A program made the position numbers and the translations under genes. 64,000 nucleotides of DNA, taken from assembly GCF_004010195.1 (NCBI RefSeq), contig NC_057758.1, positions 4,188,962-4,252,961 of the forward strand. Direction: 5' to 3'. The stretch is from Chiloscyllium plagiosum (taxonomy: Eukaryota). Below are positions 1 through 64,000 of this stretch, piece by piece. Under the pieces are notes generated by a model. It ran no database searches. It was not told the DNA's origin and saw only the letters and a list, made by a program, of their open reading frames with translations. The stretch's first letter is position 1. Each line of letters opens with the position of its first letter.

Positions 1-1311
1 CCATATCAACAAAATCAGCGAAGGCCAATCCATGGTCTATCTGTCAGACCAACCAGGTTACTGTTGGTCGGTTTCAATTTCACCAATCCTTGCAGTTGAT
101 TGTGAGCCAGCATCAATGGGTATATTTCCTTACCGAACGCCCCTCCACATCAGTTTCACACAGACTGATTTAATTTTTGCAAAATGCCTGGCAACTGACT
201 GTCAATTTGCATCAATGAATTTATTGTCAACAGAATGCCTTGACGTGTCAGATTCGCATTACCCAGTTTAAGAGCAATAAGCCTGATTTTTAATTTACAA
301 TCTGCATCCATGGTCGCATTGACCACGGGAAAGTACTGACAAATGAGCTTCATAACTCCTCGTTTAAACATAACCAGACTTGACAGTTAACTGTCATTCC
401 ACATCAATAGATTTTTCTTCGACAGGTGCACCAAGACGAATCAGTGACCATGAGTTAACTAATGCCTTATCTCCTCTCATGCAGGATAAACATGATATTC
501 CCACTTCAGTTTATGTTCGTGCGAAATGTCCTGAGGAGTGTAAGGCAAACGTCTTCGATAAAATGTGTTTTTTTTTATTTCAACGAGAATCCTGGTTAGA
601 CCGGGTAGCTGGGTATTACTCGACAATTCCTGTAGCAACCAGAAGTTAATGGAAGAGTCAGGAGAATCGGTGGAGGAAAGTCATGACAGTGACTATTTAG
701 CTTCTAATACCTCAGCTCGTGTTCATGAGAACAAGATCTGTATGAAGGGCGCATTATGGCCAAAATGTATTAGTCACCTTAACTTTGATCAAACCGTCTT
801 CATCGAACCNNNNNNNNNNNNNNNNNNNNNNNNNNNNNNNNNNNNNNNNNNNNNNNNNNNNNNNNNNNNNNNNNNNNNNNNNNNNNNNNNNNNNNNNNNN
901 NNNNNNNNNNNNNNNNNNNNNNNNNNNNNNNNNNNNNNNNNNNNNNNNNNNNNNNNNNNNNNNNNNNNNNNNNNNNNNNNNNNNNNNNNNNNNNNNNNNN
1001 NNNNNNNNNNNNNNNNNNNNNNNNNNNNNNNNNNNNNNNNNNNNNNNNNNNNNNNNNNNNNNNNNNNNNNNNNNNNNNNNNNNNNNNNNNNNNNNNNNNN
1101 NNNNNNNNNNNNNNNNNNNNNNNNNNNNNNNNNNNNNNNNNNNNNNNNNNNNNNNNNNNNNNNNNNNNNNNNNNNNNNNNNNNNNNNNNNNNNNNNNNNN
1201 NNNNNNNNNNNNNNNNNNNNNNNNNNNNNNNNNNNNNNNNNNNNNNNNNNNNNNNNNNNNNNNNNNNNNNNNNNNNNNNNNNNNNNNNNNNNNNNNNNNN
1301 NNNNNNNNNTT

Positions 1312-2184
1312 TTTCGCAGAACATGTGGTCTCTCTGGATCTGTAAGTCGTTACCTGGAGGCAATGGCAGTGGCAGATGTACTAGTCATTGTCCTCTATGT
1401 GATATTGAGACTTATGCCAATTGTTTATAGGGAGCATTTTTATTTCTTCTATTCCCTCCACGTGTGTAATATCCACGCCATCCTGCTTTATGCAGCCACT
1501 GACTGTTCTGTCTGGTTCACCGTCACTTTCACCTTTGATCGATTTGTGGCCATTTGTTGCCAGAAACTGAATCGTAAATATTGCAGTGAGAAAACAGCCT
1601 CTTTGGTTTTGGGAATAGTGACTGCGCTGAGCTGCTTAAAGAACATTGTCTGGTACTTCATGTATGAAAGCACGTATACTCTTCAGAGGGCTCGCTGGTT
1701 TTGTTATATGGAAGCTACCACTGCCATGACATTGCTCTGGACAATAATCGATTTTCTGCATTACATTCTGACCCCATGTGTCCCATTTGTCTTGATTCTG
1801 CTTCTGAATGCTTTAACCGTCAGGCACATTTTAATTGCAAGTGGGGCCCGCAGGCGACTCCAGGCCCACAAAAGGGAGGAGAGTCACACCGATCTAGAAA
1901 TGGAGAATCGAAGAAAATCTGTCATTTTACTATTTGTACTCTCGGCTAATTTTATATTGTTATGGTCAACTTTAATTGTATATTCTCTGTGGGAGCGAAT
2001 GTATTTATTCAGCGATGTACCATTTGGGATACCTGGCCTTGTGCATGAAATAGGTTTCATGCTGCAGCTCATGAGTTGCTGCACAAACACTCTTATTTAT
2101 GCTGTGACACAGTCTATGTTCCGAAATCAGTTGAAACATCTGTTGAAATATCCCGTCACTCTTGTCATAAAATATGTTCGATAA
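1312..2184 (+). CDS. Class A (rhodopsin-like) GPCR, GPR139/GPR142-like family; large second coding exon, 5' end hidden in the N gap
   Basis: Open frame from the gap edge to TAA at 2182-2184: CGLSGSVSRYLEAMAVADVL (ICL1/TM2), SVWFTVTFTFDRFVAICC (TM3, DRF), TPCVPFVLILLLNALTV (TM5), ENRRKSVILLF..FILLW (TM6), SCCTNTLIYAVTQ (TM7) and helix 8 FRNQLK. The N-terminal 81 aa of the ORF-track call (565-809) are an artefact of reading through Ns. Confidence 0.9.
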   Translation, partial: FRRTCGLSGSVSRYLEAMAVADVLVIVLYVILRLMPIVYREHFYFFYSLHVCNIHAILLYAATDCSVWFTVTFTFDRFVAICCQKLNRKYCSEKTASLVLGIVTALSCLKNIVWYFMYESTYTLQRARWFCYMEATTAMTLLWTIIDFLHYILTPCVPFVLILLLNALTVRHILIASGARRRLQAHKREESHTDLEMENRRKSVILLFVLSANFILLWSTLIVYSLWERMYLFSDVPFGIPGLVHEIGFMLQLMSCCTNTLIYAVTQSMFRNQLKHLLKYPVTLVIKYVR

Positions 2185-2301
2185 GGATATTAAGTGAGAA
2201 AAGGCAGAAATGAATTGCACTAAGTCTCACTTGATCTTTATGAATGAACACATCACCTGCATAAAACAGATTTGGAATTTTCAAAGACAGAATTCAATCA
2301 T

Positions 2302-2377
2302 CTCCCCACGACACTCAATTGCACTTTTTTGGTGTCCAGAACCACGACACTCAATTGCACTTTTTTGGTGTCCAGAA
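2302..2377. repeat. Short tandem duplication (2 x ~36 bp) in the putative 3' UTR
   Basis: ccacgacactcaattgcacttttttggtgtccagaa occurs twice, adjacent. Confidence 0.85.
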
Positions 2378-2657
2378 AATCATGAGGTTATCATTGCTCC
2401 GACGTTGTACTGAATCGATACTGTTTATGTTTAGGCTGCACATGTTGTTAAGAGTTCCAAACAATTCTACAACGTGTAACTCACCTCCCTGAGACCGAAT
2501 TTCTGGCCGCTCAATTCAATGTATTAGACTCGCATGGATGAGTCCATTTGTTTAACAACATGGAAGTTCGAAACCAATAGCTGAAGCATCTTTTGCGGGC
2601 AGAAATATCAAGGAGGAGTCATAAGCCTCGTGTTTATTCGTTCCTTCGTTCTGTTGT

Positions 2658-2966
2658 GGGCGGCACGGTGGCATAGTGGTTAGCACTGTTGCCTCACAGC
2701 GCCAGAGACCCGGGTTCAATTCCGTCTCAGGTGACTGACTGTGTGGAGTTTGCAGGTTCTCCCCGTGTCTGCGTGAGTTTCCTCCAGGTTCTCCGGTTTC
2801 CTCCCACAGTCCAAAGATGTGCAGGTTAGGTGAATTGGCAATGCTAAATTGCCCGTAGTGTTAAGTTAGGGGTATGGGTGGGTTGTGCTTCGGCGGGATG
2901 GTGTGGACTTGTTGGGCCGAAGGGCGTGTTTCCACATTTTAATGTAATCTGATCTAATCCAATCTT
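2658..2966 (+). mobile_element. HE1-type tRNA-derived SINE, full length
   Basis: Head gggcggcacggtggcatagtggttagc (A box) and gggttcaattcc (B box), core tgtgtggagtttgca..ttctccccgtgtctgcg, CR1-like tail ending in (aatct)n. Confidence 0.9.
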
Positions 2967-3584
2967 CACTGCTCTATTAGGACATGTGCGAGAGGCCAGA
3001 GATTGCTGCAAAACTGGCGTTTGCGGGGTGCATTTTGCCTCTTACTTGCAGCTCGTTTCACAAGATCAAAAATACACTGAGTTCCCCATTGAAATGCAAC
3101 ATTTTATTTCCATCCACGCTACAGTAATTGTATATAGCATTGATATAATCGATTTGCATATTTCCATAATGGAGACATCCAAAGCAATAAACATCAACGC
3201 AATAAACATCAACAAATGATGAAGGTCTCTACGGACAGTCACAGGTGCAACCATCATCTCCATCATCTGTGTTTGGAGCTTACAATGCATCTGACTCCTT
3301 TAGTTCTCCCCATCTGCATTGGATTATTTACCAATAAAGTAAATTGCTGTTTTTGGAAGACGAACCCATCCAAAATCTGTGCTAATTTGGGAATATCCGG
3401 ATGGAGAGGATATTAATTTTTCAAAATGTTCTAAAATTTTTCAAATGAACATTAATATAATGTTACTGTGGCACAACTGTCAAATTGAGAAGAACCCCTC
3501 ACTCTCTTCATGGTTAAAAGATCAAACAACAATCACTCTCACTTGCAACAGCAGTTTACGACCATTGCTATTTAGTGTCATTGA

Positions 3585-3780
3585 GTCATGGAATGCCGAT
3601 AGCGTGGAAACTGGCCATTTGCCCCAACAAGTCCACACCAATATATCCAAGAGTGTCCCGCCCAGATATATTCCGCTTCCCTAAATTTACTCCTGATTAC
3701 TGCACCGAACCTACACATCCCTGACAGCTGTGGACAACTTAACATGGCGAATTCACCTTACCTGCACATCTTTGGATTGT
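3585..3780 (-). mobile_element. HE1-type SINE 3' fragment
   Basis: Matches the other HE1 copies (aattcacct..acctgcacatctttgga; caacaagtccacacc). Confidence 0.7.
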
Positions 3781-4216
3781 TATAGAGTCTATGAAATAAT
3801 GCAATGCCCTATGTTTTTCTTTAAAGATTCGAAACCGTTTTCTCATGACATGTGAGAGAATGAATTGAGATAAATTATCTCCACGTTTCGATTATGGATT
3901 GCTGGATATGCAATTAGACCATATCTAGCCCTTATATTGTTATCACAACTTGCCTCTGAAGATTTACCCTGTCCTGTCGTGTGATGTTAGCTATTTACCA
4001 TTTCGATGTGCACCATTTGTCAGATTTCTGATCAATTTTTTGCATTGGTAACTTCAGAATCCAAATTATCAACCTTGTGATAGGTGGTGTATGACAAGCT
4101 GTTTGAATACATTGCCCATTTCTGTGCAGGAATTAAGTGCAATTTATTAAAATATTAGCTGAAAACGGTGTTGCTGGAAAAGTGCAGCAGGTCAGGCAGC
4201 ATTCCATGAGCAGGAG

Positions 4217-4252
4217 AATCGACGTTTCGGGCATAAGCCCTTCTTCAGGAAT
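4217..4252 (-). ncRNA. Minimal type I hammerhead ribozyme motif
   Basis: Minus strand reads ATTC CTGAAGA A GGGC-TTAT-GCCC GAAA CG TC GATT: conserved core, 4-bp stem II, GUC cleavage triplet, stem I with one mismatch. Confidence 0.7.
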
Positions 4253-4286
4253 ACCTGAAGAAGGGCTTATGTCCGAAACGTAGATT
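4251..4286 (+). ncRNA. Minimal hammerhead ribozyme motif (slightly diverged)
   Basis: ATAC CTGAAGA A GGGC-TTAT-GTCC GAAA CG TA GATT: core intact, G-U pair in stem II, GUA triplet, weak stem I. Confidence 0.55.
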
Positions 4287-4768
4287 CTCCTGCTCCTTGG
4301 ATGCTGCCTGTCCTGCTGCGCTTTTCCAGCAACACATTTTTCAGCTCTGATCTCCAGCATCTGCAGTCCTCACTTTCTCCTTATTAAAATATTACATTAT
4401 TGTGACTGCACACAATGAAATAGAATCTGTTTGCAAACTCATCCTTGTATGAAAATCTTAAACTGTTATACATAATCTTTATTGAAATTGTGCTAATTGT
4501 CTACATGTCTGTTGATCAGGTTTTGTAAAATTTTCTTCCTTCCTTTCAACACTGAATCATACAGATGTGGTTTGGTGGTGAGAGAGTGGAAGGGATAATC
4601 TGTTCGATCCATCTCACAGACTGAGAGTAGCCAGCGAGATAAAACGTTGCTTAGAGCAACAAAACATAGATTTAGCACATCTATCCGAAAACCATGGAAA
4701 GTTGCTTTGCATTTACCTGCTCATAAAATTAACTGTATGAACAGTGATTTCTGCAAGTTCAGTGGACT

Positions 4769-5422
4769 GAGGGGATATCATGAAGAAAGATATGATGTTG
4801 AACATGCATTTCCTGAATATCTTGAAGGGGAATTACTGTACTGTCGAACTGTTGTCTAACATGAATTACACTGAATACAATAGTCAAACTGTCAAAAACA
4901 CATGCACGAGTCCTATTTAATTTCTCACGCAGGAGGGAATTGAGTGAAATAGTCATCAGAATGAAATCTTGCCCACGGGTACAGAAAACATCAATAATAA
5001 ACTTACCCCACAGCTCAGACAGAATCTCGTATGGAAGGAGTAATTCTCTCAGTTGATGAGATGAATGGAAGTAACATGTTTCATATGATTTGTAGAGGGG
5101 ATATGATGAAGAAAGATATGATGTTGAACATGCATTTCCTGAATATCTTGAAGGGGAATTACTGTACTGTCGAACTGTTGTCTAACATGAATTACACTGA
5201 ATACAATAGTCAAAATGTCAAAAACACATGCACGAGTCCTATTTAATTTCTCACGCAGGAGGGAATTGAGTGAAATCGTCATCAGAATTAAATCTTGCCC
5301 ACGGGTACAGAAAACATCAATAATAAACTTACCCAACAGCTCAGACAGAATCTCGTATGGAAGAAGTAATTCTCTCAGTTGATGAGATGAATGGAAGTAA
5401 CATGTTTCATATGATTTGTAGA
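4769..5422. repeat. Tandem duplication, 2 x ~326 bp, near-identical
   Basis: gaggggatat..atgaagaaagatatgatgttgaac starts at 4769 and again at 5095; both units end in catatgatttgtaga; only a few substitutions. Confidence 0.92.
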
Positions 5423-5679
5423 TATTTTTATTTATATCAGGTTAATTCATGAATTCATACACCTTTTCTTCTGCATGCATGTGATCTGTGCATGCATGGC
5501 CTAATAAATCTTGAGAGATATGACTGATTTTCCACATGTTTACCTTTGAAGATGCCATTTCTAGCAAATCCACATTTATCTACGACTGACATGGAAGAAC
5601 GTGCTTGCTTGGAGACCTGTTAGATAAGTTCAAACAATGCAGTAAATACAGTGATAATATATTTATATTTTTGATCGTC

Positions 5680-7700
5680 ATGGTGATGTACAGCACGGAA
5701 ACAGACCAGATATCTCAACCTAATCTAGTCGCATTTGCCAGCACATGGCCCACATCCCTCTAAACCTTTCCTATTCACATACCCATCCAGATGCCTTTTA
5801 AATGTTGCAAGTATACATGCTTCCACCACTTCCTCTGGAGCTCAATCCATTAGCGTGGAAAGGTCGTTCCTTAGGTGGCTTCGGGTATCTGTACCCTCTC
5901 ACCCTAAAACTATGCCATTTCGTTCTGGACTACTCCCACCCTTTCCATACGTCTCTTGGTTTTATGAGGTGACCCCTCAGTCTTCGACGCTAAAGGGACG
6001 GCTGTCCCAGCTTATTCAGTCTCTCCTTCACGCTCAAACCCACCAACTCTTTCAGGTTTCACAACATCCTTCCGTTAGGACGGAAACGAAAGTTGAAGAC
6101 GCAATATGCCAAATGTGGCTTAACTGACATCCTCTACAACTGCAACATGACCTTCTAACTCCTATACTCACTGCTCTACCCAATTAAGGAAGGCATTCGA
6201 ATGCTTTCCTCACCATCCTGTCTACATGCAACTCCATTATCAATGAGCTATGAACCTGCACTGCAATGCTTCTTCATTCAGCAACACCTCCTCGGACCTT
6301 ACCATTAAGTGTATAAGTCCTACTAAGATTTTCTTTCCCAAAATGTATCACATCTCATCTCTATAAATTAAATTCTCAGCCCATTGGCACATCTTATCAA
6401 GATCACGGTGTAATCTAAGGTAGCCATCTTCGCTGTCCATTACATTCCCAATTTTGGTTTCATTGTCAAACGTGTTAGATATATCTCCGATGTTCATATA
6501 CAAATAATTTATATAAATAATGAAAAGTAGTGGGCCCAACACTGATGCTTATGGCACACCACTGGCCACAGGCTTCCACTACGAAAACCAAATCTCCACC
6601 ACCACGTCTGTCTTCTACCTTCGAGCCAGTTCTGTATCGGAATGGCTAGTTCTCCATTTATTCCATGAGATCTAACCTTGCTAACCAGTCTCCCATAGGG
6701 AACATTATCGAATGCATTTTTGAATTCCAGAGATCACATTCAACTCTCTGCCCTCATCAAGCCTCTTCATTACTTCTTCCAAAATCATAATCAAGTACAT
6801 CACTCATGTTTTCCCAAGGACAAAGCCATGTTTACTATTCCAAACTAATCCTTGCCTTACCATATGTGGTCATCCTGTCCCTCAGGACGCCCTCCATCAA
6901 CTTAAGCACCAGTGGTGTCAGGCTCACGGGTCTATAATTCCCTTGCTTGTCCTTAACACCTTTAATAGAAAAAGGTGCCATGTCAGCCAACCTCCGGCCA
7001 TCTGGCACCTCACCTATGACTATCGATGAGACAAATATCTCAGCAAGGGGCCCTGTAATCATTTCCCTAGCTTCCCACAGATTTGTAGTGTACACCTCAT
7101 CAGGTGCAGGGGATTTATCCAACTTTATGCATTTCAAGACACCCAGCACCCCGTCCTCTGTCAGATGGCCATTTTTTCAAGATCACACCGTTTATTTCCC
7201 CCACTCTATGTCTTCCTGTCCTCCGCAGTAAACACTTCTGCAATATATCGTTCAATATCCTTTGGCTCCGCAATAAGGCGGCCTTGCTGATCCTTGTAGT
7301 GCCAAGTTCCCACCATAGTTACCGTTTTCTCCTTAATGCATTTACAAAAACACTTTTGGATTCTCCTCAACAGTAAATACAAAAGATATCTCATGTTCCC
7401 TTTTGCTGTCCTGATTTCCCACTTAAGTATTCTCCTACTGCCTTTATACTGTTTTAAGGATTCACTCGATCCCTCCAGTCTATACCTGATACATGTTTCC
7501 TTCTTTTTCTGAACCATACACTCAGTTTCTGTGGTCATACAGCTTTCCCGACACCGACAAGACTATTCTTTCCCCTTAATAGGAATATACTGTATCTGGA
7601 TTGTCGTTACCTCATCCCTGAAGGCTTCCCATTTTCCAGCTATTCATTTACCTGTGAACATCTGCTCCAATCAGCTTTTGAAAGTTCTTCCCTAATGCAT
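5680..7700 (-). mobile_element. CR1 LINE, decayed ORF2 (RT) through the 3' end
   Basis: Minus-strand peptides DKSPAPDEVY..LWEAREMITGPLAEIF, GNYRPVSLT and LGPLLFIIYIN, with many stops and frameshifts. Confidence 0.88.
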
Positions 7701-7713
7701 TTCTCGGCTGAAT

Positions 7714-8953
7714 TCATTTTAGAGAGTTCTGTTGTACGTATCTTCGAATTGATACCCACGGTGATTTTGCCATATTTTTCAACTCATCTTTGCAATTGCT
7801 CAAGATACTTCCCACTTTATTGACGATAAATTCAGGATTTGTGAAATTGCCTTGGTAATAAAGAATGTTTTTTTTTATTTTTGTAAGACCTAAACTCACC
7901 GCATTTGTCAACCAGAGCAAAAGAAAGCTTACTGATTTTGAGAATAATAAAATGATGGACTTTCTGCAGATATCCACTTCAGAGTCTTTTTAATTCCCAC
8001 TCTTGGAGCTCCGGAGTTCAGTGCGGGTTCTATTTGGCAGTACAATGCTTTGGACGGTTAATAAATTACATAAGGCAATCAGAGCGAAGGTAATCCAAAC
8101 CACACAGGCGCTGTTAAACCAGATATAACATATACATGCAGATGAAGAAAAAAATGCTGCCCGTGACCGGCAGCCCACTGCACGTTGTTAATAATTTTCT
8201 CATGTTCATAAGCAAACAAAACTGGTACTTCTGTCAGTATGATCACAACCGTGATTGTTATTAACAAAGTGACTGCAGTCCTGTTGTGCAATATTTTGTT
8301 CGAAATTTCTGGCAGCAGATAACGACAAATCGGTCAAACATGAAAGAAACAATGCTCCAAACAGATAACTCGGGAGTGACAGCGGTCATTCATATAGTGA
8401 CTCTGCAAACAGGAGTATGGAACAAAGGAATGACAATGGAAAGTGGTACCTGAATATGTAATATAGTATTATATTGTTGACCAGGACAAGTAGACCTGTT
8501 GTTGCCATCGCAAAGATGTAGATAGTGATACACTTGGAAAGACTACATTTTCTTTGTGAAAGAATCCAAATTATGGCCAAGTTCGCTATGAGATGGAAAC
8601 AAAATGCAGTGAATAATGCATCAATATCTGATTTCCCAGAATTCGTTATTATTGGCAGGAAGGAGATTGGTCACTTGACTCATTATACGAATATACAGAA
8701 AGAGACATGTCAGGAATCAACATAAAGAAATTATAATGACTGATCACGCTGTCTTATGGGACGGTGTCAATGCCCGTTCCCGCTGACGTGAGAAACACTA
8801 TGTCAAGTCCTGACAGGATCAGACGTTTCTAATATATCTTTGAACAAATTGATTCGGAAAAATGGTTAAAATTATAAACTCACCAGGAACAGCTACTGCT
8901 GCAAGTCATGGATCATAAATATCATTCACCAGCAGAATTGTGGGCTTCCCCAT
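7714..8953 (-). pseudogene. Two-exon GPR139-like GPCR pseudogene (exon 1 8953-8884, intron 8883-8586, exon 2 8585-7714)
   Basis: Exon 1 reads MGKPTILLVNDIYDP*LAAVAVP then G|gtgag; acceptor catag|CG gives ANLAIIWILSQRKCSLSKCITIYIFAMA; later pieces SVWSIVSFMFDRFVVICCQKFRTKYC, IALCNLLTVQSI, RKSIILLFSKSVSFLLLWLT. It has a premature stop in exon 1, several frameshifts, another in-frame stop, and most of TM7 is missing. Confidence 0.88.
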
Positions 8954-9031
8954 TTTGTGTGAGAGTGAATGGTTACTGTGGAGGCTAAAGTTCTCTGAGT
9001 AGGCACTGCCGTGACAATGGAAGTGAATCTG

Positions 9032-9039
9032 TATTTATA
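9032..9039 (-). promoter_or_regulatory. TATA box of the GPCR pseudogene
   Basis: TATAAATA on the minus strand ~80 bp upstream of the exon 1 ATG (8953). Confidence 0.6.
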
Positions 9040-10552
9040 CAAGCATAGTTTCTCCTGGAAACCAGTCAATTACAGTAATCACAGTTATTTAACAAATAGA
9101 GTCAGGTAGTGTATTTTTTTTATTTGTCTGAAGCAGTAGATAAAATGAAAAACGAATGTCAAATGGGGAAAAATATTTGGTTTCTACCTATCGAAGGAGC
9201 AATTGAAGTTCATTCTTTTAAAGGAATTACTGGGCCCATATCTGCGTCTAACGTCTCGGACCCCAAATCCATCTGATATGTATTCTAAATCGTTAATCTG
9301 TTTCAGGCCAAAACCTTCTGAGCTATCTAAGCTTTTCCATTTCATGCATCTTGCAATTTTGCACTTTGTTTATCGTCCTTTCTTGGACCTCCTAAACTTC
9401 TCATGTACCTACATTCACTAGGCTAAGTCAGTTTAATTTTTTTTTCCAGAATGAAGGCGATATAACCCTTCTCTGGACTATTTTGTCGTCTCCTGTGCGT
9501 CAGGCTCACTTTATGTGTCTTCATCAAACCTTCTGTCTTTTGCCCATGCTAACCAACAAACAACTGAGTTTTTAAGATACTGGCTCACTCACTGTCTCTG
9601 ATCGTTGATCAGGGCCTAAACGTTTACAATATTTCTTAATGGGTAAGTGAATGTATTCTGATGTTTTTACTCGTTTTTTTATAATCGCTGTCTCACAATC
9701 TCAGTTATCACTTTGGTTATTCATTGCAGTTTTCCAAACAAAATGCTTAGAAATAGCAGTTGTTCCAGTTGTATTTACAATGTTGTCACGTGCTGCGATT
9801 TTTCAATTATATTTCTGTTTTCTGAATCTGCACCACCCTCCGTGTAGGGCAGTCCCTTCAACAGAAAGTTTCACGAGTGCATGAAGAGAAGTCTTTGCAA
9901 TATCTGCCCACACTAAAGTTGATGTTAAATCACAGCCTGTCTGATCGGATAAGATTCCAGGGAGAATAATATCGATGGTCATGGGCCTTCCCTCATCGAA
10001 TCATACTACTGAGGGAGATTTCGATCGCTGTCGTTATCGCTAAAAGAAGTATATTATCTCACATAGTAAACACCACCCACCTCATTTGCCATGGAATTCG
10101 TTGATTGCACAATATGTTCCCGATTGGTACGCAATATTTCTCTCAACCATATCTATTGTTGCACAAGACAACATCTTTTGATAATACGATGTCAATAAAT
10201 TGCAAGAACGAAATGTGTGTGAACTATCCAAACATTTGCAAATATTATCAATTCACTTAATGCTTCCACGAATGGGAAACAATTCAAAATGAACGTGGTG
10301 ATTCTATTAATTTACCAGCGTTATTCGTCCAGCAGCTGTTTCTGAGCCGTGCTTGTCGCGCTGATGAATTATCATCACTTATGCAACTTCCTGGATGGCT
10401 CATCTCTAGTATTCGTATGACTGCAGTTGCTGTCGGCAAAATATGTCTTGCAAATTGAATCCTGTTCACCGTTATACTTATCCATGTGTTATGATCGAGT
10501 CCAGATGCCCTTAAAACATTTGTTCGCCTGTAGCCGAGTTTTTTTCCCAGTT

Positions 10553-10795
10553 TAGATTAGATTAGATTAGATTACTTACTTTGTGGAAACAGGCCCTTCG
10601 GCCCAACAAGTGCACACCGCCCCGCCGAAGCGCAACCCAACCATACCCCTACCTTTACCCCTTACCTAACACTACGGACAATTTCGCATGGCCAATTCAC
10701 CTGACCTGCACATCTATGGACTGTGGGAGGAAACCGGAGCACCCGGAGGAAACCCACCCAGACACGGGGAGAACGTGCAAATTCCACACAGTCAG
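10553..10795 (-). mobile_element. HE1-type SINE, 5'-truncated (tRNA head missing)
   Basis: (agatt)n tail, gtggaaacaggcccttcggcccaac, aaaccggagcacccggaggaaaccca; similarity stops after ccacacagtcag. Confidence 0.88.
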
Positions 10796-11689
10796 TTCTT
10801 TTAAGCAAACGTCGATCGATATTCTGGCAGTGATTCAGCTGACCTAACCGCTTAATTTTAAACAAGATAAACAAGATTATCAAATAGTTGTCAAACAAGA
10901 GAACCGAATGCAAAATGCATAAACCAATCTGAAAACCCAACAGAATATCCCAACATAATGAAACTGTTACAAATACTTGCAACTATCACCATAAACAAGC
11001 CTTTGCAAAAAAAAAGAAAATTGAAAGAGTTTTTTTTCTGCACAGATAGGCCAGACAGAGAGAGAATCAGCAGTGACATGCTTCTTTAACTCCAGCAGCT
11101 TCATAACTGGCTGCTTGAAAAAAGAAACAAAATAATGTATAACTGTGTTGGGTGAACCGGCCATTCTGCTTTCATTGGGCAAGCGTATTTTCTTTTCAAA
11201 TTGGATGCATTTTATTTGAGACAGTATCTGTTAGCTGGAAACAAATTGGCCTTAACACCCTTTAAACCTAGAAACCCGTGAACCTGTGTATTTACCATTC
11301 CTCTGAGACGAGACAAGGGCAACATAACCTTGTTAAAAGAGCAGCATCATTACACATGTCTTAGCTCAATGAATTCCGTTATACCGGGTCATCTGCATGC
11401 CAATTTCTTTGGGCAAAAATCCTTTCCCTGTCCAATAAATTACATCCCCCGTTTCCAACCCGAGACCTGCCCCGGACTGTTAACTCTAAACTTTCACTGG
11501 AAGCTGACTGGTTCAATCTGATATGTCGCCTCAAGTTCTCTGTTCCCTCTTCCCTATTCCACCCTATCTCTCTCTGAACTGATTGGATTCCTTAGACTCA
11601 GAACCAACGCTGACGGTTACTAAGATTGTCTTTAACGGTGTTGCTGCTGTTGTCTGGCCTACTGACCAAACATTACAGAAATTAAGCGT

Positions 11690-12590
11690 TAGCTTCTGGT
11701 CACTTTCTGCTATGTCCACCTGGGTCATGACTCCACCATAGAACATCAGACCAGAGTGTGCTCAATGGTCACTAACCATTTTTATTCTTTGATTTCCTGT
11801 CCGCAGCCTCCACGCTCATAGTCTCCCAACCCCGCACAAGCCCGCTTCTGCCTCATTCCTAAAATTCCCAAAAGGTATTCTCCCGGACATCCATGGTATC
11901 TGTCCACTCTTGCCCCGCAGAACTCAATTCAATGTTTTTTCTCCTCTTCTTCGGTCCAGACCAAAGTACATCTGCCATTCCTCTGACATTTTGCTCCAGT
12001 TTCAAAATTTCCAGCTGGCTGCAGCCAGCATGTCTTTCCAATGGGGCGTGCAATGCCTTCACACCTCCACTCCCATTAGGGTGCGCTGAGTGCTCACTGC
12101 ATCTTCTTGAACAAAGGCCCCATCCATCATGGCTCTCCTCTGCCTGGCTCAACTTAGCCTCACACTGAATAACGGCTCTTTTAGCTCCTCTTACTTTCTT
12201 CAGGTCAGAGGGGTGTCCATTGGTTCCTGTATTTTCCAAAATGTAGCTTTTCTCATTGTGGGACACTTGGGACATTCCGTATTCCAGTCGGACTACCGTC
12301 CCTTCCCACAAATCTTTCTCCAGGGTATCGATGACATTATCAGCATTGCTTCACTTTCTCACGCAGAATTATAAAATTTTACCTATTTCACTTTCACTTT
12401 CTAATCTGCTCCCACCATCACCTGGTCCCTTCCCTTCCTCGACATCTCCATTTTTTTTTGCAGATCGGTTGTCCACGAATATCCACTACAAACCTACTGA
12501 CACACACAATTACTTTAAATATATCTCCTCACATTTTGCTTTATATGAAGCCCCTATTCCATTCTCCAAGTTCCTCCATCTCTGTCGCAA
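11690..12590 (+). mobile_element. Penelope-like element, decayed RT fragment
   Basis: Peptides FLQVRGVSIGS, DRLSTNIHYKPTDTHNY and IPFSKFLHLCR; the last matches the RT C-terminal segment of the younger copy at 55.4-56.4 kb. Confidence 0.75.
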
Positions 12591-13385
12591 GGACATAACG
12601 TTGTCAAAGAAGCGACATGGTCACACTGTCTCCATGTATCATTTACTCGCACGCTCCTTTCCATTCCAAATTCCCAACCCATCTTCTGCAGAAACAAAAA
12701 TCATTTTCCTCAATGCCACCAGTCCTGAACAAGTGTCTTTGGACTTGTAATATTAACACTGACTTATTTCCAAATATCCTACCAAACCTGCTCAGACTTT
12801 CCAGTGATTCCCGCTTTTCTTTCAGATTTCCAGCATCGACAGCCCTATTGAACTTTTGCCTGATGTACCTTGTGACTTGCATCAGAACTTTGCAGCGTCG
12901 TTTCTGCTCTGGAGCAGCATCTCTTCTCGTTGTTGCACAATTTTCCACCTTAAATAACAAAGTCGTGTCAGAACAGTACTTTGATCATTCTTTTCAAATT
13001 CACCCATGGTGTGCAACAATGAAACAATGACTTGCTCTTCTTTCGAGTCGATAGACCAGAGTTACTCCTTTGCTTGACTTGAATTTCCTTCACTCTCGAC
13101 ACTTAACTGCCTCATGGTCGATTAAGGACGGACCACAATTACTGACCTAAACAGTGACACCAATCTCACGAATGAGTAAAGAATAAAAGCATTTACATTC
13201 TCTACAACTAACTTATGTAGAGGAAATAACTGACGTGATCTTTATTTTCATCATCATCTTTATGTCTTTAACCCAATTGTATTCTCGCACAAAGCAATGC
13301 CAGTCCATACATGGTGTTTTGGTCTCTCACTTGGTTTTCAGTCCTGCAGCCACCCAGACATATTCTCAATATTAAAGTCACAATG

Positions 13386-13593
13386 AGGTAAAAACAATGA
13401 CTGCACATGCTGGAAACCAGATTCTGGATTAGTGGTGCTGGAAGAGCACAGCAGTTCAGGCAGCATCCAAGGAGCAGCGAAATCGACGTTTCGGGCAAAG
13501 GCCCTTCATCAGGGCTTTTGCCCGAAACGTCGATTTCCCTGCTCCTTAAATGCTGCTTTAACGGCTGTGCTCTTCCAGCACCACTAATCCAGA
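13386..13593 (-). mobile_element. Second palindromic Penelope pLTR-derived mini-insertion with 15-bp target-site duplication
   Basis: Inverted arms centred near 13505; attaaagtcacaatg at 13371-13385 and 13594-13608. Confidence 0.85.
13481..13514 (-). ncRNA. Minimal hammerhead ribozyme motif
   Basis: Minus strand CC CTGATGA A GGGC-CTTT-GCCC GAAA CG TC GATT; the 5' strand of stem I is lost at the inversion junction. Confidence 0.55.
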
Positions 13594-15119
13594 ATTAAAG
13601 TCACAATGTCTACTACTAACTAAAGAGATGTGACCATGGCACTGCTTATCTCAGTGGCGCAGAGTGTTCATAATAATCTTCATTCATGTAAGCTTGTCTC
13701 GTGAACTATAAGATGTCTATTGCACGTTCAGCCAACTTTCCGAGACAGATGAACATCAATTTCATATTCTATCCGGTCCCCATATTTCCACTTAAAGAAA
13801 AATTCCAATCGTTCACCTTCCTGCAAACATTGATCCAGACTGACGTTGCTGCGTCTCTCTGAGTCTGCGACGTGACCTATCCCAATGTTTTGAAGTAATG
13901 TTGTAAGTCCTTCATTTATTATTCTGCCTTCTTTATTCATTCGTGAGATACTTCCTTTCAATACTGATAACGCAACATTTTTTCCTGATTCGACTTTAAT
14001 TGCATTATTTTATTTCCAGAACAACTTTCGACAGCTTTGTTCGAGCAAAGCTGATACAATCAACTGTTCGACTCAAACTTTAACAGTTATCTCACCAAGT
14101 CTCACTGATTTGTCGTTATGTTTCTTGCTGTGTGTGCTGTTTTGACTTTTTACCCTAATTATTGCTAAATATAATAACTTGATTTGTAGCGATATCACGA
14201 TGTTTCGGACCTTTCCGTGGGTGTTATGCATATTATTCCCTCCTCTCTTTGGTGTAATCCATTTTATGAAGAAACCTATTTTCATTCATTGTTATATCTG
14301 CATTTTATGGAAATATGTGAATTTATGTTCTAAAGCTGATAATTTACAGTTATTGTTGGTTTTCTTTAATTGCCAGATATTTAATTTCCCGATATTAATA
14401 CAATTCTTCAATGCTCTGAGAAGTTTTGAACAGGAACGCACCCGATCCTTGTGATCTATATACATTTGTTTTAGAAATGCCATCTTTGAAAATACACTTG
14501 GTCACTAGTTTCAAGTAAATTTTCTTTCCTCTGAGATGGCTTTTCTGATTTTGTTTTCTACGTGTAACATCGCTTTTCAACTTGGTTTTCATGTTTTCAC
14601 CGCCAAACTCTTCTTCAGCATTTCTTTCCAATTTCACAGTTCTCTTAGTGTTTCGTCACTTTTTTTGTCGAGTTCGTCAGCAGGCTGCACATGATTAACT
14701 TCTCCAACCTTCACCCCCACCAAACATCACCACCTCCAACCATATGCACATCAGTATTTTGCTGTTTGACCTTTCATGTGATTCGTTATGCGTTTGCATA
14801 TGACATTGTCTGGCCTGTCTCTGCCTTGGAAAATCGTTGTGGTTGCTTTGACATACTCTGTGTTCCTCTTCTGCCAATGTTGTCTGTTTCAGGGTGGTTT
14901 CCTGGTTTTGTTGCTCAGCGCGCTCGTTCGCATTGCCAATTGGTAGCACACAGCAATATCCTGGCGATCCATTCACTGCTTCGCACAGTGTTCCTGTCTA
15001 ATATCTATCAAAACTATTCTTGTTTGGCCGTTTTGAAAAAGATACTTCTTTCATCTCTTCTGAGCACACAACTTTCACGTCAGTGTGGGCCACACTCACT
15101 CTGAGCTATTGACTTGAGA

Positions 15120-15765
15120 TATAAAGGTACAACATTGTAACGTCTGCAGTGGATTAGTGGGACCTTAGTGTTCGGGAGCAAGGATCTTTGAAAGTGTGGT
15201 CACACGTAGGAAGGGCAGTAAAGAAGACGTTGCGCCTTCTTCAGTCTCGGCATTGAGCATAGAGGTTGGGCGTTATGTTTCAGTTGTACATGATATTAGT
15301 GATGGCCGCATTGGTGTATTGTGCTCAGTCTTGATCACCTTGTTGTCGGAAGGATGTTACTAAACTGGAAAGCGTACGGGAAAGAATTACAGTAATGTTG
15401 CCAGGATTCAAGGATCTGTGTTAGAGAGCCGTGGTTAGGTTAAATGCACTTGGTCATTTTTAGCAGCGTCGGGGAATCGAAAACTAGAGGGCATCAGTTT
15501 ATGTTTAGACAGAAAAGAATAAAAGGGAACCTGAAATGCAAATTTATTTGCAAAGAGGGAGGTACAGATATGAGCTGCAAGCGGAAGTGGTGGGAGTGGG
15601 TACATTAACATTTAAAAGCAATTTGGTAGAATACATGAAAGGGAAAGGTTTAGAGGGATATGGGTCAAGATTGCGGAAATGGTTTTGATGGACATTTTGT
15701 TCAGGATGGACTTGTTTTGGTAGAAGGGCCTGTCTCAATGATGCAGGACTCTATGACTCTATGAG
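15120..15765 (+). mobile_element. CR1 LINE 3' fragment
   Basis: Typical CR1 3' end (aaactagagggcat..ttta; ttagagggatatggg) ending in an actctatgactctatga tail. Confidence 0.8.
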
Positions 15766-18364
15766 TGACAGTACTGTGAACCAATACTCATTCTTTAACA
15801 TGATTTGTTCAGTGGTAAGTATAAGGCTTATGCTATATTCCGATATATTATAGTCCAAAGAAATTACTAACTGCGAACCACAGTTGAACTGTTTGATACC
15901 TCGAGTAAAATCCATCGTTCAGCAATATCCGAACTGAGTTCGCAGCTCCACTTCCCTGTCTGCAGCTGATCATTATTGAGTCCTTTTCTGAGCAGAACTT
16001 GATCCAGTTCAATATTGAATAAACTGAAAGGCACAGAGTCTCCAAACCCCTCTGACAAACCCGAACAATTCTGTTGGAGAACAGAATTCCCTGAAACGGA
16101 TTCTTAATAAAATGATGATGTGTAGACAACCAAAAGAACTACATGAGACTGTCTACCTCCGTTTTGGCAATGCAGTCGAACTGAAAACTTCAATAACCCC
16201 GAAAACTGAACAGACTGGTTCATAACCAGGCCTTTTAAATCACCATTAAGACATGTACTTAGCCATTGTTAGTGTGATCGTGAGTGTGTTCTACAATCTT
16301 CACCTCTTCCTTCGAATGTCCCTATCTACATGCAAAGATAATCTCACTTCCAGTAATGTATCTTGCACTCACTCCTGCTCCAGCATTGATTGTCTGTCGC
16401 ACCGTGTCTCTGAAGGACTCTACAAAGAAAGATGAAAGCATTGTTTTTGCTGAAGATCGACATTGTGCTTGTTGACCCCATCTCGACTGATGGAGAATCG
16501 AGACTAAGAATATTACGTCCTGAGCAGTGCATCTCTCCGTAAACTAACTGCAGGAGCAGAATGAGTTGCTTGCAATTGAACTCTGAGCGACATTTTAACC
16601 TTAATTCCAACAGCCCAGATTGGTGCTGAACGCAGTCAACTCAGTTCGAAATGAAAAGTTGTCGCCTCATTTTCGAGCCTTGTCAAAGAACTGTTCAGTG
16701 TAACTTCCTAAAGTAGCCATTGTTAAATGCTATCCACCGAGGAGCTCCCGTTAGTTGCCTCATTCAAATGTTGTACAGGGAAAAGTTTTCAAATCTTACT
16801 TTGACTCGACTGTTCAGATCATTGCAATCTCCTCCTCTTCCACGCCTCCCGAAACAATTTCAGATACCCATACCCTCTATTTCAGATTAATTCCAAGAGA
16901 TACGACAGTGTGCCCATTGCTGGGTGTTTCTTCAGCTGCCTGGGTTAAAAGCTGTGGAACAGCAGCTGTTAACAGACTCAACTCTCTCGTTCCTTTAGGC
17001 AGACGTTAAAAGAAAACTTTGTGGAATTGTATTTTAACGAATCATGTTAGTCCTTCTGTTTGTCCATGTTAAGTTTTTCCTAGTGTTCCTGTGTTGCATA
17101 ACGGAATATGGATGTTCAGAATTGGATTTCAGTTCGGTAATTTTGATGTTTTCCGTTTTTTGTTACTAAGGAAGCGTAGATCAACCCTCTTTGGAGGAGT
17201 GTGGTTGTGCATGAGGAGAGTGAGATTTGCCCCGTGTTGTCAGGAGGGGAACCACGCTCCATTTCAAAAGTTGGGATGATTGGGGGAAAGACTCAGTGGA
17301 TTGCGCTCTTCCCTCGCAGCTAGAAGGGAGAATGTTCAAAGAGGCCGGATGAGATAAAGGCAAATGCTGGTTACACTAAACCACACAGCTTTGTCCCAAG
17401 ACGCATATGCAACTCCAAATATTTCCAAAGTGTTTTTTAGTCCCCATTTTTGATGACCAGTGAAAGATATGGGTCTCCACCTACAGCTATCACTCACATA
17501 TTCAGCAGCATTTAGACTCTGAGACCAGAGACCCCTTCCAGTGCTGTTAATCGGGGTGGGTTCCATTCACAACCATTCGTTCAATGTGACTGCGTCCAGA
17601 TTTTGTGCTTTCTGGCGATTGTCTCTGAAATTTTGCCTTTCAAAATTGAATCCAACCCCTCATTTTGGTCTGTGGTGTTGTATGGAGGAACATTTATGAA
17701 GGGAGTGTGCCACCAAGTGCGGCTCACAGAGTCTGACTGTCAGACCTCTGTTCTCAGAGAGGAACAATCGAGACAGCCTTCACGGTGGATACTCAAAGTG
17801 CATTAAGTGTAATACATCCAGTGTTTTTTCTACTTTCTGTGCTTCTTTTGAACGATGGATAACATTTACACACTTAACTGCATCGGTGGAACAGATTACT
17901 CCGACAAAACCGTATTATTGATTGTGTGGTTTTGCAGTGCATTCACCAGTTCTACCGTTCTTACAGGATCACAGCTCACTAGTAATTCGTTGTCATCCCA
18001 AGTCACAGGAGAAAAGTCTCATTTTGACCCTTCGTTTACCTGGTCTCAGTTTTCTGCTTTCTCCTGATCACTCCCATTCGTTCCTTCGCCATTTGTTTTT
18101 CTCTCTCTTTCTCTCCCTGCCTATCTCTATCTCTATTTATGATCACATCACTTTCTTTAAATCTCTCTCGCTGTCGTCCCCCACATTCCTCACTTTTCCT
18201 CTCATAATTTTGATTATATCTGTCATTCTGTATTCCACTGTCTTCAGCAGTTTCACGAGTTGATTCTTCAGTTCCTTTGCAACTTCCTCTAACACTGTCC
18301 CTCAACAGTTTTCTATCACTCTGACGCATCCAGCTGCCTCAGATGTTCAAATCTTTCTTTGACA

Positions 18365-19440
18365 TTATTTAGTCTTGGGCCCAGCATTTATGATCGATTC
18401 ATAATTACTCCTTGATAAGGCAGTAGTGAGCTGTCTAATTGAGTCGCTGAATTAATGGGGAATCAGTAGATCTATAGCGCCGGTACAGAGGGAATTCCGG
18501 GACATTGACCAAGTGACACTAAAGGAATGCTAAAAAAATGTCCGAGTTATTTTGGAAAGTATCTTGGAACGTACGGTTTTAATCTTCCAATGTATCTGCT
18601 GTCGTTCTCCTTGCAGGAAGTTGTGCGAAGATGATACCGAAGGAGCATTGCAGAATTTCTGCATGGCACATTGTAAGTAGTACACAGAAAGTGGTGGATA
18701 CTCGTGAATGTGGACCAGAGGCAATCCGTCTATTTTATCGACATAGCTGTTATCAGAGGTGCACGGGCTTTTGTTCTGCATCAATTTCTCCTTTAATTTG
18801 TCTTGGAACAAAAGCCCTGTTCCAAAGAAACTTGTAGTTATGTTGTCAATATTGCAGGCTACTTTATCCCGAATGATGCCGAGGTTCTAGAGTTGTATTA
18901 GAGCTGCATCCATCCAGGCACCTGTGGAGTATTCCATTCCACTTCTGACTTGTGCATATTCGATGATGCTTCATGAACAGCTCATGTTAGAAACGTCGAT
19001 TCCCCTGCTCCTCACATGCGGTCTGACGAGTTGTGTTTTTCCAGCACCACACTCTCGTCTTTGATCTCCAACATCTGCAGTTCTCACTTTCTCCCAGGCT
19101 TTGGAGGACGTCAGGTTAGTTGCACACTGCAGGATTGCTAGTCTCTGACGTGCTCTTGGATGCATTGAATGAATTTGGGAACTTCTGTTCATTTTCTGGT
19201 GAACAGTAACTCCTTAGACGCTCGTTGCAAGGGAATTCAATGATGGTAATTTGATTGATCGTCAAGGGGGGATTGTTAGATTCCATCCCAATAGCAATAT
19301 CCAGGATATTAATGGTTATTGAATTTGATAATCTTAACACCAAGTACTGTTGGTTACATTGTCTCTCAAAGGTAACCCTGATTACATTGATTCAGTGATG
19401 AGGATGCAATTGAACGGCAAGTAGCAAGAATGTGATTCCT
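18365..19440 (-). mobile_element. Decayed L2/CR1-clade LINE 3' portion, interrupted by a degenerate Penelope pLTR fragment (~18965-19097, +)
   Basis: cccagcattta..ccttga..aggcagtagtgagctg 3' motif; minus-strand peptide ARQRLAILQCATNL; the insert has gaaacgtcgattcccctgctcc..catctgcagttctcactttctcc. Confidence 0.55.
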
Positions 19441-20185
19441 TTTAATGGCAACTTCCAGCGTATTGAAAATGCGGGGGGGCGGGGGGGGGGAGGGGGGGCA
19501 TACAGCCATGGAAAGACCATATTATTTCAACGGGCTGCCGTGGGAGTGTATCTTCATGGAAATGGTCATTTCCTGGCGTTTCAGTGGTAAAAGTGTTCTT
19601 GCGAATTTTCAGCCAAAGTTTCTCAAGTTCAGTCATTGCTGATTTTGTAAATATTGCCTCTGAAGTGAAGCTGTCCTGTCGCCAGTCGCCATCCTGTCTG
19701 TCACCCTTCAGTTATGTTGCAAAACATAAGTTAGTATTCAATATGAGTCAACAGCTTGCTGCCTGTTTACGAAAACAATGCATAAGCTCTCGATTAGTTA
19801 ATCCCCAAAATCATGAGTTTAATCCATTACATATTGTGAAACATGGTGCGTACATGTGGGGAGAGAAGGGAGACATGCACGCACACACCCTTTCATAGAT
19901 ACACGAATAGTCATCCCTTCAGGTATACGCACAACAAAAGCATGATTTCAAAATGGAGAAGCAGAGGGTGGAAGGAAGAGACACAACTGGGTAAACCAAC
20001 GACGGCAGTGAATAGAGAAATAGCGATATTCAGGATTGCACAAGAGGATAGTAACGCAATTGCGAAAGAGGGGGTGAAGAATAATAAGCAGAGAGAAAGA
20101 AGTAAAGGAATATCGAGAATGAGAGTATGCAGAGAGTGAGGAAAATTAAGAGAGAAGGAAAGAGAGAGCGAGAGTGAGAATTTTT

Positions 20186-20492
20186 TTAGATTAGATTACT
20201 TACAGTGTGGAAACAGGCCCTTCGGCCCAACAAGTCCACACCAACCCGCGGAAGCGCAACCCACCCATTCCCCTACATTTACCCCTTTTACCTAACACTA
20301 CGGGCAATTTAGCATGGCCAATTCACCTGACCTGCACATCTTTGGACTGTGGGAGGAAACCGGAGCACCCGGAGGAAACCCACGCAGACACGAGGAGAAT
20401 GTGCAAACTCCACACAGTCAGAGGCCTGAATCGGGAATTGAACCCAGGTCTCTGGCGCTGTGAGGCAGCAGAGCTAACCACTGTGCCACCGT
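20186..20492 (-). mobile_element. HE1-type SINE, near full length and low divergence
   Basis: Reverse complement of head (ggtggcacagtggttagc..gggttcaattccc), core and (aatct)n tail. Confidence 0.92.
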
Positions 20493-21229
20493 CAGAAAGA
20501 TAGAGAATAGAAGGTCGACATTCATCTGGGTGCTGGACACGTTCCCATGAAATGCCACAGTAAACAAATTACTGACGAAGTGTGGCCATTGCGCGTGGCA
20601 AACAAGTTGAGATCCTGTAAGCTAGACAGAATTGGATAACGATCGTGCATGCTTCTAAAGTCCATCTCTGTAAACATGCAGCATGAAAGTGTCCAAATGT
20701 TTTGGTCCTAAACCTGACTTTTGGAGCACGTCAGTATGAGGATGAAAGGTGTTAAGTGGCCTTCCAGACCACCTAAACTGCTGCAGAGCACTTCCAATGA
20801 ATCTCGGTCTCTCACCTGTTCAATCCTCCAGCCTCCATCCAGATAACAAATTCATTGATTCTCTTCGAGTCAGAAAGGAGCTACATGAACCACGGAGACT
20901 GGCAATAAGTGTAAGCGACTCAATACATTTCACAGACATCAGTTCTGGGGCTACAATAATTCAACACGGTGAGGAATATTTTTCATATTCAGATTCCTCA
21001 GGGGTTATGGGGAGAAAGTGAAAATATGGTGTTGACTTTGACAACATGGAATGGCACAACAGGTGGAAAGGCCTGATCGGCTTCTGTCTGCTCCGAGAAT
21101 TCTTTTATTCTGGGACTCTCTGCCTTCTGTATGTCTCTGTGTATCTGTCCGTAAATGATCGATCAGTCCTGATCATGTAGAAAGATGAAGCAGGTGTAAT
21201 GAGCTGCATGGTTTATTTCTGTTGCTGTT

Positions 21230-21615
21230 GTTGTTGTTGTGTGTATGTGTGTGTATACATCTGTGTGTGTGTGGTTGTGTGCATATCATTCCGTACACGT
21301 GTGTGTCTGTTTGTCTTGAGTGTATGTGTTTGTGTGTGAGTATGTGTGCCTTTATTGATGCATGCATGTGTGTGTACGTGTGTGCGTGAAGGTGTGAGTG
21401 GACGTGTGGGTGTGTGCGTATGTGGCGGTGTATGTGGTTGTGTATATATATTTGTAGTTAGGGGACTATATGTGTATATGTGGGCAGGTGTGCATATATG
21501 TGCGTGTGTGGTGAATATTTTTGTAAGTATGAATGTGCATGTGTGCGGGTATGTGTGTATGTGTGTGGCACGTATGTGTGTATGTGTGTGTGTTTGTACT
21601 TGTTTGTGCATGTAT
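21230..21615. repeat. Degenerate (TG)n-rich simple repeat
   Basis: Interrupted TG/TA dinucleotide runs. Confidence 0.85.
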
Positions 21616-21979
21616 GTCCCTCTCTTTTTTCCCACCCTGATCACACTGAGCAATGGATCAAGCTCGATGGGTCGATTGACCGACTGTGACAGCCATTTTC
21701 TATGTTTCCATGGGAAACTCCACATCGAAGAGGCTGCAATGAACTGAAATAGGGTCAGGAGTCCAAGGATGAAGAACAATATTTACTTCATGTTCTGGTC
21801 AGTTCCTCCGGGCCTGCACAGGGCAGAGGGCAAAGTGAATCTTACACCAAGTGCAATTCCAGACCCACAGATATGTTCTCCAAAAGCCCAACACCAAGAG
21901 GCAAGTGAGAAGCGGAGGGCTCCATCCTGATACTAGGAAGAGGACACAAATAACCCATCTGTCAATTTGAGCCAAGTAT

Positions 21980-23125
21980 CCCAATGTCTCTCTCTCTGTC
22001 TGTCTCTCTCACACTCTCTATGTCTTGTTCTCATTTTCTCAACATATCACTTTCTGTGTCTGTTTCACTCTATTTCCTTTTCTCTTGTGCCTCCCAATCT
22101 ATACTTCTCTCACCTTCTTGCTCATTACTTTGCATTTCTCTGTCACTCACTATTTGTCTGTACCTCTGTCACGACATCTCCCGCTCTCTCATCTTTCTTA
22201 ATCTCTTTGTCCCTCGATTGTCCAACTCACTATCTCACTTTCTCGCTCTCAATAATCTGTTACGCTGTTTTTATGTCGCTATCTGCCACTCACTCCCTCA
22301 TTTCTCTCATACTTTAGCTTTTCACGCATATATTGTTCAAGCTGTCTTTGTCATTCACTGTCTGCCTTGCTATCGCGCTCTCTCCCTCAGTCTGACTGTT
22401 GGTTTGTTTGTCTCCCTCTACACCTCGACTCTTATTTCTCTCACTGTCTTTTGTCGCCCTTCCTTACATTGTCTGACTCACTATTTCTCATTTCATTTTC
22501 ACTCACTTTGTATCATCCTGATTCATTCTTAATCTTCCTGTCTCTCACTCTGTGTCTGTTGTGTCTGGTACTCTCTGTCTCTCTCTTACTATGTATGCCT
22601 TATTTTCATTTTCACCTTATATCTGTCACTGTATTGTCTAACGCAACCTCTGTATGACTCCCTTGTTTATATCTCTGTCGCTCAATCTCTCCATCTCCAC
22701 TTTCCAACTCTCTTTATCTGCTGTCAATTAATCTCACAGTCTCGTTCGCACAATTTCCGTCTTTCTTGAATCAATTACTTTCTCCAGTTCTCTTACTCGC
22801 CGTTTCCCTCCCGCTATCTCCTTCTCTCACATTGTCTCCTTGTGCCTGTTACTCTCTCTGTCACTATCTCTCTCTACGCGTCTCTGACTCTGAAGATCAG
22901 TGTTTTTCCCGCTCTTTGTTTCATTCTCCCTATCTCTTTGGCTCTCCTATATTCTCTCTCCATCTCTCTTTCTCTGCTTCTCGCATAGTCTCTCTTGTGC
23001 TCAGCCTCTGTATCCCTATTATCTGTCTATTTCTCTCAGTCGACCTGCCGCTGTGTACCTCTCACTCGATTTGACGCTCTGTCTCTCTCACTTCATTTTC
23101 TGATCTGTTTCTCTTACTCTATTTC
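21980..23125. repeat. Long degenerate (CT)n/pyrimidine-rich tract
   Basis: ~1.1 kb with strong C/T strand bias; ORF-track peptides here are S/L/C/F low-complexity. Confidence 0.85.
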
Positions 23126-24139
23126 TGTTTGTAGTGGATCACCAAACATTCGGTTTCATTGTAGACTCCGATCACACTGATTTTGAACTTTGATTCCGGA
23201 TTCTCCAGTGATGGTAGTTTCTCCAATAGCTTTTCACTCCCCCATTGAACAACTTCTTGACTCAGATACCTGGATTAAATACCCTACATAACCTTGTTTG
23301 CTTGAAGATGAACAGATAAAGTCTGACGGTTCTTCTTGCACAATTCTGCTCAGCATTGAGGCACAGCACGAAGCGATTATGGACAAAATCATTCTGAAGA
23401 CGCTGGAGCTGAGTTGCTCCGAATGAACACGTTCGCGACAAGATGAGAGTGCCCTCCTTCCACGAACTGAAGAACTTGAAATGCTGACTCTGCGGTCGGT
23501 TTGCAGAGTAGTACAATGCCAAGTGAGATGTGATGCTGACAATTACTCCACTCACGGTACCTGCATAGTGTCGGCTCACCGCTGGCCCAGCAGTGAGAAA
23601 GGGCTAATAGTGTATCCTGCCTGGTCTTTGGTTGATGCTGTATGAAGATAGAGAATGAAGGGCATCATTGGTTTGAGTAAGTTCCACCATTTTGAGAACC
23701 TCCCTTATTTCATTAACATCTGATAAAGTCAGGGCAAGCTCCATTATACTGCCTTGTCACTTTATAATTTGCATCCGAATTTCGCCAACTCCTTCACTGG
23801 ATCAAATTGCTGATCATGATACCAAGTCCTACACACGGCACCAGAAAGCTGTCGATATGAAGACTTCGACAATGTACATGTTCCGAGTGGAGAACAATCT
23901 AGATATGCTTGTGACCACAGAAGAAGAATGAGGACATTCAGTTCATCAAGATTGCTCAGGCATTCAATGTGCCGTGGCTAATCTGATCATCCCTGACTCT
24001 AGTTTCCTCCTTTTACCCCTTAACCCACAATTTACTTCGTTATTAAACATCGATGTCTGCATCTCAACCTTGACTATACTGACCTATCCAGCTTTAAATC
24101 TCGTATTGGTTCGGTCTTCCACAGATTCACGCCCTTGGG

Positions 24140-24710
24140 TGCACAGTCCCTCCATCAGACTGGGACTCGTTCAATACTGGCACTCCGATAGTGCTCTATC
24201 CTTCAACACTGAGCGTCTAACAGTTTGGCCCTCCCTCAACTGAACCTCCGACAGTGTGGAACTTCGTCAGTGTTGACCCTAAGACGGTGAAGTGCTGCCT
24301 CAGCAGTGGCCCTCCAGCAGTGTGGAGCTCTCTCAGCAGTGACCATCTGACAGTGTGTCACTCCCTCATAATTGCCCTTTATCAGCGTGGCGCTGTTGCA
24401 GCACCGTCTCTCTGCCAATGAGACTCCCTCACCCCTGACATTCCAGTAATGCAGCACTCTCTCAGCACCAACCATCTGGCAAAGCCCACTTTCTCAGGAA
24501 CGAACGTCTGACAATGGCCACATTCTCAGCGCTGAGCTTAAAATAGTCATTTCTTTCTCACCATTGACTCACCGACAGTGCCATGTCAGTCAGAATTGAC
24601 CCACTGACAGAGTCCCCTTCATCTGCATTGACCCATTGACTGTGTGCTCTCCCGCTCACTGACTGATCATCTGTGCAAAAGGTGCGTAAACACTGCCCCT
24701 CTGATGGGAC
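24140..24710. repeat. Degenerate minisatellite, unit ~33 bp (ccctccgacagtgcggcactccctcagcactga-like)
   Basis: Recurring ctccgacagtgt / tctcagca / ctgacagtg motifs at ~33-bp spacing. Confidence 0.7.
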
Positions 24711-25789
24711 AAGAGTCTTTCGACACCATGATCAGTTTATCCATCGTGTTGGGGCTCGATAGATAAAGCAATGTGGTTGCTTGAACCTGGGACATTGGCA
24801 TGAGCGTTAACACGGTGATTGAAACTGAAAAGGAGAATCAAGATATCAATGGCACGTTTCTATTTAATTATCTCCCCCGCACCCACATTCCACCACAATC
24901 GCCAAACACTCCCGGTCAGTTTGAGAACTGCCTGTTCCCAGTGAGAAATAAGAGATGACGCATTGATCAACGTATTGAGCTTTATTCTGATCTATTCGAA
25001 TGCACTGGGTCAGACTGCTGTCGTTTCTATGGATTTGAGCAAAACTCAAATTTTAGAATTTGGAGCGAGCATTAGTCGCACCTCAGTCATGCCTCTCTCT
25101 GTGTCACACTCTGTTTTCTGTCACTCAAACAGCTGAACATGCCTGTGATACATACACCGTTGAAAATAATCTCACTTCTGCTACAGCGGATATGATTATA
25201 AATTGCCCCCAAGCTTTTACATTCACTGAAGAAACCTGGAAAATAGAAAACACGCATTAATTATTATATCAGTCAGTGCTCCAAGTAGGGCCGAAGCAAT
25301 GAATACAGAGAAGAGAACAGTGCACTGTAGTCTAACAGAGTAATATTGAAAGCAGAGTACTCCATGTGTCTACTAACAGAAGGATATAGAGAAGGAAACT
25401 CTGTGGTAAATCCTGACAGAAGAATATGGAGACTAGTACTGTTCATAGAGCTCCAAGTTTGATCTAGCTGAGTGGCACGGAAATCAGAAATGTGGACAGG
25501 GCTTTATTTGTCACGTAAGTGAGTGATATGGAGAGCAGAACAGTATACGTGTTCCCAAAGTAGTCAAACATTATGATATGCAAATTAGAACTGTTCACAA
25601 TGCTTCCAATGTTTTAGACCTAGGGAAATAAAACTGGAAGATTGCTCAATTATCCGAATATTGTTTATTTCAATAAGATCTCATTTCATTCATCTAAACT
25701 ACAAATAGCACAGATACAATCTACTTAACCACTCCTCAGATGACTGTTCCTCGATGCATGGACCGGCAGTCCATCTTCTGTGGGCTGCA

Positions 25790-26480
25790 TCCAATGCCAA
25801 TACATGGTTGTTTGTTTAACCGCGTCAAATAATTTTGTCGCGTCCAGCCTAAGTTTGACGAGTGCATTGTATAATTTTAGCAAAACAGCACGACTTTTCA
25901 ATCCATCCCCGTTGAAATAATTCCCACATTGCAGTTGCTTTATTGCGTACACACTACGAAGCGTTTTTTTAAAATTAAGATGGAGCTCTCCTATCCCCAA
26001 ATCCCCCGGTTCCAGAAATTTCTACAATCTTTCTCCACTTTATAACATTTAGCTTCTCTATTCTTCCTATCAAAATGCACAACCTCACATTTCCCCAAGT
26101 TATATTGCAACATCACTTTTACCCTCCCATATAACCTCACCATATCCCTCCGCATTCTATTTGCATGATTCGAAACATTTCTCTTTCAAACGATTTTTAA
26201 ATCATTCACAACTTGGTAATGATACAGTCGCCTCCATCGTTTAAGTCATTTCTAGAGAATGTCGGTAATTGTAGCCCAAAAACTGACACTTGTGGCAATC
26301 CCCCCACCCCCACCCCCGTTACAGGGTGTTATTCTTAAAATAACCTGATACCCCAACTCTGAAAATATCCTCATACCCCAACTCTCTGCTTTTAAATAGT
26401 TAGCCAATCCTTGATCCGTTCTGGTGTAATATCTCCAACATCATGTTCTTTAATCTTATTAAATATCTTAATGTGCATCA
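25790..26480 (-). mobile_element. Old CR1-like LINE fragment
   Basis: Minus-strand peptide KSRAVLLKLYNALVKLRLD; caacctcacatttcccca..ttatatt motif. Confidence 0.6.
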
Positions 26481-27169
26481 AATGCTTTCTTGAAAAATGA
26501 TTTTCAGAAACCTAAATTAAGGAATAAGTCAACAGAATTAGCAGCTTGCTTTAAGAAGCTCGGGGGCAATACAGTAAATGGAGATGCTCCGTTATGATAA
26601 ACGGAAACCATCCTTTCAGTTGAAGTCAGAACGTTTAATGTGAAGACAATGGCAAAACTTCGCTGACAAATGGCAATATTTCAGGTGATTGCTGCAGTTA
26701 GAGAAATGAAACCTTCTAATCTCTGGAAAGACATCTGCTCAAGAATATTTATGCGATGTAAGATAGTTGTTTGCCTTCATTGCGTGTGAATAAAATGTTG
26801 TTGTGTTATTGTTAATCGTATAGTGGCAGCCTCTGATGAGCACGTTTATTGATAGGCTTCAATGGTAGTACAAAGGAAACGATGTTACCCTTAGGGTGCA
26901 TCTAGCCAGGTTTCAGTGTGGGACCTTTTTCAGAAAGACGACAAGCTGGGATCATTTCAGCTTGAAACCAGAACTGAGAGAAGTAAGAGTGTTGGGAGCA
27001 GAATTCTGAAAGCACTGCGCAGCTCATATTGAGAAAATGGTTGTCAAACAATCTCCTATGGTCCCTCACAAGAGCAAATTATCTAAATGCTCATGAGACA
27101 TATAATCAGCTGAGGGGACAGGTGACCATGATGTGTCTCCAAATTATTTTGGTTGATGGAATGTCTTAA

Positions 27170-27485
27170 GGGAGGAAAGACACCGAGAGATGGACACAAC
27201 AAATGGATAGAGGAAGGTGAGAAAAAGAAAGACAGTCAGATAGAGAAAAAGAGATGGGACATAGAGAGCAACAGAGAGAGAAAGACAGAAAAAGGTAAAA
27301 GATAGAGATAGAGATAGAAATAGAACAGGGGATACAGATAGTTTAACATCGAGAGCGGGTAGAGACTCACAGGGAGAACGAGACAGGCAGAGATAGTGAT
27401 AGTGAAGAGAGCAGATGTAGAGAGGAACAGAACGAGAGAGAATGACAGAGAGAAGAGACAAATAGACAGAGAGAGGTGGACACGA
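27170..27485. repeat. Degenerate (GA)n purine-rich tract
   Basis: Interrupted GA/AGAT repeats. Confidence 0.8.
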
Positions 27486-28269
27486 GGGAAATCCAAAATT
27501 GTAGGTTAGCATATCCGATAGCTCATTGGCAATTTGATTTGATTCTACAGCACACATTTAGCTGTATGTGTGGAGGAGCACAGTTATCCTGATATGGATT
27601 TCGGGCGGAGCAGCTGGGGAGGTCCGGAGGTCTGAAGGGAATTGCAAACACACTGGTGCTGAACTAAAGGTGTCTTCTGGTGGGAATATGTAGATGGAAA
27701 GTACGAGGCAATAAAGATAGCTCCTTGGTGGAATAGTGTTTTAGAATAATGGAGAGCTTATTGCACCACACAATATTCACAGGGGGGTTTGAGAGGAGAG
27801 ATATGGTGAAGCCGGTTCCCCTTGTGGGATAATTTATGACCAGAAAGCATCATCATATAATAAGAAGTCACCAATAGAAAACTGATTGAAGCGATGAGGT
27901 GGAATTTCTAATTTGAAATGTGTGTGAACACATGGAAAGTAGTGCGAAGTGCTGTGGACGTTGGGTGATTCATTAATTCCAGGTGCGATGATGGTGATTT
28001 TCAATTAGGAAGGGAGTCATACATCATGGGTAAAATGCTCGTGAAAAGAGTGATGACCTTATACACCTCAGGTTTCCAGTTGTCTGCCTGGGGAAAATAA
28101 AGTGTTTTGAACGAACGAAACATCAGGAGCTAAAGGCAGCATCACGTCACGCCCAGCGGGTCGACCTCAATAATCATATAATATTTCGAGAGGTTGGTTT
28201 TGGCCCATATCAACTGTATACTCACTGCCTGCCTGGATCCTCTACAATTTGGCGACTAACGTAACAGAT

Positions 28270-28660
28270 ACAGAAACGGTGCCATATCCCAAGCTCTGCA
28301 CTCATCACTGGACCACCTGAGCAAGAAGGTCACCTGCATCAGACTCCTGCTCATCGACGACAGCTCCCACTTCAACACCATAGTGTCCTCCAGACTGATT
28401 GCAAATCTCTGTGACCTACGTCCCGGCTTCACATCTCAAAATGGATACTCAGACTCATGGACTGCAATCAGTGAAGATAGATAACATCACCTCCTCCACG
28501 ATACTGGACCCCACCAGGGATGCAACCTCAGCCCTCTACTGTACTCCCTGTACTTCCAGGACTGTGCCATTGCAAATGAACAGTGTATTCATTTGCTAAC
28601 GACGCCACCGTGATAGGATAGACATCTGACAACAATGAGTCGAAATTCAGTGCGGAATTA
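28270..28660 (+). mobile_element. Decayed Rex1/L2-type LINE RT fragment
   Basis: RLLLIDDSSHFNTIVSSRLI resembles the LFIDYSSAFNTI RT motif; downstream LSPLLYSLYT-like and FADD-like remnants. Confidence 0.55.
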
Positions 28661-28899
28661 ATGGATGCCATTAAGGCATATTGCATGTGCTTTCTCAATT
28701 ACGGGGATGATAGTGGTCTTCGTGACATAGCTGGTATCTTTGGCTTATTGGAAATGTGGAAGATGTCAGAGAATAAGATCTGAGTGCTTGGCTGTGAACA
28801 CCATCCAGGTCCCTCACTTTCTTTTGCTTGACTCCAAGAAAGTCTGATCTGACATCAGCAACAGTGATGGAGAGAACAAATATGTCCGGAGCTGTTGGG

Positions 28900-29750
28900 A
28901 CTGTGATCACCGTACTGCTGTGAAAGCACGGTGCACGTCAAGGAGGTATGTGTCTTTGTCTGGTATCTTGCTGTGTTTCATTTTCTACCCTGTTATGCAG
29001 CTGAGGCCTTACCACAAGTGGGTGGAGTGTAATTGATTCGTTTGGGCCACTAACGTGAGCTCATACTGAATGAGAGGAACTCTGATGCCTTTGCAGAATA
29101 CATAGCCGGCCCTTCTGAGTATGTCTATGTCATCCGACCCGAATGCTGGTCTTCAGTCGAGAACTTCCTGGTTCAGATCAGCCTTCTGCTTGGAGAGCAA
29201 CCGGATTGACATTATTTGCTGCATAGTCCTCCATACATTTGCTCATGAAGTCCAAGACGGTGGCTACGTGCCGATCGAGGTTTTCTGCTTATGTCTTGAA
29301 TACAGTCTATTCCAACGATTCCGAGAACGCCCAGAGATGGTCTTCGACTTTTTCAGCTCAGCATTGTATTGCTCTTTGTGAAGGTTCCTTCTTCACAAAA
29401 TAGTTTCAAATTCTGTTTCGAAGCTTCGAAGAGGAACACAGCAGTGCAATCTGATTTTCCGAAATTTGGGCAGGGTCTGGAGAGGAAGGTTGACTCTCCA
29501 TGGAATTCCAAAACGCACAGCATTGTGGTTGCCATTGACCCCCTTCGTATATACATGTGACGCTTGCTCCACACAAGTCCAGTTGCCATTAACTTGCTTT
29601 GGGGTCTGCATGCAAATCCAAATCAACAGCACTGTGCTTACCACCGGCCTTCTCTGTCTATACACGTTACTCCATGCTTCATGACAACCTGATATATCTT
29701 GCATGAGTTTCCAGAGCCATAGCACAGAGGGTACCACTAACATATTCTGT
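28900..29750 (-). mobile_element. Decayed RTE-clade LINE 3' portion
   Basis: Minus-strand remnants (RRPVVSTVLLI.., LEFHG) resemble the RTE C-terminal TLLYGCETW..LExFH region. Confidence 0.45.
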
Positions 29751-30599
29751 CCCGACCTGTGACTTCAGACCCACTTTCGCCAGTTCTGAGCAATTGTAAT
29801 TCGACCAGAAAAGTGAACTGTGACTTCTCTCCACAGATGCTGCCAGATCCGTTGAGCGTTTCCAGCTGTTTCGGTGTTCATGATCTATTGAGTTTGGGGA
29901 GAGTGGCCTGGAGGACTCAGTGACTGACTGTTGCCTTAGTTTTGTGTGTTCGGATTACACAATGGAGCTTGTCTAATGGATTCTCCTCCAGATACGTAAT
30001 GTTTAGAGTGGGAAGTTTCATTGTGTGTGTGCACCCACTTAATGGTATAATCACCATCTGATGCAAACCAAATTCGGTAGATATTTCCCTCCATGACTGT
30101 ACAATGTGCGTAAGAAAAGATGTGATTGATCGTCTCTTTGTGTTCAGCAATGAAGCAGAGAGATTTTTTATCTCCTGCTCTGTCCCGGCGCAGATTCACA
30201 TTTGCTTTCGAATCTTTGAACTCAGATGTGAGGTATTGGAGATTCTTATGCAATTACCTAAGCCGTCATCTGAGTGGAATAACATGCACTCTCCATCCCG
30301 AAATTAAGGGTGTAAAATGAAGGAGTGAATTTGGTCGTGGGCTATGGTTTCTGTGTTTTCGAGCACCAAACAATATAATCAGGAAGTCCAGGGAAGGCAG
30401 TTCAGCCCATCGTGTCATACCATGAAATAGTATTGAAAACATATAACAACCCCATATTCCAAACGTTGGCTATTAACTTGAATGCAGATCATCCAATGGC
30501 ATTTTAAAGATTGTGAAGATCCCATCCTCAGCTGCTCTTCCAGACCACCAGGTTGAAAACCTTTCTCCTCATCTTGCCTCCAATCTTTTGTTTGACTGT

Positions 30600-31030
30600 T
30601 CATCCAGGGAGCCAGATTATGATATGCGCACCTGGGTTCGAATCCCGCCCTGGCAGTTGGTGGAATTGGAAATCAAACATTTAAAGAAATATGGACTTTA
30701 GATTCTAATGATGAACATAAGCCCATTGTCGATTGTCGGAAAAAAAAACAAGTAGTTCGCGAATGTCCTTCAGGGAAGGAAAGTGTCATCCTAAATCAAA
30801 CATTTAAAGAAATATGGACTTTAGATTCTAATGATGAACATAAGCCCATTGTCGATTGTCGGAAAAAAAACAAGTAGTTCGCGAATGTCCTTCAGGGAAG
30901 GAAAGTGTCATCCTTATGTGGCCTGGCGTACATGTGGCTCCAGACAGATAGAAATGAAGTTGACACCTCACTGGCGTCGAGATGGGCAATAAATGATTTC
31001 TAACCAGCGATGTCCTCATTCAGTGAATGC
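30600..31030 (+). mobile_element. DeuSINE/SacSINE1-like element with an internal 123-bp tandem duplication (30670-30914)
   Basis: B-box gggttcgaatccc, Deu-like aatgtccttcagggaaggaaa..tggcct..acatgtggctccaga, 3' gggcaataaatg; duplicated unit begins aaatcaaacatttaaag at 30670 and 30793. Confidence 0.7.
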
Positions 31031-31239
31031 AATCGAGGCATCTTCTATCTTTCAAATATAAATTGCGTCGCGTTGACCCTCCAGCTGTGGGACGCAGCTG
31101 CTTTTTATTCACTCTGTCTGTGCTCCTCATGATCTTCCAATCCTCAAAAAGGTCTCCTCTGCTCCAAAGAAAAGAACCCGAGCATATCCAGACTCTCTTC
31201 AGAACTAAATTGCTCTATAGAACATAGACCATCGCAGGA

Positions 31240-31510
31240 ACTGATTCTTCTGCCCCCATTGTGGTCGCAGATCTAATCCCATCTGTCTACACACGGACTG
31301 TATCTCTCTGTTCTCTGCCTGGTCACATGTTTTTCGAAGTGCCTCTTCTCCCTTGCCATTGTATTTATTTCCAGTATTGTTGTTGGCAGTGTTGTCCAGA
31401 TGCCTACCACCCTCTGTGTGAAAATCTTTCCTTGCGCATTTCCTTTACACCTTTCCCCTCTCAACATAAACCAACACCAACCAGACTTTGACATTTCCAA
31501 CCTCGGTGAG
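31240..31510 (-). mobile_element. CR1 LINE 3' fragment
   Basis: Minus-strand peptide LRGERCKGNAQGKIFTQRVVGIWTTLP. Confidence 0.7.
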
Positions 31511-33084
31511 TTCACTAGCTAGGTAAACTACTCACAGATCGCATAATTCTTGATATTTCGAGCCAGACTGCCCCCAGCCTTCGACAATAAAGCGAAAGCC
31601 TTTCCTAATAGTTAGTATACTATAAGCCAGGCAACATTCCGGTCGAATTAACTACATAGAGGCTTGTATCCCAAGTCACTCTTTATTTACATATGCACAG
31701 CATACTGACTGTAGCCAGCCATCTCAGAGGAATACCCTCAAGTGAAGATACTTTGGGTCCCTTTAATATAGCGGTGATTCAAGGCTCCCTGACTGTCCCA
31801 GTTTAACAACCCAAATCAAGTGTCACAGCGACAATACAATCCATATGCTTTCAATCACGAAGTTGTTAAATCTATTTGCATGTTCTACAAAGCATCCACA
31901 TCCTTCCTACATTAATGTGACCATAACTGCACACGGTTCTCTAACTGTAGCCTCAGCAACGTTCTGCACAACAGCTAGATTCCTGCAATGAGAAGGAATA
32001 TACCTTGCCCATTCCCTGAACTCCCTCCCCCCCCCCACCCGATTTCTCCCTGTCCCTATCTTAAGACACAGATCTGAATTGGAAGTGAAACATGAACAAT
32101 CAACACTTGTCATGTCACCCAGATTTTAATCACATGAGTGAGCAAACATGATTCAAGGCTGATTGGATTAACACCATCGACATCAACCTGAATTGCTGAG
32201 ATGAGGGATCTCTCCGGTCGGAAACACTGATGCTTTCCCGCATTGCATGTTGCCTTTTCCTCTTCGATGTCAGAAATGTTCACAGCATATGTACAAGTAC
32301 AGGCAAGAACGTTGGATGATCATTCAAACACTGTTGTGATATAATACTTCGCTGCACTAACTTCCAGAGAAAATACATGCAACGCAAAGAGCAAGAAAGG
32401 AGAGTAAAACAGAAAAAAAAGTAAATTGATGTCAGCATTCAGACAAGTAGGGCTTTCACCTGTGCTCTCACTGAGCTACACAAAGCTCGGACAATGCAAA
32501 TTGTTACTTCCCGGTCTAACTAGAATTTATTGAGAGTGACAACAGTACAGATGGCGTGAACTGTGTTCAAATTACTGTGTGCGAAGAACAGAACTGTGTG
32601 CAGTGCTGCAGGTTTGGCCTAATATTGATAGAACCTACTCAAATCCATGCAGTGTTTATGACTGTGACGATACAGAGGGGCTGAGGCGTCCTCTAGTACT
32701 TTGCCTACAGGGAGTGAGAAGATATCAGAGGCTTTAGCGGGCTTACAAGTGGACAGATCCTGAGTTTCATAAGTCAGGAATGTCTTTCCTCAGTGAATTG
32801 TTCGTATTTGGATCATGCAGTTGCGTCAGTGATGGAGGCAGATTCCACAGGAGGTTTCGAAGCAGAGCTGGAAATATATTTGAAATGGGCAAATCGAGAA
32901 GCGTTTGGAAATAGAACTGGAGAATGGGAGTGGCTGAGTTGCACTTTTCGGAATCGGGACAGACACGCTGGTTCGAATGGTCCCCTGCAATGTTAAATTC
33001 TGTTGTTGTCAGCTGACCAAATCTTGCTCAAAAGGGGAAGGTTCAAGACCAGCCATAAAGGTGGGCGTAACGTGGCAGAGCTGG

Positions 33085-33200
33085 TGTTGGACTGGGGTAG
33101 ACAAAGTTAAAAGAAAATCATATAACGCCAGGCAATAGTCGAACAGATTTTATTTGGAAGCAGAAGCTTTCAGAGCGGTACTCCTTCATCAGGTGGTTGT
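33085..33200 (-). mobile_element. Fragment of a second Penelope-like terminal-repeat family with a diverged minimal hammerhead (33160-33197)
   Basis: Minus strand accac CTGATGA A GGAG-taccg-CTCT GAAA GC TT ctgcttccaaataaa. Confidence 0.55.
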
Positions 33201-35939
33201 CGACCAGGACCATGAGATGCAAATTCAATATTCGCAATAAGAAGCAAAGCTAACGTAAAATATTTGGACAAGCGAGGAATTTCAATTGGTGGATTTCTGA
33301 GTGGAATCTTTTATCTCTTCTGAAATTAGTGAAACACGATGATCTGATGGAATCAATAGACTTTATCTTCAATGGAACGACATTAGGCCATTCGAACTCT
33401 CGAGTTTGTCCAAACACTCAAGACATCCATCAACGGTTTGTTGATACATCTATATGCCTGCCGGGCCCGTGGCCTTGCTGAATAGAAAACAAATTATGCT
33501 TCAGATTTAGAATGGACAAATGGATTACCATCGATCACTTATTTGAGTACGAATGCTCCAAGCCTTCACTTTTCTTTGTATATCGAAGTGCTTGCGATCG
33601 TCTCTCCTGAATGAGCTGACCATAATCCTTATATTATAATTTGGGTTTCACTGTCTGAGCCGAGCATTGATTGCCCATCTCTCGTTGCCCTTGAGAAGGT
33701 GGTGCTGAGCTGACTTCTTGAATTACCGTCGTTCACATGCTGGAAGTAGACTCACGCTGTCCTTACCGAGGGATTTCCAGGATTTTGTCCCAGCACATCT
33801 GTGAAATAAATTTCAAAATGTGGAAATAGTTTATATTTATCAACACAGTCTTTCATTATCAATATCCTGAAGACCTCAATTAGATCACTCCTTAAACATT
33901 TGGATTCTTCAGAATAACGTTTTAATTTATCTCAAATCTCCGAAGAACGATAAACCCGAGGTTCAGGTATCATCCTTGTAAACCTGCAGCGATGTCCCTG
34001 CAGGACCAGAATACTCTCTGTAATAAGTGCTTCTGTTTCAGATCTGCACACAGTACTGTCCGTGAGCTACAGATTTGGAAATCAGAGTCCTTTTTAATCC
34101 TTCCTTGTTCAATGTTACGAGGTTTTCTGCCTCTATCAGCCTTAAGCGTTCCAGAGTTATATATTCCTAATATTCACTGTGTGATTGAAAGTCCATATAC
34201 CCTCCAAATCTTATTTCAATAAACCTATCCACCCCATTGACTGATGCATCTGTGAGGTGGAATAGTTTCTTAACCTCCACACTATGTATTCCTCTCACCA
34301 CTGACACATCTCAATCTTAATCTTTCCAAACAAGTCCAGTCTGTCCAATCTCTCTTCACGACTGAAACTCTTCAGCTCAGGCACGATATTGGTTAATCGC
34401 ATATCATCCCCAACCCACCCCCATCCATTACAATCACATTCTTCCTATCTTGAGTATTCCATAATACTTTTCCTCTGTCCTGAGCAACATTTTGTACAGT
34501 TTCAGCTTTCTCAGCGGTACCACGACTGTTTCAAATCTTCCGTTAAGAGGTGAAGGGCTGTCTGTGTCTGAGATAGAGCCCTGAGCAGCTGAGCAAGAGT
34601 TGTGAAAACATTGCTGCTTTTACATGTAGACCTAGTTCTGGTACAGCATGCGAGTAGCTGAGGGATTGACCATACTCCTGACCATACCTAAGGACTCTCA
34701 GCCCACTGGCCAACTTGCTTACCACAAGGTTCAAAAGGCATTAAGCCTGGTAGGAGCGACTATTTATGAGGATTAGATTCAACCGCACTCATTGCAATTG
34801 ACAAGACTCAAAGACAATATCATTGAAATATGCAATATTTGTTAGGGACGCGAAAGGTGAGGTGCAGAAATGTATTTTCCCCAGAGGTAGTTTTGAGGAC
34901 CAGGGAGATTCGTCTCATAATAATGGGTCACCGATTGAGATGGAATCTCCTGTCTCAAAGGATAGTGAACCTTTGGAATTCTTTACTACAGATGGCTGTG
35001 GAGGTTGGGTCTTTCGGTATATTTAAGGCTGTAACAAATTAAGTTTAATCAGGATGGGGAATCGAGAGTTATGGGGAAAATGCAGGGAAGTCGATTCAGT
35101 ATGATCTGAACAGTCGCGATCTCATGGAGTCCCAGTGCAGTATCGATGAGCGGTCTGTGGCGAGAAGATCTTATTTGGATTAGTGAGACTCCAAAAAACA
35201 CAATACCCCAAGTATGGTCTCGCTAAAGCCCTGTATAACTTCAATGAGCTATCCCAACTCCTGAACTCCATTCCCCTTGCAAATAAGGCCAACATATCAT
35301 TTGACTTGCATTAACGGAGGCAGCGAGTGAGCTGTTGATTCCAAGCAACTTGAGAAACATGGTCAGACAGGATAGTGACTGGTTCTGTTTCAGAGGAAAT
35401 TTCGAACAAAATAACATGCGCACGACAAAAATGTTTAAAGATTTTGTTATGGACCAGACCGACCACGCCATCAAAAGATTTCAAGGAAGTACTCAGACCC
35501 TAACTTTGTTAATTGTCCGAAGCAGGTTCAGAGCAGCTATTCCTGAGTGATGCAGCTGGCCCCACCAGTTAGTTTGCAGAAAATCAGAATTAATTTGCAA
35601 GATTAGCGAATGGAACACAAACAACAGAGACCAGAATATACACAAACGTAACCGATCTGAAAGCGGAACAGATTATCCCAACTTAATCATGTTGCAAATT
35701 ACTGCAACAACCTCCATAAACACGACCTTGGCACAAATTATAAAATCAAACATAGGGTCCACAGGGGAGAGACAGCAGAGAGATTCAGCATGGAACACCT
35801 TCTTCCATCGCTTATTTGACGAGCAGCCTCAAAACTGACTGACTACTTGCTCTGATCAGCCAGACTGCTCAATCTGAAACCAAATCAAGGGTTAAAGGAG
35901 AAACATTGTCCGACATGGGAAACACAATCAGCACATCCT

Positions 35940-36890
35940 AGACGAGGGGAGAGTTGAGAAAGTCATGCCAGCACTGTATTAATGACTTGGAGCAAAGAAC
36001 TGAACATCTAGTCACCAAAATTGTTCACAACATTACGATTGGTGGAATGGCAAGTTGCGAGCAAAATCTAAACAATTAATTGAAATATATTAATTGTTCA
36101 AGTCAGTGGACACAAAATTGACAAGTATCTTATAACATTGAAAGACGTGAAGATATTTGTTTTGGAAGGGGGAATTTTAAATAAAGAAAACTGCAACACA
36201 ATGGGACTTGGGAGAAAATGTTCTCTAAACACAAAAAGCTGGTAGGGAGGGGCAACAGACATTCACAAAGGCTAATGGAATGTTGATCGTTATTTCAAGA
36301 TTTTCAAGTATCATATCAGGGAGGTCTGACTGCAACTGATCAAGGTTCTGGGGAGACAATGTCTGGAATACTGTGAACAGTTTTTGTTCCCTCATTGAAG
36401 GAAAAATCTCATTTCATTGGAGGCAGTTTAGGGAAGGTACACTAGGATGATTTCAGGTTTGAAGGAAGTATCTCATAAGCAAAGCCTAAGTCTGTCGGCA
36501 TCTATTCACTGAATATTTCGAGAATGAGCGTTGTTTTCATTTGGAGCATACATGATTCTGAAGCGTGATTGCAAGGGTAAATGCTGATAGGAGGTTTTCC
36601 TTCATCGTGGAATCCAGGACCAGAGAATCAGAATAAGTAAGCAGCAATTTATACAGAGATGAGGAGGAATTTCTTCTCTCGGAAGGTTGTGAATTTTTGG
36701 AACTCTGTGTCACAGAGAGCTATGGTGGCCAGACGTTTTGTGTAAACGTAAGATAGGTAGACTTTATCAATCGGGGATTCACGGATTACAGACGAAGTCA
36801 GGAAAGTGGATGAGACGAATTTTGGAACAGAGACGATCCTCTCTTACTGGCAGAGCAGGTTTGAGGGGCAGACCTGTCCACTTCTCGTCG
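35940..36890 (+). mobile_element. Old CR1 LINE 3' portion (duplicated at ~58020-58970)
   Basis: gagatgaggaggaatttcttctctc..ggttgtgaat..ttggaactct 3' CR1 motif and decayed RT C-terminus. Confidence 0.7.
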
Positions 36891-37609
36891 TATCTGATTT
36901 TAAATAACGTTTTTCTCAACCATTCATTCCAAAATGATATTTTCCCCGTTCAGACTTCAACAAGTTTAATGTTTAAAAACCTGTAATCATTTCGGAGAAC
37001 CTGAACAGACGCGGGGGACAGGGTGGGTGTCGGGATGGTAGGCTCGGGGTAAGGTGTGAATTACGAAGGCAAAAAGAAACCTTATCACCACTCTCTAATC
37101 ACGAAGGAGATCCAGTGTAACCATTATCATGTAATCAGACGGCCTATTCAGTCATATTTGGTCACTCAACAATTCTCAGTTGCTGGAATGTCTGTGTCAA
37201 AACAATCACTACTCTGTTGCACGGCTGATACTTGGATGCTACGAAGTGTGTAACATGTGCACTTTCAACAGTAAAACAGCATCTGAAGTGATAAATATTG
37301 ACAGTGTCAGATAACTAACATATGGACACTCGACAGCATGCAGATTGTGCACTGCCTTCAGTAAGACAATATGTACAGTGTTGGAGAACTGAGGTTTGGA
37401 CATTCAGCAGCATGCATCATATGCATTATCTGCAATCATTCAATGTCTTCAGAGTGAGAGACTGATAATTGAACATTCAGCTCTGTGCAGCCTGTACATG
37501 GGAAACAGGATGGCAGAATTAGATGCTGGATCTTTTACACTCTTCAACGTGGGACAATGCAGATTTTGTTGAGTGACCCGATCTTTAATCCAGTAGATCT
37601 GGGTTAATA

Positions 37610-39135
37610 GAGCCATGGAATCCTGCAGCACGGAGACAGTGCCATTGCCTTGGCTGGTCCACGACATTCAAAATGTTAATCACCGTTAACTCCATTTCTC
37701 TTAGCCCATATCCTTCTAAACCTTTCCTATCCACGTATTGGTTAAAATGTATTTTAAATATTGTTAATGTACCTGCCCCAGCCACTTCTGCTGTCAGTTC
37801 ATTCCACATACATTCCATTTCACATGCGTACCACCCTCTGTGCAAAACGTTACCCCTCAGTTTTCTTTTTATTGTTTCCGCTTTAAACATAAGTTGATGC
37901 AATGTCGTCCTCAATTATCCAACGGTCGAAAAAGACTGAGCGCATTCACCCTATCCATTCCTCTCTAGATCTGACACACTTCTAAAAAAGTCTGCCTCGC
38001 CCCCATCTCCTATACACTGAAGAAAAATATCCTAGCTTGTACAATCTCTCCCTGTAACCAGACCATTGAGACCAAGCAACATTCTTCTCAATTTATTTTG
38101 CAATCTTTACAGTTTAATAACATCCTTCCTACAGCAAGGTGACCAATACTGAACACAATACTCCAACGTCCTGTACAAATGACACATGACATCCCAACTT
38201 CTATACTCAATGACTTGACTGATGAAGGCCAGTGTACAGTAAGCCTTCTTCACTGCCCTTTCTACCTGATACTCCACTTTCAGGGAACCCTGGATCTAAA
38301 ATCCAAAGTCCATCTGTTCCACGACAGTCCTTAATGCCCTACCTTTTACTATGAACCCCTACCTTGATGTGACTTCCCAACAAATGCAAGACCTCACGTT
38401 TATCTATAGCAAACTTCATTTGACAAATTTCAGACCACTTCCCCAGCTGATCAAGTCCTGCTGCCATTTCAGTCACCTTCTTCACTCTCCATGGTGCCGC
38501 CTGTATTAATGTCACCTGCAAATCTGCTCTTCAGGCCATGTCCAGTCTGATCCAAAACAGTGATACAGATAACAAACAACAGTCTGCCCTGCACCGATCA
38601 TTGAGCCACTCCACGAGTCATAGGCCTCCAGTCAGACAAGAAACTGTCCACAATACCCTCTGTTCTCTACCATCAAGCCAACTGTGTATCCAATTTGCCA
38701 GCCCTTCTGGATTCCATACGAACTGACCTTCCAGAGCAGCCTACCATATGCACCCTTAACAAAGAACATCCTGAAATCCATATAAGCCGCATCTACGGCC
38801 CCGCTCTCAATAAACTTTCTGGTCGCTTCATCAATGAAGTCTAACAAATTTGTTAAGCATGACATCCCAAGCAAATAAAAAAGTCCATGCTGACTGTTTC
38901 TAATTACCCCTATATATCTAAATGCTGGATTATCTTTTCTCAGGATCTGTTCACGTAACCTACCTACCACAGATTGATCTTCCTTTCCCAGGCTTTAATT
39001 TACGACCCTTCTTGAATAAGGGCACGCAATTCGCTGCTCTGCGGTCTTCTGGGACGTCACCCGTGGCTAATGAAAATGCAAAAATATCAGCCATTGACCT
39101 CGCGATGACTTCTCTGGCATTTGTCAAGCTTCTAA
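37610..39135 (-). mobile_element. CR1 LINE RT-3' fragment (duplicated at ~59745-61280)
   Basis: Peptides IRNSQHG..SCLTNLLDF..AAYMDFRMFFVK and WNELTAEVAGAGTLTIFK. Confidence 0.85.
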
Positions 39136-39139
39136 TTTG

Positions 39140-41360
39140 GATAGGCCAAGTTGGATTTTTTATCGGCTAACGAAACAGGCCAGGAGTTAGTTTTGAAGGT
39201 GGCTAAGCAATTTGGTGATAGTGACCACAATTCGGGTGTGTTTCCTATCGTGATGGAAAGGGAGATGTATATACTGCATAGTGTGGGACATAGCTGGGGA
39301 AAAGGCAATTATGATGCAATTAGGCAAGATTTAGTGAAACAAACGGAAGATAATGGGCACCATTGAAAAGTGGAGCTTGATTAAGGAACAGGTACTGAAT
39401 GTTCTTGATAAGTAAGTCCCTGTCAGGCAGGGAGGAAAGGGTTCAGCGAGGGCGTCGTTGTTAACTAAAGCAGTTGAATCCGTTATCAAGGAAGAAAGAG
39501 GCTTAAAGAAAGATGGCGCGTAAAGGCTCAGTGATGGCGCTAAAAAATTATAAGTTAGCCAGGATCGACTTAAAGAGAGAGCTAAGCAGTGACATGAGAG
39601 GACATGAGAATCTTTGGCAGGTCAGATCAAGAAAACCTGTTATGCTTTGTATAGCTATGTCAGGGATAAAAGAATGACAAGGTTTATATAAGGGGCAGTC
39701 AAGAGTAGCCCTTGGAAGGTGCGTGTGGAGGTTGAGGAGATAGGGCAGGCGTGAAAAGAATACTTCGCGTCCGTATTTACACTGGAAATAGACAATGTTG
39801 GCAAGGAGAATACTGAGAGACGAGATATTAAATGAGGCAGGATTGAGGTTCAGAAGGGGGAGGTGGTAGCAATTCTGTAAGTTGTGAAAAGAAATATTTC
39901 CCTTGGACCGAATGGGATTTGATCACGTATTCTCTGGAGGGTAAGGGAGGGGATTGCAGGACATTTGGCTTTGATATTTCTGTCGTCATTGACTACAGGA
40001 ATAGTGGCAGAAGACTGGAGCATTGACCACAGGAATAGTGGCAGAAGACTGGAGGAGAGCAAATATTGTCCCCTGGTTCAAGAACGGAAGTAGAGATAAC
40101 CCTGGACATTACCTGTCTTCAATTGCGAGAAAAGTATTGGAAAGGATTACGATAGAAATGATTTGAAACCATCTGGCAAGGAACAATTTGATTTGGGTTT
40201 GTCAACAAGGTTTTGTAAAGGGTACGTCGTGCCTCAAAAACCTTATTGAGTTGTTTCAGAAGGTAACCAAACAGGTGGATTCGGGTATAGTTATAATGCA
40301 GTGTATATAATTTCAGTAAGGCGATTGATAAGGTTCTCCTTGATAAGCTATTGCACAACATATGGAGGCAGAGGATTGAGTGTGTTTTACCAGTTTGGAT
40401 CAGAGATTGGCTCACTGAAAGAAGACAGAAGGGGCTTTCTTTGATGGGATATGAACATTTACTAGCGGTATACCGCAAAGATCTGTTTAGGGACCGGTGC
40501 TGTTTGTCATTTGTATTCAAGGAACTGGATGAGAGCGTAGAAAGATGGGTTAATGAAGTTGGAGGTGACACTAAAGTCAGTGGAGTTGTGGTCAGTGCCA
40601 ACAGGATGTTGCAGGTTCCAGACCGACAATGACAAGCTGCAGAACTAGGCTGACAGATGGTAAATAGAGGCTAAGGCGGAGAAGCTGCATGGTAAGATTC
40701 TGGGGAGTGTGGATGAGCACAGAGATTTCAGTGATCGATGCCACACAGGTTGATAGGGATACAAAGATATTGTATAGTGTGTTCGCTTTTATAGGTGAGG
40801 GATTGAGTTTCGATGCAATCAGATCATGTTGCTGTACGAGTCACTGGTGCAGCTTCACTTGGAGTACTGCATGCAGTTCTGGTTGCTGCATGAGAGAAAT
40901 GCTGTGTGAGATTTGGAAAGGGCGCAGGGGACATTTACCAGGATGTTGCCTGATATGGAAAGAAGATCTGAAGAGGAAAGGCTATGGTCCTTGAGGCTGC
41001 TTTCGTTAGAGAGAATGCAGAGAGGTCATGTAATTGAGGCATAAAAGATGGTCAGAGGATGGATAGGTGGATAGTGAGAGTCCCTTTCCTCGAATGATGA
41101 TGGCTAGCACGGGAGACATAACTTACAAATTGAGAGATGATAGACGGAGGACAGATGTGAGATGTAGGCTTTTATAGTCAGAGAGTAGTAAAAGCCTGGA
41201 ACGCCCTCCCTCAAACAGTGGTCGACTAACAAACGTTAAGGGCATTTAACTGTCATTGGATAAATAATGGATGAAAATGGAATAATGACAGTTAGATGAG
41301 CTTCAGATTGGTTTCACAGAACGGCGCAAAGATGGAGTGCTGAAGAGCTGCACTGTGTTC
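39140..41360 (+). mobile_element. CR1 LINE, endonuclease C-terminus through 3' end, head-to-head with the preceding element
   Basis: KQFGDSDHNS (endonuclease SDH motif), WIRDWLTERRQK, ELDESVERWVNEVGGDTKV; includes a 34-bp tandem duplication at 39987-40054. Confidence 0.85.
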
Positions 41361-41599
41361 TTGGATATATCTGTTCAGAACTAGGAGAGCATTCCATTTA
41401 TTACCTTCTAATACATTCAAAATAACCTCTACTGTGATGTGGGCTTTCCCCAAGATATCACAAAAACATCCCCAAGTTCCTAAGTCTTGATATCTTATTC
41501 CATGACAAACGCAGAGGATAAATGATCATGGAGGAACTTGCCCATTTCCTGCTCATCTCCATGTGCATTATTACTTTGTTACTACAGGGGACATCTCTT

Positions 41600-42110
41600 C
41601 TCTCTAGTTTTTTTTTATCCTTTAGTATACTTAATCCACCTCTTTGGACTCCCCCTGATCATCTCAGCCAATGCTATCTTGTGCCCCGCTTTTCACCACA
41701 CTGATTTACTTCATCAGTGATTTCCTGTATTCTCTATATACCTTCAGAGATTCCCTTTATCCCAGGTGCCTGTACCTGAGCTATACACCCGTCTTTTCTG
41801 TTCAAAACAATAATATCACTTGTCATCCAGGATTCCATATTCCTGTCCAAATTACCCTTCAGCCGCACAGGAACACGTGGACCTTGAATTTGAACTGTCT
41901 CAGTTTTCAAGTCCTCCCACTTGCCGCAGATCACTTTGCTTGCAACAAAATATTCCAATCAACTACTACAAGCTCCTGTCTAATTCCATTAAAATCCACC
42001 TTTCCTCAATTGAGAACTTTAACAGTGGAACAGTTTTGCCCCTCTCTATGACTATTATAAAATCAATAGAACTATGATCAGTCGTCCCAACGTGCTTGCC
42101 ACTGTCCCCT
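41600..42110 (-). mobile_element. CR1 LINE ORF2 fragment
   Basis: Minus-strand peptide GKWEDLKTETVQIQGPRVPVRLKG..WMTSDI. Confidence 0.7.
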
Positions 42111-43439
42111 CCATCATCTCCCACGTCACCTCATGAAACCAAGGAAGCAGAAAACCAACTTTAAAATGGCGCCAATGCTTTCTTTGAAATGAACAATGGC
42201 TGCTCGCAGTTCGGTCAATTGTTGACGGGGGTAGCAGCTAGAGTCTGTCTTTAACCCCGTTGAAATTCTACTGAGAATGATGCGTTTGAATCATTGAAAG
42301 AGCTGTGTGATATTGTCCGTTGTCCTTTGTTCTGCTGGATCTGCTGTAACTTTCCTTTCTGTTCACATATCGACTTACAGGGATATATTGTATGACCGAG
42401 TGAGCTACCAGCTCTCGTTGTTATGGCATGTTCCAGTTAACCAAACTTGAAAGCGTTTTCCACATTCCTCAAATCAGCCTTTTCGCAGTTCGCATCAGTG
42501 CATCTCGACCAGTGACTGAATCTCACCCAACCTCATACACTGCCGAGAAGCAGACCTCGAGATTTCCCTCCAGTACTCTGGCACCAACATACAAACCTCT
42601 CGACCAGACCAGAAAATGCATCACTGCTGATCTTGGGAGTTTACTGTGTGAAAACCGCAACTATTATCTCCCTGAATAAAACATTGGCATCACTAATTTG
42701 CTATTACACGTCTATCTAACATTCTAAGACACCTTGGGATTATCTCCCGCTCGCGCTATCCACTGTATTTCACGAAATTGCTCTACTTTTGTTTCGCAGT
42801 TGTTTTCCTTGTCTCATCCTTGTCCTGTTATATCTATTAAATCTGCGAACAATGCTTCAACTTTCCACCTTAGTGTTATTGCTATTGTGGCAAAGTTGAG
42901 GTTGGGTCACTGGTTTGCCGATTTTACTATCCGAATTATGTCAACAATGGAGATTCAGTTCGGGCATCAGCTGAGATAAAGATCATTAGGAATAAGACCA
43001 AACATCACTTATCCCACACTATCTATAATACAGAACTGAAGATGTATCTCTGTTTGATTGAGCATTTGGGTATGTTTGTCTGCGGTGTCTGTGCGAACAT
43101 TCATGTGTTACTGTGCATTGGTGACTTCGTGTGTGTATATGTCAGTGCATGTGGCCGGTGCTACATTTGAGTCTACACTTGTGCATGTTACAGTGTGAGT
43201 CATGAATGAAATGTCTCCCATGTGCATCATGGATTAAATCCGTGTTTTGTTTTTCACAGTTATTAACTACAGGAGACCCTGCGTTATCAATTGAGGACAT
43301 TCCATCTTCCAAATAGATTATACTGCAGCAGAAAATCAGCAGAGGATGAGAACTGTCCAGTTCTTGGTTTTTAGATTTTTGATGATGGTGCAGAGACCAT
43401 GAAATGTGGCGTTGGGAACGCATAGAAGGTCAGGCAACA

Positions 43440-43855
43440 CCTAAGGACTAGCAGGGTTGACGTTTTGGGCAGGACACTTCAACAATTCTGGGGAGTGGAG
43501 AGGCGGACTGAGAAATGAATACCAGGTTTAGTTCTCGGGTAAAAGGAGGTTGGATGACGATAGATGCACACAGGTAGGAGATGATTGTGCTAGGTCCGTC
43601 TGAAATGAGGAACGGACAGGTGGGAAGGAATATGTTAAGGTAGGGCAGGTCAATAGGATAGTGTCGAGTCAAAGGGTTGTATCTGTGATGGGAGTGACGA
43701 TTGGGAAACTAGTGAAGTCCGTGTTGATGCCATGTGCTTGTAGTTCCTCAAGGTGGAAAATGACATGTGCTTCCCCCAGTTTGTGGGTGGCCTTGATTAG
43801 GCGGTGGAGGAGACTCAGATTGGGCACATCATCGGGGGAGGTGAAATGGTTGGAC
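43440..43855 (-). mobile_element. Old Penelope-like fragment (GIY-YIG C-terminus and 3' region)
   Basis: HFTSP..LSLLH..ATHKLGEAHVIFHLEELQAHGINTDF parallels HFNSPSH..LGLLH..RRLEEERLIFRLG..PQGMNSDF at 55.5 kb. Confidence 0.75.
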
Positions 43856-45555
43856 ACCTTCAGTCTCTATAGCCTGGGCCCATCGAGATTGTGCTCATCT
43901 CCATGAAACCCAACTCACTCTTTTTGAAACGTCAAAACAGTTGATCACTGCATTGCTAACATCCTGTCATATTTGTCTAATTTCAGATTGTGACGATTGT
44001 GAACCATGTTGCCATCGGTGGGCCCAACGGTCAGAAATGGCAGAGACATGGTCATTACTGTCAGCTCCATACCAGCCAGCTTCATAGATTCACTGTTGAG
44101 ATAAAATACAAAATGCACCGTTACCATCTCTCTGAAGTATGAGTAGAGGGATAATAGACAATACGTTATAAACGCATGTTCACTTCCACCTAGAAGGACA
44201 AGGGTGGTAGACACAAAGGAGCATTTCAAATTGTACTCCAAGCCACTCACCATCGTGACTTGGAAATATATCAGTTATTCCTTAAATATCGCCCAGTTCA
44301 GATCCTAGAATTTATACCTCTGCAGTTGATTATGGGTCAGTCTATAGCACACGGACTGCAAGAAGGAGCTCATGTTCCCAACCCCCAACAACCGCATAAC
44401 CTCTTCTCTAAATTTGTCTGACAGTGAAAACATGGTGAAATAAAATCAGGAGAAAAGGGACAGTCGGAGTTATGATATGGTGAAGAAATTCGATTGTCAC
44501 CNNNNNNNNNNNNNNNNNNNNNNNNNNNNNNNNNNNNNNNNNNNNNNNNNNNNNNNNNNNNNNNNNNNNNNNNNNNNNNNNNNNNNNNNNNNNNNNNNNN
44601 NNNNNNNNNNNNNNNNNNNNNNNNNNNNNNNNNNNNNNNNNNNNNNNNNNNNNNNNNNNNNNNNNNNNNNNNNNNNNNNNNNNNNNNNNNNNNNNNNNNN
44701 NNNNNNNNNNNNNNNNNNNNNNNNNNNNNNNNNNNNNNNNNNNNNNNNNNNNNNNNNNNNNNNNNNNNNNNNNNNNNNNNNNNNNNNNNNNNNNNNNNNN
44801 NNNNNNNNNNNNNNNNNNNNNNNNNNNNNNNNNNNNNNNNNNNNNNNNNNNNNNNNNNNNNNNNNNNNNNNNNNNNNNNNNNNNNNNNNNNNNNNNNNNN
44901 NNNNNNNNNNNNNNNNNNNNNNNNNNNNNNNNNNNNNNNNNNNNNNNNNNNNNNNNNNNNNNNNNNNNNNNNNNNNNNNNNNNNNNNNNNNNNNNNNNNN
45001 NACACCCAACCAGTCACATGCCTCCAGACAGACAAGCATCCTTCCACTATTATCTTTTTTTCTTCTTTTTTAGGTTGAACAGGATATCTGACATTTCTGT
45101 TTTTTAACAGTCCACCTTAACTTTTTTCTAATAACCACACATACTACCGCCCAACTGCATGAGTGCTTATTTTGCCCCAGCAGCGAAGTTGTGTGTGTGT
45201 CTGTGCAGGTGTGTGACACAGTGAAAGACACAAGGTGTACAAAGCATTATTAAATTTCGACCACAAGAAGAAATTAAACACCTAAGTGGCCAACGACAAG
45301 CAGTGGCCTTCACATCAAAGGGCAATCCTGTGTGATCAGACAGTCAAGGGGAGGGAAGGGATTGGCGGGGAAAATAATATACTCCACTCCCTGCGGCACC
45401 CACTATTCCCTGAACAGCTCAAGGGTGTTGGTGGACACTGCGTGATCCTTCTCCAGACACCCGGGCTCTAACATAAACGTGGAAAGAGTGGCAGCCAGCC
45501 GGCTCTAACGACCTTCTCCATGGCCTGCTGCCTGGACCTGGTTATGATCAGTTTG

Positions 45556-45646
45556 CTGAAACTTTATTGCTGGAACAGCACAGCAGGTCAGGCAGCATCT
45601 AGGGAACAGAAGATTCGACGTTTCGGGCACATGCCCTTCTTCAGGA
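45556..45646 (-). mobile_element. 91-bp Penelope pLTR-derived insertion with 12-bp target-site duplication
   Basis: atgatcagtttg at 45544-45555 and 45647-45658 flanks a sequence homologous to one arm of the 4158-4380 palindrome. Confidence 0.85.
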
Positions 45647-45648
45647 AT
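45613..45648 (-). ncRNA. Minimal type I hammerhead ribozyme motif, best-preserved copy
   Basis: ATTC CTGAAGA A GGGCA-TG-TGCCC GAAA CG TC GAAT: perfect 4-bp stem I (ATTC/GAAT), stem II, conserved core, GUC triplet. Confidence 0.75.
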
Positions 45649-46039
45649 GATCAGTTTGGCCAGGCCGAGCAGCAGACCCACGAGGAGGTCCTCTGATCTA
45701 CCCTAAATTCTCTGTATCGATTTTCCGAAGATCAGAAGCGTGGGAGTGAACTGTAATTAAAATCAGAGCAAAAGGTTTTATTTAGAAATCACAAAGGGAG
45801 TGCAAGAACCCACACTCAATATAATTCTTCCAATATTACGCTCTGCTTCCTATCATTAATCCAATGTATGTCCAATTTGCTAGCTCCTTCTAGACTCCAA
45901 ATCGATCTAATCTTCCAGAGCACCCTACTACACTTATGAAAGGCCGAACTGAAATCCATATAGGCTGCATCGATCACACTTCCATTGTCAATATTCCAGG
46001 TCAGTTCATCAAAGAACTCTAAATGCTCCTCTGAAATAC

Positions 46040-49000
46040 GTAACTCGTGACTCAGTGGCCTCCATTCGCAGCAGCGGGAGCAGTGTGAGGGTGTATACGA
46101 AGACGATCAGGAAGGGAAGTTTCCATTTTAAAAACTGAAATCCTGAATAGTTGTGATGAAGTCTCAAAGACAGTGGACCGAGACACGGGGAATACTGGAC
46201 ACATGAACTGAGTGTATATTCGGACCGTTGTGAAACTGGAGTAGCTACACTTGTCCTCCGCTACAGGGAGAAAAAGGCAGTATCTGGTGGCTTGGTAATG
46301 TCAGGCTTTTTTCCCCATTATTCAATCTCTGTTGGCAATTTAGAGCAAGGGGAAGGACGTTAGGGCAGTTACATGATCCTCTTGCAGGATGTGGGATGGA
46401 AGGGTTATCACTGGTGTCCCTGCTGACTGCAGCTGTGAGAAGTGCACCCAAATCCAAGTCCTCACAGATTAAGTTCGGCAACTGGAGCTGGATGAACTTC
46501 GGATCTTTCGACAGGCTGAGGGGTTAATAGGGAGGAATTATGCGGAGGTAGTCACACCTAAGGCTGAGGATAAATTTAGCTGGCTGATCGTCAGGAGAGG
46601 AAAAGACAATTGGCAGACAGTGTAGGGACAGCCAGAGGCGTTTCTCTCAATAATATTTATATCATTTTAAATTCTGTTGAATTGAGCAGCAACCTATCAG
46701 GAGAAACGACACGTTTCTGGCACTGAGCCTGGCTCTGTGGCTCAGAAGCGAAGCAGGAAACATGGGAAAACAACATTGATAAGAAATACAATGGCAAGAG
46801 TAACAGATAGGAGATTCTGTGGTTGCGAGCGAGATACCCATCTTATATGTTTCCAGGATCAAAGATGTTTTGGATAGGATCTACTGGATTTGTAAGGGGG
46901 AGGAAGAGGTGCCAGAATATCGCCATGCAAATCAGGACCAATAATATATGGAGGAAAAGGGATGAGGAGCTGAAAAAGAGAGATCAGGCGGAAGTTAGCA
47001 TATAGGACGATCAAAGTAGTAATCTAAGATTGCTACCCGCTCCACGTGCTAGTGAGGCGACGGATAATGAGGGAGTGCTGCTGAACACGTTGCCTCAGGG
47101 TGGCGAAGGAGGGATGGCTTCAGATATGTGTATCTTTGGGATGCCCTTTGGGGAATGTGGGATCTTTAGAAGGACGGGTTTCCCCTGAATTGGAAGGGCA
47201 GGAGTATTGCGAAAGCTTTTTGCGAAGATTTAAAATACATTGGAAAGGGGTGGGAACCAGAACTACAGATTGGGTGATGAATTAGGTAGTTAACCAGCCA
47301 GATGCAGTGTGCAGAGAGTCTGTGAGTAGGCATAGCAACTTGATAGGGCAAACGTGCAGTAAGTGTAATAATTCAAGAAGTATCAGTATTAAAGGGGATG
47401 AACTCAGAGCATGGATCAGTACTTGGAACTATAACGTTGTGAAAATTACAAAGACTTGGATATGAAAGAGGCAGGAATGTTTGTTGGATGATCCAAGTGT
47501 CAGATGTTCCATAAACAATGGTGGGAGGTAATGGCGGGGAGTTTGAAGGTAATCGAGGTGGAGGAGTGACATTGCTAATCAGGAATTCTATCGCTACTGC
47601 AGAACGGGAGACGTCGAGGAGGGTCTGTCTCCAGAGTCACTTTGCTTTGAAGTCAGAAGCAGGAAAGGAGCAGCCACTTTATTGGACGTTTCTTTTATAG
47701 GCGCCTCAAAAGCAAGAAAGAGGCAGAGGAGCAAATTGGGAGGCAGATTTTCAAGCGGTGCAGAAGTAAGGCAGTTGTCAGAAGGTACTTCAACTTGTCT
47801 AATATTGATTGGAACTCCTTAATTCAAATTGTTTGGAATTAGCATTATTTGTCAATTGTGTTCAGGAAGGGTTTCTGGTGCAATATATGGATAGGCTGGC
47901 TCAAGGGAAGCCATATTGGATATGGTGTGATGCAATGAAACATGTCGGGTGTCAAATCACTCAGTGGGAGAGCATTTTAGTGATAATGATTACAACTCCC
48001 TAATGTTTACTATAGCCATCGAGAGGAATAGGAGCAGACGGTATTGGAACTACGATTTCAGTTGGCAATAACTGGGTTGCCTAAATTGGGAATGGATGTT
48101 CTCAGGCAGGTTAACAACAGAAATGTTGAGGTCGGTTAGGAAGCACATGCTCATAGTGCTGGGCAGGTTTGCCCCACCGAGGCAAGGAAGGAGTAGTAGA
48201 TTAAAAGAGCCTTGGATGATATGTGATGTGGAACATCTGGTCAAATGCAAGAAGGAAGCTTACATAATGTTGATGAGGCAACGATCTGACAGGGCTTTGA
48301 AGGACTACAAGGGTGGCAGGAAGAAAGTGAAGAATGGATTTAAGAGAGATAGAAGGAAATATGAAAAAAGCTTTAACGGGTAGGATTAAGGAAAATCCTA
48401 AGGCGTTGTGCATTTACGTGAGGAACAAGATTATAGCCAGAGTGAGGGTATGGTTGATCAAGGATAGTGGAGGTATTTTGTGGGTGAATAGGAAGGAAGT
48501 AGGGGAGCTCCTTAATGAATATTTTGCTTCATTATTCACAACTGAGAATGTCCTTGGCGTTTGGGAGGACAGAGGGAAATGACTGATGTGCTGGAACATC
48601 TTGATATTAGGAAGGAGGATGGGCTGAACATTTTGAAAAACATAAGGATGGGTAAATCCCCAGGGCTGGATGGGATATAACAGAGGTTTACTGCAGAAAG
48701 CGTGAGAAGAGAAGCTCCATCTTTGGCGATGATCGTTGCGCCCTCATTGTCCACTGGTACAGGACCAGATGAATTGAGGATGTCAAATGTTGTTCAAGAA
48801 ATCGATTAGGGATCATCCTCGGAATGAAAGACAAGCTACTCTTCCGTCAGTGGTGGCCGAAGTATTAGAGATCATACTGAGACACAAGAGTTTAGGGACT
48901 TTAAATTCGTAGCTTGATTTGACATAGCCATCATGTTTTTTTTGTGGGACAGCACTGCCTCACAAACATTATTGACTTCTTTGAGTATGTGAAGAAAAAC

Positions 49001-49273
49001 ATGTTGCTGAAGGTAGAGCTGTGCATGTGGTGTCCAAGGCGTTTGATGACGTATCCCAATGGTCGGCTGATTCAGGAAGTAAGGAGACATGAGATGCAGG
49101 GATATCTGTCTGTCTGGATACAGAGTTGGCAAGGCTCCAGGAGACAGAGTGCTGTGTTTGATGGAAGGTTTTTAGCCTGATCCTTTTTGGCCAGTGGTGT
49201 TCACAGGAATCGGATCTGGCCCCTCTGCTGATTGTGATTTTTACAAATTACTTGGGTGAGGAAGTGGATCGGT
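46040..49273 (+). mobile_element. Long decayed CR1 LINE with ORF1 (zinc-finger/coiled-coil/esterase) and ORF2 (endonuclease-RT), running into a gap
   Basis: ORF1 remnants CEKCTQIQVLTD*VRQLELDELRIFRQAEG and RFCGCERDT; ORF2 remnants RGGGVTLLIRNSI, RIKENPKALCIYVRNK, CLTNIIDFFE. Confidence 0.85.
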
Positions 49274-50239
49274 NNNNNNNNNNNNNNNNNNNNNNNNNNN
49301 NNNNNNNNNNNNNNNNNNNNNNNNNNNNNNNNNNNNNNNNNNNNNNNNNNNNNNNNNNNNNNNNNNNNNNNNNNNNNNNNNNNNNNNNNNNNNNNNNNNN
49401 NNNNNNNNNNNNNNNNNNNNNNNNNNNNNNNNNNNNNNNNNNNNNNNNNNNNNNNNNNNNNNNNNNNNNNNNNNNNNNNNNNNNNNNNNNNNNNNNNNNN
49501 NNNNNNNNNNNNNNNNNNNNNNNNNNNNNNNNNNNNNNNNNNNNNNNNNNNNNNNNNNNNNNNNNNNNNNNNNNNNNNNNNNNNNNNNNNNNNNNNNNNN
49601 NNNNNNNNNNNNNNNNNNNNNNNNNNNNNNNNNNNNNNNNNNNNNNNNNNNNNNNNNNNNNNNNNNNNNNNNNNNNNNNNNNNNNNNNNNNNNNNNNNNN
49701 NNNNNNNNNNNNNNNNNNNNNNNNNNNNNNNNNNNNNNNNNNNNNNNNNNNNNNNNNNNNNNNNNNNNNNNNNNNNNNNNNNNNNNNNNNNNNNNNNNNN
49801 NNNNNNNNNNNNNNNNNNNNNNNNNNNNNNNNNNNNNNNNNNNNNNNNNNNNNNNNNNNNNNNNNNNNNNNNNNNNNNNNNNNNNNNNNNNNNNNNNNNN
49901 NNNNNNNNNNNNNNNNNNNNNNNNNNNNNNNNNNNNNNNNNNNNNNNNNNNNNNNNNNNNNNNNNNNNNNNNNNNNNNNNNNNNNNNNNNNNNNNNNNNN
50001 NNNNNNNNNNNNNNNNNNNNNNNNNNNNNNNNNNNNNNNNNNNNNNNNNNNNNNNNNNNNNNNNNNNNNNNNNNNNNNNNNNNNNNNNNNNNNNNNNNNN
50101 NNNNNNNNNNNNNNNNNNNNNNNNNNNNNNCCCAGTAGAATTTATTCGTGTTGCCCCTATCAAAGATATTGAACACCCACCTTTCGGCTTTAAACTCCCT
50201 TTGCCACCACTTAGCTCAGCTCTGCAGGTTATCTACGCC

Positions 50240-52060
50240 CCTATGTAACCAGTAACATCATTCGGTACTATCCACAACACCACCGACATTAGTGTCATCC
50301 GCAAATTCACTAATCCATTTTCATATGCGTTCACCAACTCATTTATAAAAATGATAATCAGCAGTAGCCCGAAACAGATTGTTGCAGTACATCATGAGTA
50401 ACGGAACTCCAGGATGAATATTTCCCATCAATGACCACGTTCTGTCTACTTTTAATGGCCAACTTCTGGTCGAAACCGCTAAATCGACCTCAATTTTGTG
50501 CAGCAGCCTATTGTGGGGAAATAATAGCCTTATTGAAATCCCCATACACCACATCGACCGCTTTACCCTCATCTACCCATTTTCTCACCATCTCAAAGAA
50601 ATCAATAAAGTGTACGAGGCAAGATCTCGCTTTGAAAAACCGTGGTAACTATCCCTTCTCGATTTATTCCTCTCCAGATGATTATAAGTCCTATCGTCTA
50701 TAACCTTTTTCCATCACTACGCACACACAAAGTAAAACACACTGGACCATAATTTCGATGGTTCATTCCACCCGCTACCATATTTGAATAAAGGGACGAC
50801 ATTTGCTACTCGCCAGTCTTCTGGCAATATCCTTGTAGGCAATAGCGACATAAAGATCAAAGCAAAAACTCTGCAATCTCCTCCCCGACATCCCAGTAAA
50901 TCCTCGGATAAATCCTATCTGGTCGAAGGTACTTATTTATTTTCAGACTTTCCAGAATAGCGAAGACCTCTTCCTTGCGAACATAAATTCCATCTCGTCC
51001 ACTAGACTATATCTCCGTGTTCTCCTTGAAAACATTGTCCTTTTCGTGTGTGAACACTGACGAAAGTTATATATTTAGCACTTTCCCTATTTCCTTGGAC
51101 TCCATACACAACTTCCCACAACTTTCATTGATTGACCCTAATCTTTCTCTACTTATCCTTTTATTTCTGACACACCGGCAGAATGATTTAGGGTTTGCAT
51201 TGATCCTATCCACCAGCGATGTCTCATGACCATTCCTGGTTCTTCTGAACTCTCTCTTTATGTCTTCAATGGCTGACTTGTAACACTCAAGCACCCTAAA
51301 TGACCCTTCCCGTCTCATCCTAACATAAGTCTTCTTCTTTTGCTTGACAAGTGATTCAACTTCTTCAATAAACTGCGGATCCCTCGTTCGCCCAGTTCTT
51401 CCCTGCCTGACACACAGTCGCTGTTCATTGAATAAGCTCCACATTTCAATTGCGCCCATCACTGCAGTTTTCTTCCGCATCTTACGCATCATTAAACTTG
51501 CTTAATCGCATCATATTTGCCTTTACCCCACCAATAACTGATGTCCTGTGTTATACAACTGAAGCTTTCCATCGCTAAAGGAAACGTAACCGAATTGTGG
51601 TCACCATCGCCAAAGTGTTCACGTACTACCAAATCTAACACCTGGCCAGTAGCAAACTCCCAAGGGGTGAGCTCTGTTTTCCTGTTTCGAACCTCTGCCC
51701 ATACTATGTCAGTAGACGAGTATTCAAGCATCCTGTCTGTCACCGTAATACTGTTCTTGACGAACAATGCCACACCACCCTATCTTTTAACATCTTATCT
51801 GTTATTTCTGAAACATCTAAATCCGGATCCTGCAACAAACATTACTATCCCTGCTCTATCCATGTCTCTAAAATGGTCATAATATCGAAGTCCCAGGTAA
51901 CAACCTCTGCTGCAAGTTCACCCATCTTATTCCGGATGCTCCTGGCATTGATGTAGACTTTCTTCAGACGACCTTCCTATTTACCAGTAAACTCTTGATA
52001 CCTTGAAACCATATTTCTGGCCTCTCTACTCTCAACCTCTTGGCACTGCATCCACAATTT
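50240..52060 (-). mobile_element. CR1 LINE ORF2 (endonuclease to RT), decayed
   Basis: Minus-strand peptides ALFVKNSITV, EHFGDGDHNSVTF, RINANPKSFCRCVRNKR. Confidence 0.85.
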
Positions 52061-52064
52061 ACGT

Positions 52065-52650
52065 TGGCTTTCATTAGAAGGGGGATTGAGTTTAAGAACT
52101 GTGACATTATGCTACTGTTCTATCGAACCCAGGTTCAACACACTTGGAATATTATATTCAGTTCTGCTCACCTCATTACAGAAGTGATGCGGAAGCTTTA
52201 GCAGAGATTTAACAGATGCTGTCTGAACTGGAGAACATGTATTATAAAGAAAGTGTGACGCAGCTCAGACTTTTCTCTTTTGGAGTTAAGAAGGATGACT
52301 TCATAGAGGTGTGCTAGGTGTTGAGAAGTAACGATAGCCAGAGGCATTTTCCCAGAGTGGAGATGTCTATCATGAGAGGGTCACAAATTTAAGCTGATTG
52401 GAAGAAGTTTAAGGGGAGATGTCAGGGGTACGTTCTTTACACAGATAGTGGCGGGTGCGTGCACTGCACTGCGAACTGTGGAGTAGAGTCAGATACATTA
52501 GGGACATTTAAGCGACTCGTGGATAGGCAGATGAAAGTTGATTCAGTGAAAGATCTGCAGGTTTGTTTGATCTCAGAGCATGATAAAAGGCTGGCAAAGC
52601 ATCGAGGACCGAAGGGACTGTATATTACTATGCTCTTCTTCATTCTATGT
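52065..52650 (+). mobile_element. CR1 LINE 3' end
   Basis: ttggctttcattagaagggggattgagtttaag; gaagtttaaggggagatgtcagggg; cattctatgttct tail. Confidence 0.8.
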
Positions 52651-54089
52651 TCTCCCAAGTTTGTGGGGCATGATCTCACACGCACCAAAACATGCTGACT
52701 ATTTTTAATCAAAACCTGTCTATCCAAATGCTTGCATATCTTAACTGTCAGAATCTAATCTTACTAACACAGATGTTTGTTTTGCTGCTCTGTACATCCA
52801 AGGATGTACTAAGTAGCCCTTCTCTAATAAGTGCACAATAATCGCTGTCGTCGAGTCTTCTGGGGTCACTCATGGCTAACACCGTTGCAAAAATGTCAGC
52901 CAGGATTACATAATTTCTTCTCTGTTAATTGCTTAGTTGGTGCCACTGGCAACTATGTTACACACATTGGCATCTGCTTGTAAATTTGGCACTGGGCTAT
53001 TTTCAGAAACATGTAATCTCTCGATTTTTGGGAGTCCACATCACGTTTCTATCTCTACAGAGGCAAATCATGCGGTGGGCAGGTGAAATGCAACAGTTTA
53101 TGTGAGTATCTGATCAACAACTCCTAAAACAGTTATTTATATGTAGACAACATCTCTGATCCGTTTTAAGTATTCTAAATGCGATAGACAAAGCTCAGTG
53201 ATCCTACAATGAATGAATCATATCACGCAAAATGAATGCAATTGCCTCAACCTTTGGATATAATCTGACGTGCTCGTCTCCTCAATCCTCGAGGAAGGAT
53301 TATGGAAGATTATGGAAGATCCCCTTTCCTTTGGCTGCTTACTTTTCCATCTCTGGTCACAGCTAGAATTGTAGAAAGGAGTTTGGTCAGAAACATTTTT
53401 ACGGAACCACTGTAGGTTCAAATTCAGAAATACACAGAGAACTGTCAGGCTTGTGCTGACAAAAAGCAAGGGAACTTTGTTTCACACCGTTTTCAGTAAA
53501 GGCCGAATTCGAACAAAATGAAATCAAAACCAGTACCCGCCGCCACGGCCTTGATTCACATTGATGTTCCCATCGCTGAATGTCGCACAAGTAACATCCT
53601 GTGTTCACCACTCATTTCTAGCTGAACCTGAAAACAACATTTATCCTGGTGTTACATCATCCATAGCATCAACTCTTGATTCTACGTAGGATACAATTTT
53701 CCGTTTGATTAATAATCTGTTGAACACTTGAAAAATGACGATCTGCTCTATCCCCATAGGGGCAGCAGTGTGCATCTTGTACAATATACACCGTTGCGGC
53801 TCGCAAAGGTCCCTTTGGCAGCACTTTCTGCAGCCATGAACAGTAACAAGAGAATAAAAGAGACGGCAAATCTAGTGATAACTTGATGGTCACTTTCAAA
53901 CCAGAACGCATTAAGACATAGAACGACATGAGCGTTTCTTCACAATAATGGGGACAGAACTGTGTGCATTGCTTCCTGACAGCACTGTCGCATGATCTGA
54001 CCCCAGCACAGAGGTGCAGTGCCTCAAGTGAGGGAGTTCATCGCCACTTTCTGTAGGGCAATTGGTGTGAGAATTGTATGCTACTTTGA

Positions 54090-54296
54090 AAAAGTGGTAG
54101 TGCGGCACTGGAAAATCACAACCGATCAGGCAGCAACCGAGGACCAGAAGAATCAGGCATAGGACCTACATCAATAAGGGCTTATGCCCGGAACGTCAAT
54201 TATCTTGCTTCTTGCATGTTGCCTGACCTTCTGTGCTTTTGCAGCAACACAATCTCGACTCTGATCTTCACTATATGCAGTCCTCACCTTTTTCTG
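54090..54296 (+). mobile_element. Degenerate palindromic Penelope pLTR-derived insertion
   Basis: ctggaaaatcacaaccgatcaggcagc ... aagggcttatgcccggaacgtc ... ttgcctgaccttctgtgcttttgcagc ... gcagtcctcacc; hammerhead core mutated. Confidence 0.65.
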
Positions 54297-55044
54297 CCAT
54301 GAAAAAAAACACCGCACTCAGTAACGGAACGAGAACTAGCACCGATAAGCACAATGAAGAGGAATATTTGGTACACATTATGACGCCTTATGGGATGTGA
54401 TGTCGGAGGCAAGTAAACATTTGATACAGAATCAGGTGTAGAGCGATGGAATCTGCACCAGTGACCGATATGTGAGTCATTTCATGAAAAAAAACGAGTC
54501 TCTAAGATTTCAGAGATTGTAAGTATTTTAAATATTCTCGCTGTTTAATGCATTTAACATTTTGTTTAAAAGACAATTCAGCATATTCTTCAACTGCTTG
54601 GTGAACTTAGTCTCAGACACAACATAATGACAACTTTTTTTACAGCAACTCAGGAAACGCAGCACAAAAGATATGTCACAAAAAAAAGGTCAGGCGTCCA
54701 TGTCGGACTGTAACCAAAGATATACATGCATCTTAATATCGGATAAACAATCAGCATTGTCCATAGTAAGGCAAAACTCCCCGGGATAACAACAGTAAAA
54801 CAATTCACTTCCTTCAATTATTCACGCTCATCTCCTTCTGTTCATCTCGCATGGCTAATATCACAAGTGATTGCACAACGTAACTCAGAGTCCCCAAAGA
54901 CATTTTTCGAAAACCAAATCAGATGTGTAAACTGAGAAATTACCAGGATTTGATGATTTCACCGAAAAAGAAATTCTATTTTTTGCAGTTATCTCCGAAG
55001 GTTAACAGAGGGTGGCATTGTACCACTAAACACAAGAACACACG

Positions 55045-55078
55045 GAGATAGAGAGACAGATAGAGAGAGTTTGTGTGG

Positions 55079-55127
<49 letters not shown>

Positions 55128-55400
55128 TGTGAGAGAGATAGTCTAACCCTTTGATCCATCATGTTTTCATTCCTTCATTCAAATTGTGTCCTGTTGCAGG
55201 CAGATTATCTTTGTCAAATATACACATGCACACGAACAGAGACGCACCTACACACAGAGACACAGACACAGCTACATACAGTGACACGCACGCATATATA
55301 AACAAAAAAAATCACAATTATTTGTACGCATGCATAACAAAACATACACACAAACAGGCACTCAAAGACAGGTACATATAGATACACATACACAGACACT
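55045..55400. repeat. (GT)n(GA)n microsatellite and degenerate (CA)n tract
   Basis: gtgtgtgagagagaga run at ~55075-55140; CA-rich tract ~55220-55400. Confidence 0.85.
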
Positions 55401-55429
55401 CAATGTGCCTCGGCATATTATCAGGGAAG

Positions 55430-56377
55430 TAGCTGAAAGGGGCGGAGAGGTCAGGAAGAAGATTGCAGGTTAGGAAGGCCGTGCTAAGTTCGAGGGATTT
55501 GACTGAGACAAGGTGGGGTGAAGGGAAATGAGGAAACTGGAGAAATCTGAGTTCATCCCTTGTGGTTGGATGATTCCAAGGCGGAAGATGAGGCGCTCTT
55601 CCTCCAACCGTCGTGTTGCTATGGTCTGGCGATGGAGAAGTCCAAGGACCTGCATGTCCTTGGAGGAGTGGGACGGGGAATTGAAGTGTTGAGCCACGGG
55701 GTGGTTGGGTTGGTTGGTCCAGGTGTCCCAGAGGTGTTCTCTGAAACGTTCTGCAAGTAGGCGGCCTGTCTCCCCAATATAGGGGAGGCCACATCGGGTG
55801 CAGTGGATCTAATAGATGATGTGTGTGGAGGTGCAGGTGAATTTGTGGCGGATATGGAAGCATCCCTTGGGGCCTTGGAGGGAAGTAAGGGGGGAGGTGT
55901 GGGCGCAAGTTTTGCATTTCTTGCAGTTGCTCGGGAAGGGGACGGGAGTAGAAGGTTGGTGGGGGGTGTGGACCAGACGAGGGAGTCACGGACGGAGTGG
56001 TCTTTTCGGAACGCTGATAGTGGAGGGGAGGGAAATATATACCTGGTGATGGAGTCCGTTTGGAGGTGGCGGAAATGACGGCGGATGATATGCTGTACAT
56101 GGAGGTTGGTGGGGTGGTAGGTGAGGACCAGTGGGGTTCTGTCCTGGTGGCGGTTGCAGGTGCGGGGCTCTAGGGCGGAGGAGCGGGAAGTGGAAGAGAT
56201 GCGGTGGAGGGCATCGTCGACCACGTCTGGGGGGAAATTGCGGTCCTTGAAGAAGGAGGCCATCTGGGTTGTATGGGTTTGGAACTGGTCCTCCTGGGAG
56301 CAGATGCGGCGGAGACGAAGGAATTGGGAATATGGGATGGCGTTTTTACAGGGGGCATGGTGGGAGGAGGTGCAGTC
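55430..56377 (-). mobile_element. Young, truncated Penelope-like retroelement (RT C-terminus, Cys-rich linker, GIY-YIG endonuclease)
   Basis: DCTSSHHAPCKNAIPYSQFLRLRRICS..PLVLTYHP..SAFRKDHSVRDSLV; after one frameshift CKKCKTC..FTCTSTHIIY*IHCTRCGLPYIGETGRLLAERFREH..HFNSPSH..PQGMN. Confidence 0.92.
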
Positions 56378-59300
56378 TTAATCTTTCCAAACAACTCCAG
56401 TCTGTCCAATCTCTCTTCACGTCTGAAACTCTTCAGCTCATGCACGGTATTGGTCAATTGCATATCATCCCCAACCCACCCCCATCCATTATAATCACAT
56501 TCTTCCTATCTTGAGTATTCCATAAGGGCTCGCAATACTTTGCCTGTGCCCTGAGCAACATTTTGTACAGTTCCAGCTTTCTCAGCGGTACCACCACTGT
56601 TTAAAATCTTCTGTTAAGAGCTGAACGGCTGTCTGAGTCTGGGATAGAGCCCTGAGCAGCTGAGCAAGACGTCTCAAAACATTGCTGCTTTTACATGGAG
56701 ACCTAGTTCTGGTACAGCATGCGAGTAGCTGAGGGATGGACCATACTCCTGACCATACCTAAGGACTCTCAGCCCACTGGCCAACTTGCTTACCAGAAGG
56801 TCCAAAAGGCATTAAGCCAGTTAGGAGCGACTATTTATGAGGATTAGATTCTATCGCACTCATTGCAATTGACAAGAGTCAAAGACAATATCATTGAAAT
56901 ATGCAATATTTGTAAGGGACGCGAAAGGTGAGGTGCAGAAATGCCATTTACCCAGAGGTCGAGTTGAGGACCAGGGAGATTCGTCTCATAATAATGGGTC
57001 ACCGATTGAGGTGCAATTTCCTGTCTCAGAGGATAGTAAACCTTTGGAATTCTTTACCGCAGATGGCTGTGGAGGTTGGGTATTTCAGTATATTTAAGGC
57101 TGTGACAAATTAAGTTTAATCAGGATGGGGAATCGAGAGTTATGGGGAAAATGCAGGGAAGTCGATTCAGTATGATCTGAACAGTCGCAATCTCATGGAG
57201 TCCCAATGCAGTCTCGATGAGCGTTCTGTGGAGAGAAGATGCTATTTGGGTTAGTGAGACTCAACAAAACACAATACCCCAAGTATGGTCTCGCTAAACC
57301 CCTGTATAACTTCAATGAGCCATCCCAACTTCTGAACTCCATTCCCCTTGCAGATAAGGCCAACATATCATTTGACTTGCATTAACGGACGCAGTAAGTG
57401 AGCTGTTGATTCCAAGCAACTTGAGAACATGGTCAGACAGGATAGTGACTGGTTCCGTTTCAGAGGAAATTTCGAACAAAATAACATGCGAACAACAAAA
57501 TTATTCAAATATTTTGTTATGGACCAGGCCTGCCACGCCATCAAAATATTTCAAGGAAGTAGCCCAGACCCTAACTTTGTTAATTGTCTGAAGCAGGTGC
57601 AGAGCAGCTATTCCTGAGTGATGCAGCTGGCCCCACCAGTTAGTTTGCAGAAAATCAGAATTAATTTGCAAGATTAGCGAATGGAACACAAACAACAGAG
57701 ACCAGAATATACACAAACGTAACCGATCTGAAAGCGGAACAGATTATCCCAACTTAATCATGTTGCAAATTACTGCAACAACCTCCATAAACGCGGCCTT
57801 GGCACAAAATATAAAATCAAACAGGGCCCACTGGGGAGAGACAGCAGAGAGATTTAGCATGGAATACCTTCTTCCATCGCTTATTAGACCAGCAACCTCA
57901 AAACTGACTGATTACTTGCTCTAAACAGCCAGACTGCTCAATCTGAAACCAAACCAAGGGCAACATAACCGTGTCAAAGAAGAAACATGGTCAGACTTGG
58001 GAAACACAATCACCACATCCCAGACAAGGGGAGAGTTGAGAAAGTCGTGCCAGCACGGTATTAATGACTTGGAGCAAAGAAGTGAACATTCAGACACCAA
58101 AATTGTTCACAACATTACGATCGGTGGAATGGCAAGTTGCGAGCAAAATCTAAACAATTTATTGAAATATATTAATTGTTCAAGTTAGTGGACACAAAAT
58201 TGACAAGTATCGTATAACATTGAAAGACGTGAAGATATTTGTTTTGGAAGGGGGAATTTTAAATGAAGAAAACTGCAACACAATGGGACTTGGGAGAAAA
58301 TGTTCCCGAAACACAAAAAGCTGGTAGATAGGGGCAACAGACATTCACAAAGGCTATTGGAATGTTGATCCTTATTTCAAGAGTTTCAAGTATCATATCA
58401 GGGAGGTCTGACTGCAACTGATCAAGGTTCTGGGGAGACAATGTCTGGAATACTGTAAACAGATTTTGTTCCCTCATTGAAGGAAAAATGTCATTTTATT
58501 GGAGGCAGTTTAGTGAAGGTACACTAGGATGATTTCAGGTTTGAAGGGAGTATCTCATAAGCAAAGCCTAAGTCTGTCGGGATCCATTCACTGAATATTT
58601 CGAGAATAAACGTTGTTTTCAAGTGGAGCATACATGATTCTGAAGCGTGATTGAAAGGGTAAATGCTGATAGGAGGTTTTCCTTCATAGTGGAATCCAGG
58701 ACCAGAGAATCAGAATAAGTAAGCAGCAATTTAGACAGAGATGAGGAGGAATTTCTTCTCTCGGGAGGTTGTGAATTTTTGGAACTCTGTGTCATAGAGA
58801 GCTATGGTGGCCAGACGTTTTGGGTAAACGTAAGATAGGTAGACTTTATCAGTCGGGGATTCACGGGTTACAGACGAAGTCAGGAAAGTGGATGAGACGA
58901 ATTTTGGAACAGAGACGATCCTCTCTTACTGGAAGAGCAGGTTTGAGGGGCAGACCTGTCCACTCCTCTTCGTATCTGATTTTAAATAACGTTTTTCTCA
59001 ACCATTCATTCCAAAATGATATTTTCCCCGTTCAGACGTCAACAAGTTTAATGTTTAGAAACCTGTAATCATTTTGGAGAACATGACCAGACGCGGGGTA
59101 CAGGGCGGGTGTCGGAATGGTAGGCTCGGGGTAAGGTGTGAATTATGAAGGCGATCCAGTGTAACCATTATCTTGTAATCAGACGGCCTATTCAGTCATA
59201 TTTGGTCACTCAACAATTCTCAGTTGCTGGATTGTCTATGTCAAAACAATCACTACTCTGTTGCACGGCTGATACTTGGATGCTACGAAGTGCACTTTCT

Positions 59301-62068
59301 ACAGGAAAATAGCATCTGAAGTGATAAATATTGACAGTGTCAGATAACTAACATATGGACACTCGACAGTATGCAGATTGTGCACTGCCTTCAGTAATAC
59401 AATATGTACAGTGTTGGAGAACTGCGATTTGGACATTCAGCAGCATGCATCATATGCATTATCTGCAATCATTCAATGTCTACAGAGTGGGAGACTGATA
59501 ATTGAACATTCAGCTCTGTAGACTGTATTTGGGAAACAGGATGGCAGAATTAGATGCTGGATCTTTTACACTCTTCAACGTGGGACAATGTAGATTTTGT
59601 TGAGCTCTGGGAGACGGAAGGGAGCTTTGTGGCCTGTGAGTCTATGTTAGAGAACTCAAAAATCGGAAAATAGGAAGTCCGCTGAGTGGTCTTGTGGTGA
59701 CATGAAAGTGACTCTGTCTTTTATCCAGTAGATCTGGGTTAATCGAGGAATGGAATCCTGCAGCACGGAGACAGTGCCATTGTCTTGACATCCACGACAT
59801 TCAAAATGTTAATCACCGTTAACTCCATTTCTCTTGGCCCATATCCTTCTAAACCTTTCCTCTCTACGTATTGGTTAAAATGTATTTTAAATATTGTTAA
59901 TGTACCTGCCCCAGCCACTGCTGCTGTCAGTTCATCCCCAATACATTCCATTTCATATGCGTACCACCCTCTGTGCAAAACGTTACCCCTCAGTTTTCTT
60001 TTTATTGTTTCCACTTTAAACGTAAGTTGATGCAATGTCGTCCTCAATTATCCAACGGTCGAAAAAGACTGAGCGCATTCACCCTATCCATTCCTCTCAA
60101 GATCTGACACACTTCTAAAAAAATCTGCTTCGCCCCCGTCTCCTATACACTGAAGAAAGATATCCTAGCTTGTCCAATCTCTCCCTATAACCAGACCATT
60201 GAGACCAGGCAACATTCTTGTGAATTTATTTTGCACTCTTTCCAGTTTAATACCATCCTTCCAACAGCAAGGTGACCAATACTGAACACAATACGCTAAC
60301 CTCCTGTACAAATGACACATGACTGCCCAACTTCTATACTCAATGACTTGACTGATGAAGGCCAGTGTGCAGTAAGCCTTCTTCATTGCCGTTTCTACCT
60401 GAGACTCCACTTTCAGGGAACCCTGGATCTGAAATCCAAAGTCCATCTGTTCCACGACACTCCTTAATGCCCTACCTTTTACTATGAACTCCTACCTTTA
60501 TGTGACTTCCCAACAAATGCAAGACCTCACGTTTATCTATAGCAAACTTCATTTGACAAATTTCAGACCACTTCCCCAGCTGATCAAGTCCTGCTGCCAT
60601 TTCAGTCACCTTCTTCACTCTCCATGGTGCCACCTGTTTTAATGTCACCTGCAAATCTGCTCTTCAGGCCATGTCCAGTCTCATCCAAAACAGTGATACA
60701 GATAACAAACAACAGTGTGCCCTGCACCGATCATTGAGGCACTCCACGAGTCACAGGCCTCCAGTCAGACAAGAAACTGTCCACAATATCCTCTGATTTC
60801 TACCATCAAGCCAACTATGTTTCCAATTTGCCAGACCTTCTGGATTCCATACGAACTGACCTTCCAGAGCAGCCTACCATATGGATCCTTATCAAAGAAC
60901 ATCCTAAAATCCATATAAGCCGCATCTATGGCCCCGCTCTCAATAAACTTCCTGGTCGGTTCATCAATGAAGTCGAACAAATTTGACAAGCATGACATCC
61001 CAAGCAAATAAAAAAAGTCCATGCTGACTGTTCCTAATTACCCCTATATGTCTAAATACTGGATTATCTTTTGTCAGGATCTGTTCACGTAACCTACCTA
61101 CCAGGGATATTCACCTTATTGATCTTTCTTTCCCAGGCTTTTATTTACCGCCCTTCTTGAATAAGGGCACGCAGTTCGCTGTTCTGCGGTCTTCTGGGAC
61201 GTCACCCGTGGTTAATAAAAATGCAAAAATATCAGCCAATGTCCTCGCGACGACTTCTCTGGCATTTGTCAAGCTTGTAATTTGGATAGGCCAAGTTGGA
61301 TTTGTTATCGGCTAATGAAACAGGCCAGGTGTTAGTTTTGAAGGTAGCTAAGCAATTTGGTGATAGTGACCACAATTCGGTTGTGTTTCCTATTGTGATG
61401 GAAACGGAGATGTATATACTGCATGGTGTGGGACATAGCTGGGGAAAAGGCAATTTTGATGCAATTAGGCAAGTTTTAGTGAAACAAACGGAAGATAATG
61501 GGCACCATTGAAAAGTGGAGCTTGATTAAGGAACAGGTACTGAATGTTCTTGATAAGTAAGTCCCTGTCAGGCAGGGAGGAAAGGGTTCAGCGAGGGCGT
61601 CGTTGTTAACTAAAGCAGTTGAATCCGTTATCAAGGAAGAAAGAGGCTTAAAGAAAGATGGCGCGTAAAGGCTCAGTGATGGCGCTAAAAAATTATAAGT
61701 TAGCCAGGATCGACTTAAAGAGAGAGCTAAGCAGTGACATGAGAGGACATGAGAATCTTTGGCAGGTCAGATCAAGAAAACCTGTTATGCTTTGTATAGC
61801 TATGTCAGGGATAAAAGAATGACAAGGTTTATATAAGGGGCAGTCAAGAGTAGCCCTTGGAAGGTGCGTGTGGAGTTTGAGGAGATAGGGCAGGCGTGAA
61901 AAGAATACTTCGCGTCCGTATTTACACTGGAAATAGACAATGTTGGCAAGGAGCATACTGAGAGACGAGACATTAAATGAGACAGGATTGAGGTTCAGAA
62001 GGGGGAGGTGGTAGCAATTCTGTAAGTTTTCAAAGGAAATATTTCCCTTGGACCGAATGGGATTTGAT
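56376..62068 (+). repeat. Segmental duplication, copy B, direct part (corresponds to 34315-~39923)
   Basis: Starts tcttaatctttccaaacaa as at 34315; ends ccgaatgggatttgat at the gap, as at ~39923. Confidence 0.95.
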
Positions 62069-62568
62069 NNNNNNNNNNNNNNNNNNNNNNNNNNNNNNNN
62101 NNNNNNNNNNNNNNNNNNNNNNNNNNNNNNNNNNNNNNNNNNNNNNNNNNNNNNNNNNNNNNNNNNNNNNNNNNNNNNNNNNNNNNNNNNNNNNNNNNNN
62201 NNNNNNNNNNNNNNNNNNNNNNNNNNNNNNNNNNNNNNNNNNNNNNNNNNNNNNNNNNNNNNNNNNNNNNNNNNNNNNNNNNNNNNNNNNNNNNNNNNNN
62301 NNNNNNNNNNNNNNNNNNNNNNNNNNNNNNNNNNNNNNNNNNNNNNNNNNNNNNNNNNNNNNNNNNNNNNNNNNNNNNNNNNNNNNNNNNNNNNNNNNNN
62401 NNNNNNNNNNNNNNNNNNNNNNNNNNNNNNNNNNNNNNNNNNNNNNNNNNNNNNNNNNNNNNNNNNNNNNNNNNNNNNNNNNNNNNNNNNNNNNNNNNNN
62501 NNNNNNNNNNNNNNNNNNNNNNNNNNNNNNNNNNNNNNNNNNNNNNNNNNNNNNNNNNNNNNNNNNNN

Positions 62569-64000
62569 AGAGATGTCCCCTGAAGTAACAAAGTAATAAT
62601 GTATATGGAGATGAGCAGGAAATGGGCAAGTTCCTCCATGATCATTTATCCTCTGCGTTTGTCTTGGAATAAGATATCAAGACTGAGGAACTTGGGGATG
62701 TTTTTGTGATATCCTGGGGAAAGACCACAACACAGCAGAGGTTATTTTGAATGTATTAGAAGTTATTAAAATGGAATGCTCTCCTAGTTCTGAACAGATA
62801 TATCCAAGAGCACAGTGCAGCTCTTCAACACTCTTTGCGCCGTTCTGTGAAACCAATCTGAAGCTCGTCTGACTGTCATTATTCCATTGTCATCCAATGT
62901 TTATCCAATGACAGTTAAATGCCCTTAACGTTTGTGAGTCGACGACTGTTGCAGGGAGGGCGTTCCAGGCACTTACTACTCTCTGACTATAAAAGCCTCC
63001 ATCTCACATCTGTCCTCCGTCTATCATCTCTCAATTTGTAAGTTATGTTCCCCCGTGCTAGTCATCATCATTCGAGGAAAGGGACTCTCACTATCCAACC
63101 TATCCATCCTCTGACCACCTTTTATGCCTCAATTACATGACCTGTCTGCATTCTCTCTAACGAAAGCAGCCTCAAGTACCATAGCCTTTCCTCTTCAGAT
63201 CTTCCTTCCATATCAGGCAACATCCTGGTAAATGTCCCTTGCGCCCTTTCCAAAAATCACACATCATTTCTCTCATGCAGCAACCAGAACTGCATGCAGT
63301 ACTCCAAGTGAAGCTGCACCAGTGACTCGTACAGCAACATGATCTGATTGCATCGCAACTGAACCCCTCACCTATAAAAGCAAACACACTATACAATATA
63401 TTGATATCCCTATCAACCTGAGTGGCATCGATCAGGGGTATGTGTACATACACACTGAAATCTCTGTGCTCATCCACACTCCCAAGAATCTTACCATGCA
63501 CACTTCTCCGCCTTAACTCTATTTACCATCTGTCAGCCGAGTTCTGCAGCTTGTCATTGTCGGTCTGGAACCTGCAACATCCTATTGGCACTGACCACAA
63601 CTCTACTGACTTTAGTGTCACCCGCAAATTCATTAACCCATCTTTCTACGCTCTCACCCAGTTCCTTCAATACAAATGACAAACAGCACCTGTCCCAAAA
63701 CACATCTTTGCGGTATACCGCTAGTAAATGTTCATATCCCATCAAAGAAAGCCCCTTCTGTCTTCTTTCAGCGAGCCAATCTCTGATCCAAAATGGTAAA
63801 CCACACTCAATCCTATGCCTCCATATGTTGTGCAATAGCTTGTCACGGAGAACCTTATCAATCGCCTTACTGAAATTATATACACTGCATTATAACTTTA
63901 CCCGAATCCACCTGTTTGGTTACCTTCTGAAACAACTCAGTAAGGTTTTTGAGGCACGACGTACCCTTTACAAAACCGTGTTGACAAGCGCAAATCAAAT
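62569..64000 (-). repeat. Segmental duplication, copy B, inverted part (corresponds to 41598 down to ~40186)
   Basis: 62569 agagatgtcccctgaagtaac is the reverse complement of ~41578-41598; the window end caaatcaaat is the reverse complement of ~40186-40195. Confidence 0.92.

Follow-up and report, generated by a model that had tools for sequence, protein, structure and literature searches.

The 223 bp insert at 4158–4380 of the window (the whole 64 kb stretch of DNA that was analysed) is very probably a 5′-truncated, dead-on-arrival copy of a Penelope-like retrotransposon that encodes an endonuclease, probably one of the Neptune type, and the two hammerhead cores that it carries on opposite strands are, as part of the same explanation, in all likelihood passengers of the terminal repeat.

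Structure of the insert

The insert lies between two copies of an exact 14 bp direct repeat composed only of A and T (4144–4157 and 4381–4394), which is its target-site duplication. Around the boundaries, no other exact repeat of at least 8 bp was found, and a comparable 14-mer was seen in 2 of 20,000 random position pairs when the 64 kb window was used as a chance control. The inverted arms (4157–4249 and 4254–4346) are 92–93 nt long and 90 % complementary, and the 34 nt at 4347–4380 are unpaired and present on the right side only, making the palindrome asymmetric. No tandem unit was found in 3600–5000, and the insertion is head-to-head and single. The order is duplication, inverted piece of the Penelope pseudo-LTR (pLTR), direct pLTR piece, 34 nt tail and duplication, as follows:

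4144..4157, no strand: left copy of the target-site duplication, 14 bp, A/T only, exact match to 4381–4394
4158..4252, minus: left arm, an inverted tailless piece of the pLTR, with its outer end at the pLTR/tail boundary
4221..4248, minus: left-arm minimal hammerhead core with C3 at 4248 and a GUC triplet, cleavage predicted after 4221
4249..4254, no strand: inversion junction, where the arms overlap on a self-complementary AT (4251–4252)
4251..4346, plus: right arm, a direct pLTR piece, 5′-truncated just upstream of the hammerhead
4255..4282, plus: right-arm minimal hammerhead core with C3 at 4255 and a GUA triplet, cleavage predicted after 4282
4347..4380, plus: one-sided 34 nt ‘tail’, the 3′ end of the family, typical of Penelope-like insertions
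4381..4394, no strand: right copy of the target-site duplication, exact match to the left copy

The original prediction, made from this sequence without database searches, had described a 223 bp insert with a perfect 14 bp duplication, inverted arms of about 92 nt (93 nt by our measure) and a minimal hammerhead on each strand at the axis, and all of these were borne out, the cores starting at 4255 (plus) and 4248 (minus), 6 nt apart. Its description of the whole as a palindrome holds for the arms and the duplication but had left out the one-sided extension.

Both cores consist of CUGA-N-GA, an extra A, a 4 bp stem II, GAAA, an ACGU palindrome and UH, and the core features of a minimal type I hammerhead (a G10.1–C11.1 pair, an extra base after position 9 and palindromic positions 15.2–16.2) are found in both arms. 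Minimal hammerheads of metazoan Penelope-like elements are mostly solo motifs from truncated elements, and opposite-strand pairs 100–700 bp apart have already been reported (Cervera and de la Peña 2014, PMC4209133). The shark cores resemble those described there in lacking stem III, in their short stem I, in the palindromic 15.2–16.2 positions, in the extra base between 9 and 10.1 and in the G10.1–C11.1 pair; set against them, the shark insert has a 4 bp stem II and a weak stem I, and its opposite-strand cores are only 6 nt apart. In the minus arm, stem I amounts to 3 pairs around a U-U mismatch and in the plus arm to 6 pairs that require a bulge, and the shark copies that could be aligned for stem I came to 7 rows. 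The left-arm core agrees with the family majority, and the right-arm core has two private changes, one at 4272 that gives a G-U pair in stem II and one at 4282, which is position 17. A scan with a hammerhead model had been proposed as a check on the cores, and the Rfam covariance models gave no hammerhead among the 18 matches at E≤10 over 3000–5500, all of which were hairpin (miRNA) or chance snoRNA matches below the gathering score. Differences between the arms fall at 2 of 28 core positions and 8 of 66 positions outside the core (P=0.72), a comparison of low power in which selection on the core was not detected.

Relationship to Penelope-like elements

Penelope-like insertions often comprise an inverted 5′-truncated copy beside the terminal repeat and a tail of 30–40 bp at one end only (PMC8557442, PMC3846280), and a 34 bp repeat has been described for Drosophila Penelope (PMC2377424). 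The one-sided 34 nt tail is the diagnostic part of the insert. The layout as a whole is one already published for Penelope-like elements (PMC8557442, PMC3846280, PMC4209133). Like the complex insertions of endonuclease-positive Penelope elements (Arkhipova et al. 2013, PMC3846280; Craig et al. 2021, PMC8557442), it includes a head-to-head inverted repeat, a target duplication, a tail at one end (34 nt here), a short overlap at the junction and an AT-rich site, but unlike them the shark copy is a terminal repeat alone with no ORF between, in agreement with the coding-free insertion that had been claimed. A dedicated paper on the shark family was not found in the literature searched; shark examples may be present in supplementary material.

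Two fragments of Penelope-type coding sequence are present elsewhere in the window:

55500–56377, minus: fragment of a Penelope-like ORF, containing one frameshift and one stop and covering the RT thumb, a Zn-finger-like linker motif and GIY-YIG
11583–12588, plus: second, more decayed Penelope-type RT fragment, 32–55 % identity to P0002 by tblastn

The first of these is separate from the insert, with no physical link to it, and breaks off within 3′ non-coding sequence, short of any terminal repeat; a full-length element of the exact subfamily of the insert was not seen. Though a Pfam scan of this fragment returned no family, its homologues carry RVT_1 and GIY-YIG, and the best of them are from Chiloscyllium, Rhincodon and Stegostoma (55–73 % identity), which suggests a host similar to a carpet shark. 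A CX2-5CxxC linker motif precedes GIY-YIG in the window fragment, in P0001 and in P0003, and is common to Neptune and Nematis elements. In the Stegostoma RT/GIY-YIG protein P0004, the 3′ region is read through and the last 14 residues match a translated hammerhead, with 10 of 14 agreeing with the 13.4 kb copy described below (E=0.004 in a 16-protein set). When the arm-plus-tail peptide was compared with longer proteins, none of 36 candidates matched at E≤10, which is weak evidence. The link between the subfamily of the insert and a Neptune ORF is indirect and runs through related repeats, namely that of P0004 and the metagenome motifs, and the Penelope origin originally proposed is supported by these two together with the anatomy, the metagenome motifs having Penelope-type ORFs upstream.

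A further comparison is with PAc, a Poseidon element of Anolis (Frangieh et al. 2024, PMC11167929), which shares the pLTR hammerhead, AT-rich targets, a tail bounded by two RT start sites and copies that keep an uncut hammerhead. PAc belongs to a different clade, the window ORF fragment and P0004 showing the Neptune/Nematis linker Zn-finger-like motif.

Related copies in the window

Five further matches to the element were found within the 64 kb window, bringing the palindromes to three in all:

13371..13608, minus: palindromic sibling of another subfamily (~75 % identity), 15 bp duplication, 208 bp insert
18980..19094, plus: decayed direct sibling with tail
43402–43471, minus: weak match (70 %) to the element, possibly an older family, pyrimidine-rich upstream
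45544..45658, minus: solo sibling, 12 bp duplication, starting just upstream of the hammerhead
54108..54290, plus: older decayed palindromic sibling with tail, in which a duplication was looked for and not found

The copy at 13371–13608 has a perfect 15 bp duplication, a tailless inverted arm and a 35 nt tail. Its arm/tail boundary is identical to that of 4158–4380, and its junction is different and cuts into one core. The solo copy at 45544–45658 is without both tail and inverted arm. The 5′ ends of the window copies cluster near the hammerhead.

Abundance, junctions and age

Contigs of three related organisms were aligned to the element region at 85 % likeness. The element recruited 104,940, 91,691 and 68,093 contigs, respectively, nearly all of the contigs falling on the element, and in organism X1 the summed depth reached millions, compared with about 45 on the flanks, a figure that is not a copy number. 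The family is very abundant. Between 1,124 and 3,301 contigs per run gave matches ending at 4380–4382 with unlike, AT-rich flanks, and hence the end of the tail is the 3′ end of the family. At the other end of the direct piece, truncation at the ribozyme cut site was considered and is not supported, the summed depth over the core being about the same as that just downstream.

Joints of the skip type, passing from the inverted to the direct arm, included 12 different junctions among the 15 listed of 771, and 1–3 shared letters were present at 8 of these 12, short sides leaving single joints uncertain. In all three organisms, some contigs read across the junction in an identical or closely similar register. 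Family contigs run on past 4252 in the left arm into more upstream element sequence, and position 4253 at the inversion junction departs from the family and is absent from 20–45 contigs per run. The near-identical registers and the contigs lacking 4253 could represent either recurrent or propagated identical palindromes. The original prediction had termed the insert a ‘mini-retroelement’, as a unit spreading as a palindrome, and this is not supported, as junctions vary between copies.

An empty orthologous site in a related shark had also been suggested as a check, and none was seen among the 15 listed of the 771 joints. In organism A, the match continues across the left boundary over 3933–4188 with 7 differences, in organism B it does so over 4039–4199 with 13 differences, and in organism C the match enters the arm for only 25 nt, below the threshold. 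The insertion site is common to a relative that is approximately 8 % diverged. The arms of the insert differ at 10 of 94 positions, the changes being about evenly divided between them relative to the family majority, and the flanks diverge from those of organisms B and C by 8–9.5 %. As the divergence of the arms is close to that of the flanks, the insertion appears to have occurred shortly before the B and C lineages split and to have decayed since.

Metagenome families

The exact shark-type motif had no matches in metagenome contigs, and a looser motif retrieved at least 120 loci (L001–L120) belonging to other AT-rich families. Among the matches listed, 34 of 129 have a Penelope-type ORF upstream on the same strand, and 28 of these ORFs end 50–130 nt away. 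The core CUGAWGAAGGG...CCCGAAACGUC is found letter for letter both in the shark family and in several unrelated Penelope families rich in AT. The strands of stem I covary in the AT-rich families that share the shark core. At least 3 stem I pairs were formed in 19 of 38 distinct flank pairs, compared with 5.7 in shuffles (maximum 13 in 2,000), counts that come from related rather than independent families with a core fixed by the search pattern.

An inverted arm was present at 22 of the 120 loci listed, and 20 inverted loci were retained after L054 and L118 had been dropped as repeats of L016 and L094. Eight of the 20 have an 11–15 bp duplication flush with one arm and an extension of 30–58 nt on the other, and L037 is a near-exact analogue of the shark insert with a 14 bp duplication. 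The centre of the palindrome lies within −20 to +15 of the core at 11 of the 20, and the junctions often fall on short self-complementary words. A sharp 5′ truncation site was not found in the metagenome families, in which 33 of 87 uncensored copies end 40 nt or less from the core with a smooth fall-off that is confounded by subfamily divergence, by the intact core that the search demanded and by short contigs.

Origin of the inverted arm

The origin of the inverted arm and tail of Penelope-like insertions has been named as unresolved (PMC8557442), and the available text of the PAc account (PMC11167929) does not offer an explanation of inverted arms. On balance, we favour a scheme in which the two target nicks both serve as primers, each with its own start site. 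The RT-endonuclease would cut the two strands of an AT-rich target at positions 14 nt from each other, copying would be primed by one 3′ end at the distal start site (the tail end) and by the second 3′ end at the proximal one (the pLTR end), both cDNAs would stop just after copying the hammerhead, and the two would then be joined via the 2 nt self-complementary overlap. Such a scheme resembles the twin priming of LINE-1. With the purified protein of the Anolis element, AT-rich DNA was cleaved and extended on both strands, and reverse transcription began at two sites flanking the tail; ribozyme cleavage was not needed, and a dimer was predicted (PMC11167929). We infer the twin-priming step for the shark element by carrying it over from this Poseidon element, which belongs to another family. 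A search of openly accessible literature found nothing, by title or abstract, on twin priming in Penelope elements.

A wider form of this proposal is put forward more tentatively, as a possibility that we hold somewhat below even. Stubs of this kind would record priming from both nicks at the tail-bounding start sites, with cDNAs that tend to terminate at the leading edge of the hammerhead rather than at the cut site, either because this is where the template RNA starts or because a ribonucleoprotein blocks further copying, and this bias would be common to the shark and to unrelated animal families.

The same identity would be retained if the inversion arose instead by fold-back self-priming of a single cDNA or from an antisense template, the second arm being copied from the first, as has been proposed for the Penelope elements of rotifers (PMC3846280). 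The two arms have in common some departures from the majority sequence of the family (C at 4319, and the arm end), pointing to one template or one subfamily, and the frequent self-complementary short words at junctions would suit a fold-back. However, fold-back alone would account neither for an inverted arm that stops at the pLTR/tail boundary in each of the two intact palindromes of the window nor for junctions at which either arm may be the longer (the 13.4 kb copy and L094), and we consider it rather unlikely.

A different identity, that of a non-autonomous, retrozyme- or MITE-like hairpin element that spreads as a complete palindrome, is improbable. It would account for three palindromes in 64 kb, for the similar junction register across contigs of all three organisms and for the centring of 11 of the 20 listed inverted metagenome loci within −20 to +15 of the core, but not for junctions that differ between copies or for the coexistence of a solo copy and a tailed direct copy, and retrozymes are head-to-tail repeats (10.64898/2026.07.22.740005). 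The non-LTR retrozymes of that report (Li et al. 2026) are also short, non-coding and hammerhead-bearing and come from Penelope pLTRs, though they are head-to-tail with same-sense ribozymes, whereas the shark insert is head-to-head and single. Two named candidates of this kind were examined and set aside: a non-LTR retrozyme, the insert being head-to-head and single with no same-sense tandem hammerheads, and a MITE or other class II element, as the 34 nt tail parts the right arm from the duplication and the junctions are variable. A 14 bp duplication with a one-sided tail is in general ill-suited to a DNA-transposon MITE.

Predicted RNA folding and genomic context

If the Penelope stub is transcribed, its RNA would be a 92 bp hairpin that bars both ribozymes. 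The hairpin of the inverted arms has a predicted energy of −165.5 kcal/mol (z=−22.5), with none of 200 shuffles as good, and the hairpin potential originally claimed is supported. The accompanying claim that read-through RNA could adopt either the hairpin or the ribozyme fold is not supported. Each transcript includes only one core in the sense orientation, whichever the direction, and the antisense arm is made first both ways. The predicted probability of stem II is approximately 0 in the full-length RNA and in all 4 prefixes per strand, in both directions, and forcing the hammerhead fold is predicted to cost 52.0 and 51.2 kcal/mol for the two directions; in the isolated arms the predicted stem II probability is 0.29 (plus) and 0.90–0.99 (minus). 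Minimal hammerheads do not cleave as monomers and are weakly active as same-sense dimers (PMC4209133; PMC6765202), a same-sense partner being required (PMC4209133). With the antisense arm made first, a gap of ~52 kcal/mol and no same-sense dimer partner, the predicted state is off rather than switchable, and the RNA would be a generic dsRNA substrate and not a switch. Palindromic repeats in the frog and Penelope copies in a lizard are heavily A-to-I edited (PMC5625713).

The insert had been placed ~2 kb downstream of an intact GPCR gene, between two convergent genes. The distance is correct, an open GPCR frame at 562–2184 (plus) ending ~2 kb upstream of the insert, and 1312–2181 matches Pfam 7tm_1, but 500 N at 810–1309 hide part of the frame, which can be called intact only provisionally. 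The convergent partner, at ~8556–7732 (minus), is what is left of a GPCR gene and contains stops and frameshifts. There are three AATAAA motifs between the GPCR stop and the insert, and seven A(A/T)TAAA motifs on the path from the convergent remnant.

These frames belong to a cluster of rhodopsin-family GPCR sequences, at 562–2184 (plus), 8556–7732 (minus), 44494–44411 (minus) and 54790–54579 (minus), made up of one open frame into which a run of 500 N falls and several remnants that contain stops or frameshifts. The window contains four N runs (810–1309, 44502–45001, 49274–50130 and 62069–62568, of 500, 500, 857 and 500 nt), two of which are inside or beside GPCR frames. A large duplication of ~5.6 kb (34312–39923 and 56373–62068, 92–95 % identity) is adjoined by a 1.4 kb block duplicated in inverted orientation (40186–41598 and 64000–62569), and near-perfect tandem duplications at 4769–5422 (328 bp, 98 %) and 30670–30914 (123 bp, 99 %) are either recent duplications or assembly overlaps.

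Exaptation of the insert as an RNA switch or regulator 3′ of the GPCR gene, alternating between a hairpin (editing, small RNA) and self-cleavage, is very improbable, as the agreement of both cores with the motif rules, the survival of an old insertion in at least one diverged relative and the A-to-I editing of palindromic repeats and lizard Penelope copies in other animals (PMC5625713) have to be set against the ~52 kcal/mol gap, the precedence of the antisense arm in both directions, the missing same-sense partner, a core in which slower change than outside it was not seen, three AATAAA motifs ahead of the insert and the broken state of the convergent gene.

Significance

The insert is real but ordinary, another Penelope terminal-repeat stub of a known type, and as a single locus, one old copy among very many, it carries little weight. 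It is a clean minimal example of the anatomy of Penelope insertions and hence suits the study of how the inverted arm and the tail arise. If the wider priming proposal is correct, the genome would have been seeded with very many hairpins of ~90 bp, each with an antisense arm that silences its ribozymes. At the level of the family, hairpins in such numbers could together supply sharks with a large amount of dsRNA for editing or small-RNA pathways.

Follow-up and report, generated by a model that had tools for sequence, protein, structure and literature searches.

How does a 91-bp stretch of DNA that carries a hammerhead ribozyme motif come to lie in a LINE remnant of the shark Chiloscyllium plagiosum, and could so short a piece move by itself? 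The window analysed here, 64,000 nucleotides of contig NC_057758.1, holds the insert at 45556-45646 (minus strand) between exact direct repeats of 12 bp, one on the element's 5' side (45647-45658) and one on its 3' side (45544-45555), where the first base, 45555, also matches the element. A given 12-mer is matched by chance with a probability of about 8e-8. The empty site is preserved in a paralogous copy of the host (L087), which is 97.7% identical beside the site and holds the 12-mer only once. An earlier note on this DNA had described a clean insert with a 12-bp target-site duplication (TSD), and the exact repeats and the empty site confirm that the insertion is real. It is derived from a Penelope element and nested in the remnant of an L1-type LINE. 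A search with the 3' flank of the host, in which 40 of 3,683 candidates were scored, yielded 45 matches; 20 loci were fetched, and the insert is absent from all 19 of the other host copies among them (16 contiguous through the site, three cut off near it).

The host is a decayed 3' fragment of the LINE, covering the end of ORF2 and the 3' UTR (approximately 45130-45745, minus strand). A relative 62% identical to a host copy (P0001) has L1-type Atlas neighbours and matches RVT_1 and zf-RVT, both below the Pfam cut-offs. The Tx1 label once given to this LINE is a tentative one. Excision of the insert was said to restore the host frame, and removal of the insert with one repeat does recover the peptide GLAKLIITRSRQ, but the restored frame is short. 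It has a stop 13 codons before that peptide and a frameshift soon after, so the host LINE was already a dead fragment. The sequence flanking it in the window is common to L087-L090 and L095, which places the host in a duplicated block, and the insertion would, to judge from these sequences, be later than the latest duplication of that block. A fragment of another LINE reverse transcriptase, presumably CR1-like, abuts the remnant at about 45760-46100 (minus strand), and the same join is found in L087-L090 and L095.

The insert is 100% identical to both copies of the terminal repeat (pLTR) of a Penelope element at another locus (L084), the relationship that the earlier note had presumed. There, the pLTR follows an ORF that ends in a GIY-YIG domain (PF01541, 22.9 bits for a cut-off of 22.6), and the translation can be read to include a CX2-5CxxC linker before GIY-YIG (with its internal cysteines). 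The accessible text of PMC8557442 gives this linker as a feature of the Neptune and Nematis clades. By its sequence features the family is thus an EN+ Penelope-like element of Neptune/Nematis type, the two clades not being told apart by them. Homologues of its ORF at 42-67% identity carry RVT_1, and the named ones come from sharks and rays. Between an optional tail of the pLTR and the start of the long ORF lie about 30 nt. No intact full-length copy was found among the loci recovered, and the sole long copy has its middle in N. In this copy (L138/L065, C1:10436545-10440596), a 5' ORF that contains a proline-rich tandem repeat is followed by an N gap and by an inverted internal segment, whose junction recurs in L021; the GIY-YIG end and the pLTR come last.

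The Penelope sequence at 55.4-56.4 kb of the window, cited in the earlier note as encoding enzymes like those that would have mobilised the insert, is interrupted by a stop and shifted in frame, and its repeat is cut short ahead of the hammerhead. Its identity to the matching family is 84.7% over 772 bp. Broken and this divergent, it is not the source. Pfam scans of the window's ORFs were negative, and several of these ORFs are non-coding frames. Sister Penelope families have left head-to-head pairs at 4155-4380 and 13400-13584, with junctions at the 5' part of the hammerhead, one arm tailed and AATAAA absent, as well as older decayed pLTR stubs at 18990-19094, 43415-43471 and 54108-54290. The window also contains a direct duplication of about 7 kb (34312-41598 and 56373-64000, 92-95% identity) and two tandem pairs, of 326 bp (4769-5422) and 123 bp (30670-30914).

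At its 5' end, the insert carries a minimal type I hammerhead motif (45613-45648, minus strand), which by its sequence and fold fits the definition of min-HHRs in the accessible part of PMC4209133. It consists of a 4-bp stem I, the core, a bulged A, a 4-bp stem II and a loopless, palindromic 2-bp stem III. The core (45644-45638), stem II (45636-45625), the GAAA-C-GUC stretch, the strands of stem I (45648-45645 with 45616-45613) and the predicted cut after 45617 all lie where they had been placed before. The Rfam scan of the window gave no match to a hammerhead family, the motif scoring below those models, and the motif folds no better than shuffled sequences. Single min-HHRs are reported not to cleave in what could be consulted of PMC4209133; dimeric hammerheads of Penelope-like elements are the topic of Lunse et al., as cited in the available text of PMC6765202. 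The insert site has a single hammerhead copy, whereas non-LTR retrozymes are defined by tandem units that each contain one.

The idea that the target site completes stem I did not survive comparison with longer copies of the family. In these, the core is preceded by the element's own TCATTC, whose first four bases are the last four of the target. The target thus adds nothing that the element lacks, and the overlap is ordinary microhomology. It does include the outer two bases of stem I (45647-45648), as the earlier note had it, but it extends over 4 nt (45647-45650), with one further matching base at the 3' end, and not over 2 nt. Solo copies with a TSD often show microhomology of 2-5 nt, and microhomology has been described at the 5' junctions of Penelope elements (PMC3846280, in part). 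The letters ATTC are also kept in sister families whose stem I 3' strand pairs imperfectly.

The second part of the supposed mobile unit is an AATAAA hexamer, present at 45563-45568 (minus strand) as claimed and a candidate poly(A) signal. The motif occurs in 90/93 copies of the family's two main variants and in 1/34 copies of sister families (129 motif copies in all, two further variants of the insert's family being set aside), and is therefore specific to the family. We rejected its being coding sequence of the main ORF, which begins only after the tail. The 3' junctions that we examined have no inserted poly(A) or A-tail. The proposal that hammerhead and poly(A) signal form a minimal mobile unit finds no support, given the near-absence of AATAAA from the sister families, the lack of poly(A) and the lack of both tail and downstream sequence in this copy: a conserved poly(A) signal and a poly(A) tail, expected of an autonomous minimal unit, are both missing. 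Without the pLTR tail and downstream sequence the insert would be unable to move again, and it is likely a dead end. Among the loci examined, the lineages seen to propagate consist of inverted or tandem copies that retain the tail, and the 5' ends of solo copies are heterogeneous.

The insert has a very large number of relatives. A 28-mer taken from it has 22,414 matches in the 3.56-Gb genome and its control none, these and the genome-wide counts below being pattern matches. For the ends of the copies, we used 100 arms, the matches listed for the 28-mer in the first 14 Mb of contig 1, with positions relative to the first base of the core. The 5' ends pile up at -7 to +2 (57 arms, made up of 23 of 45 solo and 34 of 55 inverted arms). 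Upstream of this pile-up there are none at -12 to -8 and 15 at -13 or further; downstream there are 8 at +3 to +9, 10 at +10 to +27 and 10 beyond +28. The ribozyme cut site, +28, was considered as an end point and is the 5' end of 0/100 arms. Genome-wide, the core has 15,270 exact matches, of which 5,543 keep the 12 nt upstream, a drop explained in part by point changes; approximately 36-45% of core-bearing copies extend upstream. In 2,540 core matches the similarity is lost right at -4, ATTC being preceded by a base foreign to the element. Among the first 100 such matches listed, 16 form eight perfect palindromic pairs in which both arms end at -4.

The 3' ends are equally constrained. They lie at either of two positions separated by about 35 nt, and 54/100 arms carry the intervening 34-nt tail. 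In each of the 27 anchored head-to-head pairs, one arm has the tail and the other lacks it. Among the solo arms, 23/45 have a called TSD of at least 8 bp (9-16 bp being typical), often with microhomology. The window copy is a solo, tail-less arm that starts at -2 (-6 counting the microhomology) and ends at the tail-less fixed point. It is thus a typical product of its family and of typical size, and the expectation that many genomic copies share its boundaries was borne out by the pile-up and the fixed 3' ends.

We consider it probable (roughly 0.6) that target-primed reverse transcription (TPRT) began within the element RNA and ran off at the RNA 5' end, just before the hammerhead. The pile-up would then correspond to a discrete 5' end of the RNA, where transcription probably starts, at the A of ATTC, a motif that may resemble an initiator. 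Three observations argue for a discrete end: the sharp upstream edge of the pile-up, the eight palindromic pairs with both arms at -4, and the conservation of ATTC without pairing. TPRT into the LINE remnant would have left the observed 12-bp duplication. Priming may have occurred at one of two fixed internal sites, by analogy with an Anolis element that, in vitro, primes at two internal sites bounding its tail and needs the sequence downstream of them (PMC11167929, in the part available). Priming 90 or 125 nt from the RNA 5' end, followed by run-off, would give stubs of the observed sizes. Ribozyme cleavage would have no role in making the insert; for the Anolis element, the same text reports that uncut RNA is the main substrate and that ribozyme mutants insert normally.

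Several points count against run-off. The in vitro evidence was obtained with a Poseidon element, of another clade, the sample of ends covers the first 14 Mb of one contig, and no intact full-length copy was recovered. Copies that extend upstream, some 36-45% as given above, mean that longer templates also exist. RNA data did not help, because the one informative run of raw reads had matches on both strands, 90% of them continuing into dissimilar sequence, and revealed neither a start nor an end site. A cap-derived extra G at -5 is suggestive only. The base at this position, counted by eye in the 100 matches listed, is G in 43, A in 47 and T in 10, and clear single extra bases at 70 loci are 5 G vs 2 A; many of the G's are explained by the opposite arm or by the TSD.

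Stubs also occur as inverted pairs (55/100 arms) and in partial tandems (L139-L155), and some of these have been copied further. In this genome (G000), one odd head-to-head junction is found at 111 dispersed places (L196-L225 were examined). They make up 69% of the 160 places that match the end of the odd cassette's arm, vs a few percent for ordinary arms. The left arm of the cassette lost its hammerhead by a deletion between two 5-nt repeats, and 52/100 listed copies, scored by eye, share an A-to-G change in its AATAAA. At 30 cassette loci, all left flanks differ and 19 have a TSD of at least 8 bp. In 29 of them it is the tail that terminates the left arm. The right arm reaches to the first end point at 15 loci and to a position close by at 2; at 3 others it extends to the tail, and at 10 it stops early. 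Extra flank has moved along with the cassette in two pairs, which have 510 and 126 nt of it in common. The shared junction, the private change, the separate TSDs and the differing flanks together indicate that whole head-to-head cassettes were re-copied, with polarity. The earlier suggestion of tiny mobile units is therefore partly borne out by the inverted stub cassettes, but not for the window copy and not for the reasons then given.

Other derivatives were seen as well. Three loci (L184, L188 and L192) have in common a complex junction and several private changes, with different right flanks, and represent a second inherited lineage. Tandem units of 224 bp, with hammerhead, tail and ORF start, share a junction at unlinked loci (L139-L142); pairs with this spacing lie at nine contig positions, and five copies at C8:24157653-24158518. 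A 320-bp unit occurs in L137, L154 and L155. The 224- and 320-bp units are retrozyme-like derivatives.

These cassettes suggest a second origin for the stubs, by copying from the hairpin RNA of a head-to-head master copy and stopping near the hairpin centre, which coincides with the 5' edge of the hammerhead. We regard this as unlikely for the window copy, though it is the strongest of the alternatives. Cassettes are copied whole, as the 111 copies with the one odd junction show, and the bases 5' of 28 solos match the opposite arm of four common junctions over at least 3 nt in 8 cases, vs 3.5 expected (P ~0.01-0.03), a small excess that favours hairpin templates for some solos. The window target itself matches one common junction over 5 nt, vs 4 nt for the linear repeat. 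On the other hand, 15 of the 28 solos match the opposite arm by the selection base alone, and the window copy has no opposite-arm base outside its TSD. Nor does a hairpin template account for the first formation of junctions at this spot. When counted by locus, about 19/27 inverted junctions are unique and some recur; since most differ and yet centre on the same place, they form afresh there.

Less likely still is that reverse transcription of a long Penelope RNA simply stopped too early, at a spot favoured by RNA structure, bound protein or microhomology. The 5' truncation typical of Penelope-like elements (PMC8557442, in part) fits such a stop, as do the arms that end outside the pile-up, 28/100 further 3' and 15/100 further 5'. 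Yet it does not predict the sharp upstream edge, with no ends at -12 to -8, or the precision of both arms at -4. A polymerase moving 3' to 5' would already have opened stem I on reaching this strand, and the motif, as noted, folds no better than shuffled sequences. The earlier proposal of a self-contained unit of ribozyme and poly(A) signal, transcribed, self-processed and re-mobilised in trans, is very improbable: thousands of copies are near this size and ORF-less derivatives of the family do propagate, the 224-bp tandem units included, but 5' ends differ base by base and avoid the cut site, AATAAA is not conserved, single min-HHRs did not cleave (PMC4209133, as accessible), the propagating cassette lineage primes from an arm that lacks the hammerhead and, in half of the copies, AATAAA, and propagating units keep the tail that the window copy lacks.

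Returning to run-off at the RNA 5' end, we tentatively extend it to the family, at somewhat less than even odds. If transcripts begin with the hammerhead and are primed 90 or 125 nt further downstream, the ribozyme-sized stub would be the default product. Pairs of stubs might then form palindromic, non-autonomous retro-cassettes, copied whole from the tail of one arm to the first end point of the other, the ribozyme of the priming arm being unneeded.

Much of this resembles known systems. As far as the available text of PMC8557442 and PMC3846280 goes, EN+ Penelope elements of Neptune/Nematis type have the same pLTR after a GIY-YIG ORF, optional tail of 30-40 bp at one end, head-to-head copies, variable TSDs, 5' microhomology and CX2-5CxxC linker; the very high copy number and tight 5' pile-up of the shark family are not described in those parts. 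The minimal hammerheads of metazoan Penelope-like elements in PMC4209133 (same restriction) are also of type I, with a short stem I, a bulged base before stem II, a G-C first pair and a palindromic loopless stem III, and are mostly single, dispersed motifs from truncated elements. Their stem II has 7-8 bp vs 4 in the window. The Anolis Poseidon element, PAc, also has a tail, close to the ORF start, that is delimited by two fixed 3' ends, and its insertion likewise ignores the ribozyme cut; it belongs to another clade, and the shark ORF starts about 30 nt after the tail and not inside the hammerhead (PMC11167929, in part). Animal non-LTR retrozymes, as presented in the accessible portion of bioRxiv 10.64898/2026.07.22.740005, are ORF-less, hammerhead-bearing and pLTR-derived like the insert, but are tandem repeats, which the family's 224-bp tandems fit better than a single 91-bp insert. 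Truncated and solo pLTRs, one-sided tails, inverted copies and dispersed minimal hammerheads were thus already described (PMC8557442, PMC3846280, PMC4209133 and PMC2377424, each in part). In the literature searched, which included few subscription papers and neither Repbase nor supplements, we found neither the 5' pile-up nor the inheritance of mini-cassettes described.

Taken singly, the insertion is ordinary. The population of stubs to which it belongs is informative about the insertion of Penelope-like elements and the function of their hammerheads, because its ends avoid the cut site and pile up at the 5' edge of the motif, and because at least one cassette has been inherited whole, with fixed polarity. 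The patterns of these stubs lead to concrete tests among self-priming, priming involving two RNAs and the copying of whole cassettes.
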